Virus record (IMG/VR): IMGVR_UViG_3300031992_000080
Location: 12,110 to 76,109 of that record
Reading direction: 5' to 3' (one strand)
DNA from: a virus
Lineage: Duplodnaviria; Caudoviricetes
DNA: 64,000 nt
Below, in pieces: positions 1 to 64,000 of this stretch (its first letter is position 1; the number at the start of each line of letters is the position of its first letter). Made by a program: the position numbers and the translations under genes. Under the pieces are notes generated by a model, which was given only the letters and a program-made list of their open reading frames with translations, did not search any database and was not told the origin of the DNA.

Positions 1-232
1 GCGCGGCGTGGCACACGCGGTCGAAGTCGGAGCCGGCCAGCTCGCGGGTGTAGCCGCCCGCGTCCAGGTCTTGGGCGATGAAGTCAAGGGGGGTCTCGGC
101 GTCCCAGACGTGGTAGCCGTGCTCGGCCAGATACTGTCGGCGGGTCGTGCGCTCGACAGGGGCGGGAGCGGTCGCGACCTGCTTCTGCAGGCCGTCTGCG
201 ACGGCGGCGAGAGTTTCGGGAAACGTGTTCAT
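1..232 (-). CDS. Partial CDS (runs off left edge) downstream of replication initiator; possibly a helicase loader
   Basis: ATG at 232, open to window edge (MNTFPETLAAVADGLQKQ...FDRVCHAA); function inferred from position only. Confidence 0.45.
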   Translation of the reverse strand, partial: MNTFPETLAAVADGLQKQVATAPAPVERTTRRQYLAEHGYHVWDAETPLDFIAQDLDAGGYTRELAGSDFDRVCHAA

Positions 233-259
233 GGATGCGTGTCGGTTGGGTGGTGGTGT

Positions 260-1048
260 CTAGATTCCGAGGGCGGCGGTGTCGATTCCGCCCTTCTCCG
301 GCGGCGGTGCGAACTTGGATGGGTCGCGGCGCATGGCCCGGATCTCGAGCCGCTTCTCGGCGCGCGCCCAGTTGCGGATGGATGCGAGAGCGGCCGTCCG
401 TGTCATGGGCGTCGTGTCTGCGGGCTTGAAGCGCCATCCTTGCGCGGCGTAGTAGTCGCGCCAAGCGGCGAGCTGGTCGTCGGTGAGGCCGACGTTGTGG
501 GCCTGCATCTTGAGCGCGGCCCAGTCCTCGACGATGTAGCTCGGCGTGAAGTCGGCGCCTGGGTCGGTGCGGGAGGAAGAGATTTCTTTCTCTCGCGCGC
601 GCGTAGCGCCCTCGATAGAGGGCGCAATTTCTTTTAACTCTCCCTTTCTTTGGTTCTTTCTTTCCGTCTCTTTTTCTTGTTCCGTTGGGTTTCCCTTGGG
701 TTCCGTTAGCTTGACGTTCGCTTCCCCTTCGCTTTCCTTTCGCTTTCCTTTTGCCGCACTTTGGGTTTCCGTTGGGTTCACTTTGGGTTCACTTTGGGTT
801 TTCGGGCGGCCACCGAGAGAACCGTTCTTCCGGTTGGCCTTGATCCGTGCGTGGATCATCTTCGACTCTTCGACCATTGCGATCCAAAGTCCTTCGCATT
901 CACGCGGCACGAAGGTCGGCTCAATATCGTCCTCGATCCAGCTGCACAGCGCCTTGATGAGCCAGCCGGCGGTCTTCTGCGACGCATGGCAGAAGAGCTT
1001 GACTGTTGTCGGACCAAGGAAGGCCGTCTCAATGCGAACGCGCGGCAT
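260..1048 (-). CDS. Phage replication initiator / replisome-organiser-like protein
   Basis: N-terminal helical domain ending NRKNGSLGGRPK, K/E/T-rich linker with internal DNA repeats, C-terminal W-containing helical domain; start taken at MPRVRIE. Confidence 0.6.
   Translation of the reverse strand: MPRVRIETAFLGPTTVKLFCHASQKTAGWLIKALCSWIEDDIEPTFVPRECEGLWIAMVEESKMIHARIKANRKNGSLGGRPKTQSEPKVNPTETQSAAKGKRKESEGEANVKLTEPKGNPTEQEKETERKNQRKGELKEIAPSIEGATRAREKEISSSRTDPGADFTPSYIVEDWAALKMQAHNVGLTDDQLAAWRDYYAAQGWRFKPADTTPMTRTAALASIRNWARAEKRLEIRAMRRDPSKFAPPPEKGGIDTAALGI
685..802. repeat. Iteron-like direct repeats inside the initiator gene (candidate ori)
   Basis: TTGGGTT core six times; four copies at about 11-bp period (759-802, CTTTGGGTTCA-like). 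Confidence 0.5.
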
Positions 1049-1050
1049 GG

Positions 1051-1551
1051 CTAGGCTCGCTTTCCTTTGGCCGGACGACGGGCCGGACGGATCGACCCTG
1101 CGCGCGCGGCATGCGTGCGGCTCGTGGAAGAACGCGGCGCGATTCCGTAGGAGTAGGTCCGGAACCGGACCGCGACGGGGCTGTCCAGGTAGGAGAGCCA
1201 CCACTCGACGGCGCCGTAGGGGAAGCGGACGACGGTCGGTGCGAGGTCGAACGCCGGGATCGGGAAGAGCTTCCGGCGTGCGAAGCGGCGCACCTGCGCG
1301 ACCGTGGCGGGCGAGCCGTCCACGGTCACGAGGTGGCGGACCTGCTCTTCGGTGAGCAGGGGGATCGGCTCGTCCAGCTCCGGCATCGTCGGGTTCGTCC
1401 GGGCGGCGTTCATGAGCCGCACGACCGCAGCCGCGGGAATGGCGAGAGCGCCATGCTCCGACACGGGCAGGTGCGTGTAGACCCAGGTGTGGCCGACTTG
1501 GAGGAGCCGGCCGATCCGCTCGGGCGAGAGAAGGAGAGAGGACGTGGGCAT
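1051..1551 (-). CDS. Putative tandem HTH / excisionase-like DNA-binding protein
   Basis: Two segments resembling Xis-type HTH (LLSPERIGRLLQVGHTWVY; LLTEEQVRHL...PAFDLAPTVVRFPYGAVEWWL). Confidence 0.4.
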   Translation of the reverse strand: MPTSSLLLSPERIGRLLQVGHTWVYTHLPVSEHGALAIPAAAVVRLMNAARTNPTMPELDEPIPLLTEEQVRHLVTVDGSPATVAQVRRFARRKLFPIPAFDLAPTVVRFPYGAVEWWLSYLDSPVAVRFRTYSYGIAPRSSTSRTHAARAGSIRPARRPAKGKRA

Positions 1552-1561
1552 GGCCTGCAGC

Positions 1562-2020
1562 CTACTTGTTGTTCACGACGATCACGACGGGCTTGCCGTC
1601 CGCCTTGATCTCGCCGTCGGCGGCGGGCGCCTCCTCGGGCTCGTCATCCTCGGCGGGCGCTTTCGGGTCTTCCTTCGGCGCGGGCTGTTCGTCCTCGCCA
1701 TTCTCGGCGTCCTTCGCCGCGTCCTTCGTCACGACATCCGCGAGATCGCCGATGATCTCCCGGAGAAGCTTCCTCATCAGGGAGAAGCGCAGCTTGTCTA
1801 GTGCATCCTTCCTGGCGGTCTTCCCCGTTTCGACAACCCTCTTGATGTTGTCCGTGTCGAGCAGATCGACGCTCTTGTCTCCGAGGTAGGCGAGGATTGC
1901 CGCCACCTCTTCTGCCGTGGCGTCATCGAAGTTGTCCGACTTTGCGGAGAATTCAAAGGCGATTCCCTCTTTGCCGTCCTTCTTGAGGGGCTTGGCGGTG
2001 GTTTCGATGATGAGTTTCAT
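1562..2020 (-). CDS. Hypothetical protein with acidic C-terminal tail
   Basis: 152-aa ORF, phage-typical codon use, in operon. Confidence 0.6.
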   Translation of the reverse strand: MKLIIETTAKPLKKDGKEGIAFEFSAKSDNFDDATAEEVAAILAYLGDKSVDLLDTDNIKRVVETGKTARKDALDKLRFSLMRKLLREIIGDLADVVTKDAAKDAENGEDEQPAPKEDPKAPAEDDEPEEAPAADGEIKADGKPVVIVVNNK

Positions 2021-2175
2021 GGTGTGATTGTGATTTGGTTTTGTGGTTTGTGTTTCCTGGTGGAAATGGTTGACTGGTTGTTCTCGCAGGTGGTAGGATG
2101 CGGCGGGTGTGTTCCACCTTGTTGGAACGATTAAGTGCGAGCCGACTCCCCTTCGGAGGTCGCTCGCGCTAGTGG

Positions 2176-2334
2176 TTATTCATCTGCTCCGCGTGTGGTG
2201 TTCTCGTGGGTGTGTTCCACCTTGTCTGCAAGAAAAAGGAGAGCAAGGTCCGACGCAGAAATCTCCGTGATGTCGGACTCTCTCGCAAGCGCATCAAGAG
2301 CCCATTCCGGCATGTCGATGACGAGGTCTTCCAT
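2176..2334 (-). CDS. Small protein, possibly RHH-like regulator
   Basis: GGAGG upstream of MEDLVIDMPEW; coupled to upstream RHH gene. Confidence 0.5.
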   Translation of the reverse strand: MEDLVIDMPEWALDALARESDITEISASDLALLFLADKVEHTHENTTRGADE

Positions 2335-2335
2335 T

Positions 2336-2563
2336 TTACTTTCCTCCGCGAATCTTCGTCCAGTTCTCGGCAATCATTCGCTGAACATCTTTCTTGTCTT
2401 CTTCAGTCAGTTCGACGTGCATCAGCGCGTCAAGAAGAATGTGCCTTGCGTGAGCGGAAGGCGTCTCGTGGTGGAATTCGGCGTCCTTGATGAGCTGTTT
2501 GTAAAGCTCCATCGGGACTCGCAGTTTCAACTGCTTGATTCGTCCTGATTCTTGGTTGCTCAT
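2336..2563 (-). CDS. Arc/ribbon-helix-helix DNA-binding regulator
   Basis: IKQLKLRVPMELYKQLIKDAEFHHETPSAHARHILLDAL fits a beta-alpha-alpha RHH pattern. Confidence 0.6.
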   Translation of the reverse strand: MSNQESGRIKQLKLRVPMELYKQLIKDAEFHHETPSAHARHILLDALMHVELTEEDKKDVQRMIAENWTKIRGGK

Positions 2564-2595
2564 GGGTGGTTTCCTTTGGTGTCCTTGCGAGGTGA

Positions 2596-2625
2596 AATCT
2601 ACCATAGGTGTGTTCCACCTGTCAA
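2596..2625 (-). promoter_or_regulatory. Sigma70-type leftward promoter overlapping an operator
   Basis: TTGACA-N18-TAGATT with TGn extension on the minus strand; the palindromic repeat sits in the spacer. Confidence 0.6.
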
Positions 2626-2701
2626 TAGCATTTTTCGCTTTCTGCGGAATCTTTTTCATTTCTTGCGGAATGCATCTCTACGAGGCGTGTTTCGCAAAAC
2701 G

Positions 2702-2932
2702 ATGTTGTTCGGATGTTTGTTGTTCGCCGGATTGTTCCTCTCGCTGATCATCCATGAAATCAAGGCGAAGGTTTGGCAGGAGGGACGCGGAACGAATCCG
2801 AATCCGGCTGACAAACGGAAGAATCCATACGCGAACGACGAAGCATTTAACTTCAAATTCGGGTTCTGGCTTTATTTCGGATTTCTGATCATAATCCTGC
2901 TTGGTCTACTCGGCTTCGTTGAGGACGATTAG
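2702..2932 (+). CDS. Small two-TM membrane protein, divergent from early genes
   Basis: Hydrophobic segments MLFGCLLFAGLFLSLII and FGFWLYFGFLIIILLGLLGF; locally AT-rich. Confidence 0.55.
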   Translation: MLFGCLLFAGLFLSLIIHEIKAKVWQEGRGTNPNPADKRKNPYANDEAFNFKFGFWLYFGFLIIILLGLLGFVEDD

Positions 2933-4086
2933 TTCTCGTCCGGCAGGTCGTCGAGCTTGTCCGGAGGGACGAGGATTTCCGGCGGCATGACGCGCGCGTC
3001 CTCGGCCTCTTGTTGCGCGGAGGCGCCTGCTTTCGGAGCGGCCAGTCCGCACGCTTCGTCGAACCAGCTTGGCATGCCCTGGATGTTGAACACGATCGCC
3101 GTGCCGATGTTCGCGCCCTTCGCCGCTTGCGTGGCGCTCGTCTCGGCCGCTTTCCTTGCCGCGCTCACGGCGGCCGCCCCCTCCGGGTCGGCGCGCTCCA
3201 GGGCGAGTTCCAGAAGTTTGCTCTCGCGCTTTACTTGCGTCCCGATCTGCCCGTCCTCGTCTTTCGCCACGCGGCCGAAGACCGGGATTTCCTCGCCCTC
3301 GAGGACGCGGCGGCGCAGTTCGTCCTCGTAGAGCTGCTTCTGGGCGATCTGCCTCTGTTCGAGCGCGAGGTCGTAGAGCTTCTGCAGGCCGTCCGGGTCG
3401 GACTTGGCGAGCAGCCGGAGGCGCAGCATGGTGAGCCCGGCATGGTGTTCGACCTCTTCCGTCGGAAGTCCGCGAGCGAGCGCGCCGATACCCTGCAGGA
3501 TCGCCTGCTGGAAGCGGGCCAGGTGAGGTGCAAGGCCGTAGTTGCGGCGGTCCTCCAGGTTGGGGCCCGACGGCTCCTTCTTGTTGCGAGAGCCTTTGCC
3601 GTCCGCGCCGGCGCCGTTTTCCCGGTCGAGGACGAGAGAGGCGATGAGGTCGGCGGCGGTGTCCACGTCTGCCTGCTCCCCCTGCGTGTTCGGCTGGGGC
3701 CACTTGTCGAGCCATTCCGCAAGGCGGGCCGGCAGGGCGAGCGCCGTCTGCGCCTCCTTTGCAAGCCCGGTGTCGTCGAGTTGTTTCACGGGGACTACCT
3801 TCTGTTTCATGTGGCCTAGCTTCCAACGTTGGTATTTGATCGCCTCGTCCGTGTCCGCGTGACCGGGCGGCGGGTGGTATTCGGGGTTCGTCCGGGGTTT
3901 GATCCCTTCGCTCTTGTTGCCGAACTTGCGCTCGGCTTCGCGCGCTTTGTCTTCCTTGCGCGATTTCTTCCATGCGCGCCGGCCGCGCTCCATCGCGGCG
4001 GACTGGTGGCGGTCGATCTGGTTGGTTGTCTTCGGGCGGCGCCCTTCGTGCGTTCGCATGGCGGGAGAGATTCTAGCGCAGGGCAA
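2929..4086 (-). CDS. Terminase small subunit-like protein
   Basis: EDELRRRVLEGEEIPVFG...GTQVKRESKLLELALERADPE resembles the TerS motif 'RRAVEG.EEPVF...G.V.KYSD.LL.F.L....PE' as recalled; start may be 4059. Confidence 0.45.
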   Translation of the reverse strand: MPCARISPAMRTHEGRRPKTTNQIDRHQSAAMERGRRAWKKSRKEDKAREAERKFGNKSEGIKPRTNPEYHPPPGHADTDEAIKYQRWKLGHMKQKVVPVKQLDDTGLAKEAQTALALPARLAEWLDKWPQPNTQGEQADVDTAADLIASLVLDRENGAGADGKGSRNKKEPSGPNLEDRRNYGLAPHLARFQQAILQGIGALARGLPTEEVEHHAGLTMLRLRLLAKSDPDGLQKLYDLALEQRQIAQKQLYEDELRRRVLEGEEIPVFGRVAKDEDGQIGTQVKRESKLLELALERADPEGAAAVSAARKAAETSATQAAKGANIGTAIVFNIQGMPSWFDEACGLAAPKAGASAQQEAEDARVMPPEILVPPDKLDDLPDEN

Positions 4087-4097
4087 CTATTCGCCAC

Positions 4098-4127
4098 TTG
4101 ACTTCCGGCAGCCGCTGGTTGTAGTAT
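4098..4127 (+). promoter_or_regulatory. Rightward sigma70-like promoter with no downstream ORF
   Basis: TTGACT-N18-TAGTAT. Confidence 0.4.
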
Positions 4128-4194
4128 CCGCCCCGTCGCCGCAAAGCGGCGTGAATAGAAACATGTGTTGTTGCTAAAACGGCGCACAAAAGGC

Positions 4195-4230
4195 AAGCCG
4201 CCCCGGACGAGCGATCATCCGGGGCGGCTT
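4195..4230. terminator. GC-rich hairpin, likely intrinsic terminator
   Basis: AAGCCGCCCCGGA / TCCGGGGCGGCTT 13-bp stem. Confidence 0.65.
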
Positions 4231-4253
4231 CCTTGTTGCGGGCTTTGTCTGGA

Positions 4254-4511
4254 TCAGCCGATGCCGTGGTAGCCCTCCCACTTTGCGGCCTCCTCCTCGG
4301 TGACCTCCTCGATCATGCGAACATGATACATGGGGTTGACGAGGTTGATCTGCCCGTATGGCGTGCCGTCCTCCCCGACCCAGACCTGGAGCCCGTAGTT
4401 CGAGGCGGGCGAGTTGCGGGTGGAGTAGACGCGGATATTCACGCCGTCGAACGTGGTGAGCACGGCTTTGTAGCGCTTGCCCATGTCAATGTCTGGAATG
4501 ATCGGATTCAT
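4254..4511 (-). CDS. Hypothetical protein
   Basis: 85-aa ORF with AAGGAAG upstream. Confidence 0.6.
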   Translation of the reverse strand: MNPIIPDIDMGKRYKAVLTTFDGVNIRVYSTRNSPASNYGLQVWVGEDGTPYGQINLVNPMYHVRMIEEVTEEEAAKWEGYHGIG

Positions 4512-4553
4512 CTTGTTGCTTCCTTTGGTTTTGGTTGTTGTCGTTGCGTTCGT

Positions 4554-4883
4554 TCAGCCGAATTGCAGGCCGCGCGTGTGCAGGGCGTTGATTGCGTAGC
4601 GGACAACATCTGCAATCCCGACCTTGTTGCGTCTGGCAATCCGTTCAATGATCTCTTTGTCTGCGTCGGACACGCAGATTGCCGTTAGTGTCCGGCGCGA
4701 TTGTTGCACGGCAATCTTGCAGACCTTCTCGGATTTCTTGTCAATGATGTTGATCGCGACGCGAATGAGTCCGGCGGCGTCAGCTCCCATTTTCTGAAGT
4801 TCGTCAAAATTCGTCTTCTCGTCCGGCGAGAGGAGGAAGTTCACGTAGCGGGTCTTGGTTCGCGGTTTTGGCGTTGTTCTCAT
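4554..4883 (-). CDS. Tandem RHH/CopG-like regulator
   Basis: Two RHH-like units (YVNFLLSPDEKTNFDEL...LIRVAI; AICVSDADKEIIERIARRNKVGIADVVRYAI). Confidence 0.55.
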   Translation of the reverse strand: MRTTPKPRTKTRYVNFLLSPDEKTNFDELQKMGADAAGLIRVAINIIDKKSEKVCKIAVQQSRRTLTAICVSDADKEIIERIARRNKVGIADVVRYAINALHTRGLQFG

Positions 4884-4893
4884 GGCGGTTTTC

Positions 4894-4922
4894 ATATTAT
4901 GTCTTTCCCCTTTCTATGTCAA
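4894..4922 (-). promoter_or_regulatory. Sigma70 promoter
   Basis: TTGACA-N17-TAATAT on minus strand. Confidence 0.65.
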
Positions 4923-4974
4923 GCGCGCCGGGGCGGCGGTTGCCCGCGCGCCCCTTGTTGCGTGCGCTTGTTGC

Positions 4975-5274
4975 TTATGACGGCGATCCGTGGAGCGGGT
5001 CTGGGCCGCTGATCTTCCGCTTGAATCCATCCCATGCTCTTTTGGCAAGCTCAGGCATGGCTTGTTGCAGGTCGGTGAAACGGACTGTGATCGTCGGCCT
5101 ACCTCCTTTGAAGTAGAGATAGACCGTCGCATCTTGCGGCCTCACCCAACAGCTCTCCGACACCTCCGGCCAACCAATCTCGTCCGGCTCTATGTCAACT
5201 TCCGTCCCTGGTTCGTCATGCGAGAAAAGCCCAAGTTGCCCGTGCCATGTGCGGATGATTGATTTGATTTTCAT
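4975..5274 (-). CDS. Hypothetical early protein (QLGLF motif)
   Basis: GGAGG upstream of MKIKSII. Confidence 0.6.
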   Translation of the reverse strand: MKIKSIIRTWHGQLGLFSHDEPGTEVDIEPDEIGWPEVSESCWVRPQDATVYLYFKGGRPTITVRFTDLQQAMPELAKRAWDGFKRKISGPDPLHGSPS

Positions 5275-5276
5275 GG

Positions 5277-5588
5277 TTAGTCCTCCTTGTTGTTGTTGTT
5301 GTTGTTCGTATTGAAGTTGTTGTTCGTCTGGAATTGGACATGACAATCGGCCAGTCTTTTCGTGAATAATCTCATTCGTTCTTCCGTTTCTCGTTCTCCG
5401 CACATGGAACGGACGATCATTCTGTTTCTCGGTTCTGCCGCATCCTCTCTCTGAATGGGAGCGAAATCCGCTTCCCATAGGTCTGCCGCAGAAGTCCCGA
5501 CGAACATTTCGTCAAAGATTTCTCCGGCCTGTCTGAACGCAGGATCGTCACGGAAATCAAACGTCATTGTGGTTGTTGTCTTGCTCAT
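5277..5588 (-). CDS. Hypothetical early protein
   Basis: 103-aa ORF with GGAG RBS, coupled to neighbours. Confidence 0.55.
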   Translation of the reverse strand: MSKTTTTMTFDFRDDPAFRQAGEIFDEMFVGTSAADLWEADFAPIQREDAAEPRNRMIVRSMCGERETEERMRLFTKRLADCHVQFQTNNNFNTNNNNNNKED

Positions 5589-5845
5589 TTGCGAGTCTCC
5601 TTGTTGTGCTTCTTGTTCATGACGGCGTTCGTCTGGTCGGGCTGAAACTTGGCGAGGCAGATCGCGCGCGTCGGGATGCAGAACCGCGCGCAGTTTGAGT
5701 CCGTCCCGTGGATCATGTCGGGGCGGATTTCTGCGAGGTCTTCCGCCCGCCGCACGGCAACGGAAAATCCGTTCGCGAGGTAGATGGAGAGCTGATTTCC
5801 TTCGGGCCAGTTGGCGAGGAAGGTCTGGATGTGTTTCGGGTTCAT
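5585..5845 (-). CDS. Hypothetical early protein
   Basis: 86-aa ORF with AAGGA RBS. Confidence 0.55.
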   Translation of the reverse strand: MNPKHIQTFLANWPEGNQLSIYLANGFSVAVRRAEDLAEIRPDMIHGTDSNCARFCIPTRAICLAKFQPDQTNAVMNKKHNKETRK

Positions 5846-5913
5846 GGTTGTGGTTTCCTTTGTTGAGTGCGCCCCGCCGTCATGGCGGGGGCTTGCTTGT
5901 TGTCGGTTGCGGC

Positions 5914-6456
5914 CTAGCGGATCGGGCGTCCGTAGCAGTCCTTTCCGTCTTGCGCGGCATTCCGCGCCTTCTCAATGTCCGCGAGGTCGTCAAGCCCCCA
6001 CGGGAAGGCTTCGTATGCGGCGCGCGAGACTGGGAAAAGCTCGCAGAGCTTATCTGCGGCGCAATGATAGAGGGTGCTCACGATCGCTTTCGCTTCCGTC
6101 TTTTCGTAATCGTCCGTCTCGCAAGACTGGTAGTTGTAGCATCCAAGAGCCTTGAGCAAGAAGCCGATGCCAGTAAGCCCGTTGAAGTCGGGCGCGCCAT
6201 CGTTGACTTCCGCGAGGGAACCGGGCTTGATTCTGTCGCACCGGGTGTCATAGTGATACTCCGGCGCGGATTTGTTCTCGTTGTAGCGGAAATTCACGGA
6301 GCGGTAGTTTTCGTTCCACAGAATCTGCCCGATCTGGTCTGGGTCTTCTTCGGCGCAGACGAGTTCGCCGTTGTTGTTGATTGCCCGGATTCCAAAGTGC
6401 TTCGCCGCAGAAACGAGGAAGTCAATGTGGGCTTTGCTTACGATCCATGCGCTCAT
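5914..6456 (-). CDS. Conserved phage hypothetical protein
   Basis: GQILWNENYRSVNFRY and LKALGCYNYQSCE motifs recalled from other phage proteins of unknown function. Confidence 0.6.
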   Translation of the reverse strand: MSAWIVSKAHIDFLVSAAKHFGIRAINNNGELVCAEEDPDQIGQILWNENYRSVNFRYNENKSAPEYHYDTRCDRIKPGSLAEVNDGAPDFNGLTGIGFLLKALGCYNYQSCETDDYEKTEAKAIVSTLYHCAADKLCELFPVSRAAYEAFPWGLDDLADIEKARNAAQDGKDCYGRPIR

Positions 6457-6501
6457 GGTTTGTGTTCCTTTCTTTGTTGTTGGTTGTTGGTTGGGTGGTG
6501 G

Positions 6502-6744
6502 TTAGTGCTTCGGTGCGTAGAGCTTGCAGAGTTCGTTGAATTCCTCCGGCGTGAGCGGTTCGTCCGGCGCGTCCGTGTCGGTGTAGGTCACGCCGCACTC
6601 AAGGTTCTTGAACGCGTCAACGGCGCGATCCCGCTCCTCTCCGTCCGTCCCAGCGATCCACTCCATGAGGAAAGCGCGGTATTCGCGCTTGGTCTTGAAG
6701 AGATGTTCTTGCCCGTGGGCTTTGATTCCTATTTTCTTTTTCAT
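6502..6744 (-). CDS. Hypothetical early protein
   Basis: 80-aa ORF with AAGGA RBS. Confidence 0.6.
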   Translation of the reverse strand: MKKKIGIKAHGQEHLFKTKREYRAFLMEWIAGTDGEERDRAVDAFKNLECGVTYTDTDAPDEPLTPEEFNELCKLYAPKH

Positions 6745-6750
6745 GTGTCC

Positions 6751-6963
6751 TTATGCGTGAAAGAGATCATCCATCGCTTCGCGGATCACCGCGTTCACCG
6801 CTTCAGAGATTGCGAGAGCGGCGCGAAATCCACCCTCGTTCATGCCGCTCAACTCGTCACCGATCATGTTGTTCATGGTTGTGATCGCACGATCCAGTCC
6901 CTGCCAGTAGGCTTTTCTGGCGGTCTGGTCTTGTCTGATTTTTGCCTTCATTTCCGTTGTCAT
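6751..6963 (-). CDS. Hypothetical early protein
   Basis: 70-aa ORF with GGAG RBS. Confidence 0.55.
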   Translation of the reverse strand: MTTEMKAKIRQDQTARKAYWQGLDRAITTMNNMIGDELSGMNEGGFRAALAISEAVNAVIREAMDDLFHA

Positions 6964-6996
6964 GGTTTGTTCTCCTTGTTGTCTTTGTTGCGCGCC

Positions 6997-7416
6997 TTAT
7001 TCGGCGGCTCGCTTGCCGAGTTCAAATCCGGCGGCTTCCCCGCGCGCGTCTTTCCACCGCCCGACAACCTCCGCGAGTTCGTCCTTGTTGGTGACGAGTT
7101 CGCCCCAGAAGTAGACGCGGCTTGCGCTTGCGTTCGCTTCAATGTTGAGCGCGTCAAAGTAGGCTACGCGGTCGGGACTGTCCAGATTGTATGGGTCAAG
7201 CCCCGCTTCCTCTGCGACCTTGTAGGCGGCATTGAGCGCGAGATCGTTAAAGAGCGCGTTGCCGACGGCATCGTAAGGCGGCGGGAATTCCTCTAGTTTC
7301 TCCGCGACGAGATCGGGCGTAATGTCCCCGCCCCATGCGCGCGCCCATTCATCAAGCGCGGCGGTGTCCTCACGCCCCAAGCCGAGGGCGAGACTGATTG
7401 CGGTTTTCGTGTCCAT
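6997..7416 (-). CDS. Hypothetical acidic early protein
   Basis: 139-aa ORF with GGAG RBS. Confidence 0.6.
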   Translation of the reverse strand: MDTKTAISLALGLGREDTAALDEWARAWGGDITPDLVAEKLEEFPPPYDAVGNALFNDLALNAAYKVAEEAGLDPYNLDSPDRVAYFDALNIEANASASRVYFWGELVTNKDELAEVVGRWKDARGEAAGFELGKRAAE

Positions 7417-7549
7417 TGTTCTTCTCCTTGTTGTTCTGCCGCGCGGGATGTTGGCGGCGTTTGTTGTTGTTGACTTCCCGCGACACGCCCCTGCGTGTTT
7501 CGGCGCGTAGTCGGCGCGCCATCATCGGGCGGGAGGGGCGTATCGTGTG

Positions 7550-9067
7550 CTAGGCGGCAAGGCTCCTTTCCAGTTGCTTGCGGTGTTTGCGGAACAGTTC
7601 GGCAAGTCTCTGCGCAACTTCGCGCGCGTCTGCGGGCGGCGTTGTGTTCTTTCGGGCGTAGCATTGCTTCACCTTCCATCCGTCCCCGATCTCAATGTCC
7701 ACTCGCCCTTCGTCCTTGCCAGCAAGGGCGAGACACACGCAGTTTTGCGCGGCCATGTTCGCGGAGTAGGATCCGCCGCCAATGCAGTTGCCCATGTTGT
7801 TTCCTTCGCGCAAGAATTCATCCTGCGAGGTGAGCCAGACGATCTGCCAGTCTCCGAGATTGAGCTTATTTTCGTTCTTCTGGACAAGCGCGCGAAGCTT
7901 CTCCACGAATTCCGCGATCAGCGCGTCCCGCTCCGCTTGCGTCCGCGCGTAGATTGCGCGTTGCTTTTCAAGCTCCTTCTCCCTGCGCGCGTTCGCACGC
8001 GCCCATTCGCGCTCCCGCCGCCGCATTTCGCGCATCTGCTTCTTGTGGCGAATGCGTTCCGCTTTCTTGCGCGCTTCGTAGAACGCGGCGAAGTCGGTCG
8101 GGTAGGCGGTGCAACGGGCGCGCAGGTCAAGCCCTTCAAGCTTCGCGTTCGTCATGGCTTCGCAATAGCGCCCCGCGTCAATGCCGTGCTTCACGCAGTA
8201 GGCGTAGGCGGCGCGGATCGGGATTTCGGTCGGGCGAGACTGCCGGACGGCGGAGAAGAACACGCGCGGCGCGTTCCTTGCGCGTTCGCGCTCCTCCACA
8301 TCCGCAAGGGTGCGCTTCCCGCTCCGGCTCATCCACACTAGATCGTTCCAGTTGTAGCGCGTGGCGAGTCCGGGATTCTGGATCAGCAGTTTCATCAGCA
8401 CCTTGTTGCGGGCGAGTTCCGCACATTTCTTCGGGTTGCGGACGGGAGAAAAGCGGTAGGCGTTGAAGAGTCCGGCCTTGACAAGAAGCTCGGTCTTCGG
8501 GTCTTTGGCGTAGGCGTAGAGGATTTCCGCCAGTTGCTTTGCGTAGTTCGGGCAGTAGTTAGGCCAATGCTCCGTTGCGAGGAGCGCGGGATCATCTGCC
8601 GCAAGCGGCTTCCACCCGCAGTAGCGGTAGCGGGAGCGGGCGAGGAGGTCTGCGCGGGCGAGGCAGTCGGACGGCAAGGCCATCGTCACGCCGTTCCAAT
8701 CAAACCAGTTGTCCTCATCATCTTCGCGCCACGCCTGGTGGCAATAGTAGCCGGAGCAAGTCTGGTAGATGTTGTGCTTCGTGTTGTAGGCAACATTCCA
8801 GTCCACACACCAACCCGCAATCCCCTTCCAGTTGAGATCGTGGATGTAGATTCTGCCCTTCGCCGGGTTGAATTCGGCAATGGGCTTGACCTCCTTCTCT
8901 CCCCTGCGGCTTGCGACCGTGACGAGTTCCAGTCCGTCACGCCCCACCTTGCGGAAAAGGGTTGTGAAGATCGTTGTCCTGCTTTTGTCGGGAATCTTGA
9001 CTTTCTCCCGATATTCGCGCGCCGCTTTCGTGACGGCGCGCAGTTCGGTCTTGTTGAGTTTCTTCAT
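7550..9067 (-). CDS. PcfJ-like domain protein
   Basis: C-terminal FLREGNNMGNCIGGGSY...IEI...KVKQCYARKN matches the PcfJ pattern (EG..M.HCV..Y...Q..G..N); follows a PcfK-like gene. Confidence 0.7.
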   Translation of the reverse strand: MKKLNKTELRAVTKAAREYREKVKIPDKSRTTIFTTLFRKVGRDGLELVTVASRRGEKEVKPIAEFNPAKGRIYIHDLNWKGIAGWCVDWNVAYNTKHNIYQTCSGYYCHQAWREDDEDNWFDWNGVTMALPSDCLARADLLARSRYRYCGWKPLAADDPALLATEHWPNYCPNYAKQLAEILYAYAKDPKTELLVKAGLFNAYRFSPVRNPKKCAELARNKVLMKLLIQNPGLATRYNWNDLVWMSRSGKRTLADVEERERARNAPRVFFSAVRQSRPTEIPIRAAYAYCVKHGIDAGRYCEAMTNAKLEGLDLRARCTAYPTDFAAFYEARKKAERIRHKKQMREMRRREREWARANARREKELEKQRAIYARTQAERDALIAEFVEKLRALVQKNENKLNLGDWQIVWLTSQDEFLREGNNMGNCIGGGSYSANMAAQNCVCLALAGKDEGRVDIEIGDGWKVKQCYARKNTTPPADAREVAQRLAELFRKHRKQLERSLAA

Positions 9068-9077
9068 GTCGCACCTC

Positions 9078-10079
9078 CTAGAAATCAAAGAGGGTCATCT
9101 GCGGGTCGGGCTTCTTCGGCGCGGGCTTCGGGATCACGGGCGGTTTGTAGTTGCCGGACGGCGGTGTGTAGGGCTTGGGCTTCGGCGTCGGCTTCCACTC
9201 GCAGTTGAGAGAGTCCTCCTCAAAGTAGTGCATGAGTTCGCAGAAAACATCCTCGTCCTCCGCGAAGTATCCGCGCGCGCCCTTCTCGGCTTTTTTCTGC
9301 GCCCATTCGTAGAGGTGATTCGCCGCGCCTTGCAGTGTTTTCTTTCCCTCTATCTTCGCGCGGAGTTCTGGGCTTGCGTTCTTGTCAAAGTAGGCTTTCA
9401 GCCGCTCTTCCATGTGGTTCGTGGCTTTCCACTCCCACTTCGGCGGCTTCTCCTCCTCCGGCTTGTCGGCGGGCTTCTCGTCCGTCTTGTCCTCGCCGTC
9501 CTTGTTGTCCTCCGGCTCGGCGGGATCGGGCGGCGTGTTCTCGCCGTCCGGCTTCTCGGCGGTCTTCTCTTCGCCGCCGAAAACGGACGGGAGGTTTCTC
9601 TGCAACGCCGTGTCAAGAGAGATGTCTCCCCGCTCGTCATTGGTCAGCGGACGGATTGCGACTTCGCCGGAGTCAAGGATCGTCACTTTGTCCTCGCCGT
9701 CCGTGCAGTAGTCCCGCTCGTTCTCGTCATCGTAGACTCGCCATCCGTGCGACTCCGCGACCTCCATCCAGTTGCTCGGCGTGTCCCCGCTCTCGTTGAG
9801 CCAGTCCGCAAAATCCTGCAAGGTCTTGATCTCCGGCGCGGTCTTGTTGTCGGTCTGCGGCGCGTTCTGCGCTTCGGGCGCGGGCGCGGTATGCTCCGGC
9901 TCGGCGGCGGGTTTGGCGGGCGCGGGTTCGTCCGGCTTCTCGTCCGGCTTCGGCGCGTCCGTGGTCTGCGGCGCGGGCTTCATCTGCGCCATCATCTGCG
10001 AGACTGCGGCGAGTTTCGCCGCCATCTCTTGTTTCATGCGCTCAAGCTCCGCAAGCGCGTTCTGTGCTTCTTCGTTCAT
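9078..10079 (-). CDS. PcfK-like / AcrIIA9-family domain protein with long acidic N-terminal extension
   Basis: KKTLQGAANHLYEWAQKKAEKGARGYFAEDEDVFCELMHYFEE; ends QMTLFDF; adjacent to PcfJ. Confidence 0.6.
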   Translation of the reverse strand: MNEEAQNALAELERMKQEMAAKLAAVSQMMAQMKPAPQTTDAPKPDEKPDEPAPAKPAAEPEHTAPAPEAQNAPQTDNKTAPEIKTLQDFADWLNESGDTPSNWMEVAESHGWRVYDDENERDYCTDGEDKVTILDSGEVAIRPLTNDERGDISLDTALQRNLPSVFGGEEKTAEKPDGENTPPDPAEPEDNKDGEDKTDEKPADKPEEEKPPKWEWKATNHMEERLKAYFDKNASPELRAKIEGKKTLQGAANHLYEWAQKKAEKGARGYFAEDEDVFCELMHYFEEDSLNCEWKPTPKPKPYTPPSGNYKPPVIPKPAPKKPDPQMTLFDF

Positions 10080-10202
10080 GGGGTTTTGCCCTTGTTGTTG
10101 TTCTTGTTGTGTGGCTTGCCATCATCGGCGCGCGGGTTGCCGTCCCTGCGCGGACACGCGCCCCGCCGGAAAGGACGGCGGCGGGGGCGTGTTTCGGCTT
10201 GT

Positions 10203-10976
10203 CTACTTCGCCGCCCCGCCCTCCTTCTTCTCGCCGTTGTTGCGGATCGCGTCTTGGATCGTCTGCGGCGCGCCCTTCGGCGTGTGCGCGCCGGAAATGA
10301 TCTGGAAGATGCCGTCGCGCTCCTCGGTGCGCGTCTCCTCCATCTCCATCAACTCCCCGCCGTTGGCTGTGAGCTTCGCCGCGTCCTCGTCCCCCATCGT
10401 CATGCACTCAACGATGGCGGCGAGACTGGCGCGCGTCCATTGCTCTGCGATTACGCCGACGAGCGCAAGGTCGGGAATGCTCGTTGTCTCGCCATCCGCG
10501 TTGTGTCCGGCGAACACCGCCGCGCCCGCAATCAGCCGTTCGCGTCCGGCGTTGAGGAAAAGCGCAGTTCCGGCGGGGTTGACTCCAGAAACATCCCAGA
10601 ATGCGTCCGCAATCCACATATCGCAACCGCGCCCGATGTCAACGCGATCAATCATCGCGCCGATATGTCCGCGCAAGTGTTCGTAGGTCTGCCCGCGCGA
10701 GACTGCCCACAACTCCAAGCGCGTCTCCGCGTCTCCGTCCTTGTTCTCCGTGAACGGAAACGCGGTGAGGAGCAGGGCTTTCTCGTTGTCTTCCGTCCGC
10801 AGGGGATGCCCCTGCGCGAAAGTCCATGCGATTGCGGTCTTGAAAAAGTCCTTGCCGACAAGCCGCGCTTGGATTGCGCGGCAACGCGGATCGTGCGCGT
10901 CCGGGTTTTGAAGAATTTCGGAGGTGTAGATTTCGCGCCGGAGCAAGCGCGGCGCGTTGTTGTTGTTGTTTTTCAT
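10203..10976 (-). CDS. DUF3846-like domain protein
   Basis: LRGHIGAMIDRVDI...VNPAGTAL...IAGAAVFAGHNADGETTSIPD resembles DUF3846. Confidence 0.5.
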   Translation of the reverse strand: MKNNNNNAPRLLRREIYTSEILQNPDAHDPRCRAIQARLVGKDFFKTAIAWTFAQGHPLRTEDNEKALLLTAFPFTENKDGDAETRLELWAVSRGQTYEHLRGHIGAMIDRVDIGRGCDMWIADAFWDVSGVNPAGTALFLNAGRERLIAGAAVFAGHNADGETTSIPDLALVGVIAEQWTRASLAAIVECMTMGDEDAAKLTANGGELMEMEETRTEERDGIFQIISGAHTPKGAPQTIQDAIRNNGEKKEGGAAK

Positions 10977-11059
10977 GGCGTTTTGCCTTTCGGGGTTGGG
11001 GTTTCGTGAAAATGGTGGGATTGCGGTATTGCGGCACATGGCTTGCAGGCTCCTTGTTG

Positions 11060-11140
11060 CTAGTTGTTGATCCCTGCGGCGGCGGCGTGTAGAATCACGG
11101 CGGCGGCGGTGTAGATTGCGGCGAGAATCGCGGCTTTCAT
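11060..11140 (-). CDS. 26-aa hydrophobic peptide
   Basis: MKAAILAAIYTAAAVILHAAAAGINN; AC-rich leader; fills an intergenic gap. Confidence 0.4.
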   Translation of the reverse strand: MKAAILAAIYTAAAVILHAAAAGINN

Positions 11141-11164
11141 TGTGTTGTTCGTGTTGGTTTCCGG

Positions 11165-11944
11165 TTAGTCCGCATAGTCCTCTGTGTAGGTCTGCGCGGG
11201 GTTGTAGATGTTCGTGCGGTCGGCGTAGTGGCTCGGCTTGGTGCGGAAATATCCGCTTTCGTCCGGGCGGCGCGTGATCGGCTTCGCGCCCGCTTTGATT
11301 CGGTATCCGAACGGGCTAGACGGATCGGGAATCGGGCGGACGCGCGCTTGCATGAATCCGCATTCTTCGCCCGTCTTTTCTAGCTCAATCAGAGAAAGGC
11401 TCTTGCCCGTATCCTTCAAAACGCCGTAGAAGTCATAAAAAGTCATGGAATAATGGAAGTGCGAAACAATCACTTTGCCCGCAAGGCTCTTCGCCTTGTT
11501 GCCGTCCGTCTCCGGCGGCTCTGGCGGCGTGTTCTTCGGCTCGGTGGCGCGCTCGTCCTTGTTGCGTTCTGGCGCGGGATCGTGCGGCGGCGTGTTCTCC
11601 GGCTTCCCTTCGCGTGCGTCCGGCGTGTCTGTAAATAAGTCCATTTGCCCGGCGCGCGGAAAAATCTCGGTCTGCCAAGTGCAAGGCGCGAATCCCGCGC
11701 GCGTCTGGCGCGCGAGACTGCCGCTTGCGATTGCGGCGCGCAAGTAGTCAGCTTGTGCGTCCGTGAATTCCGGCGCGCGGTGCGTCTGCGCGTGCTTATC
11801 TGGCATGGGGTTGCCGAAAAGATCAACGGCGGCGGCGGGCGTGGTGTGCGCGCTCGTCGGCGTTGTCGCAATGGCGGCTTGGATTGCGGCGGGGTTCAAG
11901 GCGGCGGCTATTGCGGCGGCAATGGCGGCTTGCGTGGTCTGCAT
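11165..11944 (-). CDS. Hypothetical early protein (QMDLF motif, C-terminal beta domain)
   Basis: 259-aa ORF with AAGGA RBS. Confidence 0.6.
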   Translation of the reverse strand: MQTTQAAIAAAIAAALNPAAIQAAIATTPTSAHTTPAAAVDLFGNPMPDKHAQTHRAPEFTDAQADYLRAAIASGSLARQTRAGFAPCTWQTEIFPRAGQMDLFTDTPDAREGKPENTPPHDPAPERNKDERATEPKNTPPEPPETDGNKAKSLAGKVIVSHFHYSMTFYDFYGVLKDTGKSLSLIELEKTGEECGFMQARVRPIPDPSSPFGYRIKAGAKPITRRPDESGYFRTKPSHYADRTNIYNPAQTYTEDYAD

Positions 11945-11964
11945 GGCGGGCGTTCCTTTCCGGG

Positions 11965-12387
11965 CTAGGCGGTGGCTCCGTCCGTGAAGCGGAGAATGTC
12001 GGCGGCGCGCTCGTCAAGTCTCGCGGCGCGGTTCACTTTGTCTGCGGCGTTCTGCGCGTCTGTGCATTCCGCCAAAACGAAAGCACCGGGCGCGGGGGCG
12101 GTGTTGTATCCCGTCCGGTCGCGGTCAATGATGAGATACACGGCGAAACGCGCGCCGGAATCGGGCGCGGTGTGCTCTGGCTCAATGGTGGCGGTTGTCC
12201 GCGTGCCGTCCGTGTGGTAGTCCCGGAATCCGGCAAGGTCGGCGGCGAGTTCGTCCGGCGTGGCGGCGGCGAGTTCGCGCGCGTATTGCGTGGCAATCTC
12301 CTCGCAAAACTGCGCGCGGGCGGCGCGGCGTTTCGTCTCCGGCGAGACTGCGGCGGGCGTGGGCGTGGGCGTGGCGGTGGTGTTCAT
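11965..12387 (-). CDS. Hypothetical early protein
   Basis: 140-aa ORF with AAGG RBS. Confidence 0.55.
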   Translation of the reverse strand: MNTTATPTPTPAAVSPETKRRAARAQFCEEIATQYARELAAATPDELAADLAGFRDYHTDGTRTTATIEPEHTAPDSGARFAVYLIIDRDRTGYNTAPAPGAFVLAECTDAQNAADKVNRAARLDERAADILRFTDGATA

Positions 12388-12418
12388 GGTTTTTTGCCTT
12401 TCGTGTTGTTCTGGTGGA

Positions 12419-13276
12419 TCAAGCGGCGGTTGCGTGGCGGATGATTCTGGAAATTCCGGATATGATTTCCGCTTGCATTTCGCGCGGGCTTGCGGTAAAT
12501 GGAATGTAGATCGTTTGTGCGGGGTCTAGTCCAAGTGCCGCGCAAGCGGCGGTTGCCCCGATTGCATGGCAACGCCCGCTTGCGCTGTCAAAGTCCGAAC
12601 CAGTCACGGCGTGAAGGTCTTGCAAGTCCATGTGTCCAATCCTGCGGGTCACTTCGGGGCGGGTTGCATACCATACGGCGGAGAGGTCTAGCGGTTCGCC
12701 GTGGCGTTTGGCGGGATAGTAGCTTGCAACTTCGCGGCAAGGGCGGCGGGTTTCAACGGCGTTCTCAATCCATAGGGCGGTAGAATATCCTCGGCGCTCA
12801 AGCGCCGAAACGGCGGCGGCGGCTGTCGCGCCCCGCTTCTCAAAATCAGTTAGCGGGGCGGTGCATGGGAGACAAGCGGCGAAGATGATAGTTGCAAGTT
12901 TCGCGGGGCGTGGTTGGCGGCGGCGACGCGTAAAAAAGCGCGCGTCTCCGTTTCCCGTCATAAAGTCCAGTAGGCGGGCGGGGTCTAGTGTCTCTCCGTC
13001 CTCGGCGTGTTGCCACTTCGCGCGCGTGTCCGTTCCGGTGATACCGTCTTCAATCTGGGCGGCAATCGTTTCGGCAAGGCGCGGGATTTTCGCGCTTGGC
13101 TCGTCCGTGGCGAGTGCGGGCACGGCGGCGGCAAGGGTATTTCCGTAGAAATTGCCCCTGCGGTTGCCTAGCTCGGCGGCATAGCGGGAAATTTGGCTTG
13201 TTCCGCGCGCCTTGTCAAGCGCGTTTTGGACGAAATCGGCGGTTGCCGGGAAAATCCGTGTGAATGGTTCGGGCAT
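12419..13276 (-). CDS. VWA/CobT-like partner of MoxR AAA ATPase
   Basis: DGETLDPARLL...ATIIFAAC...AVSALERRGYST...KRHGEPLDL...RRIGH pattern; directly follows the AAA gene. Confidence 0.5.
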   Translation of the reverse strand: MPEPFTRIFPATADFVQNALDKARGTSQISRYAAELGNRRGNFYGNTLAAAVPALATDEPSAKIPRLAETIAAQIEDGITGTDTRAKWQHAEDGETLDPARLLDFMTGNGDARFFTRRRRQPRPAKLATIIFAACLPCTAPLTDFEKRGATAAAAVSALERRGYSTALWIENAVETRRPCREVASYYPAKRHGEPLDLSAVWYATRPEVTRRIGHMDLQDLHAVTGSDFDSASGRCHAIGATAACAALGLDPAQTIYIPFTASPREMQAEIISGISRIIRHATAA

Positions 13277-13292
13277 GGCGTTTTCTCCTATC

Positions 13293-14426
13293 CTAGCGGG
13301 TCGCGGCGATAAATTCCTTGCGCTTCTGTTCTGGCATTCCTTCGGAAAAATCGTCCAGAATTGCGCGCGCGGTCTTGAAAAGTCCGGCGGCGGCAAGCTT
13401 TGAATAGTCAATAACCGTCCGGGTTGAAAAGAAAGTGCGGGTTATGTGGCGCGTTTCAACGGCGCGGCGCGCGGTGTCTCGCGCGTCAATAACGGCGGCG
13501 GCTTTCGCTTCGTCTGCCGTGATGGCGAGCGCAAGGCGCTTTTCAAGTTCGGTATCGTAGTTGACTGGAAGATAGCGGAAGCGGTTTAAACTGGCGGAGT
13601 CAAGGGCCGTCCTGCCTGTGTAGTCCTGTGTGGCTCCGTGCCCGGTGGTGTTTCCTGCGGCGAGAATGTAGGCCTGCGGATTCTTCTTGATCCTGCCTAG
13701 GATCGGAAAGGAAAGCTCGCCGTTGGCAATTGCCGAATTGACGACAATTGCCGTTTGCGGATCGGCGGCGTCCAGTTCGTCAAATAGGAAAACTCCGCCA
13801 TTGCGATAAATGCGCGTGAATTCGCTTTCGTGGAACGAAAACGCAAGTTGCCCGTTCTCGGCGGGCTCTGGAATGAGTTTCCCGAAAATGTCGCTTGCGG
13901 AAACTTCGCCGGAAACGGAGAGACTTCCAAAACGCGCGCTTTCGTCCATGTCCGGGAAAAGGACGGCGGCGGCTTGGCGCGCAAGGTAGGTTTTTCCGCT
14001 CCCTGTCGGGCCGTAAAGGTAGCAGTTGACTCCGCAACGGATCCGCGCCAAAAGCTCGTTCAATGCGGGGTGCGCGGCTTCCCCTTCGGGAAGGGTGATT
14101 TCCTTCGGGATTTCGGGAAGGTGGAAATGCGTGATGTTCGGCGCGTGGGCGTTGGCGGCGGCTTCGGCGGCGGCGCGCGCGGCCTCGGCGGCTTCGTCCT
14201 TCGCCGTCTGGATTTCGGCGCGCAATGCGTCAATTTGCGGCGCAAGGGCGGCGGCGGCGCCGTTGGCAATGGCGGCAACGGCTCCGGCGGCGGCGGCAAG
14301 GGTCGCGGCGGGATCGGCGGGCGGGGTCTGCATGGTCTGCGGCGGGGTCTGCTTCGGGGCGGTGTCTCCGCCGAAAAGATTGCCCTGGCGCGCGGCTTCG
14401 GTAAGTTCTGCAATGGTGGTGTTCAT
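13293..14426 (-). CDS. MoxR/CbbQ-like AAA+ ATPase
   Basis: Walker A GPTGSGKT, Walker B FLFDELD, AAGNT sensor, LDSASLNRF arginine finger. Confidence 0.8.
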   Translation of the reverse strand: MNTTIAELTEAARQGNLFGGDTAPKQTPPQTMQTPPADPAATLAAAAGAVAAIANGAAAALAPQIDALRAEIQTAKDEAAEAARAAAEAAANAHAPNITHFHLPEIPKEITLPEGEAAHPALNELLARIRCGVNCYLYGPTGSGKTYLARQAAAVLFPDMDESARFGSLSVSGEVSASDIFGKLIPEPAENGQLAFSFHESEFTRIYRNGGVFLFDELDAADPQTAIVVNSAIANGELSFPILGRIKKNPQAYILAAGNTTGHGATQDYTGRTALDSASLNRFRYLPVNYDTELEKRLALAITADEAKAAAVIDARDTARRAVETRHITRTFFSTRTVIDYSKLAAAGLFKTARAILDDFSEGMPEQKRKEFIAATR

Positions 14427-14452
14427 GGTGTCGGGGGTGGTTGGTTGGGTGG

Positions 14453-14815
14453 TTAGGCAATCTCCATTTGTTCGGGAGCGATCCTTGCTAGAAAGCGCGT
14501 CCACGCGCAAGCGGCCGGGAATCGTCCGGCGGCGTGGGCAAGGGGGTTTGATTCGGCACGCGCGCAAGCCGCGCGCAATGCGTCAAGCCGTCCCCTTTGC
14601 ATTGCGTCTTTAATTTCGTCAACTTCGCGGACAAGGGCGGCGCGCGCGGCGTTCGGGCGCGGCACGGAAAAAGCGGCGTTCTCGCAAGCGCGCGCCGCTT
14701 CCCGGTAGATCGCAAAAACATAGTAGGCGCGAGAGATTCGCGCGGGGGTGGCTGTCTGCACAAGCCGCTTTTTATGTTCGCGGCGCGCGGCGTTCGGGCG
14801 GGGGGTGGCGTTCAT
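14453..14815 (-). CDS. Hypothetical protein, first gene of the early operon
   Basis: AAGG RBS just downstream of a strong promoter. Confidence 0.55.
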   Translation of the reverse strand: MNATPRPNAARREHKKRLVQTATPARISRAYYVFAIYREAARACENAAFSVPRPNAARAALVREVDEIKDAMQRGRLDALRAACARAESNPLAHAAGRFPAACAWTRFLARIAPEQMEIA

Positions 14816-14847
14816 GGTTGGTGCCTTTCGTGGTCTTGCGGGGCGGT

Positions 14848-14876
14848 AGTCTAGCATAGTCCGCTTTTTATGTCAA
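14848..14876 (-). promoter_or_regulatory. Strong early sigma70 promoter
   Basis: TTGACA-N17-TAGACT, extended -10 TGn, A-tracts upstream (UP-like). Confidence 0.7.
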
Positions 14877-15237
14877 GCGTTTTTTTATGTCTTTTTTTCT
14901 GCGTTGTTCTTTCTTGCGAAACGCCCCTTGTAGAGACTCTTTTCGTAAAATGCCGTTTTCCATTTTAGCCTTTATTCATGGGCTTTTCATGCGTTCTCGC
15001 CTTGCGTTTTCGCGCGTCTCAATCATGCGCGTTTTTCGTAGTTCTAGGCGTGTCTAACAATCGGCTTTTTAGCTTCGTCTAACATAGCTAAATCCCGCTA
15101 AATAGTAAATCTGTCTTTACAATTGTTTGGCGCGTCTAAAGCATGGTCTGGCGGGGTTCGTCCGGCGGGGTCTGCTGGCGTTCCGGCGGGGCGGTTCTCT
15201 CGCTCGTTCGTCCAGCGTTCTCCCCTCCCCTCGCGCC

Positions 15238-15420
15238 GGGGAAGGTGGGAGCGGGGAAGGGGGTAGGGGGTAGGGGCGGGGGGTGGATGGGGGTAGGTAG
15301 CAGGGCAACGGCAACGGATCGGAGTAGGCGTGTAGGTAGGTAGGTAGGTAGGGCGGTAGCAGGGTAGCAGGTGGCGCGCGCGGGGACGGCAACGGCTGGA
15401 TCGGGGCGGGGAGATGGGGC
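15238..15420 (+). repeat. G-rich / (GGTA)n low-complexity tract
   Basis: GGGGGTAGGGGGTAGGGGCGGGGGG at about 15259-15283 and GTAGGTAGGTAGGTAGGTAGG at about 15332-15352. Confidence 0.7.
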
Positions 15421-15773
15421 AAGGCTCGTCAAGGCGCGGCAAGGCTCGTCCGGGCTTCATGCGGGTTTCTGTCTAGCGGTCTGGAAGGGCGGCGGGTAGT
15501 CTGGCGGGATTGGGGGGAGGGCCGCGCGCGGTGCGGTGTGTTGGCGTTTTTCGGGGCGCGGGTCTATGTCGCATAATCCCGCATTCCGGCGCTTATAAAC
15601 TCGCCATGCGTGCGGCGGATTGCGGGCGGGCGGGCGTCCGGTGGGACTGTTGCGGGCCGTCTGGGTATCCGTCCGGCCTGCCCCGTCGGGCCGTCGGGGC
15701 CGTCCGGCGGGGGTTGTTGCGGCGTTTTTAAGCCGTTTTTCGGCAAAAAACACGCCCCGCAAAATTATAAGTA

Positions 15774-15802
15774 TTGATTTTTCAATATGTTATGCGGATA
15801 AT
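15774..15802 (+). promoter_or_regulatory. Candidate late promoter overlapping an inverted repeat
   Basis: TTGATT-N17-GATAAT; ATTGA-TTTT-TCAAT palindrome over the -35. Confidence 0.45.
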
Positions 15803-16145
15803 GGGGAGGGTTGAAAGCCTTTCTGGAAGGATCAAAGGAAGGCGCGCGGGCGGGAATGAGAAGGGAGGGGAGGACGGGCAAGGCGGGCGGCATGGGGGAG
15901 CGGGAAGGGAGGGAGGAAGGGAGGCACGGCTACCCCGTCCCCCTCCCCGACCACACCGCCGACCGCCGCCCCGCGCGGGTCCTGCGGGGGACTTTCTCGC
16001 ACACTGAGGTCGAAGTTTGAAAAGGAGCTACTGCTTGGGACGGGTGGGTCGTGTGGGCGCACCTGCGAGGGCGCGCGCGTGCGGGTGCGAGGTTGGTGTC
16101 CGGATTTTTTTCGGGAATGGTTGCCGTGGTGGATACTGTTTTGGC

Positions 16146-17843
16146 ATGGGGAACCAAGCGAACAGAGGGCTGCGGCGAACGGCTGCGGGGACGCGGAAGG
16201 ATCGCGTGGAGCGGTCGACGCGCGTGATTGGATACGTGCCGACGCCGACGGGGCTGCGGTTCCACAACAGCCGTGCGCTCGTGAAGGGTGCGATGGGGCC
16301 TGTTGGGAGCGGCAAGTCGGTATTCTGCTGCGAGGACATCTGGATAAAGAGCTGCACGCAGGTGCCGATGGCGCAGATCGACCCGGCGTGGGGGATGCGG
16401 GTGCGATACAGCAAGTGGCTTGTGATCCGGAACACGTATTGGGACTTGCAGCAGACGACGATCAAGACGTGGCTGGACTGGTTTCCGCAGACGAAGATGC
16501 GGGAAAGCCAGCCGTTGGGCGGTGTTCTGGAGTTCGAGCATCCGAGCAACGAGCGGCTTCGCGCGGAGGGGCGGGAAGACGAATGCACGGCGGTGCGGAT
16601 CGAGCTGGTGTTTCTGGCGCTGAACAAGGAAGAGCAGGTGCGGCACCTCAAGTCGCTGGAGGTGTCCGGGGTGTGGATCAACGAGGCGAGCGAAGTGCCG
16701 CTCAAATACGTGAGCCGTGCGTTCGAGCGAACGGGGCGTTTTCCGAGCAAGAAGGCGGGCGGGCCGTTCAAGAACCTGGGGATGATCATGGACACGAACC
16801 CGCCGAGCGACACGGGGTGGTGGTACCAGCTTGCGGAGGTGCGGCGGCCGCAGGGCTACGAGTTCTTCCGGCAGCCGCCGGCGGTGCTGCGGCGCGAGAA
16901 GGGTGGCCGGATCTGGTACGAGCCGAACAAGGGGCAGGATCCCGGGATTCCCGCGGCGGAGAACGTGGAGAACCACAACGAGGGGTGGGAATACTACATG
17001 CGGCAGACCCGTGACGGGGACCATGCGCGGATCAAGGTGTTCCTGATGGGGGAATACGGGACGACGGTGAGCGGAAAGGCGGTGTATCCGCAGTATTCGG
17101 ACGAGGCGAACTACCTCGACGAGACGCCGGAGCCGTGGTGGGGGCTTCCGCTGTTCATGGGGACGGACTTCGGGAGGACGCCGGCGACGGTGCTTTTGCA
17201 AGTGCTTCCGTCCGGGAAGATCGTGGTTCTGGACGAGATATGCGGGGAGGACATGACGATCGGGGAGTTCTGCGAGCAGCTTCTCCTTCCGCGTCTCATC
17301 ACGAAATACCGGTTTGCGGAGGGGATGCGGGTGATGAACTTCGCGGACCCGGCTGGGGCGAAGCCGAACGAGACGGACGCGCAGGGCGCGATCTACCGGA
17401 TGAACGAGCTGGGGATTCCGACGGTGCCGTGTCCGGTGACGGGCAACAGCCCGCTGCTGCGGATCGAGGCGGTCGCGAGCGCGCTTCGGCGGCGGATGGA
17501 CGACGGGAGCGCGGGCCTGGTGCTTTCGCGCAACTGCCGGCGGCTGCGGGAGGGTTTTCTGGGGCGGTATTACTACAAGACGGCGGCGAATTCGGACGCG
17601 GCGGACGAGCGCGTGGCGGCGAAGCCGGACAAGAACATGTTTTCGCACCCGCACGACGCGCTGCAATACGGGGTTTTCGGGGCGACGCACCAGAGCGGGG
17701 AATCGATGTTCGACGTGAGCGGGCGAAGCAACCGGCTGTGGGTGCCGGACGGATTCGGAGGCTACCGGCTCTCGGGCCCGGTGCCGACGGCGGGCGGCGC
17801 GTGCGGGACGGAAGCCCGCATTTCCATGGCGGGCTTCTGCTGA
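16146..17843 (+). CDS. terL: Terminase large subunit
   Basis: Walker A GPVGSGKS, Walker B VWINEASE, nuclease GTDFGRTPA and SHPHDALQY. Confidence 0.9.
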   Translation: MGNQANRGLRRTAAGTRKDRVERSTRVIGYVPTPTGLRFHNSRALVKGAMGPVGSGKSVFCCEDIWIKSCTQVPMAQIDPAWGMRVRYSKWLVIRNTYWDLQQTTIKTWLDWFPQTKMRESQPLGGVLEFEHPSNERLRAEGREDECTAVRIELVFLALNKEEQVRHLKSLEVSGVWINEASEVPLKYVSRAFERTGRFPSKKAGGPFKNLGMIMDTNPPSDTGWWYQLAEVRRPQGYEFFRQPPAVLRREKGGRIWYEPNKGQDPGIPAAENVENHNEGWEYYMRQTRDGDHARIKVFLMGEYGTTVSGKAVYPQYSDEANYLDETPEPWWGLPLFMGTDFGRTPATVLLQVLPSGKIVVLDEICGEDMTIGEFCEQLLLPRLITKYRFAEGMRVMNFADPAGAKPNETDAQGAIYRMNELGIPTVPCPVTGNSPLLRIEAVASALRRRMDDGSAGLVLSRNCRRLREGFLGRYYYKTAANSDAADERVAAKPDKNMFSHPHDALQYGVFGATHQSGESMFDVSGRSNRLWVPDGFGGYRLSGPVPTAGGACGTEARISMAGFC

Positions 17844-17911
17844 CGGCCGACTGCGACAGATAGTTGCAGGCCTTGCGCGCGGATGGTTGCCGTGGGTCAG
17901 GATACGGAGCC

Positions 17912-20377
17912 GTGAGCACGACCGCGCCCGGCATCCCCTACCCCGCCCCGTCCGCCAGCGAGATGGCGGCGGCGGCGTCCGCGTTCAACGCGAGGCTCGG
18001 CGTCGCCAAGTCCGAGGAAACGGTCGCGACGGGACACATTCCCGTGTCGGCGTCGACGGGAAGGCCGCCGGCGCTGACTGACGGCGATCCCGGCGCCCGC
18101 GCGGACGTGGAGCCGGTGAAGCAGGCAAGGCCCGTCGAGCGAGTCGGGGATTACGTCCGTGCGACGTTCCGGCGGAACGCGGCCCACCGGCGGCAGTCCG
18201 GGACGGACGCGCGGCTTCTGGCGAACAAGCTGGATGCGGCGCACGAATACAGCCAAGACGACAAGGACCTGATCCATGCGACGGGCGCGCCGGACGTGTA
18301 TCTTGCCTACAACGCGTCGACGCGAGGCGCGGCGGTTGCGGCGATCTCGGAGATCGAGACGGCGGGGCAGAGCAAGTGCTGGACGCTGGCGCCGACGCCG
18401 TGGCCGGAGCTTTCGAAGGCCGCCCGGGAGGAGATCCTGAACGGCGCGATGCTGGACTACCAGCAGCTTCTTTCGCTCGTGGCGGCGCTTGCGCAGGCGC
18501 GCTCGCTCACGCCGGAGCAGGTGCAGGAGCTTCTTCCGCCCCGGGAACACATGTCGCAGCGCGTCTTCGAGTGGACGGAAGAGGCCCGGCGCGAGGAGAA
18601 GGAGCGTGCCGACCTCGCCTGCGAGCGCATGGAGGCGAAGATCGACGACCAGCTCACGGAGGCGAACTTCGAGAGCGTGTTCGCGGACTGCATCGAATAT
18701 CTCGGGACCTACGGCGTGTGCGTGGTCTACGGGCCTGCGGTGCGCCGGCGGCGGGCCGTTTCCGGCGTGGACCGCGCGGACGGTTCGCGCACCCTCAAGG
18801 CGGAGTGGAAGCAGACGCTCGAGTTCGAGGCCGTCAATCCGATGGACTGCTACCCGGCGCCGGGCGCGAAGAAGATCACGGACGGGCCGTTCGTGCGCGT
18901 GGTCCGGTTCGATCCGTCGGAGCTTGCGGCGTTCGCGAAGATTTCCGAAAAGGACGCGCCGGCGTGGCGGCGGGACGCGATCGAGAAGATCCTGCGGGCC
19001 TTCCCGAACGGCGGCGTTGTGGAAAACGAGGCGGCGGACTGGTCCTCGCTGGAGCTGGACGGCGAAAGCGGGCAGACGGCCACGTCCTCCTCGCAGATCG
19101 AGGGGCTTCAGTTCTTCGGCGAAATCCGCGGCGCGGAGCTTCTTGCGACGGGGATCTCGAAGAACGGTTCCGGCGGGAAGATCGACCCCGAGGAATACTA
19201 CGAGGTCGAGGCGCTGACGATCCTGGACATCGTCGTTTCGTGCAGGGTCGTGGAGCCGGAAATCGGGCGTCCGCTGGCGAAGGCGGAGTTCTACCGGTCG
19301 CCGGAATCGTGGTGGGCGGAGAGCGTCCTGGAGCGCGTGCGGACGCCGCAGCGCGTCGTGAACGCGGCCGAGCGCAACATCATGGTGAACATGGCGCAGG
19401 CGTCCGGCCCGCAGGTCTGCGTGGACACGACGCGCTTCGACGGCGACCTGACGGTCCGCCCGTGGAAGCGGTGGGACATGAAGCCCCCGAAAATGGGGCA
19501 GCCCCTGCCTTCGCAGGAGCCGCTGCGGTTCTATTCGGTTCCGAGCGTCCTGCCCGATCTGATGCAGGTCAAGGCGCAGGCCAAGACGGACCGCGACGAG
19601 CTGTCCGGGATTCCGGCGTTTTCCTACGGGCAGACCTCCGGCGTGGCGCCGGGCGTGACGCGCACCGCGTCCGTCATGTCGATGCTGACGGAGGGCGCGA
19701 CGCGCGGGCTCAAGCACGTCGTGCGTCAGATCGACCGGATGGTGCGCGACATCGTGATGCGGCTCTACGCCCGAAACCTGCTCTACGAGAAGGACGAGTC
19801 GCTCAAGGTCGGCGACGTGCAATGCAACCCGTCCGGCGTTCTCGGCTTCGCGCTCCTGGAGCAGAACTACAACCGGCTTTTGCAGTTCCTGCAGCTCACG
19901 GGCAACCCGACGGACGCGCAGATCATCGGGACGAAGGGCCGCGCGATCATCCTGCGGGAGATCGCCAAGCAGCTCGGGCTCAACCCGGACAAGATCATCC
20001 CCGGCGCGGAAAAGCTGGAAGAGCTCCAGAAGCTCAACGAGGCCAAGGAGCTCTACGCGGCCGAGCAGCAGCGCGCCAACGTGGAGGCCACGGACGCGGC
20101 GAACGCGCGCGCGGACGCCGGCGGCGAAAACGGCGGCGGCGAGCCGTCCGCCCCCGTGGCGCAGGCGCCGGAGGAAGAGACGGCGCAGACGCCCGGCGTG
20201 GGCGCTGGCGTGAACAACCAGCGGGCGCGGCAGGCCGCTGCCCGGCGCGCCGTGCAGGGCGGAAGCGGCCCGGGCGTGTCGCCGGCCGCCAACGGGACGA
20301 TCCGACAGACGATTTCGGAGCCGCGGCAGCGCGCGGCCCAAGGCGCGGCAAGCGCCGAAACGCGGGGAGGGGGCTAG
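17912..20377 (+). CDS. Portal protein
   Basis: Follows TerL; NAAERNIMVNMAQASGPQV, PWKRW, ELSGIP, RTASVMSML motifs typical of podovirus-type portals; GTG start with GGAG. Confidence 0.8.
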   Translation: MSTTAPGIPYPAPSASEMAAAASAFNARLGVAKSEETVATGHIPVSASTGRPPALTDGDPGARADVEPVKQARPVERVGDYVRATFRRNAAHRRQSGTDARLLANKLDAAHEYSQDDKDLIHATGAPDVYLAYNASTRGAAVAAISEIETAGQSKCWTLAPTPWPELSKAAREEILNGAMLDYQQLLSLVAALAQARSLTPEQVQELLPPREHMSQRVFEWTEEARREEKERADLACERMEAKIDDQLTEANFESVFADCIEYLGTYGVCVVYGPAVRRRRAVSGVDRADGSRTLKAEWKQTLEFEAVNPMDCYPAPGAKKITDGPFVRVVRFDPSELAAFAKISEKDAPAWRRDAIEKILRAFPNGGVVENEAADWSSLELDGESGQTATSSSQIEGLQFFGEIRGAELLATGISKNGSGGKIDPEEYYEVEALTILDIVVSCRVVEPEIGRPLAKAEFYRSPESWWAESVLERVRTPQRVVNAAERNIMVNMAQASGPQVCVDTTRFDGDLTVRPWKRWDMKPPKMGQPLPSQEPLRFYSVPSVLPDLMQVKAQAKTDRDELSGIPAFSYGQTSGVAPGVTRTASVMSMLTEGATRGLKHVVRQIDRMVRDIVMRLYARNLLYEKDESLKVGDVQCNPSGVLGFALLEQNYNRLLQFLQLTGNPTDAQIIGTKGRAIILREIAKQLGLNPDKIIPGAEKLEELQKLNEAKELYAAEQQRANVEATDAANARADAGGENGGGEPSAPVAQAPEEETAQTPGVGAGVNNQRARQAAARRAVQGGSGPGVSPAANGTIRQTISEPRQRAAQGAASAETRGGG

Positions 20378-20380
20378 GAC

Positions 20381-20680
20381 ATGGCCGACACGACGCCGCG
20401 GGACTACCAGTTTTCCGAGCAGGAGCTGAACGACTTCATGCTCGCGCCCGAATCGGCGCGGCTTGCGGTGGTCCGTCTGCTCGACCGGGCCGTGAAAACG
20501 GCCGACCAATTTGTCGATTCGGCGCAGACCGACCGCGAAAGCGCGGTGTCGCAGGGAATGCACCGGGTCGCCATTGCACTGCAGGAAACCGTCCGCGGCG
20601 CTCCCGCGCGACTTGCCGCCCTAGCCCGGCAGGACAAGCCGCAACCAGGGAACTCGCTCGGAGCGGCCGGATTCGTGTAG
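20381..20680 (+). CDS. Small head-module protein
   Basis: 99-aa ORF between portal and scaffold. Confidence 0.6.
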   Translation: MADTTPRDYQFSEQELNDFMLAPESARLAVVRLLDRAVKTADQFVDSAQTDRESAVSQGMHRVAIALQETVRGAPARLAALARQDKPQPGNSLGAAGFV

Positions 20681-20786
20681 CGCGCAAGTCTGGACGGGCA
20701 AATCGGTCATCTCCGCTGCCCGCCAGGACGGAACTCGAAGGATCAGGCCCCTTCGCTCCGGCAAGCCCGAAAGGACACCCCAAACC

Positions 20787-21704
20787 ATGAACACCCGAAC
20801 CAACGACAAGCACGACACCCCCGACACGGACGGACGCACCGACGCGCCCGCCGCCACCCCGTCCAATCCGGCTCTCGCGGCCGCGGTCTTCTCCGCATCC
20901 GCCGACGCGCCGGACGCATCCGCTCCTCCCGCGGCCGAAACCGAGGAAGACCACCGCAAGGCGGTCAACGACGGCCGGCTCCGCAAGATGAGCGAAGACC
21001 TCAAGGCCGAACGAGAGAAAAACGCCGAGCTGCAACGCCAGCTCGAAGAGCTCTCGAAGAAGCGCTCGCAGGCCGCCTACGGCGATCTGCCAGAGGTCCA
21101 GAAGCTGGACGACGTGGGCCAGGCGGCCGTCATCGGAGCCGCCGCACGGGTCGAGGAGCGCGTCACGCAGAGGTTCCAGGCGCAGATGGACGAGCTCGCC
21201 CGCTCGCGGGCCGCGGAAGCGGCCGCGATGCAGCGCAACGCCGCCGTCAAGGCCCAGAACGAAGCGTATGCCGAGCTGGAGAGGAAGTATCCGGGAATCG
21301 TCGGCCGGCTTGCCGCCGGCGGCGACCTCGCCGGAACGTGGGAGGCGTTCCGCCGGGAAGTCGACGACTTCTACGGCGTTTCGCGCAACCAGATTCTCCA
21401 GCGCGCCAACGAGCGCGGCCACGGCGCGGCGATCGTGCGGCTCGTGGAGGAGTTCATGCAGCGCGGGAACTTCTCGCGGCAATACGACCAACCCGGCGGG
21501 ACGCCGCGCACCGCGGCCGCGCCCGCCAACCCCGCCGGCGCAGGTGCCGGAGGGAAGAAGACCTATCCGTCTCGGGAGGCGGTCGAGAAGGCACTCGAAA
21601 CGATCGCCCAGCAGTATCGGAAGGGTCTCATCGACCGCAAGTCCTACGACGCGCGGTCGGAAGAACTCGAGGACGCCCTCCGCTCCGGGCGCTACCTGAA
21701 GTAG
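20787..21704 (+). CDS. Capsid scaffolding protein
   Basis: Low-complexity N-terminus, coiled coil, position before MCP. Confidence 0.7.
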   Translation: MNTRTNDKHDTPDTDGRTDAPAATPSNPALAAAVFSASADAPDASAPPAAETEEDHRKAVNDGRLRKMSEDLKAEREKNAELQRQLEELSKKRSQAAYGDLPEVQKLDDVGQAAVIGAAARVEERVTQRFQAQMDELARSRAAEAAAMQRNAAVKAQNEAYAELERKYPGIVGRLAAGGDLAGTWEAFRREVDDFYGVSRNQILQRANERGHGAAIVRLVEEFMQRGNFSRQYDQPGGTPRTAAAPANPAGAGAGGKKTYPSREAVEKALETIAQQYRKGLIDRKSYDARSEELEDALRSGRYLK

Positions 21705-21750
21705 CGAACGGAAGGGGACGCGTCCTCAGAACCCCGAAAGGAAAGCGAAG

Positions 21751-22755
21751 ATGTTCGCTCCCGAATACAAACTCAACCACAAGCTCCCCGACGCGTGGGA
21801 GCCCGTGATCTACTCGAAGAAGATCGACGACAAGGTCCACGACAACGTGATCTTCAACTCGGTTTTCAACCGCGACTACGAAGGCGAGCTCAAGGGCATC
21901 GGCTCGAAGCTCGTCATCCGTTCGTGGCCCGACGACCTCAAGCCCCGCGACTACATCCTGGGCACCCCCATCACCCCGCAGCGCCACGACGCGCGCGCGA
22001 AGGAGGTGACGGTCGGGCGCGCCTGGGAGCTCTCGCTCGTCATGGACCAGTGGGACCTGATGAACTCCGACATGAAGCAGTGGGAGTCCATCCGTTCCAA
22101 GAAGATCGCCGTGGCGTGCGCGGAGTTCCTCGAGGACAAGTGGTTCGCCGAGGCGCAGGGCGCCGCGGTCGGCAATCCCTACGCGAACTGGAACTTCGGC
22201 AACGCGGCGGGCATCAACGGAGACATCCAGCTCGGCACCGCGCAGGCGGCCGTCGAGCTCGTCGCCGACAAGTCCCCGACCTCGCCGGGCGCCGGCCGCA
22301 TCGCCAAGAACGTGCTCCAGCACTTCTACGACATCGACATGGTGCACACCCGCCACCAGGGCGCCTCGTCCGCGACGGGCAAGTTCATCATCACGGTGCC
22401 GGAAGTCCTGAAGGTCCTCCGCGAGTTCGACGCGTTCGAGCGCACGTCCTGCAACGATTCGGTGCAGGATCTGCTCCGGCGCGACGTGATGTCCTACGGC
22501 CGCCTCGGCGCGACCGGCTTCGACATCTACGTCACGAACCGCCTCCGCGGCACGAAGAACGCGACGACGGGCAAGACCGTCTACCCGCTCTTCTTCGGCG
22601 ACACCCGCGCGTGGACGTATGCCGACCTGTTCTCGGAGACCGGCGTCAAGCCCGATCCGAAGATCCCCGGCATCGACTACGAATACCACATCGGCGGCTA
22701 CGACTGGTTCCTGGCGCAGCCGGAGTACTTCGGCGTGTCCTACGTCGCGGTCTAA
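21751..22755 (+). CDS. Major capsid protein
   Basis: WEPVIYSKKI...NRDYEGELKGIGSKLVIRS resembles the 'PEIWS.K...N.DYEGEI...GD.V.I' MCP N-terminus; strongly biased codons. Confidence 0.85.
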   Translation: MFAPEYKLNHKLPDAWEPVIYSKKIDDKVHDNVIFNSVFNRDYEGELKGIGSKLVIRSWPDDLKPRDYILGTPITPQRHDARAKEVTVGRAWELSLVMDQWDLMNSDMKQWESIRSKKIAVACAEFLEDKWFAEAQGAAVGNPYANWNFGNAAGINGDIQLGTAQAAVELVADKSPTSPGAGRIAKNVLQHFYDIDMVHTRHQGASSATGKFIITVPEVLKVLREFDAFERTSCNDSVQDLLRRDVMSYGRLGATGFDIYVTNRLRGTKNATTGKTVYPLFFGDTRAWTYADLFSETGVKPDPKIPGIDYEYHIGGYDWFLAQPEYFGVSYVAV

Positions 22756-22782
22756 CCACCACAGCAAGAAGGAGAAATCGAC

Positions 22783-23340
22783 ATGGCCAACACCATTCGT
22801 TTCACGAACTACGACGGCGACGTGACTCCCGTCGAACAGCGCGGCGTCCGCGCCCAGTACCCGCAGGGCTACAACGGCCCGGCGTTCGGCTGGGTCGGCC
22901 GCCTCTCGGACCTGGTCGCCAACGGCGGCAAGATCAAGCTGGCCGAAGGCTTCGTGCCGCGTCGCTACGCGGTGCGCGCGGAGCCCATGCCCGGCCACTG
23001 GACCACGGACTACGATCTGGTCGGAGGCGACGTCTTCCTCAAGGACGAAGCCTCCGTGACGATCGCCTCGTCCGGCACCGCCGCCGGTGTGTCGCTCTCG
23101 GGCATCACCATCGCCGGCGCCAAGGCCGCCTCCGGCTCGACGCCCGCCGCCGACGCCACGACCGGCCTGGTCGCGCAGGGCGCCGTTTCCGGCACGCTCG
23201 TCGGCAACGACGACACCTGGCTGACGGTCACGGCGACGCCCGCCTCGTCCGGCGACGTCGAGAAGGGCGTCTCCGACGCCTACGTCGAGGTGCTCGTCTA
23301 CGCCGAGCAGGTCGATCCGATGCCTCCCAAGCAGTTCTAG
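22783..23340 (+). CDS. Putative capsid decoration / minor head protein
   Basis: Directly after MCP, strong RBS, highly biased codons, beta-rich. Confidence 0.55.
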   Translation: MANTIRFTNYDGDVTPVEQRGVRAQYPQGYNGPAFGWVGRLSDLVANGGKIKLAEGFVPRRYAVRAEPMPGHWTTDYDLVGGDVFLKDEASVTIASSGTAAGVSLSGITIAGAKAASGSTPAADATTGLVAQGAVSGTLVGNDDTWLTVTATPASSGDVEKGVSDAYVEVLVYAEQVDPMPPKQF

Positions 23341-23349
23341 GCTGCACCC

Positions 23350-23385
23350 CCCCGTGGCGGGGTCCATCCCCCGCCACGGGGTTCT
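23350..23385 (+). terminator. Hairpin after capsid genes
   Basis: CCCCGTGGCGGGG / CCCCGCCACGGGG stem followed by TTCTT. Confidence 0.55.
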
Positions 23386-23414
23386 TCAGAACCAGACAAA
23401 ACAAGGAAACCGAC

Positions 23415-23792
23415 ATGGACACTCCCTACCTCATGGACAAACGGAACTTCCACTACGTTCCGAACAATCCCGAGATTTTCAAGCAGCACGAGAACGACGT
23501 GATCCCGATCACGGTCGAGCAGGCGCAGGCGCTCGACCGCGAGGGCCGGGCCGCCGGGCTGAAGATTCTCCGCGCGGTCGTCGCGGCGGACAACGCCGCC
23601 GCCCTCGCGGAGGCCGAGGCGACCGCCGAGCCCGTGCCCGCGCAGGCCGAGGCGCCGGCGGCGCCGGTCGATCTCAAGGACCTGCCGCTCGCGGAGCTTC
23701 GCGAGATGGCGAAGAAGGCCGGCGGGTTCCCCGACGGCAAGGACGTGGACAAGGCGAGCCGCCGCGAGCTGCTCGCGATTCTCCAGGACTAG
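23415..23792 (+). CDS. Hypothetical protein with C-terminal Rho-N/HeH-like helix pair
   Basis: LKDLPLAELREMAKKAG...ASRRELLAIL. Confidence 0.55.
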   Translation: MDTPYLMDKRNFHYVPNNPEIFKQHENDVIPITVEQAQALDREGRAAGLKILRAVVAADNAAALAEAEATAEPVPAQAEAPAAPVDLKDLPLAELREMAKKAGGFPDGKDVDKASRRELLAILQD

Positions 23793-23796
23793 AGAC

Positions 23797-24264
23797 ATGG
23801 CTGGCGAGGCGGTCGTTTGGGGCGAGCTTCTCGCGCGCACGCGCGAGATGATCATGGACGAGGCGGGGTACCACCCAGGAGGAGCCGTCCGCTGGAAGGA
23901 CGAGGAGCTCCTGCGCTTCCTCTTCTTCGGCGTCACGGCGCTGGAGAAGATCCGCCCGTCCGTCCGCTACCAGGGGATGCGTCTCGTCGAGCGCGAGTTT
24001 CCCGCCGTCGAGCCGACCGCCGCCCAGGTCGAGGAGGCGAGGGCCGGCAAGTCCGGCGAAGCGGCGGACGAGGCCGAGGCCGAGCTCCGGGATTCCGTCG
24101 TGGCATCCGCGTCTTCCGCGCCCGTTCGCGTCGACCGGCACTACCACGAGGCCCTCGTCCACTACGCCGTCTACCTGGCGTTCCAGATGGACGAGAACGA
24201 CGCCACGCCGTCTTATCGCGCAAACATGCACAAGAAGCGGTTCGAGGAGGCCGCGCAGACATGA
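23797..24264 (+). CDS. Head-tail adaptor-like protein
   Basis: RWKDEELLRFL...IRP and ALVHYAVYLAFQMD motifs; position. Confidence 0.6.
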   Translation: MAGEAVVWGELLARTREMIMDEAGYHPGGAVRWKDEELLRFLFFGVTALEKIRPSVRYQGMRLVEREFPAVEPTAAQVEEARAGKSGEAADEAEAELRDSVVASASSAPVRVDRHYHEALVHYAVYLAFQMDENDATPSYRANMHKKRFEEAAQT

Positions 24265-24947
24265 CGCCTCTTGCCGGAACGATCGACGCGGTCCGCATCG
24301 CGGACATCCTGTCGCGCGCCGTCATGGACTACATCCGGGACGACCAGCGCGCGAGCTATCCGCTCACGGGCGACGTCTGGATGGTCGCGCGCAGCAAGCG
24401 CGCGTGGAAGAAAATCAAGGACGGTTTCGAGCGCTACACGACCGCGGACGGCGCGATCTCCCTCTACAAGCTGCCGGACGGCGTCATCAAGGCCGTCGCG
24501 CACCAGTTCCCCCGTTCCAAGAATCTCTGGAACGGGCCTGACCTTCTCCGGAACAACAAGCTCGCGAGCATGTTCGCGAGCCTTTTCCACGATTTGATTT
24601 GGGGGCATCGCCGCGAGCTGGCGGAGGCGCTGGGCATCTCCGTGCCGGACGTGCTTCGCATCGGCAACGACCTGTTCATCCAGGCGTGGCGGGCAATCGA
24701 CGGAAGTTTCAAGGGCAAGGTCGAGAGCTGGATCGCGTTCCAAGCCGTCTCCGCCGCGACTCCGTGGTATCACAAGCTCAAGGGGTCCGCGCTCGCGCTT
24801 GTCGCGCTTGGTCTCATCTCCGGGTGCTACTCGGTGCCGGAAGGGGAAGTGCTGGAAGTCGGCGGCGTCGAGGTCGTCGAGCAGATCATGAAGGAATACG
24901 GCGACGGTTTGAAGCCCGTCGCGCAGGACGAGGACGATTCGAAATGA
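24261..24947 (+). CDS. DUF1353-like protein with C-terminal hydrophobic segment plus Cys
   Basis: WNGPD...ASLFHDLIW...GNDLF motif; later ALALVALGLISGC. Confidence 0.5.
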   Translation: MTPLAGTIDAVRIADILSRAVMDYIRDDQRASYPLTGDVWMVARSKRAWKKIKDGFERYTTADGAISLYKLPDGVIKAVAHQFPRSKNLWNGPDLLRNNKLASMFASLFHDLIWGHRRELAEALGISVPDVLRIGNDLFIQAWRAIDGSFKGKVESWIAFQAVSAATPWYHKLKGSALALVALGLISGCYSVPEGEVLEVGGVEVVEQIMKEYGDGLKPVAQDEDDSK

Positions 24948-25342
24948 GCGAACGCAAGGCCACGGACAAGCAGCGCTCGTGGTGCGGGGACCACGTCCCC
25001 AATCCGGCGCAATACCGCTACGGGATGATTCCCGGAACCGAACGGCCGGAGATCGAAAGCACGGTCGAGCTGTCGGAGAAGGAGGTCGAGACGATCAGGA
25101 CGCGCATCCGGGATCTCGGCGCTCGGTTCGCGATCGTGCGTCCGACACCGCGCGACCCGGGACACCTCGACGTGGAGTTCCGTTCGGCGCGCCCGTTCGA
25201 GCGCATCCGCCGCATCACCGGCTATCTCGTGGGCACGTTGGACCGCTGGAATTCGGCCAAGCAAGCCGAGGAGCGCGACCGCGTGAAGCACGGGATTCCG
25301 AATCCGGAAGAGGAAGTCAACCTGCATATCAAGGAGGACTAG
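24944..25342 (+). CDS. Stand-alone NrdD C-terminal glycyl-radical-like domain
   Basis: FERIRRITGYLVGTLDRWNSAKQAEERDRVKH matches the class III RNR C-terminus; only 132 aa. Confidence 0.7.
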   Translation: MSERKATDKQRSWCGDHVPNPAQYRYGMIPGTERPEIESTVELSEKEVETIRTRIRDLGARFAIVRPTPRDPGHLDVEFRSARPFERIRRITGYLVGTLDRWNSAKQAEERDRVKHGIPNPEEEVNLHIKED

Positions 25343-25345
25343 GGA

Positions 25346-26014
25346 ATGGACATCGACTGTCACGAAGAAGGTTCGCCCGTGAAGGGCATTCTCGTCGGCG
25401 TCCTCGCCTCGCTTGCGTTCGTCGCGTGCTGGATCCTCGTCGCAACGCAAGCCGGTTGCACGACGGACGGCAAGTTCCCGCCCGGCGCCATCGAGTTCGT
25501 GACGAACGTCGCGCAGCGCATCGAGGCGACGATCGAAGAGCGCAAGAACGAATCTCCGGACAAGGGAGCGGATGAGGCGGCGGCCCCGCAAACAACGAAG
25601 CCGTCCGTCTCGACCGCTAGTTCCGCTCCCGAATCCGGCTCTCTTGTTTTCCGCTACGGCGGCTTCGACGGAAGCCGTGCCGTCGAGGATCCGAACACGC
25701 AGATCGCGGATCTGCACATGACGCGATCAAAGCTCACTTACAAATGGGCGAAGGGCTCGCTCAAGAATTGGGGGCTCGCCGACACGGATGCCGGCGCTAT
25801 CGCGTGCTGCTTCTTCTGGGATGGAAAGCAGTGGATCGGGGCCAAGACGGATTGGATTTCGACCTCTCGCACTTCGCGCGATTTCAACAATCTGAATGGT
25901 GGCTACAATGGATGGAAGCCGGAGTTGTATTGGGCGGCCCCGAAGCGTGCGTTCTGCATCGTGTCGCGTGATGGCAAGAAGCGCACCAATCTTCTGGAAA
26001 CGACGGAGCCGTAG
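25346..26014 (+). CDS. Putative lipoprotein
   Basis: Hydrophobic stretch ending TQAGC (lipobox-like), linker, Trp-rich C-terminal domain; start may be GTG near 25379. Confidence 0.55.
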   Translation: MDIDCHEEGSPVKGILVGVLASLAFVACWILVATQAGCTTDGKFPPGAIEFVTNVAQRIEATIEERKNESPDKGADEAAAPQTTKPSVSTASSAPESGSLVFRYGGFDGSRAVEDPNTQIADLHMTRSKLTYKWAKGSLKNWGLADTDAGAIACCFFWDGKQWIGAKTDWISTSRTSRDFNNLNGGYNGWKPELYWAAPKRAFCIVSRDGKKRTNLLETTEP

Positions 26015-26018
26015 GGTC

Positions 26019-26441
26019 ATGGGCACGAGCGAGAACCAGAGCCACGCCAAGCAGAAGGAGTTCGACAGCTACGTCGAACTCGTGGACGGCTCGAAGATGC
26101 TGATGAGCGAGAAAGAGTCGTGCCGGCGACTTTTGGCGACGAGCTACGGCAACACCAACGGGGATCCGCCGGAAGTGAAGCAGAAGAAGATGTGCGAGTT
26201 CGACTGGGAGCTTTCCAAGCACATCGTCCACATGCGGGTGCTTCTCTCGGAGCTGATCCGCACGGTGGGAGACAAGGGCGCAACGGCGCCGGCCAAGCCC
26301 GCCGCGCCCGCGTCCAAGTGGGACCGGATTCTCGACCGGCTCACGCTGTGGCGCAACCAGATCGCCGCCGTCGCCATCGCGGCGTTCTTCGCTCCGCATT
26401 CGGTGGACGTAATCAACGCGCTCAAGGGGTTCACGAAATGA
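26019..26441 (+). CDS. Protein with C-terminal TM segment (holin-like?)
   Basis: NQIAAVAIAAFFAPH hydrophobic segment; position in membrane-protein cluster. Confidence 0.45.
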   Translation: MGTSENQSHAKQKEFDSYVELVDGSKMLMSEKESCRRLLATSYGNTNGDPPEVKQKKMCEFDWELSKHIVHMRVLLSELIRTVGDKGATAPAKPAAPASKWDRILDRLTLWRNQIAAVAIAAFFAPHSVDVINALKGFTK

Positions 26442-27154
26442 GCGAGCAGCCGGTTCAGACGTGGGACGGCGCCGCCGCCCGCGAATACGCGAAGGGCAAG
26501 CTCTCGGAGCTGCTTGGCGAGATCGTCTGGCGGACGCCGGGTGCGAACGACCTGGAACGCCGCAAGGCGCTGGAAATGTCCGCCGACCAGTTCCTGCGCC
26601 AGACCAAAGCCTGGCGAGAACACGTCTTGCTGCCTCCGCCGGAGCCGGCGTGGGGACCCCATCCCTGTTTCTTCTTCGGCCCGCACCCGGGTTTTTTGCC
26701 CTCGGGCGTCCTTGCGTGTAGCGCCCAGACCGGTTCAGGAGTCCCGGTGGGGGTGGTTTCCCCGGGCGCGGGCCTTTTCTTCCGTGCGTGGCCGCGGTGG
26801 CACGGCCCGTTCTGGACGTTCCATCCGGGTCCCGCGCGGATCATGTGGGATGCGCCGTTCGCCCCGTGGGCGCTTCCGTGGGGCGGGCCGCCGCCGGAGC
26901 CGGAGATCTATCTCTCGATCGCGCCGGGCGGCGACGAGCTTCCCGAGGAAGTCCTGCGCCGTTGGGGCGCCGCGATTGCGGACGGGGCCTACAACATCCT
27001 GGCGATGCAGCCGAACAAGCCGTGGAGCGACCCGCACGGGGCGCAGCTCGCGGCAAACCGGTTCAACGCCGCCGCCGTGACCGCCCGCGCGGAAGCGGAG
27101 CCAAAAGACCTGCAAGGGCAGCCGACCGCCCGCAACCCAATCCCATTCGTGTAA
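26438..27154 (+). CDS. Head-tail connector / stopper-like protein
   Basis: AIADGAYNILAMQPNKPWSDPHGAQ...F motif typical of podovirus connector proteins. Confidence 0.55.
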   Translation: MSEQPVQTWDGAAAREYAKGKLSELLGEIVWRTPGANDLERRKALEMSADQFLRQTKAWREHVLLPPPEPAWGPHPCFFFGPHPGFLPSGVLACSAQTGSGVPVGVVSPGAGLFFRAWPRWHGPFWTFHPGPARIMWDAPFAPWALPWGGPPPEPEIYLSIAPGGDELPEEVLRRWGAAIADGAYNILAMQPNKPWSDPHGAQLAANRFNAAAVTARAEAEPKDLQGQPTARNPIPFV

Positions 27155-27157
27155 GAC

Positions 27158-28687
27158 ATGACAACGCTCACTCTCCGCTGCAACCTCTACGACAAAACCC
27201 TGGAGCCGGCCCTGCGCGCGGAGCCGGAATCGATTGCCGTCGGCGAGACGGTGAAACTGCGGCTGCTGGGTCTTGGATTCGGCGCAGACGACATGCCGGC
27301 GCTCAATGCCGTGCTTGCGTCGGATGCCGTGACGCCGCCGCTTCGTGCGCGCATGCGGAACGATTCGATCGGCGACATTGCAATCTTTCCGTTCCCCGGC
27401 GACGATCCATCCGAAGGAAACGGTTGGTATGCGGAGACGGTGGATGGCGAGACGGCGACGTGTTGCAATCTCGATCTCGGGACGGCGCAGGCATACGGAC
27501 TGTTCGGCGGGGCGCCGCAACCAGATGGCGTTCGCAGAAAGGTCCGGCTTATCATCGAGCGGAGCTTCCCGAACGATAGTCCGACGCTCTACGCGAGCGA
27601 CATGTTGACATTGGGGTCGTGGAGCTTCCCCGGCCATGAGTTGCGGTTTCTTGGGCAGCCGAAGGGAACTGACATCACGCAGGATGACTTGCAAGCGGCG
27701 TTGGACAATGCGGCTTCTGGGTTCAAGGCGGAACTTTTGACTCGCGCGGAGCAAATCGCCGCGGCGATGAGCGGCGTCACTGAGGAAACGATTTCGGGAT
27801 TGCGCGACGCTCTTCAGTCCGTGACGGCTGAGGATGTGTCCGGTATTGTCGCCTCCGGGCTTTCCGGGTATGCCAAAAGAGAATATCCGACGATTGAAGG
27901 ATCAATCCGCTTTGAGAACAACGATAATGTCAATGGTTTTTCAGGCGGTTGTTACATTGGCGCCGAGCAAACTCAAGATGAAGATGGGAGTCGTGGCGTT
28001 ATTGTTCTTGGTGGCGAAAAAGATCCCGAACACGCAGAAGCATACATTGGTTCTCCGGTTGTTGACGAAGGGCGAATCGTTACTGTCGGCATGTTGTCCG
28101 GCGAAGTCGCAAGCGGGATCATCGGCCGCAGCTTCGCAGACCTCAAGTCGGGCCTTGAAAACTTTTTTGGCGTCAACATAAACAGCAGCGGGGATTTTGA
28201 TTGGCGCAATGGCAACCCGGTCGCTTCTCCATTGTCCGGCGCGCTTTCCACGCTTGGCATCGGCTCCATCTCCAACGAATCCGATTTCGCCGCAATCCTT
28301 GAGGCAATGGGCCGCGTCGCAAGCGAGTTGTCCGATCGCATCGACAGTCTGAATCCTGGCGGAGCGTCTTCGTTCTGCGAACTGGTCGAAAATTGCATTG
28401 GCAATCGGCTCTCCGGCATCGAAGACCAGATTTCGGGTCTTGCGAGCGCTTCAAATTCTGTCACGAATTACATGTCGAGTATCACGAGTCTTCTTGGTTC
28501 CAATGGCGGTGGAACGGATGCCGCCATTCTCACACGCTTGAGAACGCTGGAATCGGCTGTCGCGGCTTTGCAATCCGGTTCCGGGACGCCTTCCGGTTCC
28601 GGCGAGCACTCCGGCTCCGGGACGCCCGATGACTCCGGCACTGCCGATCCGCCGTTCGCTCCTCCGTTGACTCCGCCAATTGCCTGA
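27158..28687 (+). CDS. Tail/baseplate-associated structural protein
   Basis: 509-aa ORF in structural operon, G/S-rich. Confidence 0.5.
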   Translation: MTTLTLRCNLYDKTLEPALRAEPESIAVGETVKLRLLGLGFGADDMPALNAVLASDAVTPPLRARMRNDSIGDIAIFPFPGDDPSEGNGWYAETVDGETATCCNLDLGTAQAYGLFGGAPQPDGVRRKVRLIIERSFPNDSPTLYASDMLTLGSWSFPGHELRFLGQPKGTDITQDDLQAALDNAASGFKAELLTRAEQIAAAMSGVTEETISGLRDALQSVTAEDVSGIVASGLSGYAKREYPTIEGSIRFENNDNVNGFSGGCYIGAEQTQDEDGSRGVIVLGGEKDPEHAEAYIGSPVVDEGRIVTVGMLSGEVASGIIGRSFADLKSGLENFFGVNINSSGDFDWRNGNPVASPLSGALSTLGIGSISNESDFAAILEAMGRVASELSDRIDSLNPGGASSFCELVENCIGNRLSGIEDQISGLASASNSVTNYMSSITSLLGSNGGGTDAAILTRLRTLESAVAALQSGSGTPSGSGEHSGSGTPDDSGTADPPFAPPLTPPIA

Positions 28688-28692
28688 CATCC

Positions 28693-29808
28693 ATGACACC
28701 CATGTTCAATCAATTTCCTCCTTGCCCGCCGCAGTTCCCGCCGCGCGTTCGACCGTTTCCTCCCCCGCCCCCGCCAATGGCGGCTCCGTTTCCGTCGATC
28801 GACACCGTTCCGATGGCGACGCGGGAGGAACTTGAAGCGGAAATCGCACGTGCGACGGAAGCGGAGTCCGGGCTTGTCGACAGGGCCGTGGAAGCTGCGA
28901 CCGATGCGGCGGCGCGCGATCTTGCCGCCATGCATGCTTCGGTGACAAGCGGCTTGGAGGAGATGCGCGAATACACGCAGCAGGCCGTCGAAAACATGCA
29001 GACGGATGCGGCGCAACGCATGGCATCCATGCAAGCGTCAGTTACCGCGGCGATCTCCAATGCGAATCAAGCGGCGGGATCCGCGGCCGCGATTACTACC
29101 GGGTTTGCACAAGAGGCTGCCGATGCCGCCGCCCGCGATGCCGTCCGCGATTTGTTCTCCTGCGGAGGGCTTGCAACACAAGTCGCCGATGCCGCGGCCG
29201 TGCGAGTTTTGAACACGGTCGAGCCTGCGCTTGCCGTGGTGAACGACATTGAAGTCGGCCTTTCCGGCAAGGCCGACAAAAGCTATGTCGATGCCTGTCT
29301 CAAGCAAGCCGTCGTGATGGTTCAAAGTCCGAACGGTTATTCCCAGATTCAGGTCACCGACGACGGCGATCCGATGTTGCTGCTCTCTCGTCCGTGGCAG
29401 GTCGTTTACCGGGATTCAAATGATACCGTTCGGCCTCTCCGACGCTACGGATGGACGCCGTCTGATGAAATCGAGAACTACTTGGACGGCTCTACGCGGC
29501 ATGGGATCCTTTCTGAAGACGACGACGGCGACGAAGACAGGCGTGTCGTGTTCTTGTATACTTACAACAGTGCGTTAAAATGTGTTATCAAGTCCGCTCG
29601 ATTCAGTAATGGACGCCTTTCGTATTGGGAAGACAGGCAGCCGAGTTCTTTTACCGTTCGGTTTTCAAATGGAATCTATTCCACAACGGATGCGGGAGAA
29701 CAGATCACCATTTATGAATCTGCGTTTCAGCTCTACTACCTTGTGAAGGAATCCGCCATCGGGGCTCTCGAAGCGCGTGTCGCGGCATTGGAGGCGGCGC
29801 AGACATGA
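28693..29808 (+). CDS. Tail fibre-like protein
   Basis: Pro-rich N-terminus, Ala-rich coil, LSGKADKSYVD, ends LEARVAALE. Confidence 0.5.
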   Translation: MTPMFNQFPPCPPQFPPRVRPFPPPPPPMAAPFPSIDTVPMATREELEAEIARATEAESGLVDRAVEAATDAAARDLAAMHASVTSGLEEMREYTQQAVENMQTDAAQRMASMQASVTAAISNANQAAGSAAAITTGFAQEAADAAARDAVRDLFSCGGLATQVADAAAVRVLNTVEPALAVVNDIEVGLSGKADKSYVDACLKQAVVMVQSPNGYSQIQVTDDGDPMLLLSRPWQVVYRDSNDTVRPLRRYGWTPSDEIENYLDGSTRHGILSEDDDGDEDRRVVFLYTYNSALKCVIKSARFSNGRLSYWEDRQPSSFTVRFSNGIYSTTDAGEQITIYESAFQLYYLVKESAIGALEARVAALEAAQT

Positions 29809-30146
29809 ACCGAACGAGCGGAACCATAACGCGACTCCGCGACAAGGTGACGGCGCAGGCGATTCCCGGCGTTTGTCAAATGCCGCCTCCGCCTGTTGTG
29901 AGAACGTTCGTTCCTCCGCCTCCGCCGGCGCCTTTGCCGCTCATGCGGTATCCGCGCATGGACAATCCTTACGCGACGAAGCGAGAGGTCGCGGCGGGAT
30001 TGGACGCCGTGCGCACGGCTCTCAAGGCACGGCTCGATTCGCTCAAGCCCGTCTCGACCAACGAACCGGACACTTGCTACCAGATGAGGGACAGGCAGAA
30101 CGCGCTCGTGGAAAACATGAATGCGCTTGCCGCGAAGAACAACTGA
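29805..30146 (+). CDS. Small Pro-rich structural-module protein
   Basis: 113-aa ORF overlapping the upstream stop. Confidence 0.5.
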   Translation: MNRTSGTITRLRDKVTAQAIPGVCQMPPPPVVRTFVPPPPPAPLPLMRYPRMDNPYATKREVAAGLDAVRTALKARLDSLKPVSTNEPDTCYQMRDRQNALVENMNALAAKNN

Positions 30147-30164
30147 CACAAGGAGACGACAATC

Positions 30165-31424
30165 ATGGCTCAAAATATCACATCTCTCACCGGACAGGGC
30201 GCGATTCGCGTGCTTGGCAACATCCCGTTTTCGGAGGATGTCTACACCGCCGGGCAGGTCGAGACGCGCATCGGCCAGATCGAAGAAGTCGTTTCGGACG
30301 CCATCGCCGAAGCCGTCTCGACCGTCTGGAAGGCGGGCGAGAGCAAGACCGCCGCGCAGCTTACCACGGCACTGCTCGTCGCGGCGAACGAGGGCTACGT
30401 CTACAACCTCACGACGGACGCGACCACCGACTCGAACTGGGCGGAGGGCGCGGGCAAGACGATTCTCGCCGGGACGGACGTGGCGGTCATCAACGTCGGC
30501 ACGGAAAGCGAACCGGTCTACAAGTTCAACGCGCAAGCGGTGCGTGACGCTTCGGCGGTGCGCTCGATCTCCGTGAACGGCGGCGCGGCCGGGACGCCGG
30601 ACGCGAACGGCAACGTGAACCTCACGGTCTCGATCGAGAACACGACCTACACGATCGGCGGGCCGGCGTTCAGCGCGACGAGTGGCACGATCACCCTCAC
30701 GCCCTCGACCGGCACGGCGCAGTCCGTGACGCTCGGAGCCGCGACCTCGACCACCGCGGGCCTCATGTCGGCGGAGGACAAGGAGAATGTCTCCGGGCTC
30801 ATCGTCGCGATGCGCGAAACGGGCGGCGACGTGGCTCGTCTGGAAGGCACGATGAGTGAAATCTCCGGCATCGTTTCCGGTATCGACAGCACCGTCTCCG
30901 GCCTCAAGAACTTTTCGCAAATCACGGTCACCGATTCCCAGGGCGTTACTGTCACGTGTGGCACGATCACGCCAAAATCCAACTCGGACAGCTCTCTCCG
31001 CTTCATGCCGGCGGATGATCATGTGCGGCTCATTGTGGATCAGCCGCATTCCGTCGGCGATTTCACGACGATCGTGATCGGCACGAGCGGTTTTGTATCC
31101 GACGTCAAGATCAACAGCGGCATCAGTATCGTCGATTCCTGCGGTGTCGCGAAAATCCCGCTTGCGGGAAGCGGCAGTGACACTTACGGCGTCGTGAAGT
31201 TGGACCCCGTCGCGTATGGCATGGCCGGCGTCCCGACCGGCGGAGCCGTCTACAACGCGATTTCTGGCGTGAACGAGTCGCTTTCCACGAAGGTTTCCGG
31301 CGGGACCCTGCACACGAATCTCGTGAACCGCTCGCTCGCAAATCCGGCCGGGACTGTGAGCGGCAACACGATTTACGCGCTGCTTGCCGCTCTCCATGCG
31401 TCCGACGGCCAGACAGAATCCTAG
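30165..31424 (+). CDS. Tail fibre / spike-like protein
   Basis: SISVNGG...PDANGNVNL and ATSTTAGLMSAEDK fibre-type motifs. Confidence 0.6.
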   Translation: MAQNITSLTGQGAIRVLGNIPFSEDVYTAGQVETRIGQIEEVVSDAIAEAVSTVWKAGESKTAAQLTTALLVAANEGYVYNLTTDATTDSNWAEGAGKTILAGTDVAVINVGTESEPVYKFNAQAVRDASAVRSISVNGGAAGTPDANGNVNLTVSIENTTYTIGGPAFSATSGTITLTPSTGTAQSVTLGAATSTTAGLMSAEDKENVSGLIVAMRETGGDVARLEGTMSEISGIVSGIDSTVSGLKNFSQITVTDSQGVTVTCGTITPKSNSDSSLRFMPADDHVRLIVDQPHSVGDFTTIVIGTSGFVSDVKINSGISIVDSCGVAKIPLAGSGSDTYGVVKLDPVAYGMAGVPTGGAVYNAISGVNESLSTKVSGGTLHTNLVNRSLANPAGTVSGNTIYALLAALHASDGQTES

Positions 31425-31459
31425 CCACTTCCAAAACAAACCCAACACGCAAAACAACC

Positions 31460-32947
31460 ATGCCAACCAAAAAGGAACAAGCGAACAAGCAGATCGCGGC
31501 GAAGGCGACGGAGCCTTCGTCCGTCTCCGACCTTCTCCGCCACGCCTACGTCATCACCGACGGCTGCGTCCGCTTCGAGCAGTTCAAGCGGCTCTTCGCC
31601 GCGGCCGGACTCGACCCGCTCCCCAAAGTCTGGAACGCCTGCACGCTTCCCGGCCACGGGGCTCTCGGATGCAGTATCTCGCACTACTCGCTCGTGCGCC
31701 ACGCGCTCGAAGAGGACCTGCCGATGCTCGTCGTGTTCGAGGACGACGCGGTTCCCGTGGACGGCGCGGCGGAGAAGCTCGCGGAGGCGATCCGCGCGCG
31801 CCAGCCGGACGCGCTCTGCCTCTCGCTGGGCTGGAACTACGACTCCGACCCGGACAAGGGCGCCGACCGCGGGGCCAAGCGCAAGGTCTATGGCTCGCAA
31901 GCTTACGCGCTCTTCGGGCGGAAGGCTTACGAAGCATACATCGAGACCTACGAGAAGCACGGCTGCGAGGCGGACGCGGTGCTGGGCCTCATGTCCGGCT
32001 CCGCGATGGCGCCGGAAAATCTCTTTGCGCAGTATTCGCCAGTGAAGAGCATCCACTCTCCCGGAGGCTGGACGGCCGAGGCGGAAATCGAGAAGGCGGT
32101 AAACGCCGAGGCGGGTAGCAGACTCTCCAAGGCGCGCGCCGAACTGGCGAAGATGCAGGCCGAGAAGGCCGTCCACGTCGCGTGGTGCATCGACGTGCAG
32201 GGGCAGGGAGCGGCGCAGTTCGCCGACCAGCTCTATGTCTCCGTCAAGTCCGTCCGGGACACGCGCGCGCCGGGCGACTCCGTGATCGCGCACGTCTGCT
32301 ATGCGAACGTCTCCGTTGAACTCATGGAGCGCCTCCATGCGCTTGAGCGCGACGGCTTCAAGGTCGCCACGCGGCACATCACGGACCGGGACCTCGCCTA
32401 CTGGCAGCAGTTCACGAAGCACGACCCGCGCAGCGCGGCCCGACCGTGGGGCGGCATCGTGTTCGCGCGCCTCTGGCTCCCGCTGCTATTGCCGAACGTG
32501 GAAAAATGCGTCTACCTCGACGCAGACACGATGTGCCGCGCGCCGATCTCGGAGCTTTTCTCAAAGCCGCTCCCGGAAGGCAAGTGGCTCGGGATGGACA
32601 TGGGGTCGGTTCCCGAATACGGCTACAACTCCGGCGTGATGCTGATGGACTTCGCCGCCATGCGCGCGGACAAGACGCTCTACCAGCGGCTCGGCGAGTT
32701 CATGCAGAAGAACACGCGTTCTTTCTATTGCCCGGACCAGACCACGATCAACCGCTTCTTCGCGGACAGGATCGCGGAGATCGGGCGCGAGTGGAACTAC
32801 CCGCCCACGCCGGGCGTCGCCGACCCCGCGATGGCGGCGGCGAAGCTCTGGCACTTCTACAACGGGACGCAAAAACCATACCGAATCGCGGGGGACGACT
32901 TCGGGCGCGCGCTCGTCGCGTGGAACAACCAACTTCAAGGAGACTAG
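31460..32947 (+). CDS. Two-domain glycosyltransferase (GT25-like plus GT8-like)
   Basis: GALGCSISH...VFEDDA (GT25); LPLLLPNVEKCVYLDAD, YNSGVMLMD, DQTTIN, HFYNGTQKPY (GT8). Confidence 0.8.
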   Translation: MPTKKEQANKQIAAKATEPSSVSDLLRHAYVITDGCVRFEQFKRLFAAAGLDPLPKVWNACTLPGHGALGCSISHYSLVRHALEEDLPMLVVFEDDAVPVDGAAEKLAEAIRARQPDALCLSLGWNYDSDPDKGADRGAKRKVYGSQAYALFGRKAYEAYIETYEKHGCEADAVLGLMSGSAMAPENLFAQYSPVKSIHSPGGWTAEAEIEKAVNAEAGSRLSKARAELAKMQAEKAVHVAWCIDVQGQGAAQFADQLYVSVKSVRDTRAPGDSVIAHVCYANVSVELMERLHALERDGFKVATRHITDRDLAYWQQFTKHDPRSAARPWGGIVFARLWLPLLLPNVEKCVYLDADTMCRAPISELFSKPLPEGKWLGMDMGSVPEYGYNSGVMLMDFAAMRADKTLYQRLGEFMQKNTRSFYCPDQTTINRFFADRIAEIGREWNYPPTPGVADPAMAAAKLWHFYNGTQKPYRIAGDDFGRALVAWNNQLQGD

Positions 32948-32949
32948 GA

Positions 32950-33405
32950 ATGCCGACCGAACTTGGGAACACTCCGCTGAACACGAACATCGTCAACACT
33001 GGCGACCTTGCAAACCTCGCGCTCGACTCGACCTTGCAGCGCGTTGCGGCGGCGCTTGAAACGGACTCGCGCTACATCGTCCTTCCTTATGTCACGGCGT
33101 CGAGCGGAATCACACTTGCGCTCAACACGGCGGTCTACCGCTCTGCCCTGAACGCGGACGGCACGTTCCCGACGATCACGGCGACGGGCATTCCGACGGC
33201 GGCGGCATACTACCAGTTCGAGCTTGAGCTGGCCGTTCCAAGCACCGTGCCTTCGACCATCACGGGGCCGAGCGGCTGGACGTGGCTCGACGGCCACGGT
33301 CTGCCCGACCCGGCTGACTTGAGCGGCGGCGAGACGATCTGCATCTCGGTGCGGCTGGACTGCACGGCGCGCACGTTCCTCGCGTCGGTTTGGAGGGTGG
33401 CGTAA
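32950..33405 (+). CDS. Tail-module protein
   Basis: 151-aa beta-rich ORF coupled to neighbours. Confidence 0.55.
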   Translation: MPTELGNTPLNTNIVNTGDLANLALDSTLQRVAAALETDSRYIVLPYVTASSGITLALNTAVYRSALNADGTFPTITATGIPTAAAYYQFELELAVPSTVPSTITGPSGWTWLDGHGLPDPADLSGGETICISVRLDCTARTFLASVWRVA

Positions 33406-34658
33406 TGTATCCCATTCCGGCCAACGCGACGCGCATCCGGTACTTGGAAAGTACCGGGACGCAGTACATCGATACAGGGGTATTGTGCGACAACAATACC
33501 AATGTAGAAATTGGAGCGCTCTGGAATACCACATCATACAACATGATTATGTTTGGAGTGCTTGACAATTCGTCTGGCACGACATATCGGTTTATGACCC
33601 AAATTTATAACCAAAACAATCCACAGTCGTATTGGGGGGCGTCGACATCTAGCACGAGAAGCGGCGCGGCGAGAAACGAGTGGCATGATTACGCTCTTGG
33701 GAGCGGAGTTTTCAAGGTGGACGGATCGACGGTGCAGACATGGGCGGACGTGTCGTTCACCACGACGGCAAACCTTTTCGTGCTCGCAAGAAGCCTCAAG
33801 AACGTCAATGACCCGGCGACAATTGCTGATTCGTTTTTTCGTGGGCGTGTCCGGTATGTGCGAATTACGAAATCCGGCGTCCTCGTCCGCGACTTCGTCC
33901 CCGTCCGCGTCGGCACGGTCGGCTACCTCTTCGACCGGGTGAGCGGGCAGCTCTTCGGCAACGCGGGGACGGGCGACTTCGTCCTCGGCCCGGACACGTT
34001 CTCGCAGGGCGTGCTGCCGACGAGGATGTGCGTGATGGGGGTGAGGAAGAAGTTGCCTTACGACGCCGAGGTGGAATACATCGAGATCGGCGGCGACGGC
34101 GCGTTCATCGACACGGGCGTGACGCCGCAGAACAGTCCGTCCGCCACGATTCGCGCACAGTATCTAGGCACATCGCAGTCGAGCGCACAGACGACGCCGC
34201 TCTTCGGGCGAAGAGTTTTCGGCGGAGCAAGCAAATATTTCGCGTTCTGGGTTCGTTCCGACACGCTCAAGATGGCGGTCAACTGGGGTACATACGATAC
34301 GGGCTGGCAGAGCCAAACGACGGACAAGACCGCATTCCACGACTACGCCCTCAACTCGTCCGGCGGCTACTTCGACGGGACAAACTTCGTTTCCGTCGCG
34401 TCAGGCGGGAGCATCGGCGATTGGACTGGCGTTCCGTTGGGCGTCGGCGGTGTTGTGCAGTCTGGCGGCGCGTCGGCATTAGAGACTCGCGGCGTGAAAC
34501 TCCGTATCGCATCGTTTGCGCTCTACAACGGTGGCGTTCTCGCGTTCGATGGAATCGCGGTCCGCAAAGGCCAGGTCGGCTACCTCTACGACAAGGTTTC
34601 CAAGCAGCTCTTCGGCAACGCCGGAACCGGCGCGTTCACAATCGGCCCCGACAAATAG
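33405..34658 (+). CDS. Tandem two-domain putative receptor-binding protein
   Basis: Two copies of Y(L/I)E..G..(Y/F)IDTGV ... VGYL(F/Y)D.VS.QLFGNAGTG.F..GPD. Confidence 0.6.
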   Translation: MYPIPANATRIRYLESTGTQYIDTGVLCDNNTNVEIGALWNTTSYNMIMFGVLDNSSGTTYRFMTQIYNQNNPQSYWGASTSSTRSGAARNEWHDYALGSGVFKVDGSTVQTWADVSFTTTANLFVLARSLKNVNDPATIADSFFRGRVRYVRITKSGVLVRDFVPVRVGTVGYLFDRVSGQLFGNAGTGDFVLGPDTFSQGVLPTRMCVMGVRKKLPYDAEVEYIEIGGDGAFIDTGVTPQNSPSATIRAQYLGTSQSSAQTTPLFGRRVFGGASKYFAFWVRSDTLKMAVNWGTYDTGWQSQTTDKTAFHDYALNSSGGYFDGTNFVSVASGGSIGDWTGVPLGVGGVVQSGGASALETRGVKLRIASFALYNGGVLAFDGIAVRKGQVGYLYDKVSKQLFGNAGTGAFTIGPDK

Positions 34659-34667
34659 GAGACACCC

Positions 34668-35171
34668 ATGTTCGCGAAACTCATCGACCAGACAACGATC
34701 TCGACGACCCCTCCGCGCTCCGCCGTGATCGACGGCGCGTTCGTGTGCGGCACGCTCCCGGAGCCGTATCTCAACTCGCAGGGCTGGTATCGGCTCGAGA
34801 CCACGCCCGCGCCGGAAACGCAGGACGGATACCACGCCGAACCGCGCTACGCCTACGACAACGACGAGGCACCGACGCGCATCGTCCAGTCATGGGAGGT
34901 CGTGCAAGACGCGCCCCCGCCGCCGCGCTCGATCAGCAAGTTCAAGCTCAAGCTCGAGATCGCCAAGCGCGGTCTGCTTCCCGCTTTCGAGCAGCTTCTT
35001 GCCGGCTTCGAAGTCGCGCCCGGCTATCCTGCGACGGACGCATTCCGCGATGCTGTGACGCTCGACGAGAACAACGCGGACTTCAAGCAGGCGGTCGAAG
35101 CCGTGAAGAAGACTCTCGGCATCACGGCCGAACAAGTGGAGGAGATTTTGTCCGCGAGCGTCGCGGACTGA
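34668..35171 (+). CDS. Tail fibre assembly / chaperone-like protein
   Basis: Follows the RBP; SISKFKLKLEI...F..AVTLD pattern. Confidence 0.45.
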   Translation: MFAKLIDQTTISTTPPRSAVIDGAFVCGTLPEPYLNSQGWYRLETTPAPETQDGYHAEPRYAYDNDEAPTRIVQSWEVVQDAPPPPRSISKFKLKLEIAKRGLLPAFEQLLAGFEVAPGYPATDAFRDAVTLDENNADFKQAVEAVKKTLGITAEQVEEILSASVAD

Positions 35172-35236
35172 ACATCGTCCGCGGTCCGGGTGGGCCGCGG
35201 CATTCCAAACAACAACAACAACAAAAGGAACGAACC

Positions 35237-35548
35237 ATGACACACGAAACGAAGAAGCGGGTCAAGGCGGATGCGTTTGCCGAAATGCGGCGCACGGCGC
35301 TTGCCTGCATGATGGCGGTCGTCGGGACCGACATCGAAGACACCTGGGACGGCGTGATGAACGCCAAGGCCAAGGTCGGGAAATACGGCGACGAGTCCGA
35401 ACGCGCGGCGTTCGACATGGCGCAGGACAAGTGGATGCACGCCTATCTCGAGGAGTGGACCTGCGAAAAGGTCCGCGCCGCGGAAGCGCTGCTCGAACAC
35501 GAAAAAGACGCCGAACACGAGGAAGCGCTTGCCGCCAAGCGCGCCTAG
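35237..35548 (+). CDS. Hypothetical protein
   Basis: CAA-rich leader plus AAGGA RBS. Confidence 0.6.
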   Translation: MTHETKKRVKADAFAEMRRTALACMMAVVGTDIEDTWDGVMNAKAKVGKYGDESERAAFDMAQDKWMHAYLEEWTCEKVRAAEALLEHEKDAEHEEALAAKRA

Positions 35549-35622
35549 GAAAAAGCTTCCCCCGCCGGGTGGCGGGACGAAGACCAAAGAACAACAACAA
35601 CAACAAGAAAGGAAGTCACAAC

Positions 35623-36144
35623 ATGACTGACGAAACGAACAACAAGCCCGACTATCTCGGTCAGGGTCTCCGCGGTCCGGTGTGGACGGCAGCCTCCGTC
35701 GGCATCGGCGGTCTCGCGCTCTACGCGCTCAACACGCTCGCCCGTGGCGGGTTCGGCTTCGGCGGCGGCATGCCGCCCGCCGGCGATCCGCCCTGGGCCC
35801 GCGACATGACCTACGAGCGTGAGCTCACCAAGGCCAACGCCGAGACCGCCGCGCTCCAGGCGAAGCTGGACTGCCAGAACGCGATCATCGCGTCCGAGCG
35901 CCGCTACGAGGACAAGTTCGACGCCATCGAGCGCGAGATCTGCGCGCAGAAGGTCCACAACGCCGTCAACGACGGCGCGGTGGCCGGCATCGCCGCCCAG
36001 ACGGCGCAGCTTCAGAAGCTGACCGCTCCCTACATTGTGCAGCCCGTGATGGCCGCTTCGGAGGGTGCGCTCAACTACGTCCCGCCCGCCTTCGCGGCGG
36101 CGAAGGCGACGGGCGCGTCCACCACGACCGCCGCGGCCGCCTAA
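35623..36144 (+). CDS. Hypothetical protein (Gly-rich hydrophobic N-terminus plus coiled coil)
   Basis: CAA-rich leader plus AAAGGA RBS; biased codons. Confidence 0.65.
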   Translation: MTDETNNKPDYLGQGLRGPVWTAASVGIGGLALYALNTLARGGFGFGGGMPPAGDPPWARDMTYERELTKANAETAALQAKLDCQNAIIASERRYEDKFDAIEREICAQKVHNAVNDGAVAGIAAQTAQLQKLTAPYIVQPVMAASEGALNYVPPAFAAAKATGASTTTAAAA

Positions 36145-36149
36145 TAAAA

Positions 36150-36183
36150 CCCCTCCTCCCCGTCCGCGAGGGCGGGGAGGAGG
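36150..36183 (+). terminator. Hairpin (terminator or processing site)
   Basis: CCTCCTCCCCGTCC-GCGA-GGGCGGGGAGGAGG. Confidence 0.45.
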
Positions 36184-36208
36184 ACTTCGGACGAAAGGAT
36201 TCGAAAAC

Positions 36209-36547
36209 ATGAAATTCGCAGACTTCAACGAAATCGTCAACCGCTTCGCCAAGACGAACGTCATGCCCTCCCTGAAGACGGCGCAGTCGCGCTTCCTCAT
36301 GGGGATGGCGCTCGGGGCCGGCGTGCTCAAGGCCGAGACGATGATCCCGCAGCTCGACGCGCTCCACGTCGTGACCTACGACGAGGACGGCAAGCCCGAC
36401 GGCATCGACACCCGGCGCCTCGGTGACGCGCTCATGGGCGGCTTCGACGCCTCCCCGGAGTTCGTCTTCGACAAGTTCGGACTCAAGCTCAACTTCACGA
36501 AGGACGACGCCAAGGCGTTCCTCAAGGAGCTTGGGGTCGCAGCCTAG
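36209..36547 (+). CDS. Hypothetical protein
   Basis: AAAGGA RBS, 112 aa. Confidence 0.6.
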   Translation: MKFADFNEIVNRFAKTNVMPSLKTAQSRFLMGMALGAGVLKAETMIPQLDALHVVTYDEDGKPDGIDTRRLGDALMGGFDASPEFVFDKFGLKLNFTKDDAKAFLKELGVAA

Positions 36548-36573
36548 ACCAATCACCAGCCCAGCCGCAAGCC

Positions 36574-39500
36574 ATGCCCACGTATCCCGCAAACTCTCTC
36601 GGCCAACCGATGTTCACCCGGCATCCCTTCGGGGAGCCGAAGTGGCAGCTCGCCTCGCAAAGCGAGTTCGACGGCCTCGCGCCGTCGCAGATCGTCCGCT
36701 ATCTCAACGCGGGCGACCGTGGTTTCGAGGACGCGGAGAGCCAGAGCAGGCTTGCGGCGCGGCTGGACGCGACGCCCGACGCGGACAACCTCGTGACGAA
36801 TCCAGCGCCGGCGGGCGAGGCGAAGGGCGTGACGGTCGACGCGCACCGTTACGTCGTCGATCCGATCGTGGACGACCGCCACCAGTTCACCGGGCTCTAC
36901 ACGGGCGGCCCGATCCGCGTGACGGACGAACCGACGCGCGATGGCGGCGCGCACAAGCGCTGCACCCAAGTCCTCACGCGGACGTTCTGCGCGGGGCACG
37001 GATACTGGAAAGACGAGGCTGGGCGCTACCACGCCGCATGGCCGACGGCGTTCGACGAGGACGGCAAGCCGACGGCGTGGACGGCGCGCAACCCGGAAGC
37101 GGACGAGCAGGTCCACTACGAGGCAGGCGATCCGACGTGGCTTCCCGTGCCGGAGGACGCGGACATCCGCGAATACATGAGCGCGGACGACGCGCTCAAG
37201 TTCCACCGCCCCGCGCTCGACTCGCGGCTCACGCCGTATCTCGTGCTCCAGGACAAATTCCCCGGCTCCTTCACGCGGGAGGTCTACTGGCGCGAGTTCA
37301 CGCATGAGTCGATCGCGCAGCTGGAAGAACTCGGCAAGGACCGCGCACGGCTGGAAGCCGTCGTGAAGTGGCACTTCACGGGCAAGGTCGCGCCGCAGGT
37401 GCTGGACGCGCACGTCCGGCTCGACCCGCAGACCAACACGGTCGTGTTCGTCTGTTCGCTGCTCTACGTGCAGCTCGGCGAGCCGAAGACGCCGGAAGAG
37501 CTGCTCGACCTGCCGTTCGTGGCCGGCCCCTGCACACGCGAGACGCTGCGGATGTTCGGGTGGAACCAGTTGCGGGACGGCGAGGGCTACAAATACACGC
37601 ACGTCTTCACTTGGCCACGCCTCAAGGACACGCCGGAGGTTCGCGCGGCGCTTGAGTTCGTCAAGGACAACAAGCCGGTCGCGGCGCAGACGGACGAGTC
37701 CGGCGCCGAGATCCGTCCTGCCTACGACTCGTGGATCGTCGCGCTTCTCTCAAGGCACGGCGAGACGAATCCCGGCTATGCAGGTTACGAGACGAGCAAG
37801 CCGGAACCGGTTCTCGACAACAGCCAGGCGGACAACACGGGGCGGCTTACGGCGCCGCTCACGACGCCGAAAGGTTCGGCGCCCGATTCGGACAATCAAG
37901 GAATGACGCTCGCGACGGCTCCGGCGCAGTTCTACCGGATTGCGAAGCAGGGCATCTCTGTCGACCAAGACGGTTCGCTTTCGTTCTCGATCGTCCTTGC
38001 CCGCTCAGAATGGCACGGTGCGGACGACGGCAAGGATTGGGAAAGCAACGGGCAGCGACAGCTTTCGTCCGTTTCGTCGCCGGATGGCTGGGGAATCGCC
38101 GAAACGCGGACGATTCCGTCCGTCCCTCGCGAGAACGCGATCCCGACCATGATCGGAATCAAGGCCGCGACATTGGAGATCATCACGGCCAAGCACCAGA
38201 CGGAGGGCGCAGAAGGGCATTCGGACGTATCGTTCACGCGGGCCCAACTCTACGACTACGAGACCAAGATTCCTGCGAACACGCAGAATCCGTTCGGCAT
38301 CGACTTCGATGCGACCAGCCAGGGTTACAACCCTTACCCACGCCCGACCTACAATCTGACTTACGAGCGGGTTTCGCCGGGAGCGGTTTCCAACCTGATT
38401 TCGAAAATCAAGAGCAAGCTCGGCGGCGACCCGGCGATTTCGCTTACGTATCACCCGGAAGGCTACTACACGGTTTGGGCTCGCGGAACCGGCAAGGTGC
38501 CGCGTCATATCGAGGAATGGTTGACTTCTGTCGATTGGTTCAAGCACGAGACGGTCGAGCAATGGCTCGGCGTAACGCTCGGGACGAAGGGCGGCACAGG
38601 GCCGGACGCGAGCGAGCGCGGGTTCTACGATACAATCACGGTCAATTCGAACACCGGCGCGGAGACGAAATCCGGCTGGCATTCGCTCGCGTCAATCCGC
38701 GGCGACCTGGACGCGAACTGGATGGGCTCGGAGACGAGTTCGGAAAACAAATTGTTCGTCACGCTTGCGAACAACACGAAAAGCGAAGTGTCTTTCTCGC
38801 ACGGGCACAATCACGGACATTGGGCGTCAATGTCGGTTTCCGACGACCCGGATTCGCTTGGAGGACACGGAGACGGGACTCGGACGGACAACGCCGGAAA
38901 CACGGACGACAAAAAACGCTCCCACGCGATTACGAGCGTCCGCGTCTCGACGAACGAGGACGGGACGTTCAATCTCACGATCAACAGGACGTATCCGCAC
39001 CAACGCGTCTGGGTCTGGCGCGAGAAGCAGGCGACGCGCAAGGGCAAGTGGCGCTTCGTCTACCGGGCGTCATACCGGAACTGGCCGAGCCGGCACGCGA
39101 TCTACAACGATCTCGTGACGAACTTCGTTGCCTACGTATATACAGCTTACGGAGTGACCGTCAATCTAAACGGCGACGACTGGACATGGCATTATTCGCC
39201 GTCCGTGAATGTTTTCGGTCTTGTCGATGATGGCGGCGTGTCGCTTACGCCGGTCGAATGGAACCAACCCAACGCAAAGAATCACAATGCCGGGGATGAA
39301 GGAATCGACAATCTGTCAAATTACAAAATCCACGCTATTCCATGGTCGGCTTCCGGGAAATACAAGACGAGCCCGGACGCGGCTCTTGCCGTAGGACCGG
39401 CGTTTCACCCGTTGCTCGGATACGTGTTCAACATCGAGAAACAACCGATTTACTTCGGGCACTACGACGATTACGATTCCGCAAAACGTGTTTTCGATGC

Positions 39501-39816
39501 ACTCGGAGAAGTTTACGGAGACGACGGAAGCTCCAAAGAGCCGTCGTGGAACAACCGACAATGGACATTCAAGCTCGTCGGGAACAAATGCTATGGGCCG
39601 ACGGCGTTTGCCTACAATGGAGAACATCCGGGGCCGACGGATTTGTCCATCGACCCGAAGGACCCAGACCCCGCCGGCGAACAACTCGACGCGCGAACGT
39701 CGCTCCTGAACAAACATCTCAAAGATGCTGGCGGCGACAAAGCCGTCAAGCGAGCTGAATGGGAGCGCTGGTTCAAAGGCGGAGCCGGGGAGAATGGGAT
39801 CCAGCAAGACGAGTAG
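36574..39816 (+). CDS. Large structural (tail) protein
   Basis: 1080-aa ORF in late operon; no family recognised. Confidence 0.55.
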   Translation: MPTYPANSLGQPMFTRHPFGEPKWQLASQSEFDGLAPSQIVRYLNAGDRGFEDAESQSRLAARLDATPDADNLVTNPAPAGEAKGVTVDAHRYVVDPIVDDRHQFTGLYTGGPIRVTDEPTRDGGAHKRCTQVLTRTFCAGHGYWKDEAGRYHAAWPTAFDEDGKPTAWTARNPEADEQVHYEAGDPTWLPVPEDADIREYMSADDALKFHRPALDSRLTPYLVLQDKFPGSFTREVYWREFTHESIAQLEELGKDRARLEAVVKWHFTGKVAPQVLDAHVRLDPQTNTVVFVCSLLYVQLGEPKTPEELLDLPFVAGPCTRETLRMFGWNQLRDGEGYKYTHVFTWPRLKDTPEVRAALEFVKDNKPVAAQTDESGAEIRPAYDSWIVALLSRHGETNPGYAGYETSKPEPVLDNSQADNTGRLTAPLTTPKGSAPDSDNQGMTLATAPAQFYRIAKQGISVDQDGSLSFSIVLARSEWHGADDGKDWESNGQRQLSSVSSPDGWGIAETRTIPSVPRENAIPTMIGIKAATLEIITAKHQTEGAEGHSDVSFTRAQLYDYETKIPANTQNPFGIDFDATSQGYNPYPRPTYNLTYERVSPGAVSNLISKIKSKLGGDPAISLTYHPEGYYTVWARGTGKVPRHIEEWLTSVDWFKHETVEQWLGVTLGTKGGTGPDASERGFYDTITVNSNTGAETKSGWHSLASIRGDLDANWMGSETSSENKLFVTLANNTKSEVSFSHGHNHGHWASMSVSDDPDSLGGHGDGTRTDNAGNTDDKKRSHAITSVRVSTNEDGTFNLTINRTYPHQRVWVWREKQATRKGKWRFVYRASYRNWPSRHAIYNDLVTNFVAYVYTAYGVTVNLNGDDWTWHYSPSVNVFGLVDDGGVSLTPVEWNQPNAKNHNAGDEGIDNLSNYKIHAIPWSASGKYKTSPDAALAVGPAFHPLLGYVFNIEKQPIYFGHYDDYDSAKRVFDALGEVYGDDGSSKEPSWNNRQWTFKLVGNKCYGPTAFAYNGEHPGPTDLSIDPKDPDPAGEQLDARTSLLNKHLKDAGGDKAVKRAEWERWFKGGAGENGIQQDE

Positions 39817-39834
39817 CGGTGGAGGCCGTACGCC

Positions 39835-41403
39835 ATGAACGAAGCGGAACGCTCGGTGGAAGAATCGAACAAAATCGCGCAGGAACTCAAGGTCGAAGAA
39901 CTTGAAAGGCAGGTCGCTCGGCTGGCAAGTCTTTGTGAAAGATTGTCCGCGCAACTGGCTGAAACGCAACGTCAAGTCGAACAGGCGCAGCTTACGGCCG
40001 ACGAGGCGCTTGGCGACGCGGAAGAATCGGAGTCCGGCTCAACCACATCCTCGTCCGACGCCGCCGGGTCCTCGACAGAAGAGTTGCCGACGCCGGCCGT
40101 CCCGCCGCATGCCTTTCAGGTGACGACAACGCCGGAAGGGAAAGTATACTGTCTGCTCCCCAAGGGCGAGGACGGGACGTATTTCCCCGGCGCATTGGGA
40201 GGAAAGCACCTCGGAAACGACGCCGGGGAGACCGCGGAGGACAATGCTGGCCCGTATCCGGCCGGCGGGCAAGGGAGCGGGTCGGATGAGCCTTCCACAT
40301 GGGCTCACTACGGCTGGTATGAAGTCGGCGAGATGGACGCGGGATCCGAGGAAGTGAACGACAAAATGGTTGTCGCGACCTTTACGGTTCCCGTCGATCC
40401 GCCGGAGGACGAACGCGGGAGCGGGACGGCAACGGCGGAGACGAAGGGACCCCAGCTCGACAGCGTGAGTCTGGAGGATGCAAGCGACTGGAAGGGAACG
40501 TGCGAGCGGAGCTGGAAGGAATACGACGATCCGGAGTCCGGGTCCGTGACGCGCAAGGTCCCGATTGCGATGGTCGCCAACGGGCTTGTCACACAGCTCA
40601 CGATGACGCCATTTCTTTCGCTTGGCAGCAATGGCAGTGGCGATGACTGGCATCCGGACAGCGAGTGTGGCGTATACCTGTCCCTCGATCCGGAGAACGA
40701 GCACGCCTGCCCCAAGTATGTCGAGGAGTCATACACGGAGACCGAAACGCACGTTGTCGGAAAGGACCTCAACGGCAATCCGATCACGAGAGAAGTCGAG
40801 GTCACGAAGACGCGGCCGAAGCAGGCCGAGGACGCGCTGGGCAACAAGCTGACCAATCCGGACGGAAGCCCGATCTACGAGCAGGCGAAGGACGAAGGCG
40901 GCTATCCGCTCTACAACAGGCCAAAACATCAGGTTCACAATTTCGAAACCGGGGACGATGGCGGGGACACGACGATCGACGCCGAATACAACCGGACGAA
41001 CGAGCTCGTCGCCGTCCGCGTTCCGAAGAACGGCGGCGCCGAGCTGATGTGGCGGCACGTCAAGTTTTCGCAGGAGGCACCATGCCCGCCTGTGATCGAA
41101 GTCTCGGAGCCGGTGCGATACGGGAACGTAATCAAATTCACGATTTCCATTTACGAGGGGGCGAAGGGGAATGGGAATGGTTCTTCGAGCGGGTCTTGCG
41201 GAAAAGGAGCGCTGATCAGCGCGACGGATGTGGAGATCCCGATCATCGATCCGAACCTGGCTCTTCAGGAGAAGTGCGTCATAACGGACGTGATCGTTTC
41301 GTCGACCGGCATTACGTTCACGAGGGAGAAGGTTCTTTGCTCGGTCGGCGCCGGAGCTTGCGCCCCGATCACGCTTGAAGGGGAGGCGTGTGAGGAGACA
41401 TGA
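39835..41403 (+). CDS. Structural-module protein
   Basis: 522-aa acidic ORF with GGAGG RBS. Confidence 0.55.
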   Translation: MNEAERSVEESNKIAQELKVEELERQVARLASLCERLSAQLAETQRQVEQAQLTADEALGDAEESESGSTTSSSDAAGSSTEELPTPAVPPHAFQVTTTPEGKVYCLLPKGEDGTYFPGALGGKHLGNDAGETAEDNAGPYPAGGQGSGSDEPSTWAHYGWYEVGEMDAGSEEVNDKMVVATFTVPVDPPEDERGSGTATAETKGPQLDSVSLEDASDWKGTCERSWKEYDDPESGSVTRKVPIAMVANGLVTQLTMTPFLSLGSNGSGDDWHPDSECGVYLSLDPENEHACPKYVEESYTETETHVVGKDLNGNPITREVEVTKTRPKQAEDALGNKLTNPDGSPIYEQAKDEGGYPLYNRPKHQVHNFETGDDGGDTTIDAEYNRTNELVAVRVPKNGGAELMWRHVKFSQEAPCPPVIEVSEPVRYGNVIKFTISIYEGAKGNGNGSSSGSCGKGALISATDVEIPIIDPNLALQEKCVITDVIVSSTGITFTREKVLCSVGAGACAPITLEGEACEET

Positions 41404-42005
41404 AAATCTTCATGCGGAACGGGAAGCCGATCCTTCGCAACGGAAAGTTCGTGACGGGGGATTGCTGCTGCGGGTGCGAGAGCGACGTCCGGTGCGGGTT
41501 GCCGCATACGGCAATCGACTTGAGCGATCCGTCTGTGGTATCCGGAACCGGGCAGGGGTTGACCGCTTCCGACCGACCAACTCTTACTTTGTCATTCATG
41601 CCAAATGGCGGAGGGGAAGCCGGGACAAAAAGCACGGTGCAAATAGCAAGGTTTAGCACGGCTTGGAGGTGGACGATCGAAACGAACCCGGAGCCGACGT
41701 GGGGGCATAATTGCTATGACAAATGTTCCTCCAGAGTCCGAACAAGTTATCTGAAGTGGGCGGGAGACCCGAACGTCGAACTGTTTGAATATGGCACCCT
41801 GACTTTGAGACTGGAAACCGCAGCCGATGCAAGATTCGTGATGAATGTCACGGTGTTGCGTTCTTATCTTTCCGAAGTGACAAATAAAGCCGATGGGTTG
41901 TCGTACCGGGCCGCGCGATACAATCCTCCCAATGGCGACAGCTTTACCATGTCCGTCGAAAATTCTAATTATGCCCAGATCGGCATAGGCCAACGGTTCA
42001 ACTGA
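41400..42005 (+). CDS. Hypothetical protein with N-terminal CCCGC motif
   Basis: 201-aa ORF overlapping the upstream stop. Confidence 0.55.
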   Translation: MKIFMRNGKPILRNGKFVTGDCCCGCESDVRCGLPHTAIDLSDPSVVSGTGQGLTASDRPTLTLSFMPNGGGEAGTKSTVQIARFSTAWRWTIETNPEPTWGHNCYDKCSSRVRTSYLKWAGDPNVELFEYGTLTLRLETAADARFVMNVTVLRSYLSEVTNKADGLSYRAARYNPPNGDSFTMSVENSNYAQIGIGQRFN

Positions 42006-42009
42006 AGAC

Positions 42010-42459
42010 ATGTGCAACTGCAAGAAAGACAAGACGATGAACGCACTCTTACTCCCGCCGCCGATTGTCGGAGGGCAGAAAACAAAACCCGATTCTGTCG
42101 CAATCCGGTCCGGCGCGTGCCCGTTTTGCCTGCGCAAGCACCTGCTCAAGGCAGACGGATACGCGGAAGAGGTTGACGAGGATCCCACGCGGGACTGGGA
42201 ACGCGAGCAGCTTCTCAAGAACCTGCTGCTGGCGGAGGATCACGCGGCCGCGCTCGGCGACGCGGGCTTCAAGGCGGCGATCCGCGATGAGCGCCTGAAG
42301 GCGGAGCGGGGCGAAATGCCGACCCTCGCGCCGCTCCTCGCGCGGGCGCGGGAGATGGTTGCGAAAGCGGGCGGACATGGTAGCCCTGTGATAGAGAACA
42401 AGGCGGAGGGCGCACGCGCCGGCGCGCAGCCCGTCCCCGCCGCCCGGACGGGAGAATGA
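42010..42459 (+). CDS. Small Cys-containing protein
   Basis: MCNCKK and CPFCLRKH motifs. Confidence 0.5.
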   Translation: MCNCKKDKTMNALLLPPPIVGGQKTKPDSVAIRSGACPFCLRKHLLKADGYAEEVDEDPTRDWEREQLLKNLLLAEDHAAALGDAGFKAAIRDERLKAERGEMPTLAPLLARAREMVAKAGGHGSPVIENKAEGARAGAQPVPAARTGE

Positions 42460-43220
42460 ACGACATGGACGAAGAGCTACGGAGACAACAGCAGGCCCAG
42501 GCGGCGTTCGGAACGGCGCCTGCGCAGGACCCGCAGCAGGCGGTGGCCGACATCAAGGCCCGTGGGGCGGCGAACGCGCCGGTCCCGGGAGATGGGGCGC
42601 ATGCCGGAGAAAACATGGCCCGCATCCAGGACGAGACGGCGCGAAGCGCGAACCTTCTCGGCACCGGAATGCCGGAGGCGCAATCGTGGGGCGTCCCGGG
42701 CGCCGACGCGTCGCTGCGGCAGCAGTTCGGCGCGCAGGTCGAGTCCGCGTTCGGACCGGCGGCGCCGGCCCCGCAGGACCCGACGCGGCTCGACCCGGCG
42801 CTCGGCGAGGGGCTCGACGCCGGAACGCGCGACGCGATCCAGACCAACTTCGACGAGAACCTCAAGGCCGCCCGCGACGCGGTGGCCCGCCAGTCCTGGC
42901 GCGGCGGCCGGTTCGCCGGCGCGTCCCGCCGCGACGGATCCGGCGACGAGATTTCCGCCTACCGAGACCGCCTGCTCAAGCTGGCCGACGAAACCATGCA
43001 GCGCCAGGCCGTCGACAAGACACGGGAGCGACCAGCCGATCCGTATGCTCCTCAGCGCGAGCGCGAAGCGCTCGTCGCACGGCGTCTCGGCACATTCGAC
43101 CTGTTTTCCGACGCAAAGGCGACGAGAACGCCAATCTCGGCGCAGACCGTCCAGACCCAGGCCTACGACAAGGTGCTCATGGGCAATGACAACCGCGATC
43201 TGTTCGATTCGTTCCTGTAA
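42456..43220 (+). CDS. Putative internal virion / ejection protein
   Basis: A/Q-rich helical protein before larger ejection-like genes. Confidence 0.5.
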   Translation: MNDMDEELRRQQQAQAAFGTAPAQDPQQAVADIKARGAANAPVPGDGAHAGENMARIQDETARSANLLGTGMPEAQSWGVPGADASLRQQFGAQVESAFGPAAPAPQDPTRLDPALGEGLDAGTRDAIQTNFDENLKAARDAVARQSWRGGRFAGASRRDGSGDEISAYRDRLLKLADETMQRQAVDKTRERPADPYAPQREREALVARRLGTFDLFSDAKATRTPISAQTVQTQAYDKVLMGNDNRDLFDSFL

Positions 43221-43226
43221 GGAGTA

Positions 43227-45440
43227 TTGATGATGACTGAAGAAGAGCGCAAAAGGAACATGGACGAAGCGCGAGCGCAGCTCGCGCAAACAGATCAGCT
43301 CCTGAAAAACCGCGCCGAGGAACGTGCTCGCCGCGAGAAGGCCGATGCAGACAGAAAGCGCGGCATTATCGGGAACGTTCAACGAGACGCGGCAGACGAT
43401 CTTGTCGAGGCTGGCGCAAAACGTCAGCCTATGGCGCTCACCGGACAGGATGCGGAAGAGTATTTCAAAGAACGGGACAATCTAAAGAGTGCTTCCGCAG
43501 CGGCCGGAAAGACTGCGCTCGGAGCCGGTGAAGACAGGCTTGGCAGACTTGAGACGAGAGGACGCCAGAATGTTATCGACCTGAAGAACCGGCAGGCGCA
43601 CGACGCGATCAACGCCTACTACGGGCCTCTCATCCGGCAGGGCAAGGCGTCCCCGTTCCATGCGCTCGCGGCACACGAGGAGCAGCGGCGGCGCTACGAG
43701 GAGAAGACGCGCCTGCAGGGCGACTACGACAAGCTCAAGCAGGAGCAGGACGAGAAGCAGAAGGCCGCGCAGGCGGCCGCGGAGGACCTGCACAAGCGCA
43801 TGGGGTCGAGCACGTTCGCCGTCTTCACGGCGCTTGACCGCCTCAACGATCCGGATCTCTCCGACAGCGAGCGCGCTTCGACCCTTTCCGTCGCGGCGGC
43901 CGCCGCGCAGAAGCTCGGAGACCAGTTCGTGGAGAACAAGTTCGGCGCGGATTCCGGCTACCGATCGGAGGTCGTGAAGGTTGAGGGGGAGAACCCCGCC
44001 ACGGGGCGCACGGCCGTCGGATACGAGATCATGGTGAAAGACAGGAACGGAAACCCCGTCATGGACTACCGGACCGGGCGTCCACTCGTGATGAAGCTCG
44101 ACGCGGACCGTGCCCGCAAGGCGATGGAGCAGCACTTCGGCTACGAGTTCCAGACGGACGAGGACGGAAAGCGGTCTTTTTCCGTGAACAAGGGTGGTGG
44201 CGAGCTCCGGGACGGCCGCTTCTCGTTCGGACGCCAGGACTTCGGCTCCATGCAGGTCGGCGACCGCCTCTTCGGCGGGCAGTATTCGGCCAAGACGCGC
44301 GACGAGATGGACAAGCAGGCGCGCGAGAGGCAGCAGGCCGAGGACGCGCACGCACTCGCCGAAGAGAGGATCGAGTCCTCGAAGAGCGCTCGCAGGCTTG
44401 CCGGCAACGCGGACGCGCGCGCCGCCGCCGCCGCCGATCGGGATGAGCGCATGGCAACGCTCAAGGAAGAAGCGCAGCGGTTGCAAAACCAGTATGAGCA
44501 AGAGACGATGCCGGACCGCAAGAGGGCGGTCCAGAAGCAAATCGAGCAAATCGAAGCGCAGATCGATCATCTGACAAAGAGCGACGAGCTTGCCGGCAAC
44601 GCGGACGCGCGCGCCGCCGCGGAAAGCGCTGCGCGAGTCAAACAAATCCAGGCCGAGACGCGGCTGACGGAAGAGAAGGTCGCCCAGCTTCAAGCGGCGG
44701 CGCAAGCCGCAAAGGAATCTGGGAAGAAGTCCGACGTGGACGAGTTCGTCCTCAAGACGGCGTCCGATCTCGTGAAAGACCAGCAGTTCCGTGCGAACTA
44801 CGACACGACGCAGCAGGCCGCGGATGCGGCGCGGGAAATCGCGCGGCGGCTCGTGGAAGCGTCCGGCCCGGCGCAGTCCGGAGAGCAAGGGAAACCCGCG
44901 TCGTCAAGCAAACTCGATGCATACGCAACGGGAAGAAGAGAAGGCGAACGCGGCGCGTCCGCCGGAGCGGGGACGAGAACGACGGGTGGAGGCGACGATC
45001 TGGGCATTGTCAAGCCGAATCCTCTCAAACAAACCGGAGGCGTCATCAAGACAGACGACGGCGCTTTCTACTATGACAAGGAGGACATCGAGGACCGCTT
45101 TAACGAGGAGACGGGACAAAACGACGCCGTGCCACGAGAAGGCGCCAAGCCGTTCTTCGTTTCAAAGACCGAGCTTCCGAAGGTTCTACAAGACGTTCAC
45201 TACGTAAACAGAACCGGCATCCGAGAAATCGCATTCCGAGTTCCCGGCGCGGACAGTCCAGCCGATGGCAGCGCACAAGAGACGGTCATTGAAATCCTGG
45301 ACCGCATGGGCTACCAGCCGCCGGAGGACGGCGAGTATTTTCTGACTGAAGCCGAAAAGCGAAAACTCGACAAGTGGATTCGCGACGAGAAGCTTCCGCC
45401 AAGGCCGCGCGACAGCAAGCACAACAAGAATCGCCGATAA
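43227..45440 (+). CDS. Putative ejection / pilot protein
   Basis: 737-aa charged coiled-coil protein immediately upstream of the giant ORF. Confidence 0.55.
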   Translation: MMMTEEERKRNMDEARAQLAQTDQLLKNRAEERARREKADADRKRGIIGNVQRDAADDLVEAGAKRQPMALTGQDAEEYFKERDNLKSASAAAGKTALGAGEDRLGRLETRGRQNVIDLKNRQAHDAINAYYGPLIRQGKASPFHALAAHEEQRRRYEEKTRLQGDYDKLKQEQDEKQKAAQAAAEDLHKRMGSSTFAVFTALDRLNDPDLSDSERASTLSVAAAAAQKLGDQFVENKFGADSGYRSEVVKVEGENPATGRTAVGYEIMVKDRNGNPVMDYRTGRPLVMKLDADRARKAMEQHFGYEFQTDEDGKRSFSVNKGGGELRDGRFSFGRQDFGSMQVGDRLFGGQYSAKTRDEMDKQARERQQAEDAHALAEERIESSKSARRLAGNADARAAAAADRDERMATLKEEAQRLQNQYEQETMPDRKRAVQKQIEQIEAQIDHLTKSDELAGNADARAAAESAARVKQIQAETRLTEEKVAQLQAAAQAAKESGKKSDVDEFVLKTASDLVKDQQFRANYDTTQQAADAAREIARRLVEASGPAQSGEQGKPASSSKLDAYATGRREGERGASAGAGTRTTGGGDDLGIVKPNPLKQTGGVIKTDDGAFYYDKEDIEDRFNEETGQNDAVPREGAKPFFVSKTELPKVLQDVHYVNRTGIREIAFRVPGADSPADGSAQETVIEILDRMGYQPPEDGEYFLTEAEKRKLDKWIRDEKLPPRPRDSKHNKNRR
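44396..44620 (+). repeat. 33-bp perfect internal duplication (LAGNADARAAA)
   Basis: GCTTGCCGGCAACGCGGACGCGCGCGCCGCCGC at 44396-44428 and 44588-44620. Confidence 0.8.
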
Positions 45441-45449
45441 TCGAACGAC

Positions 45450-48400
45450 ATGTCAACCGACAATCTTGGCCTACCGACCTCCCTCGACGAAGAAGAGAAG
45501 AACCGGTCCGCGCTCGAGGAGGCCGAGCGGGCCGCATCGGCCGCGCGGGCGCCGCTGCCGAGCGCGGACGAGCCGGAGTCGGATTTGTCCGCACAGGTCG
45601 ATCCGGTTGCGGACGCGAGCGACGTGCCACGGGACGAACCCGTCCCAGCTCCGGAGCCGAGCCCCGCTTTCGCGGACGAGCAACCGGTCCCGCCGCCGGA
45701 CGAAAGGCCGGAGGAATCCGCCGATTCTTCTCCAGCCACGTCCGAGCCGGAGAAAATCCAGCCGGAATGGGATTCCGAAAACGGTTGGGAGGAAGGGTGG
45801 GAGGACCGCGAAGACCGGCGTCCGGGAGAGGACGACTGGACCACGCTTCGCCGCCACAACCTGGCCGACATCGGCAACGAGCTGGCCGTCATTGCAAACG
45901 CGGCGCGCTCGAACGAGACCGTAGACCGGACTTTTCGTTCCATTGACGGCTTCGGCGGCGCCGGCGCGGACGAGATGCTGGACATTCTCGCGAACGGAAC
46001 GGATCGCTTCCTCGACCGGGACGATACGGTTGCACAAGACCTCTACAAGACGCTGGAACGCGCAACGGACGGCATCTACTCGCAGCTCGGCGGCAAGATC
46101 GAGGATTTCTGGATCGGAAACCGGCGCGTCGTCCATGACGATTACGCCTTTGGCGTCGTCCGCGACCAGCAGGACGTCGACGACCGCCGCCGGTTCATGG
46201 ACGAACAGGACGCCCGCGCACGGCAAATGGCGAAGGAGGTCGCGTTTCTCAAGCAGAACCACGACCGTTCGCTTTTCGGGCGCATGCTTTGGCATGTCCG
46301 AAATGACGAGGACTGGAACGATGAAAGATTCGGCGTGTTCGACGGAACGAACAAGCTCACGCTGAACGAAATCGAAGAAGTCGCCGGCATGAGCGGCTTC
46401 AAAGAAGCGAAGAATCACGTGGCGCAGGAGCGCTTCGACGCCCTTGCCAAAGCCGTCCACGAGCGCTACCTCAAGGAACGCGGGGAGCGGTCGGTCTTGG
46501 AGGCGGCGTCGGACAATTTCCGCGGCGGCCTCGTCGAGCTCGGCACGATGGAGGAAAGCCTGCGGAACCTTCTCGTCAACGGCGGAAGCGGCGAGGCTTT
46601 CATGCGCCGCGCCCGCGAGCTCAAGGACGTGGAAGAGCTCAATGCCGCCGAGACGCCGACGGGCCGCGATTTCACGGAGATCGGCGGGCCGCTCGAAGCG
46701 CTCGGGTGGATGTTCCAGCAGTTTTCGCGCCTCGCCCCGCAGATGATCGCCCAGTTCGGCATCGCGCTCGGGACGGGCGGCGCGGGCAATCTCGCGGCCG
46801 GAGCGGCAGGGCGCATGGGCGCCTCCGCCGCGACGAAGGCGGCGATCCGCTCGGGCTTTTCGCGTGTCGGCGGCTACGCGACGACGGTCGCGCTCGACGT
46901 GGCCGACGTGACCGGACAACTCGCGGGAGAAGCCGCCGAGCGCGGGCAGGAAGGAATCGACCTGGGGGAGCTGGCGCTCGTTTCCGTGCCGTTCGTCGGC
47001 GCGGACCTCTACGGCTCGATCGGGCGCGGCGTCCGGCGCGCGGCCGGGAAGGCGGCCGGCGACATCGCGCGCGACATGGCGAAGAGCGCGCAGGTCTACA
47101 CGGCGCGCGGGTTCTGGCACGACGTCCTGCGCGGCTCCACGAGGGTTCTCAAGGACGCGGGGCTCGAAGGCGCGACGGAGGCGGCGCAGGACTGGTTCGT
47201 CCGCCTCGGCAACCTCGGCAAGAACGGGACGCTGGCGCTGGCGGGGCAGGGCGAAGAGAGCTTCGACGTGTTCGACGCCATGCTCGGGAGCGCGGAGACG
47301 TTTTTTGCGGCGGCCGCAAGCGGCGGCGCCGGCGCAATCGGGAGCTATGCGAATTTCGGGAAGAACTCTTCGTTCACGGGCGAGTATTGGCAGCAGAAGC
47401 GCCAGTTCGAGCGAAGCGCCCCGCGCGTGGACCGCTACATGGGCTGGGAGGCCGGTACGACGGCCCGGATCGTCCGCGCCGGAAAGGCGGGGTCGGACGT
47501 GGAGTCCGCTCGCAACGGCTACGGCTCCGTCCTCGCGGAAATCCTGCGCGACCAGGCGGCGGGCAACGCAACGCGGCTCGACGCGCTGGATGCGACCCTG
47601 CTCGGGCAGGCGATCGTGGCCGGGCAGGCGATCAAAGACCTTGAGTCCGTGTCCCGCAACGCCGAGAGGAGCCTTGCCGCGGTCCGCGCCGGCGCGCGAA
47701 TCGAAAAAAAGGACAAGGACGGAAATCCGACGGGCGAGTTCTACACGGCCGAGGAGCTTCTCCGCTTCAAGGAGCGGACGGACCACGCGCTGGAGAACGC
47801 GCGTGGCGTCAAGTCGCAGAAGCGCGACAACATGGGCGACAACGCGAAGGGCATCCTCGACGCGCTGGACGCGACGATCGGCGGTCCGACCCTTGCGGAA
47901 GGCGTCCGCATGCAGCGCGAGCGCGTGGCCGCCGGCGCGCAAGCCGACCCGATCCGCACGGAAGGGTTCGACGTGCCGGTCGTGCCGCCGTCGGTGGACG
48001 AGCGCACGGGCGTCGTGACGACCGTCTACATGGAGCGCGAGCAGGAGGGGTCGAGCCACCGGATGCAGATCGTGGAGACGCTCGACCCGGATTCCGGCGA
48101 CATCGTCTACCGCGTGAAGAACCTTCGCTCGGACGCACGGCCCGCCGACGCGGCGAGCGAGTTCCTGGCGCGCGACTTCGGCGGCGACGACAAGGCCGCT
48201 CTCGCTGCGGCCCTCGACTTCGCGCGCGACTACGCGGACTGGTCGGCCGTCGGCGCGGCCGCCAACGAGGCGTTCGACCGCGCGGCCGCTTCCTACGTGG
48301 AGGCGAACTATCCCGGGCGCCTGGCGATCTGCGCGGACAACGAGACGGAGCTTTTCGCGAAGCTCGCGGACGCCGGGATCGACCTCGCGAGCGGCGACTA

Positions 48401-51400
48401 CAGGACCGACACGGACGAACGGCTGCGCTCCCTGTTCCACGGGAGCCAGGAGAGCGCACTCACCGTCCCGCCGCTCGCCGACCGCGACGGCCCGGTCTTT
48501 TCCGTGATCGTGCGAGCCCGCAACGCGACGCCCGCTACCCTCGCGGCGACCCTCGACCACGAGACGATGCACGTGGATTTCGCGCGCCGGATCCAAGAGG
48601 CGGTCTCCCGGCGAGAAAACCCGAAGACGGGCCGCATGGAGCTTGCGAACAAGCCGCTTCTGGACGAGCTGTTCGCCGGCTGGAAGAAGCCGGACGGCAC
48701 GCCGATCGACCCGGCGGAGCTTTCCCCGGCCTTCCTGCAGCGCCGCGTCCGCGTGGCCCTTCTCGGACTGGACCGCGACGGGAGGGGCAACCCGCTCTCG
48801 CAGGAAGCCGTCCTTGAGGCCATGGCGGACGACGAGGCGCAGGAGCGCGAGGAGGAACTCTACGCCTACGCGACGGAGAGCGTGAACGCGGGCGCTTCGG
48901 AGGGCACCGGCCTCGTGGCGGGGCTCGTCCATCCGTTCCGCGCGCGCAAGATGCGAATCCTGCGGCAGACGCACCCGGAGCTCGTGAAGTTCGCCGGCGC
49001 CTACGTGGCCGGGCGTCTCGGTGCCTTTACCGGCGGAATGGGCGGAGGGGTCGTGACCGACATGTGGGAGGACACGGCCGCGACGGACGACGAGATCGCG
49101 GACTATCTCTTCCGGCTTCGCCAGCCACCGGCGAGCGACTACGCGCCCAATCCGCACGCGGACGATCCGGAAGGGGCCCGCCGCGCGCTCGGCGTGGAAC
49201 CCTCCGCGCCGGAGGAAGGCAGGACGAGCGGGGCCGGCGAAAGCGGCTCTCCCGGCGCTCCCGCGCCCGCGGAGCGCAACTACGCCTCGCGCGAAGAAAT
49301 CGTGGCGGACCTCGCGGCTGCGAGGGAGAACATGGCCGGTCTCCGCAGGGCCAACGCGGAGTCCTCGCAGATCGACGAGGCGGCGAGCCGCGTCCGGCGC
49401 TTGCAGGGCATCCTGCGCGAGTGGGACGAATCGCACCGCGAGGCGCCGCGAGACGCGCGCCCCGCGCCCCGCGGGGCGCCGGCGGAGGCGCCGCAACCGC
49501 AACGACCCGCGCCCGCGGAAACGAGCCCGCAGGAAAACCGGACGGGTTCGAAAGCCCCGGAGGAGCCTGCGCCAAGCGCGACGCCGGAGCCCGCTCCCGC
49601 GGAGCCGCGGCCGATCCCGAAGGGGGACGGGCGGGCGCGCGTCCCGGCCGCCGGCAAGGGCAAGGTGTCGATGAAGTCGCCTGACCGCTCGGAGAGCTTC
49701 GACGGGACGGTCGCCTACATGGATCTCGGGGACATCGTGAACGACCAGGTTCCCGGGTTCGACATGGCGTTCCAGAACCGCGGGCAGAACGACGCGGCTC
49801 GCGAGGTGAAGGCGAAGCAGATCGGGATGAACCCCGACGCCGACACGCTCACGGACGCCGGGACGATGATCGACGAAGGGACGATCGTCGTTGCGAAGGT
49901 CGACGGCAAATTCATGGTGATCGCCGGAAACACGCGCGCGTGGGGCCTGCAGCTCGCCGCGCAGCTCGGAAAGCTCGGACCCGTGACGGAGCGCGTCCGG
50001 GCGGACGCCGCCATGGATGGCGTGGATCTTTCCGGAATGGCGAACCCCGTGAAGGTGCGCGTTCTCTCGGCCTCCTACACGCACGAACAGCTCGAACACA
50101 TCGCGGAGGTGTCCAACCGCCAGAGCAAGAACCGCGTGGCGGACGAGAACCTCGCGCTCGACGATGCGAAGAAGATTCTCTCCGGCAAGAAGATCAAGGG
50201 CGCGTCCGGCTCGCTTCTGGACATGTTCGCTCCGGGGCCGGACGGCCAGCTCGACAACGCGAGCAACCGCGACTTCATGATGGCGTTCATCGCGGAGACT
50301 GGAGACAACGCCCTGCTCGGCAAGGACAAGGACGGGCGTCCGATCCCGAACGCGCAGGCATACGCGCGGGCGCAACGCGCGCTCGTGGCGGCGGTCCTCT
50401 TCGGCGAGAACGCCGACCGCGCGGAGACGGCGCGGATGCTCGGCGCGCTCATGGGCGAAGGCGCGGGCATGAAGAAGCTCGCCGCCGGCATTGCGGCTGC
50501 GGCCCCTTCGCTCGTCGCGGCCTTCCGCGGAAACAAGGCGTTCGACCTTTCGCCGGAACTCCGCGCCGCGTTGAACGAAATCGCGCAGGCGCGCGCGGAC
50601 GGCGTGACCGTGGACGATCGCTTCGCGCAAGCCACGATGGACCTCGGTGACGAGTCCGCCGCGAAGACCGGACCGAACGCGCCCGCGCTCGTCAAAGACA
50701 TCGCCCGCGCCCTCTGGAGCCGTGGCGTCGGAACCGGCAGGGGCGTTTCCGGGAAGGCCGTGCGGGAGCTGTTGCTCGACTACGCCGAGCGCGTCTACCG
50801 CCCCGCCAAAGGAACGCAGCCCGCATGGAAGCTCCCTGCGGAAGATGGCGAAGGCCTTTTTGGAGACGCGCTCCGCAACACGAAGCAGTCCGTGTGGAAC
50901 GCGGCGCTCGCGGCAGCCATGAGGGACGATCAGGGCCTCGGCCTGCGCTCACGCAACGGCGAAGCAGGCATCCGCGCCCGGAACGACGACGGGAGCCTCA
51001 AGATCGCGTCGCACGAGCGCAAGCAGGTGCTAGCGGACGCGGAGCGCAAATTCGGGAAGAAGCCACTCGTGCAGGTGCCGCCGCGCGATCGCATCCAGAC
51101 CGTGTTCGTGCAGAGTCGCAAGGCGCTCGGCGCGGCCGGCGTCCAGCCGTCCGCCGCCATGTCGGACGCGACGGCCGAGATCGTCTACCGCTACGACGGC
51201 GACGGCAAGGCGTTCGTCCTTGCGCGTCTCCCTGCGGAATATCCGGGTCTGGACCGCCAGCGCTACATGTTCGGCAGCAAAGAAGCAGACGAGGCGGCGA
51301 AGCGGCGCGAGCGCCGGGAGCTGGGGCGCATTGCGCGCCGGAACAACGGCAACGGCCGCTTCGACGGGATCTTCCAGCCGCTGCTCCTCGGGCCGGGCCC

Positions 51401-54400
51401 GCGCGCGCGGAACGGGGAGTTCTCGCCGCAGACGCCGGCGTTCAAGGCGCAGCTGGACGATGTGATCGCCCGCTACAAGGGGACGCCGCAGTGGCTCAAG
51501 GCCCCGAACGGGAAGGACTCCATCCTCGCGGCGACGCCGGACTACGGCCCGCTGCTCTGGGCGACCGTCCGCACGCAGAGCTTCAAGGACTGGTTCGGGG
51601 ATTGGGAGAACGATCCAGCGAACGCGAGCAAGGTCGTGGACGCGAACGGCGAGCCGCGCGTGGTGTACCACGGGACGGGAAGCGAGGAGGAGTTCGAGTC
51701 CTTCGACCGCAACCGCGTCGGTTCGCGGTTCGAGAACGTGGACGTCGACTACAACTTCTTCTTCACGGCGTCCGAACTTGCGGCCGAAGGTTATGGGGAA
51801 GTGTATCCATTCTTCCTCAACATCCGCAACCCGGAGATTCGCAACGTCAGGTTCGAGGAAGGCGAAGAAGAGGTTGGCGACCTCGACCTCCACGAGGACA
51901 TCATAAACGCCCACGACTTCGGCTCGGGTCAAATCGAACGCTCCGGCGCAAAACCGGAGAATGCCGACGGGCTCATCATGGGCGCGTTCCGCACGCCACC
52001 GCAGGCGGAAAGGGAAATCACCGAGCGCCACGCAAGGGAGATTCGGCCGGAACTTGAGCGTCTCCAGAAGGTCGACGAGGACGACATGGCGCTCCGCGAC
52101 GAGAAAGACGCGCTGTGGCAGTCCGGCCTCGACGCGACGGTCAAAGCGCTGCGCGACGACGACAACGAGGCTACGCGAGACTTGATCCGCGACCTGCCGG
52201 ATGATGCCGTTCGCGAAATCGCCAGGATCAAGTACAGGGAAGAGTTCAACGGGCTTCCGCGCGTAAAGGAAATAAACGAGATTCTCAAGCGTCACGGCAG
52301 GGAGGATCGCGAAACGCGGCTTCGCCTTGCGGACAAGCTGAACGCGGAGCTTGCGGCCGCGGGCCGCGAAACGCTTGATTCGGCGAATATATACGCGGTC
52401 GACGATCCGAACAACATCAAGTCCATCTTCAACTCGGGCGCGTTCTCCGCGTCCGACTCGCGGGTGAGGGCGCGTGGAGGGGAAATCGGTGGTGCACGCC
52501 TCGGGATCACGGCAGATGAAGCCAAGCGAATGGAGGCGGCTGGCGCGACGCGGGAAGAGATTTGGCGCGCAACAGGATGGTGGCGCGGCAAGGACGGAAA
52601 GTGGGGATTCGAGCTTGATCCGATTCCGTTAGAGGAGTTTGATAAGATCTACGGAATCCTAAAAAAGGAGCTTCGTGAACATCCTCTGCGGTACAACAAT
52701 ATACATGAGCCGAAGTTGGCTGGAAGGAAATATGCTGGTGTCTTCATGGAACAGGCCGCAGAGAAGTCTCCGTGGCTCCATCGACTGCTGCTTGCCTATC
52801 CGAGGCTGAGAAATGTCGGACTTGCCGCATGGCCCAGCAAAAGAGTGCTTGGCAAATACTACGGCGTGACGAGATTCCATCCCCTCCGTCCGTTGGGGAA
52901 TGGGCAGTTCGATCCGGTTGACATCCATATCGGATTGCAGTTCCGAAAGAAGGAGTCAATCTGGCTGACCTTCATGCACGAGATTCAGCATACAATTCAG
53001 GCATATGAAGGATTCCCGAACGGCAATGCGTCCGAGAAAGCCGTCGTGGCAGAAGATCCGTCTGGTGGAGAGGATGGTGAAATCGAAGCGCAGCTCGTTT
53101 CCCTCCGCGCAACCATGACTGAGGACGAACGCCGTTCGGAGCCGCCGTGGGAAACAGAGCGGCGGATGCTTGAACGAGAAAGGGAAAACGATGCCCTTGC
53201 GAGCATTTTGACAAAGGCAAAAGTACCGGAACGCGAATTCGTCCGGAAGACGGGCGGTTTGTATTCTCTTGCGCAAGAAAGAATCTTGGACAATCCTCCG
53301 ATGACGCGCGAGGAGGTTATTGATTATGTGAACCAAATCGCGAAGAGCATCGGCGCGGAACCGCTGCGCGTTCGGCAAGGCGATTCAAATATGCGCGAAT
53401 CCAGCGTTCGCGCCCGCAACTCCGTCTCCGTTGCGGCGGCGGGGCGGCTCGGCATCACGAACGAGGAGGCGGAGCGGCTTGAGCGTGAGGGATACTTCCC
53501 GGACGAGATCTTCCGCCGCACGCGCTGGTATCGCGGCGTGAAGGACGACGAGTGGCGCTACGAGCTGGAGCCGGTTCAGCTCCGTCCGTGGCTCACGGCG
53601 TGGGGCGACGCGCCCGTGCGCAGGGCCGGAGGAAAGCGGCGCGCGATCGCGGACATCATCGGGGAGGACTCCCCGTTCCTGCGCGCCTACCCGGCCGCGC
53701 GCAACATCACGGTCGAGATCAAGGAGAACAAGGACGGCGGCGAGGGCGAACTCGTCGGCGACCGCATCACGGTCTGGGGCCGCAAGGGCCAGACGCTCGC
53801 GGAGTTCGCGCAGGACAAGGGCGATAACGGCCTGCTCAACAGCCTCGTGCACGAGCTCCAGCATTGGGTGCAGAACCAGGAGGGCTGGCCGGAGGGCTCG
53901 TCCCCGGGGAACTTCCGGTCCGACCGGAAGTCGAGGCGGCTTCGGCAGGCGGAGAACGAGCGGAGCCAGGCGTTCTGGAACGCCCGCCGTCTCGCCGCGC
54001 AGCACGGCTACGATACTTCTCCCGATGCGGTCGAGGATCGCGCCCGCCGCGGCGGGGACGAAGCCGCGGTCTCTGACATGGAGGCACTGCTTCCCGAGCA
54101 AGGCGAAACCGCCGCGGAGGAAGAGCCGTGGGTGGCGGACCTTCGCGAGCGCGTCGGACGCTACCGGCAGGCCGTCGCGAACGTGAAGCGGATCGCAGAC
54201 GAGGACGGCTACCAGACCGCGTGGGACAAATACAACCGCGTTGCCGGCGAGGTGGAGTCGCGCAACGCGGGAAGCCGCGCCGCCATGAGTTCAGGGGAAG
54301 CGGCGGAGAATCCGCCGTGGACGACGATGGATGTATCGCCTCTGCGACAGACGATCGTCCGCAACGGCGAGGTCGTCGCGGCGAACGCGCGTCCTGCCGG

Positions 54401-57400
54401 CCGCCAGAAGCAGGCCGGCGTGGCCTACCCGGACGCCCGCGCGGAGATCGAGGCGCTCGACCTGCGCCCCGGCCTCGGAACGAGCGCCGAGGTGCGAGCC
54501 CGGAACCGCGACGAAATCATGGGCGTGCTTTCCAGCAAGCGCCCCGACCTCGACGCCGGCGCCGTCGCGGACGAAATCCTCAAGTTCGCCACGCCAAAAG
54601 AGCGCAAGCTCGCCCTGCATTGGGTCGTGCGCGGTGCGATCCGCCTGCCGGAGGACGCCTACAAGGTCGAGGACGCCGTTTCTGTGGCGGAGAAGGCGAA
54701 AGTCGATCCGTTCCGGTATGCCTCGCCGCTCGCGCTCCTGGAGGCGCACAAGCAGTTCAAGCCGAGTGCGCGTCCGATCGACCCCGCCACGGTGCCGGAA
54801 CTGACCGACCAGCGCGACGAGGGCGACGGAATCGTGTCCTACCTCGTGCAGGACGACCGGCAGGGGCAGGCGGCCATGCGGAAAATCATCGACACGCATT
54901 GGGGCGAGGACGCGAACCCGTGGTGCCTGCTGGCAAAGAAAAAGAAGTGGACGTATGTCGAACTCACCAACGACTATGACGCCTATCAGGAAATGGAGCG
55001 CTGGTGGGCGCAGCTCCCGCATGACGAACGAGTCAGGATCGCCGGCGACCGAGCGGACGAGGAAAGCGTCATGGACGCAGACCCGGCGTCGGAATACTAT
55101 GTTGACAACGTGGTTGACAATCCAGTTTCCTTGGACGATGCCTGGGACTACTGGCAGCATTACTCCGCCCTCCCGAAGCGCGTCGCGTTCAAGGACGGGA
55201 AGCTGCTCGCGTTCATGGCGACGGAGGACAAGGGCGACGATGCCGTGAACCTTGAAGACCGGCTCGAAGAACTGCGGTCGGAATTGCGTGGCGAAAGAGG
55301 CATGGTCGAAACAGGAAACTTCGCAAGGGAGTCCGAATACTGGGAGGCGAAGGAAAACGACGACCAAGCAACAATAGACGAAATCGTCAACGAATGGGAT
55401 GAGTGGGTTGACAGTGATGCCGTTTCAGCAAGTTATGATGACGAAAGAGGCGTTGCTACCATTCGCAACTATGAAGGAGATTCCTTCTTCGACGAAGACG
55501 AGAATGGGAATCCTCGCGAATACCGCCGCCGCGCCGATGGCTCGTATGTCTTCGGCGGAGAGGCGGAGGAAGAATGGTGGGACCGTCAGGACGTTTCGCA
55601 CCCGAACCTCGACTGGGCGCGTGGCGATGCGTCTGGCGTTCGTGCGCGCAACGCGGACGAGACGATGGCTGCGCGGCTCGGGCTCGGCAACGCGGACGAG
55701 GCGCGCCGCATGGAGCGCGAGGGCGCGAGCCGGCTCGACATCTGGCGCCGGACGGGTTGGTGGAAGCGCCCCGAGGACGGAATGTGGCGCATCGAGCTGC
55801 CCCCGCTCAAGTTCAAGACCGGTGCGTTCGAGCGGCTCTACGCATCCATCCACGCGAACCAGCAAAAGCTCAAGGGGTCGAAGTATACCCAGAAGAACCT
55901 GCCAACCTACGAGGATTGGCGCAGGGCGCTTGAAAGCGGAGGAAACGACGATCAATACACGGCACCCGCGGCGAAGATTGTCAGCGCGCTTTTCGAGACA
56001 GTTGCCGTGTGGTCTGCTGTTGAGATCCATAAGGCCGAAACGGGTGGAACGCAGGCATCCGGTCCGCACCGCTCGTGGTTCTACGATGATACAAGGCGTG
56101 ACAAATATGGCGCAATGCCGCGAGAGGACTATGAGACCGTTGTAGCCGCCATCAAAGAATGGAAAGCACAGCACCCGGAGCAGGCGCGAATCCTCCAAGA
56201 AGCGGAACGCCCACGTGTCAGTTCCTATGACTGGGGGAATATCGTCGAGCGTGCGCGTAAACTCATCTACAACATGAAGCACGGTGCGGCCGCTCCACGG
56301 GAATTGCAGGGCAAGCTCCGAATGCGCTGGGCCGACATCGCGGCGGACGAGAACCGTGTTGAACGCCCGAATACTCTGCGCGAGCTTCTTTCCGACGACG
56401 ATCCGGTGCTCAAGGCTCTCCCGGAGCTTGGAGACTTCCCGATCGTGTTCCAGAGCGATACTGGCCGCTACGGAGGCTGGGCCGGCACAGACAACATCAC
56501 GCTCAACACAATCTGGACGAACGACAGGATGGGTGCGACCGATGCGGTGTTCGACACGCGGAAGACGCTTGCGCACGAGATCCAGCACAAGGTCCAGGCC
56601 GCCGTCGGGTTCATGCGTGGCGTAAACCCGGATGCGGTGAAGAGGGCGCGAGAAGATCGCTCGTATCGGTACGATCCTTGGACGAACGAGCAGCTGCGCG
56701 GAGACGAAAACCTCACGCCGGAACAGGTCTACATGGGCTGGGGTGGCGAGGTCGAGGCCCGCGCGGTCGAAGCCCGCATGCACCTCACGGACGAGCAGCG
56801 CAAGGAAATCCCGCCGTGGGTCACGGAAGAGGTTGTTCGCGAGGATAAGTTCGGAAAGCGCACAGACTACTCCTACGCGGCGCAGAAGCGCGCGATGGAA
56901 GAGATGCAGTGGGTCGAGGAATCTTCGGTCAACGATCCGAACGGGCCGCAATACAGGCCGTTGTCAGGCGAGCAGGCGCAGACGGAGCGCCGCCCGCTTG
57001 GCAATCCAGAGCAGCTCACGTTCGACTTCATCCCGCCGACGGAGTCCGTAGTGGAATCCGTGTCCGACGCAATGAACCTCGGCGGCGTTCGTGCGCGGAA
57101 CGGGGAGTTCGCGACCGCGCCGGAGGACATCGGCCGCAGGGTGATGGGCTACAATGTCGGGACGCGCGCGCCGGACCTCACGCCGGTCGACGTAACGAAC
57201 AGCCGGACGGGCAAGCCGGAGCGCGCGATTGCGTTCCCCGGCGACCGGCCGGAGGGCTACGTCCCGTCCCGCATCGGCTACGCCTACAAGCTCATGGAGC
57301 AATGGCCGGACGGCTCGCTGCACGCGCTCTTCGCGAACGTGGCCGACACCGTTCCGCAGAACGAGTGGATGTTCGCCGCCGGCTTCCCACTCACGGACCG

Positions 57401-60400
57401 CAACGTGAATGGCATGAAGCTGCGCCAGCGCTACGCCTGGCATCTCGGCTTCGGCCTGCCGACGGCCCCGCACCTGATGTCAAGCAAGGACTATGGGCGC
57501 GGCTACCCGACGGGCGCAGAGAACGGCAAGGGGCATCCGAAGGGAAGCCGGCGCGTCTGGGTGCGCGTCGCGTTCGACGCGAGCAACGACTGGAACGCCG
57601 CGATGGACCGCGTGAGCGGGCGCGAGGGCGGCGACCCATACGGGCTGATCCCATTCGGCGGCTACTATGGCTTCATCGAGGGGAACAAGAGCAACTGGAT
57701 CCTGTCCAGCGCCGTGAAGTTCGACAAGGTCCTCTCGGAGGACGAGCGCCAGGAGATTCTCCGCGGCGCGGGCTTCGACGAGCGGGCCGCGTGGGAGCAG
57801 CGGCATGGTGGCAAGAAGCTCGGCGCAAAGAATCAGGCGTCCAAGCCGGCCGACAAGATCGCCGCCCTGCGGGAGCTGCGCGACCGGATCGCAAGGTCGG
57901 TCGTGGACAACCCGGAGCAGGCCGCGCCGGGTGCGCGCGCCCGCAACGATGCGGAGGCCATTGCCGCGTTCAACGCACTCCCGCCATACCCGGAAATCGA
58001 GGAGCACAGAGCCAATAGGCGCGCCGCCGAGACCAAGGAGGACCTGAATGCGGAATTCGACCGGTGGTACGCCGCTCTTGAAGTCAGGAATGCCGCGCTC
58101 GAGAAGTGGGTCGCCGCGGCTCCAGACTTCCTCGTATTTTCGGAGAAGGGCGTTGCGAAGCCGGATCCGAACGGCGGCGTCTACGGATCGCTCCTTGCAT
58201 GGATCGTCTCCCCGGACAAGTGGTACGAGGGGAACCAGCATAGCCGGCCGTGGCGCGTCACGTCGGTCTTCCGAACCGGGCGCGTGTCGAAGGACGGATA
58301 CGAGGAGCTCGTTCCGTCCGGTCATAGCTTCTACGACACGAAGAAGGACGCAGTTTTTTCGATCGGGCAAGTGATAAGCGGAACGGCGGAGTATGCTCCC
58401 GGAATCCGCGCGCGGAACGGGCAGGCCTACTACGGGGAGCTGTTCCCGGAAATGGGCGTGGACGCGGCGAACCGTCCGTTCGCGTTCACGCAGGCCGAAA
58501 TCCTCGCACGCATGCGCGGGTTGATTCCTGGCTACGACTACAAGCCTGAGCACATCGAGGAGATCGAATACATCCGCAAGGGCATGGAGATCCTGGAGCG
58601 CGACCCGGACGCGGTGGACAACATCCGCCGCAAGACGGTCGGCGTAAACCGCCCCGCCCCGCTTTCGCCCGACGAGCAATACGTCCTCTACACGATGCAG
58701 TATTGCGCGGAGAAGGACTTGGAGACCGCCATCGGGATCCGCAGGAAGATCGAGCGCTCCGGAGCGGCGGTCCCAGGGCAGCTCGCGGCGGCGAAGGCGT
58801 TGGAGGAAGCCGCGGAGGCGGAGGCGCTCTCGCTCGCGCTCACGTCGCAGCGGGTCGGCTCGGCGCTCGGCCGCGCGCTCGCGTTCCGCCAGGTCGCCTA
58901 CCGCTGGAACGGAATGCTCTCCTACGAAGGGCTCGTCCGTTCGTTCAACCGCTCGCTCCGGCGCACGGCCGAACGCTACGGCGGCATCGGAATCGCGGTC
59001 GATCCGAACGCGCTCAAGCTCACGGACGAGGACCGCGAGCAGATCCGCAGGATTTTCGAGGCGGTCGTGGCCGCGCAGCGCCAATACGAGCAGGCGAAGA
59101 ACGCGGCGACCGCCGCGGACGCCCTCCGGCAGCTCATGGCGATCATGCGCTCCATGGACCGCTACATCCGCAACGCGAACCGCAAGCCGCTCGGGAAGCC
59201 GACCAAGCCAAAGAAGCTTCTTCCGGAAGCGGACCTCATGGCGCAGCTTTCGCGCCTCGCGGACGAAGAGTTCGGCCTTGAAGCCGCGTCCGGAAACCTC
59301 GATCCGCGCGACCGCACGGCTTGGGCGCGCGCGGCGAACATCGTGAAACTCGTCGGCAACTGGATTCTCTCCAACGACATCGCGCAGAACCGGCCGCTCC
59401 GCTCCGCGGAAAGCTTCCGGCAGGAGCTCTTCGACCGCTGCGACGCGATTCTCGGGCGCTACATCCAGCTTTCGGCCCGAGAATACGGGGAGATATTCTC
59501 CGACTACGGCATGGTTCGCGAGGCGAGCAAGAACGAGCTGTTCGTCAGGCGCACGAAGGTGAACCAGGCCCTGCGCCTGCTCTCGCAGATCGCGGCCGTC
59601 GAGCGCGGGGACGCCCCGCGGCGCACCGGGCAGCAGCGCGTCGAGGGGACGGACGAGCAGACGGACCTGGAGCGCCGGCTGCACGTCCTGCTCAAGGAAC
59701 TGGACCCGGAGGCCGAGCGCGCCCTGCGTCGGGGAGGCGAGCCGTCGGACCGGTTCGTGAAGACGCCCCTGCAAATCTGGCGAGACGCTGCCGAGAAGGA
59801 AATCCGCATGCTCGAAACCGCAATCGCGACGGGCGTGGAACTGGAACGCAACCAGATTCCGCTTCAACTCGGCGAAGAGGAAATGTCCCTCAAGGAGCTG
59901 CTCGAACTCAAGCGCCAGCGGTATAGGGAAATGTTCGTCCTTCCGAAGACGGAGGAGGAGCAGGTCCAGGCGTATCTGCGGCAGCTCGTGAACCGCGAAA
60001 ACGCGCTACTGGCGGAGCTGGACGCGGCGAGGCGCGGCGAGTTCAAGCACCGCGAGGACAAGAACGCGCGCGCCAAGCAGGACTCGCGCGTCCAGGCACT
60101 GCAACGCGAAATCGCAGCGATCCGAGAGGAAATCCAGGCGGAACGCGACCTGCAGGGAGACGCGCTCTCCACGCGCAACAAGCGGATCAAGGCGGTCCTC
60201 AACGGCATCCAGCGCAGCATGGCGAACGCCAACGCGTGGATCGAGAACCCGGAGCTCTACTTCGAGCAGCAGGAGCGCCGGCGCAAGTCGCAGGAGGACA
60301 TCGAGAACGACCCGGCCGTCAAGGAGGCGCGCCGGGCGCAGCGCGAGATTCTGGAAAAGTGGGAAGCGGTGCGCGAAGAGCGCGCCTACAAGAAACTCAA

Positions 60401-62078
60401 CGCGCTCGGAAAGGGCGTCGCGGCCGTCGGCGGACTCCGCGACGCGATCAAGGTGTTCCTCGCCTCGGGCGACATCTCGGGCGTCGGCGTCCAATGCGCG
60501 CTTGCGGTGCTGGACCTCGGGCCGGCCGAAGCTCTCAAGGCAATCCGCGTCGGCATCGGCGCGCTCGCCGGCGGCAAGAACGCCGTCTTCGGAAAACTCT
60601 CCGAAGGAAAGACGGCCGAAGAGTTCGCGCGGGAAAAGTTCGACGAGCTCGTCAAGAACAACACGTTCCTGCGGGAAGCGGTCGACGAATACGGGGTCCA
60701 CATCTCGACCGTCGAGGCGAACGGGCGCTACGACAACTCGGAAGAAGGCTTCGCGCGCGGCTACGCGACGCGGCGCGCCGAAGAATGGATGCAGCGCAAC
60801 CTCGGCGCCGTCGGGCGCGCGGCCAAGGGCTACGTGGACCGCTCCGACCGCGCGTTCGCGCTCCCGGCCGACATCCTCCGCCTCGCGCTCTGCAAGAAGC
60901 TCGCGGATGCGTCCGCGGAACTCAAGGGCGGCGCTCTCACGGCGGCCGAAAAGAAATACATCGGCCGCATCGTGAATGCCGCCACGGGGCGCGGCGACTT
61001 CTTCGGACACGCCGGATTCTCCGCGGCCCTCTCGCGCTTCTTCTGGGCGCCGGCGCGCTTCTCCGGCCAGCTCCAGATGCTCGCGCTCCCGTTCACCATG
61101 CTCGTGCACAAGGACGTGAGCGGGCGCGTGAAAGCCGCGATTGCCCGCAAGTTCCTGGTCCGAACCATGGCCAACTACGGAATCGCCGTGATGATCGCCT
61201 ACCTTCTCAAGCAGGCGTTCGGGGACGACGACGACGACGGACCGCTGATGGAGACGGATCCGCGCAGCGCCAAGTTCGGGCGCATCAACCTCGGCGGGCG
61301 CATGTTCTCGCTCACGGGCGGACTGGAAAGCTACATCACACTTGGCGCGCGCGTTCTCTCTGGAGAGACTAAGACCAAGAACGGCGACATCATGAAAGTC
61401 GGACAGGGCGGAGATTCCCGCTTCGGCCTCGTCTGGCGGATGTTCGAGAACAAGATGACGCCGGACGTGAACATTCTCCGCCAGATGATCAACAAGAAGA
61501 AGACGACTGGCGAACGGATCGAAGGCTTCTTCGGCAAGAACGGATACCTTTCCGTCATTGCCGGAAACTCGATCTTCCCGCTGACCGTCTCCGACATGGT
61601 GGACGTGCTCAAAGACGACAAGCCCGGACTCGCGGAAAAGGCGTTCCTCGCCGGAATCACGGTTCTTGGCTACAACTCGACGGACTTCGGCTACAACGAC
61701 TACGACGCGCACGCGCATCGGTTCGACCGGGCGCACCGCGCGCTCCGCGACGCCAAGACGCCGGCCGAACGGAGGCGCGTCATGGAAAGCGAACTTGGCC
61801 CCTACGCCGCGCAGGACGCGCGCGGGGAAGCGCTCCGGCACGAGCGCCGGCAGATCGACGTTGCGCTGCGGACCGAACGCGACCCGAACCGGCGCGCGGC
61901 GCTGCTGGCCCGCCGCGACCGCAACGAAATCCGCTTCCTCGCGCTCTGGCGCGAAGGCCTGCGCGAAGAAGCGGAATCGTGGACGCCCGACATGGACGAG
62001 GCGCTCAAGCGGGCAGGGGCCGAAATTCGCCGGATGCCGGAAGAAGAGCGGGAGTCGCGACCGCTGAACTACTGGTAG
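45450..62078 (+). CDS. Giant polyvalent / internal virion protein (5542 aa): HExxH peptidase-like, ParB-like, ADP-ribosyltransferase-like, 3x LPD23-like plus HExQH modules
   Basis: HETMH (48558); VIAGNTR ParB-like (about 49.9 kb); VRTQSFKDWFGDWE...VVYHGT...FF...YPFFLNIRNP...IKS (51.4-52.45 kb); three EA.R.E..G...I...T.W repeats each followed by HE(I/L)QH and GE(I/V)E(A/S). Confidence 0.85.
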   Translation: MSTDNLGLPTSLDEEEKNRSALEEAERAASAARAPLPSADEPESDLSAQVDPVADASDVPRDEPVPAPEPSPAFADEQPVPPPDERPEESADSSPATSEPEKIQPEWDSENGWEEGWEDREDRRPGEDDWTTLRRHNLADIGNELAVIANAARSNETVDRTFRSIDGFGGAGADEMLDILANGTDRFLDRDDTVAQDLYKTLERATDGIYSQLGGKIEDFWIGNRRVVHDDYAFGVVRDQQDVDDRRRFMDEQDARARQMAKEVAFLKQNHDRSLFGRMLWHVRNDEDWNDERFGVFDGTNKLTLNEIEEVAGMSGFKEAKNHVAQERFDALAKAVHERYLKERGERSVLEAASDNFRGGLVELGTMEESLRNLLVNGGSGEAFMRRARELKDVEELNAAETPTGRDFTEIGGPLEALGWMFQQFSRLAPQMIAQFGIALGTGGAGNLAAGAAGRMGASAATKAAIRSGFSRVGGYATTVALDVADVTGQLAGEAAERGQEGIDLGELALVSVPFVGADLYGSIGRGVRRAAGKAAGDIARDMAKSAQVYTARGFWHDVLRGSTRVLKDAGLEGATEAAQDWFVRLGNLGKNGTLALAGQGEESFDVFDAMLGSAETFFAAAASGGAGAIGSYANFGKNSSFTGEYWQQKRQFERSAPRVDRYMGWEAGTTARIVRAGKAGSDVESARNGYGSVLAEILRDQAAGNATRLDALDATLLGQAIVAGQAIKDLESVSRNAERSLAAVRAGARIEKKDKDGNPTGEFYTAEELLRFKERTDHALENARGVKSQKRDNMGDNAKGILDALDATIGGPTLAEGVRMQRERVAAGAQADPIRTEGFDVPVVPPSVDERTGVVTTVYMEREQEGSSHRMQIVETLDPDSGDIVYRVKNLRSDARPADAASEFLARDFGGDDKAALAAALDFARDYADWSAVGAAANEAFDRAAASYVEANYPGRLAICADNETELFAKLADAGIDLASGDYRTDTDERLRSLFHGSQESALTVPPLADRDGPVFSVIVRARNATPATLAATLDHETMHVDFARRIQEAVSRRENPKTGRMELANKPLLDELFAGWKKPDGTPIDPAELSPAFLQRRVRVALLGLDRDGRGNPLSQEAVLEAMADDEAQEREEELYAYATESVNAGASEGTGLVAGLVHPFRARKMRILRQTHPELVKFAGAYVAGRLGAFTGGMGGGVVTDMWEDTAATDDEIADYLFRLRQPPASDYAPNPHADDPEGARRALGVEPSAPEEGRTSGAGESGSPGAPAPAERNYASREEIVADLAAARENMAGLRRANAESSQIDEAASRVRRLQGILREWDESHREAPRDARPAPRGAPAEAPQPQRPAPAETSPQENRTGSKAPEEPAPSATPEPAPAEPRPIPKGDGRARVPAAGKGKVSMKSPDRSESFDGTVAYMDLGDIVNDQVPGFDMAFQNRGQNDAAREVKAKQIGMNPDADTLTDAGTMIDEGTIVVAKVDGKFMVIAGNTRAWGLQLAAQLGKLGPVTERVRADAAMDGVDLSGMANPVKVRVLSASYTHEQLEHIAEVSNRQSKNRVADENLALDDAKKILSGKKIKGASGSLLDMFAPGPDGQLDNASNRDFMMAFIAETGDNALLGKDKDGRPIPNAQAYARAQRALVAAVLFGENADRAETARMLGALMGEGAGMKKLAAGIAAAAPSLVAAFRGNKAFDLSPELRAALNEIAQARADGVTVDDRFAQATMDLGDESAAKTGPNAPALVKDIARALWSRGVGTGRGVSGKAVRELLLDYAERVYRPAKGTQPAWKLPAEDGEGLFGDALRNTKQSVWNAALAAAMRDDQGLGLRSRNGEAGIRARNDDGSLKIASHERKQVLADAERKFGKKPLVQVPPRDRIQTVFVQSRKALGAAGVQPSAAMSDATAEIVYRYDGDGKAFVLARLPAEYPGLDRQRYMFGSKEADEAAKRRERRELGRIARRNNGNGRFDGIFQPLLLGPGPRARNGEFSPQTPAFKAQLDDVIARYKGTPQWLKAPNGKDSILAATPDYGPLLWATVRTQSFKDWFGDWENDPANASKVVDANGEPRVVYHGTGSEEEFESFDRNRVGSRFENVDVDYNFFFTASELAAEGYGEVYPFFLNIRNPEIRNVRFEEGEEEVGDLDLHEDIINAHDFGSGQIERSGAKPENADGLIMGAFRTPPQAEREITERHAREIRPELERLQKVDEDDMALRDEKDALWQSGLDATVKALRDDDNEATRDLIRDLPDDAVREIARIKYREEFNGLPRVKEINEILKRHGREDRETRLRLADKLNAELAAAGRETLDSANIYAVDDPNNIKSIFNSGAFSASDSRVRARGGEIGGARLGITADEAKRMEAAGATREEIWRATGWWRGKDGKWGFELDPIPLEEFDKIYGILKKELREHPLRYNNIHEPKLAGRKYAGVFMEQAAEKSPWLHRLLLAYPRLRNVGLAAWPSKRVLGKYYGVTRFHPLRPLGNGQFDPVDIHIGLQFRKKESIWLTFMHEIQHTIQAYEGFPNGNASEKAVVAEDPSGGEDGEIEAQLVSLRATMTEDERRSEPPWETERRMLERERENDALASILTKAKVPEREFVRKTGGLYSLAQERILDNPPMTREEVIDYVNQIAKSIGAEPLRVRQGDSNMRESSVRARNSVSVAAAGRLGITNEEAERLEREGYFPDEIFRRTRWYRGVKDDEWRYELEPVQLRPWLTAWGDAPVRRAGGKRRAIADIIGEDSPFLRAYPAARNITVEIKENKDGGEGELVGDRITVWGRKGQTLAEFAQDKGDNGLLNSLVHELQHWVQNQEGWPEGSSPGNFRSDRKSRRLRQAENERSQAFWNARRLAAQHGYDTSPDAVEDRARRGGDEAAVSDMEALLPEQGETAAEEEPWVADLRERVGRYRQAVANVKRIADEDGYQTAWDKYNRVAGEVESRNAGSRAAMSSGEAAENPPWTTMDVSPLRQTIVRNGEVVAANARPAGRQKQAGVAYPDARAEIEALDLRPGLGTSAEVRARNRDEIMGVLSSKRPDLDAGAVADEILKFATPKERKLALHWVVRGAIRLPEDAYKVEDAVSVAEKAKVDPFRYASPLALLEAHKQFKPSARPIDPATVPELTDQRDEGDGIVSYLVQDDRQGQAAMRKIIDTHWGEDANPWCLLAKKKKWTYVELTNDYDAYQEMERWWAQLPHDERVRIAGDRADEESVMDADPASEYYVDNVVDNPVSLDDAWDYWQHYSALPKRVAFKDGKLLAFMATEDKGDDAVNLEDRLEELRSELRGERGMVETGNFARESEYWEAKENDDQATIDEIVNEWDEWVDSDAVSASYDDERGVATIRNYEGDSFFDEDENGNPREYRRRADGSYVFGGEAEEEWWDRQDVSHPNLDWARGDASGVRARNADETMAARLGLGNADEARRMEREGASRLDIWRRTGWWKRPEDGMWRIELPPLKFKTGAFERLYASIHANQQKLKGSKYTQKNLPTYEDWRRALESGGNDDQYTAPAAKIVSALFETVAVWSAVEIHKAETGGTQASGPHRSWFYDDTRRDKYGAMPREDYETVVAAIKEWKAQHPEQARILQEAERPRVSSYDWGNIVERARKLIYNMKHGAAAPRELQGKLRMRWADIAADENRVERPNTLRELLSDDDPVLKALPELGDFPIVFQSDTGRYGGWAGTDNITLNTIWTNDRMGATDAVFDTRKTLAHEIQHKVQAAVGFMRGVNPDAVKRAREDRSYRYDPWTNEQLRGDENLTPEQVYMGWGGEVEARAVEARMHLTDEQRKEIPPWVTEEVVREDKFGKRTDYSYAAQKRAMEEMQWVEESSVNDPNGPQYRPLSGEQAQTERRPLGNPEQLTFDFIPPTESVVESVSDAMNLGGVRARNGEFATAPEDIGRRVMGYNVGTRAPDLTPVDVTNSRTGKPERAIAFPGDRPEGYVPSRIGYAYKLMEQWPDGSLHALFANVADTVPQNEWMFAAGFPLTDRNVNGMKLRQRYAWHLGFGLPTAPHLMSSKDYGRGYPTGAENGKGHPKGSRRVWVRVAFDASNDWNAAMDRVSGREGGDPYGLIPFGGYYGFIEGNKSNWILSSAVKFDKVLSEDERQEILRGAGFDERAAWEQRHGGKKLGAKNQASKPADKIAALRELRDRIARSVVDNPEQAAPGARARNDAEAIAAFNALPPYPEIEEHRANRRAAETKEDLNAEFDRWYAALEVRNAALEKWVAAAPDFLVFSEKGVAKPDPNGGVYGSLLAWIVSPDKWYEGNQHSRPWRVTSVFRTGRVSKDGYEELVPSGHSFYDTKKDAVFSIGQVISGTAEYAPGIRARNGQAYYGELFPEMGVDAANRPFAFTQAEILARMRGLIPGYDYKPEHIEEIEYIRKGMEILERDPDAVDNIRRKTVGVNRPAPLSPDEQYVLYTMQYCAEKDLETAIGIRRKIERSGAAVPGQLAAAKALEEAAEAEALSLALTSQRVGSALGRALAFRQVAYRWNGMLSYEGLVRSFNRSLRRTAERYGGIGIAVDPNALKLTDEDREQIRRIFEAVVAAQRQYEQAKNAATAADALRQLMAIMRSMDRYIRNANRKPLGKPTKPKKLLPEADLMAQLSRLADEEFGLEAASGNLDPRDRTAWARAANIVKLVGNWILSNDIAQNRPLRSAESFRQELFDRCDAILGRYIQLSAREYGEIFSDYGMVREASKNELFVRRTKVNQALRLLSQIAAVERGDAPRRTGQQRVEGTDEQTDLERRLHVLLKELDPEAERALRRGGEPSDRFVKTPLQIWRDAAEKEIRMLETAIATGVELERNQIPLQLGEEEMSLKELLELKRQRYREMFVLPKTEEEQVQAYLRQLVNRENALLAELDAARRGEFKHREDKNARAKQDSRVQALQREIAAIREEIQAERDLQGDALSTRNKRIKAVLNGIQRSMANANAWIENPELYFEQQERRRKSQEDIENDPAVKEARRAQREILEKWEAVREERAYKKLNALGKGVAAVGGLRDAIKVFLASGDISGVGVQCALAVLDLGPAEALKAIRVGIGALAGGKNAVFGKLSEGKTAEEFAREKFDELVKNNTFLREAVDEYGVHISTVEANGRYDNSEEGFARGYATRRAEEWMQRNLGAVGRAAKGYVDRSDRAFALPADILRLALCKKLADASAELKGGALTAAEKKYIGRIVNAATGRGDFFGHAGFSAALSRFFWAPARFSGQLQMLALPFTMLVHKDVSGRVKAAIARKFLVRTMANYGIAVMIAYLLKQAFGDDDDDGPLMETDPRSAKFGRINLGGRMFSLTGGLESYITLGARVLSGETKTKNGDIMKVGQGGDSRFGLVWRMFENKMTPDVNILRQMINKKKTTGERIEGFFGKNGYLSVIAGNSIFPLTVSDMVDVLKDDKPGLAEKAFLAGITVLGYNSTDFGYNDYDAHAHRFDRAHRALRDAKTPAERRRVMESELGPYAAQDARGEALRHERRQIDVALRTERDPNRRAALLARRDRNEIRFLALWREGLREEAESWTPDMDEALKRAGAEIRRMPEEERESRPLNYW

Positions 62079-63324
62079 CGACGGGGCGAATGGCGAAGTA
62101 GGCCTCGCCCTGCAGCCGCGTCGCGAGTCCCATGTAGTGGTTCACGCGCATGGACGCGGACGTCCCGACGAGAATTTCCGTCTTTCGCGGATCGCCGTAG
62201 GCGGCGACGTGCATTGTGACGAACGTGTGCCGGCCGCAGTTCTTCGTGAGCGGGACGCGCCCTCGGACGCCGTATTTGAGATGGTCGGCGAAATCGTCCG
62301 GCTTCGCGATGGACTGGAACACGCGCTCGTCGGGCTTGACTGCGCGCGGCAGCGGATAGGCGCGCAGCCACGCCTTGGCCGCGTCCGTGAGCGGAACCAT
62401 GCGCGGGCGGACGCCGTGCTGGTATCCCTTTGGTTTTGCGACGCGCACCCACCCCTCGTCGAGATTCACGTCCTTACCCGTGAGCCGGTGGATCTCCGCC
62501 CCGCGCATCCCTGCAAAAAAGTTGAGGGCGAGCCACCAGACGATCTCCTCGTGGCATGCCCAGCGCGTCCGCTCCTCCTCGACGATGCGGAAAAGGGATG
62601 ACGCGTCCTCCGGCGTCATGAACTTGGGCTCCTCGTAGGGCTCCGGGCGCTTCTCGATCGTCGCCGTCGGATTCTCGCGGCAGTAGCGGCGGACGGGTTT
62701 CCGGCACCACTCGAAAAACGATCGCAGGTAGGTGAGGTTGCCGTTGAAGGTCTTGGGGGCGAGAGAACCGAACTCCGACTTCATCATCTCGGCGACCTCG
62801 CGCGGCGTGATGTCGCAGACGGCGCGATTCGCGTCGAGGGCGAGGACGGACCGGCCGACGCGTGCGCGAATGCTGTCCACGTGGGCGCTCTGGAGCTCGG
62901 GGAACGACGAGACGTATTCGTCGTAGGCGTCCTTGAGCGAGATTCGCATGACGCCTTGGTTGTCTCGTATGAACTGGCGCGCGACTTCGAGGACGGTGAG
63001 TCCGGCGAACCCGGCGGAGTCGAGTGCGTCTCGCGCCTCGCGGTAGTCCAGCGCCTCCCGCGGCCGCAGGACGGGAGCCGCGGAACCGTTTGAAAGAACG
63101 GCCGGATTGCCAGTGCGCATGGACTTGTAGAACTTGTCCACGTCGCGTTCGATGTCGGCGCGGTTGGCGCGCGTGAACTGGACCTTCGCGCCGGTGATTG
63201 GATTGGTTCCGCAGTAGACAAACCAGGCCGGATAGCGGCGTTCGGGAGAAACTCCTGGCTTGGCTTTCTGCGTGACGACGATCTGCTTGATCGCGTCCAG
63301 CGCCTCGCGTTCTGACTTGAGCAT
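62005..63324 (-). mobile_element. int: Tyrosine recombinase / phage integrase
   Basis: AGMRGAEI (Arg I), KNCGRHTF (x-x-R box), NHY (Tyr); adjacent att-like tRNA fragment; start taken at MLKSERE. Confidence 0.85.
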
Positions 63325-63356
63325 GGGTTTGTTTCCTTCCCTCTCGGAGGGCATTT

Positions 63357-63588
63357 GCTAGCACAAACTCGGCACGAAATCAGGAGCTTTGTTTGAAAAC
63401 ATTGATGTTTTCAAGGGAAAACTGGTGGCGAGGGAGGGACTCGAACCGAATGATTCTCGTATCGGTCGCCATGATATAAGTGCCGGGAAACTAGCGTGTT
63501 GTTTTAGTTTCGTGGGTTGGCCGCGGCGGGCAAAACGGAAGATGTTTCCATCTTGTTTCCGTGCGGTGCGTGAAAAGCTAGCACGAAC
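63357..63588. other. attP region: arm-type repeats and inverted repeat around the tRNA core
   Basis: GCTAGCACAAAC (63357-63368) and GCTAGCACGAAC (63577-63588); TTGAAAACAT/ATGTTTTCAA inverted repeat (63393-63414). Confidence 0.5.
63423..63447 (-). tRNA. tRNA 3' fragment only (att core), isotype undetermined
   Basis: Minus strand GGTTCGAGTCCCTCCCTCGCCACCA = T-loop, 3' T-stem, acceptor strand, discriminator A, CCA; upstream sequence does not complete the T-stem. Confidence 0.8.
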
Positions 63589-63607
63589 GGGCTTTCAAGT
63601 CAAGCAT

Positions 63608-63638
63608 AAAAAAACTCCCCCTCCACCCGGAGGGGGAG
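63608..63638 (-). terminator. Intrinsic terminator for leftward transcription towards att
   Basis: CTCCCCCTCC/GGAGGGGGAG 10-bp stem with 7 U on the minus strand. Confidence 0.8.
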
Positions 63639-63696
63639 CGCCGCCCGTGTCACACTTCCGGGCGGCTTGGGATCAGTCTTATCGTGATGGTTGTCT

Positions 63697-63858
63697 TCAT
63701 TTGTTGTTCCCTTTCTTTGTTTTCTTCGTTTCCTTGAGTTTGGCGGATTTCAACGCCTCTTCATAGGCTTTCTGCGTCTCTTCACAACGCATTCTTCGTT
63801 GCGCAATCCCTGCGGCGATGGCGCCACATTGCGCCGACACAATGACTGGTATATTCAT
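63697..63858 (-). CDS. Small basic hypothetical protein
   Basis: MNIPVIVSAQCGAIAAGIAQRR..., 53 aa, AGGA RBS. Confidence 0.45.
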   Translation of the reverse strand: MNIPVIVSAQCGAIAAGIAQRRMRCEETQKAYEEALKSAKLKETKKTKKGNNK

Positions 63859-63878
63859 TGCCGTCCTACTTTCTTGTG

Positions 63879-64000
63879 TCAGTCGTTTCCGAGCTTCCAG
63901 ATGTTGACGTGAATCTCCGGGAGAGGAGCGCCTGCAAGCGCGAGAGGCGCGAGCATCGACCCGAGCCTCTTGCCGAGGTCTTCAGCTTCGTTCTTGCGCG
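63879..64000 (-). CDS. Partial CDS (3' end)
   Basis: ...RKNEAEDLGKRLGSMLAPL...IWKLGND-stop. Confidence 0.4.
   Translation of the reverse strand, partial: RKNEAEDLGKRLGSMLAPLALAGAPLPEIHVNIWKLGND

Follow-up and report, generated by a model that had tools for sequence, protein, structure and literature searches.

Organization of the locus

The window, that is, the whole 64,000-nt stretch of DNA that was analysed, is part of the 76,109-bp genome of an uncultured short-tailed phage, and all coordinates are window positions. Its left part holds a block of leftward genes, which starts with promoters at a divergent junction with the gene for the large terminase and ends at a terminator hairpin that is very strong. 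The features are as follows:

4195–4230, minus strand: intrinsic-terminator hairpin at the left edge of the block (16-bp stem with 11 G-C pairs, U-rich tail)
4451–16009, unstranded: TCGA-free block of 11,559 bp, with few or no GCWGC, GGWCC, GCCGGC and CCGCGG
4554–7416, minus strand: seven small ORFs of 70–180 aa, no family match
4894–4922, minus strand: internal sigma70-like promoter (TTGACA, 17-nt spacer, TAATAT) upstream of a 113-aa gene
7550–9067, minus strand: PcfJ-like protein, 505 aa, with an equally purged homologue in the relative L020
9078–10079, minus strand: acidic 333-aa protein (pI 4.6, 22% Asp+Glu), weak PcfK-like match
10203–11039, minus strand: 278-aa protein, weak DUF3846 match, 35% identical to its orthologue in the relative L014
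12419–13276, minus strand: DUF7192 protein, 285 aa, syntenic orthologue (37% identity) of an unpurged L014 gene
13293–14426, minus strand: AAA_5 / CobS-MoxR-type ATPase, 377 aa, syntenic orthologue (54% identity) of an unpurged L014 gene
14453–14815, minus strand: first early gene, 120 aa, no family match, homologue in the early arm of the relative L017
14848–14876, minus strand: best sigma70-like promoter (TTGACA, 17-nt spacer, TAGACT, TG extension, A-rich upstream tract), heading the coding part of the block
14858–16009, unstranded: largely non-coding junction that has promoter patches rich in AT as well as degenerate G-rich repeats, purged like the genes
15764–15802, both directions: back-to-back sigma70-like promoters, leftward ATAACA-18-TATAAT (15793–15764) and rightward TTGATT-17-GATAAT (15774–15802)
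15811–16020, plus strand: doubtful low-complexity ORF of 69 aa within the junction
16146–17843, plus strand: large terminase, 565 aa, opening the rightward arm of packaging and structural genes
45450–62078, plus strand: polyvalent protein of 5,542 aa with LPD23, ART-PolyVal and ddrB-ParB domains and a normal density of restriction words

All promoters and terminators were called by consensus matching alone. Between positions 3000 and 17000 there were 8 sigma70-like matches against 2.4 ± 1.8 expected, and the other 52 kb gave 1, 1 and 1. The only good sigma70-like promoters of the genome, judged by consensus, are those in the block. At the terminator, a 76-nt stretch folded at −46.6 kcal/mol (z = −6.5 against shuffles). 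Another stem-loop at 5872–5890 was rejected as a classic terminator because a U-tail is lacking on the minus strand. Gene calling left the stretch from 14,857 to 15,811 empty. The preliminary description had seen here a cluster of small early genes with sigma70 promoters and a divergent region; the promoters and the leftward genes from the divergent junction were found, but the block also contains genes of 505, 377, 333, 285, 278 and 259 aa.

Elsewhere, genes for a RecE-like exonuclease and SSB lie in the left arm, and the phage carries a portal and adaptor of the short-tailed-phage (SU10-like) type. The tRNA search of the genome found none. An Rfam Hammerhead_II match at 10110–10199 stayed below threshold (23.4 bits against 37), and no hammerhead was found at 7472–7534 or in L020.

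Absence of TCGA from the block

An exact count found 484 TCGA in the whole genome, 391 in the window and 0 within 4451–16009. The claim of the preliminary description that the word is missing between the sites at 4447–4450 and 16010–16013 was therefore correct, and so was its count of six sites in the first 620 bp. The gap from 4447 to 16010 is 11,563 bp long, whereas the runner-up gap is 786 bp, and the probability of such a maximum gap was about 1e-32. The number of sites expected in the block was 38 from base composition (roughly 35 had been estimated before), 58 from dinucleotides, 24.6 from a trinucleotide Markov model and 73.5 from the density outside.

Codon usage did not account for this depletion. 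Synonymous-codon shuffling of the block genes gave 36.3 ± 4.3 TCGA with a minimum of 25 in 500 shuffles, and redrawing the codons from left-arm usage gave 53.6 ± 4.2, against 0 observed. The same nulls gave 0 observed versus 32 expected for GCWGC, 0 versus 19 for GGWCC, 1 versus 17 for ACGT and 21 versus 82 for GGCC in the block genes. The use of codon pairs that avoid TCGA, which had been noticed earlier, was also evident in the counts: before non-GAN codons, ATC, TTC, GTC and CTC make up 64, 72, 44 and 42% of their own codon families in the block, but before GAN codons NTC was used in 0 of 67 cases, while the flanking arms chose NTC in 39–98% of cases in this context. Codon or dinucleotide bias as the cause was thus ruled out by the composition models, the shuffles and the NTC-GAN context. 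The purge is surgical: only codon pairs that would create sites are affected, and non-coding DNA is covered too.

An assembly artefact was ruled out as well. The independent ENA and Logan assemblies were 99.99% identical across the 15.8–21.7 kb compared (approximately window 6146–27843), and identical sequence came from three independent samples.

Range and specificity of the purged words

An observed/expected scan of palindromes, as the preliminary description had suggested, showed that it had understated the effect seen with TCGA: 15 palindromic words were depleted in the block at Bonferroni significance, with borders nearly those of TCGA. No other stretch of the genome has lost these 4–6-mers. 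The block contains no GCWGC, GCCGGC or CCGCGG, one GGWCC, three ACGT and three CCWGG; CGWCG occurs 15 times against 79 expected and GGCC 23 times against 66. Among the control words, GCSGC occurs 150 times, and GATC, GCGC, CGCG and CATG are normal or raised. The loss is confined to palindromes, removes W-centred words and keeps S-centred ones, and includes non-coding DNA, a pattern that marks selection by Type II restriction enzymes.

A nuclease with a TCGA core of the TaqI, SalI, XhoI or ClaI type had been proposed as the selecting agent, and only the TaqI type held up. TCGA outside the block has an observed/expected ratio of 1.09, while GTCGAC (SalI, 0.41) and CTCGAG (XhoI, 0.26) are avoided genome-wide and ATCGAT (ClaI type) is rare throughout, with 8 sites in the genome, so the target is the bare 4-mer. 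Nor is one enzyme sufficient: about 15 words are purged, TCGA among them, so the pressure comes from a broad restriction repertoire. Genome-wide avoidance was found for GTAC (observed/expected 0.18), in the block as in the remaining genome, and for several 6-mers.

Borders and internal zones

Seven main words (TCGA, GCWGC, GGWCC, ACGT, GGCC, CGWCG and CCWGG) were counted together in bins of 750 bp. Most flanking bins had 15–35 sites, with a single low bin of 8 at 2251–3000. The block and its left edge were divided as follows:

4254–4511, minus strand: last gene before the terminator, 85 aa, with three TCGA (outside the TCGA purge), no GCWGC and no GGWCC
4451–5911, unstranded: partial zone without TCGA, GCWGC or GGWCC, in which GGCC (9), ACGT (3) and CGWCG (6) are near normal density
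5912–15519, unstranded: core of the purge, 0–4 sites of the seven main words per 750 bp

GGCC is partly back at 13.6–15.7 kb, and restriction words are present again from about 140 bp before the large terminase gene.

Relatives, and origin and maintenance of the purge

Megablast gave no match to cultured phages. The nearest of these have a terminase identity of at most 35% and are uninformative on the termini. The assemblies of the phage itself are permutations of a circle, and their contig ends are arbitrary. The closest full-length relative, P0121, has 86% PcfJ identity and lies on a 77,235-bp contig.

The AAA_5, DUF7192 and DUF3846-like genes are syntenic with L014 and have diverged from it to a degree similar to terminase, portal and capsid. 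Their orthologues in this distant relative carry normal site loads. These sequences show that the purge arose in place on vertically inherited genes. In L020, a closer relative with 83% nucleotide identity, we found 2 sites against 33.6 ± 4.4 expected, and among the 206 substitutions between the two phages there were 0 new TCGA, GCWGC, GGWCC or ACGT sites against about 13.8 expected. The alignment indicates that selection has kept the purge through approximately 17% divergence from L020.

The purge as a clade-wide positional feature was rejected, since no such purge was found in L014, L016, L007, L003, L008, L006, L002 or L005, and L017 has a marginal GCWGC gap only. Relatives at 52–82% terminase identity lack a comparable early-arm purge.

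Searches for anti-restriction and self-protection genes

Searches of Pfam, PHROGs, NCBIfam and PDB sequences gave no match to Ocr, ArdA or other known anti-restriction families. Structural leads were poor: the Atlas models had pLDDT 0.38–0.46, and the AlphaFold single-sequence model of the 180-aa protein had pLDDT 37.8. The acidic 333-aa protein might, speculatively, be a DNA mimic. A methyltransferase or hypermodification system of the phage itself was rejected, because no DNA methyltransferase (PF00145, PF01555, PF02086), thymidylate-synthase-like or TGT/DpdA-like gene was found in the genome. No nuclease domain was detected in the block. Neither a T7-type single-subunit RNA polymerase nor Ocr was found; tblastn with T7 proteins is the firmer negative here, as the Pfam controls were silent in all control genomes. 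For homologues of T5 A1, A2 and Dmp, the best tblastn E value was 0.17.

Interpretation of the site-free block

We consider it probable that the block is an early unit transcribed by host RNA polymerase and kept free of Type II sites by continuing selection. It most likely marks DNA that must work before the phage disarms its host. Block DNA would meet the host restriction enzymes before the counter-measures of the phage act, either through staged entry as in T5 or through entry pulled by transcription by host RNA polymerase as in T7. Block products, or the giant polyvalent protein, which is presumed to be carried in the virion, could then shield the approximately 1,900 sites of the seven main words elsewhere; GTAC and several 6-mers may be avoided genome-wide because the corresponding enzymes escape neutralisation by the phage. 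By analogy with phages in which sub-genomic restriction pressure on first-injected DNA has been demonstrated experimentally (PMC12455610, PMC10644984), we infer, as the preliminary description did, that the block may enter first, and that the block or the giant protein presumably encodes an anti-restriction function. The junction is a candidate location of the virion termini. Headful packaging with random ends would defeat the entry argument (PMC12455610). Several points count against this explanation: the assemblies permute a circle, there is no monotonic gradient of the purge from the junction (the GGCC return and the partial zone at 4.45–5.9 kb), the TCGA edge lies one small gene short of the terminator, searches detected no anti-restriction protein of a known family, the purge is not a property of the clade, and the promoters and terminator are consensus calls.

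Entry need not be ordered at all. If the whole genome enters at once and is open to cutting, an early cassette proof against restriction could survive as an intact fragment and still express takeover or anti-defence proteins, aiding co-infecting or later genomes or permitting repair by the RecE-like recombination functions. We regard this as unlikely. In its favour, the purge follows a transcription unit and does not fade from one end, headful packaging would fit the circular assembly, and the exonuclease and SSB are there. However, host exonucleases could attack a linear fragment left on its own, the non-coding junction is purged 1.15 kb past the first gene, and all experimental precedents are staged entry (PMC10644984, PMC12455610). 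It is improbable, in our judgement, that a doomed, cut genome still delivers takeover and anti-defence proteins which open the cell to sibling phages, as a DNA-level counterpart of cooperative anti-CRISPR immunosuppression. That the block was imported from a phage or conjugative element avoiding these words genome-wide, so that the pattern reflects ancestry and not position, also seems unlikely. The sharp borders, the different purge sets of the sub-zones, families of conjugative-element type (PcfJ, PcfK-like, DUF3846), a codon usage slightly more T-ending than that of the arms and the differing gene content of the relatives' early arms would fit an import, but three genes of the block have unpurged syntenic orthologues in L014 and show the divergence of structural genes, the site-free state was actively kept across the 206 substitutions, GC content and GC3 resemble the flanks, and GTAC is avoided inside the block as well as outside it.

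Two further readings invoke the phage itself. How the first-step DNA of T5 escapes the host-DNA degradation that it triggers is still unexplained (PMC10644984), and early phage nucleases that degrade host DNA at these words could in principle require a block that survives them; but this would need about 15 distinct specificities, the block has no detectable nuclease domain and the remaining phage genome has hundreds of such sites, which makes the reading very improbable. Hardly credible is a protective DNA modification that covers the genome apart from the block, so that only the block needs to avoid sites. This reading has no direct support and was prompted by phages whose early regions differ in modification, and the modification genes named above are lacking. 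We know of no mechanism that excludes one region from modification.

If the block does enter early, the part of an uncultured phage that acts first could be delimited from sequence alone. The restriction specificities of the host population would likewise be listed (TaqI-, TseI-, AvaII-, MaeII-, HaeIII-, Hpy99I- and EcoRII-like, plus RsaI-like genome-wide), and the 16 unannotated early genes and the giant polyvalent protein would be the place to seek new anti-restriction functions.

Comparison with known systems

Leading regions of conjugative plasmids are the first-entering DNA and are rich in anti-defence genes, and plasmid entry is single-stranded. The phage has PcfJ, PcfK-like and DUF3846 families in common with them, as well as ddrB-ParB and ART-PolyVal in the giant protein, but nothing like a transfer origin or relaxase. 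The premise of the preliminary description that first-entering regions are depleted of sites is borne out in T5, Murciavirus and similar phages (PMC10644984, PMC12455610). Among 1,751 plasmids surveyed in 2026, leading regions were not consistently depleted in 4–8-bp palindromes (PMC13478746). Palindrome avoidance across whole phage genomes involves the same selective agent and word type, whereas the main effect here is regional.

The first-step-transfer DNA of T5 is an early-gene block of about 10 kb, whose freedom from sites decides restriction sensitivity while sites elsewhere are tolerated (PMC10644984). Our block is like it in size, logic, host-type promoters (here by consensus only) and the division into a site-free block and a site-bearing rest. 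In contrast to T5, no homology to A1, A2 or Dmp is seen, and the block belongs to a phage with an SU10-like portal and adaptor. Its distal border is only the hairpin in the short intergenic gap 4195–4230, rather than a long repeat-rich non-coding injection-stop region; the long non-coding stretch lies on the proximal (junction) side. In T7 and Murciavirus (Autographiviridae), only motifs in the early-injected region decide sensitivity to Type I restriction (PMC12455610). The T7 class I or Murciavirus early region is leading DNA that runs from host sigma70 promoters to a terminator (T7 TE at 7,588) and is internalised and expressed first. Our block has, by sequence, promoters and then a terminator, and may lie at the leading end; it differs in that neither a T7-type RNA polymerase nor Ocr was found and in that the purged words are Type II palindromes.

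Restriction pressure on part of a phage genome is thus already known from T5 and recently, by experiment, from T7-like phages, and the block is a very clean example of this principle. It illustrates the extent that the pressure can reach, with about 15 words affected, three frequent 4–5-mers (TCGA, GCWGC and GGWCC) wholly removed and sharp borders, and selection still visible between relatives. The same test found one significantly depleted palindrome, approximately twofold, in T5 first-step-transfer DNA and one mildly depleted word in T7 class I, against 15 words here, several of them at zero. The block has no homology to either region, and its purge is much stronger than in either.

Absence of TCGA from the block and the role of codon usage

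The preliminary description had reported that TCGA is missing between the sites at 4447-4450 and 16010-16013, and exact counting gave the same result: of 484 sites genome-wide, 0 lay between window positions 4447 and 16010. This gap was 11,563 bp and the second-largest was 786 bp (P ~1e-32). The number of sites expected in the block (4451-16009) was 38 from base composition, close to the earlier rough estimate of about 35, 58 from dinucleotides, 24.6 from a trinucleotide Markov model and 73.5 from the density outside the block.

Codon usage as the cause of the purge was ruled out by synonymous-shuffle counts and by context-specific codon choice. Synonymous codons were shuffled in such a way that protein sequences and codon frequencies of the block stayed the same.

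Sites expected after codon shuffling and observed
TCGA: 36.3 ± 4.3 expected, 0 observed
GCWGC (W = A/T): 32.3 expected, 0 observed
GGWCC: 19.4 expected, 0 observed
ACGT: 16.8 expected, 1 observed
GGCC: 82.2 expected, 21 observed

The codon pairs that had been noted as avoiding TCGA were also found: NTC codons were favoured in the block (ATC 64%, TTC 72%, GTC 44%, CTC 42%), yet they made up 0 of 67 uses before GAN, the pair that spells TCGA, while NTC before GAN made up 39-98% of uses in both flanking arms. TCG never preceded A in the block, and CGA never followed T. The avoidance of TCGA is surgical.

Other depleted words and zones of the block

The observed/expected scan proposed earlier for palindromes was run on all 4-6-mers, and 15 words passed Bonferroni correction in the block. 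Many palindromes besides TCGA were depleted, with nearly the same borders.

Depleted and control words in the block
GCWGC: 0 observed, 30 expected; gap 4108-16169
GGWCC: 1 observed, 20 expected; gap 3549-15978
ACGT: 3 observed, 29.5 expected; gap 5561-16234
GCCGGC: 0 observed, 14 expected
CGGCCG: 1 observed, 14.6 expected
CCGCGG: 0 observed, 8.8 expected
GGCGCC: 1 observed, 8.5 expected
CCWGG: 3 observed, 15.6 expected
CGWCG: 15 observed, 79 expected
GGCC: 23 observed, 66 expected
GCSGC (control; S = G/C): 150 observed, 125 expected
GATC (control): 59 observed, 64.5 expected

The controls GCGC, CGCG and CATG were normal or raised. The purged words were all palindromes, and W-centred 5-mers were gone while their S-centred twins were retained, a pattern that matches how dimeric Type II restriction enzymes recognise DNA. 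The site profile showed three zones.

Zones in the site profile (750-bp bins)
Flanks: 15-35 sites per bin in most; exception 2251-3000 with 8
4,451-5,911: partial zone without TCGA, GCWGC and GGWCC; GGCC, ACGT and CGWCG retained
5,912 to about 15,500: core, 0-4 sites per bin

In the same profile the mostly non-coding junction with the terminase arm (14,858-16,009) was as purged as the genes, which argues that selection acts on DNA and not on codons. CTAG showed relative enrichment, with 19 sites in the block and 16 in the 48-kb right arm; many of the block sites lay at minus-strand gene ends (window 5914-14490), where C precedes TAG stops.

Outside the block the obs/exp of TCGA was 1.09, and several words were avoided genome-wide (GTAC 0.18, CTCGAG 0.26, CCATGG 0.25, ACGCGT 0.32, GTCGAC 0.41), so the block-only pressure concerns the bare 4-mer. 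Of the nuclease types proposed in the preliminary description, this pressure fits TaqI, not SalI, XhoI or ClaI. GTAC was almost absent genome-wide, with 21 sites against ~119 expected (Markov model, block excluded; a further 5.9 are expected in the block itself). It was totally avoided also in L017, a 7.1-kb relative with 82% terminase identity; more distant relatives had many sites, but 3-7 times fewer in early than in structural arms.

Genome layout, signals and genes

The 76,109-bp IMG/VR record, of which the window takes up bases 12,110-76,109, was rated complete by CheckV. According to AT skew and ORFs, the leftward arm covers genome bases 1-28,118 (window up to about 16,000), and the large terminase (phrog_2; its true start is 16,146) is the first gene of the rightward arm, in which an SU10-like portal, the head genes and a polyvalent protein of 5,542 aa with LPD23, ART-PolyVal and ddrB-ParB domains follow. 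Past the block, genome 8400-11558 of the left arm encodes a RecE-like exonuclease, an SSB and a well-conserved unknown-function protein (phrog_3657); no DNA polymerase was found among the 12 left-arm ORFs scanned in a non-exhaustive gene-by-gene annotation. The same phage was present in ENA and Logan assemblies with 99.99% identity across the 15.8-21.7 kb compared. Upstream of the terminase the ENA contig (76,266 bp) has 41,882 bp and the IMG/VR record 28,254 bp, so the former spans the ends of the latter and breaks inside the giant gene. We infer that the assemblies are circular permutations of one another, and contig ends are thus uninformative on virion termini.

The most evident candidate site for these termini is the 1.3-kb non-coding junction beside the terminase. 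No gene was called in 14,857-15,811, and a 69-aa ORF at 15811-16020 was doubtful. Window 15140-15960 was strongly G-rich on the + strand, with degenerate GGGGTAGG / GGGAGGG repeats and GGCAAGGC units spaced 10 nt; it could form G-quadruplexes and may serve in packaging or as a terminal region.

Sigma70 promoters had been noted in the block, and consensus matches were indeed concentrated there: 8 were found in 3,000-17,000 against 2.4 ± 1.8 expected, while no more than expected (1, 1 and 1) were found in the other 52 kb scanned. The three best matches were all leftward.

Transcription signals of the block
15793-15764, leftward: sigma70-like promoter match, 10/12 positions
14876-14848, leftward: sigma70-like promoter match TTGACA-17-TAGACT with TG and A-tract, 10/12 positions
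4922-4894, leftward: sigma70-like promoter match, 10/12 positions
4230-4195, left edge: terminator-like hairpin, 16-bp stem and U-rich tail, strongest in the scanned regions

The folded hairpin stretch gave -46.6 kcal/mol (z = -6.5). The TCGA edge lay one small gene (4254-4511, three TCGA) ahead of the hairpin, and the GCWGC, GGWCC, GCCGGC and CGGCCG edges lay at or past it.

Among the block genes with matches are those for an ATPase of AAA_5/CobS type, a DUF7192 protein, a protein with a weak DUF3846 match, an acidic protein with a weak PcfK-like match and a PcfJ-like protein; about ten ORFs had no family match. An AC-rich leader and a GGAGG ribosome site were common to many block genes, with the order ACAACAACAA, GGAGG and ATG (window 5270-12420, minus strand), and the 8-mer ACAACAAC (minus strand) had 13 occurrences in the block and none elsewhere. 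These motifs suggest tuning for efficient early translation.

Directly after the PcfJ-like stop lies an element of ~80 nt (window 7440-7560, minus strand; 1120-1240 in L020, a 2,071-bp JGI contig), which was 94% conserved between the two while adjoining coding DNA was 83% conserved. By hand, the L020 copy reads as a type I hammerhead (CUGAUGAG, helix, GAAAC, ACACGC/GCGUGU, GUC), and in the phage CCGAUGAU replaces the first motif; neither copy is recognised by Rfam. At window 10110-10199 on the minus strand, between two genes of the block, Rfam gave a Hammerhead_II match below threshold (23.4 bits, gathering score 37 bits; E = 0.49 in 12 kb).

Origin and maintenance of the purge

In the relative L014 (terminase 51% identical) the leftward arm is syntenic with that of the phage, and its AAA_5 (54% identity), DUF7192 (37%) and DUF3846-like (35%) orthologues are about as diverged as portal (39%) and capsid (40%) but have normal site loads (TCGA/CGWCG/GGCC in AAA_5: 11/11/9 against 0/0/4 in the phage). 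The purge therefore took place in situ, on genes inherited vertically.

L020, which is 83% identical over the PcfJ-like region, was purged likewise (2 sites against 33.6 ± 4.4 expected by shuffling). The 206 substitutions between it and the phage created 0 new TCGA, GCWGC, GGWCC or ACGT sites, against ~13.8 in a crude neutral estimate (P ~1e-6), which means that selection against these words is ongoing. No comparable purge was found in more distant relatives (L016, L007, L003 and others), and in the early arm of L017 TCGA was at normal levels and a GCWGC gap was no more than marginal. The purge is a property of this lineage rather than a fixed clade trait. Sample labels of the contigs carrying the phage and its relatives resemble those of ruminant-gut metagenome studies; if they are read rightly, a 63% GC host would be unusual in the ruminant gut.

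Explanation and comparison with known systems

We have shown a regional, multi-word loss of Type II-type sites that is maintained by selection and coincides with a promoter-to-terminator unit. Probably the block DNA has to do its work under active host restriction, as it would if it entered first or were pulled in by host RNA polymerase, and block products or the giant virion protein would afterwards shield the rest of the phage's DNA.

A restriction-proof cassette without ordered entry is unlikely. Mosaic import of the block is quite unlikely, and the unpurged syntenic orthologues in L014 speak against it. That the block avoids the phage's own nucleases is very improbable. It is hardly credible that the block is a region excluded from modification, because neither a DNA methyltransferase gene nor a hypermodification gene turned up in the phage.

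Restriction pressure on one part of the genome has parallels in other phages. The premise of the preliminary description, that first-entering regions lose restriction sites, agrees with T5-like phages, in which Type I and II systems restrict only when sites lie in the first-step-transfer (FST) region (experiments; PMC10644984), and with Murciavirus, which escapes a Type I system if the motif is missing from the early-injected region, though present elsewhere (PMC12455610). For plasmids, a 2026 survey found no consistent palindrome depletion in leading regions (PMC13478746). No homologues of T5 A1, A2 or Dmp, or of T7 RNA polymerase, Ocr or ArdA, were found in the phage, so the block would work like the FST and class I regions without sharing their descent. 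The same block-versus-rest test picked out a single significant word, depleted about two-fold, in each of T5 (FST, 1-10,219) and T7 (class I, 1-7,588), whereas the block gave 15 words, several of them at zero.

Follow-up and report, generated by a model that had tools for sequence, protein, structure and literature searches.

A giant protein at the end of the structural module

Why does one short peptide, RARN, recur between unrelated modules of a giant phage protein, and what does it do there? The protein (P0001; Table 1) is encoded in the window, a 64,000-nucleotide stretch of a 76-kb virus record rated 100% complete, by a gene with a GC3 of 0.83 that ends the structural module. The virus is a short-tailed phage, and its portal and adaptor genes, which lie in the window, match Pfam phage-SU10 families. 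In relatives, the gene order is nozzle, T7_gp14, a gene of ~700 aa and then the giant gene, which occupies the slot of T7 gene 16. The window genes upstream of the giant ORF have the right sizes but gave no Pfam, PHROG or BLASTP link to T7-type nozzle, gp14 or gp15. The position at the end of the structural module and the synteny in relatives suggest that P0001 is probably part of the virion and enters the host by ejection, together with the DNA. T7 gp16 is an internal core/ejection protein whose gene follows those of the nozzle, gp14 and gp15. P0001 resembles it in gene position in relatives, in large size and in a conserved C-terminal region with hydrophobic segments, but it is about four times longer, carries an inserted cargo array and belongs to a window without sequence matches to T7 proteins. 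Its Pfam matches (ddrB-ParB, ART-PolyVal and three copies of LPD23) bring at least two unrelated effector/LPD domains into one phage polypeptide, which makes it a polyvalent protein.

Table 1. Features of the giant protein and its gene (nucleotide positions in the window; aa, residues of P0001)
Feature	Position	Strand	Basis
Giant ORF (P0001), polyvalent protein, 5542 aa	45450..62078	+	ORF list, translation, Pfam domains
N-terminal 1832 aa without junction motif: conserved N-terminal region, HETMH domain, P/A-rich spacers, ddrB-ParB	45450..50945	+	Pfam, homologue alignment
RARN aa 1022, in-domain copy just ahead of HETMH helix, no junction	48513..48524	+	Homologue comparison
HETMH motif of zincin-like domain (aa ~960-1260)	48558-48572	+	HExxH conserved in homologues
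ddrB-ParB	49701-50066	+	Pfam
Double junction: RSRN (aa 1833), 5-residue spacer, RARN (aa 1842)	50946..50984	+	Motif positions
M2, aa 1846-1984	50985..51401	+	Flanked by junctions
Junction RARN, aa 1985	51402..51413	+	Motif; kept in P0002
M3, ART-PolyVal-like, aa 1989-2339	51414..52466	+	Pfam PF18760, E = 1.4e-13
Junction RARG, aa 2340	52467..52478	+	Motif; pLDDT < 50 segment directly ahead of LPD23 fold
M4, LPD23 + HEIQH (52977-52991), aa 2344-2653	52479..53408	+	Pfam; in P0001, not in P0002
Junction RARN, aa 2654	53409..53420	+	Motif; low-confidence region of model
M5, LPD23 + HELQH (53850-53864), aa 2658-2974	53421..54371	+	Pfam
Decayed junction V-R-N-G-E, aa 2975-2979	54372..54386	+	Alignment; RFSI, RYSL or RSRG here in other lineages
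Mini-peptide G-x-QKQAG-x-x-YPDA... ahead of M6	54387..54494	+	Conserved across lineages
Junction RARN, aa 3016	54495..54506	+	Motif; other lineages' motifs at same position
M6, aa 3020-3397, conserved His3150 and Cys3159 (T-H-W-G-x-D-A-N-P-W-C-L)	54507..55640	+	Homologue conservation
Junction RARN, aa 3398	55641..55652	+	Motif; pLDDT < 50 linker
M7, LPD23 + HEIQH (56574-56588), aa 3402-3880	55653..57089	+	Pfam
Junction RARN, aa 3881	57090..57101	+	Motif; extra module here in P0002
M8, aa 3885-4162	57102..57935	+	Core matches phrog_30118, phrog_12224
Junction RARN, aa 4163	57936..57947	+	Motif
M9, aa 4167-4319	57948..58406	+	Not in P0002, deletion ends at motif
Last junction RARN, aa 4320	58407..58418	+	Motif
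Conserved C-terminal region, aa 4324-5542, helical, hydrophobic segments, no junction motif	58419..62075	+	98.7% identical to P0002

RARN is enriched in one protein and stands between its modules

The 11 sites listed in a preliminary description of this DNA were all recovered at the same nucleotides, in frame of the giant ORF: nine exact copies of RARN (aa 1022, 1842, 1985, 2654, 3016, 3398, 3881, 4163, and 4320), RSRN at aa 1833 and RARG at aa 2340. The count proposed there shows enrichment: RARN occurs 9 times, whereas composition predicts 0.26 copies and no shuffle out of 2,000 gave more than 4. Outside the giant gene, six-frame ORFs totaling 85,138 residues contain RARN three times, never preceded by V, I, or A (0/3). 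The broader pattern [VIAL]R[ASF]R[NG] has 10 matches in P0001, and the rest of the 76-kb genome adds a single one, in an ORF that is probably called on the wrong strand. Across seven related loci, only the central region of the giant protein has the motif, and neither the motif of P0001 nor those of these relatives occur in capsid, scaffold, or portal proteins.

The 10 junction copies fit [V/I/A/L/P]-R-[A/S]-R-[N/G] and are encoded by 8 distinct 12-mers, while their 45-nt DNA flanks are 32 to 35% identical compared to 29 ± 7% for random in-frame pairs. Since codons differ and the flanks are at random-level identity, the junctions are not a DNA repeat, as the codon differences had already led the first description to propose. 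The 10 residues upstream are enriched in G/P/S/T/N/D (0.49 versus 0.33 ± 0.05; P = 0.0004), and LPD23 Pfam matches start 13 to 17 residues downstream of three motif copies.

The junctions delimit modules of 143 to 483 aa each between aa 1833 and 4320. The double junction is shared by P0002 with a spacer of 8 residues. M2 had no match in Pfam or PHROG searches. The tail of M3 (...NSGAFS...V) runs into RARG, and in other lineages the same tail precedes RFSI, RSSI, or RFRS. M6, present in a single copy in each of P0001 to P0023, has 449 matches in a representative library but no Pfam match and no clear fold match, and the core of M8 matches two stand-alone phage protein families, phrog_30118 (194 positions) and phrog_12224. 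In most lineages the mini-peptide ahead of M6 sits between two junction motifs.

The copy at aa 1022 is of another kind. The claim that the motif marks module boundaries holds for 10 of the 11 copies (aa 1833 to 4320) and fails for this one, which lies inside the conserved HETMH domain. Homologues carry RGKN, RERN, or RERF there in place of their own junction motif, and both arginines of the copy, R1022 and R1024, are unchanged throughout the domain alignment; this copy was rejected as a junction.

The motif switches as a set between clades and bounds exchangeable cassettes

A total of 28 giant homologues of P0001 were found, and motif positions are conserved in P0002 and P0003. Alignment of homologous junctions indicates that RARN is the clade-specific form of a widespread junction motif, newly recognized in this analysis, whose common form by the same comparison is [V/I]-R-[F/Y/W/H]-S-[I/V]. 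The same junctions read RFS[IV], RYS, RHS, RWS, RSSI, RFK, FRS, or RSRG in other lineages. The one ahead of M6, for example, is RARN, RSRG, RFSI, RFK, RSSI, RWSI, or others depending on the protein, the place of the aa 3398 junction holds RSRN in P0002, RSRG in P0004, and RFK in P0008, and the junctions ahead of LPD23 and after the ART tail likewise switch by lineage. Each protein is confined almost wholly to its own version: [VILMA]R[AS]R[NG] occurs 4 to 10 times in five proteins versus 0 to 1 times in 73 other giants. The version tracks the clades of the C-terminal region tree, with support of 100/100 for the RARN and RSRG clades. These sequence comparisons show that, within a clade, the junction copies switch together as one set. 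No paper naming such a junction site was found in the literature.

In the sister RSRG clade, the junctions draw on both codon families of Ser (AGC and TCN) and of Arg (AGG and CGN). Between proteins with an overall identity of 73%, five orthologous RSRG junctions have gained at least 8 synonymous changes and not one amino acid change, showing selection of the junction motif at the protein level. Between P0001 and P0002, three differences that comprise a whole module stop at the motif; at the position of aa 3881, P0002 has an extra 273-aa module flanked by RARG and RFRN. Of the 72 homology-block ends in eight close pairs, 26 fall no more than 10 aa from a junction motif, compared to 2.0 expected, which shows that the motif is a module boundary at which modules are gained and lost. 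Variable codons, unrelated flanks, synonymous-only change, and module indels ending at the motif thus point to a protein-level selected signal that is also a cassette boundary. Both the recognition signal and the exchangeable cassette format suggested at the outset are supported.

What reads the junctions?

The clade-wise switching suggests, as we infer, that one common factor reads every junction. What could this factor be? The best reading, to which we assign a probability of about 0.5, is that the junctions are candidate cleavage sites. Residues 1833 to 4320 hold nine exchangeable cargo modules in a row, with a flexible tail ending in [V/I/A]-R-A-R-N ahead of each, and the most likely reader would be an endopeptidase cutting the chain at the junctions. 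The predicted products are an N-terminal piece of ~200 kDa, separate cargo enzymes, and a C-terminal piece of 1,223 aa, and the chain would work like a viral polyprotein. RNA virus polyproteins, with the sites of picornavirus 3C and potyvirus NIa as examples, carry one short motif at every junction that differs between lineages, the pattern expected of sites co-evolving with one protease. P0001 likewise has the same short motif at all junctions of the chain (10 copies), changing as a set between lineages. Unlike those polyproteins, it belongs to a double-stranded DNA phage, and holds accessory cargo modules between conserved structural ends; its cleavage and its cognate protease are putative. 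The first supposition, that the cargo comprises anti-host effectors, is one we infer solely from the matches to ART-PolyVal and ddrB-ParB.

Instead of being cut, the linkers might be bound by a partner that orders, packs, or threads the intact 5,542-residue chain; a chaperone, a core protein, a factor for assembly or packaging, or a component of the ejection channel would be examples. We regard this as rather unlikely, although it accounts equally well for a common reader and for clade-wise switching. A binding site would suit the strand-like alternation of polar and hydrophobic residues that the motif shows in most lineages (I-R-F-S-I), the one junction that is ordered in the models, and the outcome of searches for four protease families, which found none in the genome. 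However, no candidate partner is known, the motif is missing from the conserved N- and C-terminal parts that presumably make structural contacts, ART and ParB-like modules are more plausible as free proteins, and M6 and M8 have stand-alone homologues.

It is improbable that the motif is a mere recombination joint for module swaps between phages, with a functionless peptide. Such a joint would explain why module gains and losses end at the motif, but no DNA is shared beyond its 12 bases, codons vary to the extent of using both Ser and both Arg families, and orthologous junctions gain synonymous changes without amino acid changes; a patch of only 12 bases that varies synonymously would make a poor target for recombination.

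Could the motif be a structural cap intrinsic to each module fold, serving as its first strand or N-cap and inherited with the modules? It directly precedes the first helix of LPD23 and M6, and its final residue (N, G, or S) is well suited to be a helix N-cap. Stand-alone M6 proteins begin at this first helix without the motif, which thus lies outside the M6 fold, and the motif is common to unrelated modules and switches as a set per clade while module folds stay conserved, making a cap quite improbable. A chance product of an Arg/Ala-rich protein (9.6% Arg, 13% Ala) has a negligible probability given the excess over expectation and shuffles, the positions kept in P0002 and P0003, and the rarity of the motif outside the gene.

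In two AlphaFold models whose domain edges were compared with the motif, three of four junctions fall where confidence is low, at the N-terminal border of an ordered domain, whereas the aa 3016 junction is modelled at the start of a confident helix. With the mini-peptide docked onto M6 (pLDDT about 92), this junction could equally well be a structural element or a cut site, which speaks against the cleavage reading. So does P0057, a 1,308-aa bacterial-island protein that starts with the mini-peptide and keeps RYS at that internal position.

Candidate proteases

If the junctions are cleavage sites, the chain might, more tentatively, be cut during or after delivery by its own N-terminal HETMH zincin-like domain or by a host protease, since there is no recognizable head protease and the motif occurs in no other phage protein. 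In the complete genome, the S78, S49, ClpP, and S77 families (PF04586, PF01343, PF00574, and PF03420) gave no match at E ≤ 1; neither mark of a prohead protease substrate was found, that is, a prohead protease gene or a motif shared with capsid, scaffold, or portal. A protease from some family not yet recognized would escape these searches. P0001 has four HExxH motifs (HETMH, HEIQH, HELQH, and HEIQH). The HETMH domain had no match in a Pfam search, and Pfam, PDB, and fold searches assigned no peptidase family or fold to the HETMH and HExQH regions.

The preliminary description had proposed self-cutting by these domains, and in general they are weak candidates. The RSRG, RFK, and RSSI lineages have a clear junction code without the LPD23+HExQH module, so that this module is unlikely to be the general junction reader. 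P0137 has 12 RFS junctions and gp68 of the cultured Bacteroides phage BF1-TP2, on which a literature search found no paper, has 4 RFR junctions; neither carries HExxH anywhere, so that zincin cutting in cis cannot be general. P0007 and P0019 have near-identical N-terminal HExxH regions and yet differ in their junctions (RFS versus RHS). Within its own clade the proposal keeps some ground: because all five members of the RARN and RSRG clades retain an intact N-terminal HExxH, the HETMH-type domain stays a possible cutter there.

A wider proposal, which we put forward as tentative, is that the giant ejection proteins of podoviruses are true polyproteins with an evolvable code, an ancestral [V/I]-R-aromatic-S and derivatives such as RARN, cut after injection by a co-evolving putative peptidase, perhaps in cis (e.g., the N-terminal HExxH domain). 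If so, cutting would free a changeable set of anti-host enzymes, and new cargo could be captured simply by insertion between two copies of the code.

Comparison with phage proteins of known or proposed processing

For the polyvalent proteins of phages and conjugative elements, processing by zincin-like peptidases has been proposed with no site given (Iyer, Burroughs, Anand, de Souza, Aravind 2017, PMC5512222), and a term search of the main text of that paper found no named cleavage or junction motif. P0001 is like them in joining ART-PolyVal, ddrB-ParB, LPD23, and HExxH in one phage polypeptide that is probably delivered with DNA. It differs in its defined junction peptide with clade variants and a cassette-boundary role, and the Pfam MPTase-PolyVal model (PF18818) has no match in the whole genome.

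In phage SPN3US, the prohead protease cleaves head proteins after AXE (PMC10052503), and internal ejected virion proteins, gp245 among them, are cut at this short recurring motif (PMC10052503, PMC5694885). The enzyme of these giant myoviruses is a T4-type head protease whose substrates include capsid proteins, and in most cases it takes off N-terminal propeptides (PMC10052503, PMC5694885). A recurring short motif in a probably ejected virion protein is common to both systems, but the P0001 phage has no head protease family, its motif is in no other phage protein, and its sites are internal joints between modules.

The fused virion RNA polymerase polyprotein of some crAss-like phages, which has a zincin-like domain close by, is said to be "likely cleaved into individual components," with no site defined (Drobysheva et al., 10.1101/2020.03.07.982082). 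ART-PolyVal modules of the window match crAss-like proteins, and just one junction-like site is present in the single crAss-like protein inspected, in contrast to the repeated code in P0001.

Junction motif copies in the giant protein

All 11 copies of RARN or a variant that the preliminary description had read in the giant protein of the window, P0001, were recovered at their reported positions. Nine are exact RARN, compared with 0.26 expected from composition and a maximum of 4 in 2000 shuffles, and the 85,138 six-frame ORF residues outside the gene contain only 3 RARN, none preceded by V, I, or A. P0001 has 10 matches to the wider pattern [VIAL]R[ASF]R[NG], and the rest of the genome has one, in a probable wrong-strand ORF. 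Codons differ between copies as described, with 8 different 12-mers among the ten junction copies, and the 45-nt flanks of these copies are 32 to 35% identical, the level of random in-frame pairs, so the junction series is not a DNA repeat.

From aa 1833 on, the copies had also been placed at module boundaries. This holds for the ten copies at aa 1833 to 4320 (including RSRN at aa 1833 and RARG at aa 2340), as judged from Pfam starts, linker composition, and structural models. The copy at aa 1022 is not a junction. Pfam matches in P0001 comprise ddrB-ParB (aa 1418 to 1539), ART-PolyVal (from aa 2064), and three LPD23, the remaining sequence having no family match. The ten copies bound units of 143, 355, 314, 362, 382, 483, 282, and 157 aa plus a C-terminal 1,223 aa, and the LPD23 matches begin 13 to 17 residues past three of them. 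The ten residues upstream of junctions are rich in G/P/S/T/N/D (0.49 versus 0.33 ± 0.05, P = 0.0004), while downstream residues are not enriched. In an AlphaFold model of aa 2975 to 3420 (46-row alignment, mean pLDDT of 79.7), the aa 3398 copy lies in a linker with pLDDT of <50 immediately ahead of the first LPD23 helix, and the aa 3016 copy lies at a helix start (pLDDT of ~90) preceded by a mini-peptide docked on the domain. In a model of aa 2325 to 2675 (9 rows, mean pLDDT of 58.8), the copies at aa 2340 and 2654 fall in low-confidence stretches, with ordered LPD23 starting two residues past RARG. A decayed copy, V-R-N-G-E, is found at aa 2975, where relatives have RFSI, RYSL, or RSRG.

The aa 1022 copy occupies the segment directly before the HETMH helix, in an N-terminal zincin-like domain common to the homologous giant proteins P0002, P0003, P0004, and P0009. 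The matching position reads RARN, RGKN, RERN, and RERF, respectively, whereas the junctions of P0004 and P0009 are RSRG; this site is therefore an in-domain Arg-x-Arg outside the junction series. The local string V-I-V-R-A-R-N, 11 residues ahead of HETMH, looks like a junction peptide, a likeness that may be coincidence. In zincins, the substrate cleft is lined by the strand that comes before the helix of the active site.

Coordinates of features in the window and in two other phages
Feature	Coordinates	Remarks
SU10-type portal	17864-20377	Same strand as giant gene, upstream
SU10-type adaptor	23797-24264	Same strand as giant gene, upstream
ORF with NrdD tail	24599-25342	247 aa
GT25 + GT8 fusion	31460-32947	
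Giant gene (P0001)	45450-62078	+ strand; 5,542 aa
V-I-V-R-A-R-N ahead of HETMH	48513-48572	
ART-like module	51414-52466	
Mini-peptide	54387-54494	~36 aa
M6	54507-55640	
BF1-TP2 gp68	L012 4327-15228	PQ571263.1; 3,633 aa
Pseudomonas phage F116 p60	L011 7435-12384	1,649 aa

A junction code with clade-specific versions

Our main new result, from sequence comparison, is that RARN is a single dialect within a junction code of wide occurrence. The comparison also ties RARN to the broad R-aromatic-S class. The comparison set comprised 28 giant homologues with the central region and 150 carriers of module M6 (aa 3020 to 3397 in P0001) from a representative library. The most over-represented 4-mer in these proteins is very often a junction peptide. 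A loose regular expression for the aromatic class did not discriminate; exact per-protein k-mer statistics are the valid test here.

Versions of the junction motif by protein
Motif	Copies	Protein
RARN	6; 4	P0002; P0003
V-RSRG	5-6	P0004, P0009
RFSI	4	P0007
I-RFK	6	P0008
A-RSSIGG	6	P0013
RHS[IV]	6	P0019
RHSL	5	P0090
RWSI	3 (RWS 5-6)	P0061, P0067
RYS	9	P0160
RFSK	5	P0125, P0154
FRS	6	P0034
FASDESLRA	4	P0037
[I/V]-RFS-[V/I/L]	12	P0137

Homologous junctions carry different versions in different proteins. The one ahead of the first helix of M6 reads RARN, RSRG, RFSI, RFAV, RFK, RSSI, RWSI, RYSI, or others; the LPD23 start reads RFSIAG, RYQIAG, or RHSF versus RARN; and the ART tail ends in D-I-RFSI, D-I-RSSI, or D-I-RFRS versus V-RARG. 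A motif-by-protein matrix shows that each protein uses its own version nearly exclusively. The pattern [VILMA]R[AS]R[NG] occurs 10, 8, 4, 5, and 6 times in P0001 to P0004 and P0009 and 0 to 1 times in 73 other giants, and the R-aromatic-S strings of RARN and RSRG proteins lie away from junctions. In a tree of the C-terminal region, RARN proteins form one clade and RSRG proteins another (each 100/100), with FRS, RFAS, and RFK proteins outside, and P0002 has one intermediate site, V-RFRN. Switching of the junction motif as a set within clades is well supported. In P0037 (aa 1445 to 2883), the junction element is longer, [K/R]-F-A-S-D-E-S-L-R-A, in four repeats.

In this genome and seven related loci, the motif is confined to the middle of the giant protein (~aa 1430 to 3530 in relatives). 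The conserved regions at its N and C termini have no copy, and a neighboring gene has one stray match. Searches of IMG/VR, JGI metagenomes, and GTDB genomes found no further RARN-clade member; in the protein database, only P0002, P0003, and P0034 have the C-terminal region in common with P0001, and tblastn of this region and M6 against cultured phages and plasmids gave no match. The crAss-like protein cr85_1 was rejected as a code carrier, having one junction-like site only. Literature searches with the motif strings found nothing relevant.

Selection on the peptide can be seen in its codons. The five RSRG-clade junctions encode Ser by AGC or TCN and Arg by AGG or CGN, which shows that no copy arose by recent duplication of another. 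Between P0004, which comes from sample JGI 3300028833, and P0009 (73% identical overall), the five orthologous junctions have diverged by 8 or more synonymous changes, with every amino acid unchanged. Stand-alone M6 proteins (P0099, P0133, P0149, and P0169) start at the first helix without motif or mini-peptide, so the motif is dispensable for the fold. A selected junction signal is thus a well-supported reading of the motif.

Exchange of modules at junctions

Common blocks of P0001 and P0002 are 77 to 99% identical. Three whole modules set the two proteins apart, two present in P0001 only (aa 2340 to 2653 and aa 4163 to 4319) and one of 273 aa in P0002 only. Aligning homologues for gain and loss breakpoints, as had been proposed, showed that each of these differences terminates at the motif, a pattern repeated in P0019 versus P0014 and P0007 versus P0012. 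Eight close pairs together gave 72 homology-block ends, of which 26 are no more than 10 aa away from a junction motif, compared with 2.0 expected (P ~ 4e-22, although block ends are not independent). That the motif bounds exchangeable modules is well supported; some breakpoints fall inside modules, making the boundary rule strong but not absolute. In the ART-like module, the Pfam match extends over no more than the first 67 of the 140 positions. Past aa 2118, this module has no relationship to that of P0002, in which the insert is longer; this breakpoint lies inside the module and off the junction.

M6, its mini-peptide, and other carriers

M6 is a widespread domain, with 449 matches in the representative library, one copy in each of P0001 to P0023 and no Pfam family. 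Its conserved residues include an invariant Cys (aa 3159), His (aa 3150), Arg (aa 3144), Trp, Tyr, and Lys, and it is possibly a thiol-dependent enzyme. Fold searches with the M6 model (Foldseek PDB, VIA wide, and ESM Atlas) gave no clear match, the best Z being 5.0 with weak GNAT-like rows. Stand-alone forms are fused to MORN, LRR, LRV, or HEAT repeats. The conserved mini-peptide (G-x-QKQAG-x-x-YPDA-x-x-EI) precedes M6, stands between two junction motifs in most lineages, and is docked on M6 by AlphaFold with pLDDT of ~92. P0057, a 1308-aa protein adjoining GmrSD genes in a bacterial chromosome, starts exactly with it.

The code also occurs in a cultured phage. Bacteroides phage BF1-TP2 gp68, a relative of Bacteroidota-type giants, has four [I/V]-RFR-[E/S] junctions, at aa 1548, 1754, 2259, and 2480, and neither HExxH nor M6; a literature search on this phage yielded nothing relevant. 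In Pseudomonas phage F116, an LPD23+HELQH module opens a separate gene, p60, behind a 37-residue leader ending in Q-Y-S-F-A-G; a junction-like peptide is thus kept near the natural N terminus and may mark a removable leader.

Candidate readers of the junction

Phages and plasmids are believed to deliver ready-made counter-defence enzymes mainly by means of polyvalent proteins. These proteins were defined by Iyer et al. in 2017, who proposed processing by zincin-like peptidases; a term search of the main text of that paper found no named cleavage site (PMC5512222). A preprint on the crAss-like RNA polymerase describes fused polyproteins as "likely cleaved," without a site (10.1101/2020.03.07.982082), and in SPN3US, the cuts in head proteins fall after AXE and are made by a prohead protease of the T4 type (PMC10052503). 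The junction peptide gives exact predicted ends for each cargo module; whether polyvalent proteins undergo processing, and at which sites, a matter of guesswork since 2017, thus becomes testable.

Of the single interpretations of the junction, we favor a cleavage site most, with a probability of about one half. Its reader is possibly a host protease, and a non-cutting partner is likewise possible. The preliminary description had suggested possible self-processing by the HExxH domains of the protein, an idea that may apply to the RARN clade but gives no general rule, as there are code carriers without HExxH. The best cis candidate is the N-terminal HExxH domain, which has a similar position (aa 650 to 1185) in many lineages and is intact in 5 of 5 P0001-type proteins and 27 of 27 P0007-type giants. 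Against it, profile-profile comparison found no link between the P0001-type and P0007-type domains (the profiles are thin), P0007 and P0019 have near-identical domains yet RFS and RHS junctions, respectively, and P0137, like BF1-TP2 gp68, carries the code with no HExxH at all. Pfam gave no peptidase-family or other match for the N-terminal HExxH regions of seven lineages, and an ESM Atlas feature search with the HETMH domain returned no named family.

A gluzincin-like signature, H-E-x-Q-H followed further along by G-E-[V/I]-E, is seen in the three LPD23+HExQH modules. Such modules are optional cargo, being absent from P0004, P0008, P0009, and P0013, in which the code is clear. Fold searches with a model of this module (mean pLDDT of 58.8) gave helical hairpin matches only, a PDB sequence search with M4 (the first of the three) and the HETMH domain gave nothing meaningful, and a word-indexed search for stand-alone LPD23+HExQH proteins gave one match only. 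A general head protease is unlikely, since no S78, S49, ClpP, or S77 family protease was found in the genome and its capsid-module proteins lack the motif. M6 was rejected as reader; its conserved residues do not covary with motif type, and it is absent from P0024 to P0029 and BF1-TP2 gp68.

The clade-specific versions (RARN, RSRG, RSSI, RFK, RHS, RWS, and others) are a series of natural variants through which the reader could be traced by covariation, and BF1-TP2 gp68, as a cultured carrier with RFR junctions, offers a practical system for a cleavage experiment. The code also provides a simple rule for dividing giant phage proteins, of which thousands lack annotation, into their functional units, and it reveals how new cargo is acquired.

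Giant gene and its phage context

The virus record holding the window is 76,109 bp and rated 100% complete. Upstream of the giant gene lie an SU10-type portal, an adaptor, and then large genes for which no matches were found; therefore, the giant gene closes the podovirus structural module. In six relatives with DNA and upstream genes, genes of ~170 to 280 aa and ~630 to 775 aa are followed by the homologous giant gene, and a gene of 760 to 1,390 aa precedes those two where the locus extends far enough. Pfam identifies the large upstream gene of two loci as Phage_nozzle and the small gene of two as T7_gp14. The giant gene of relatives is the last before integrase, regulators, or host genes and stands where T7 has gene 16. 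BLASTP of the upstream genes of the window against those of relatives showed no link, and the T7 gene 16-like placement of its giant gene is one of position only. Two other genes deserve mention: the end of a 247-aa ORF matches the final 32 NrdD positions (the glycyl-radical tail), the rest of the enzyme missing, and a GT25 + GT8 glycosyltransferase fusion lies within the tail-gene region.
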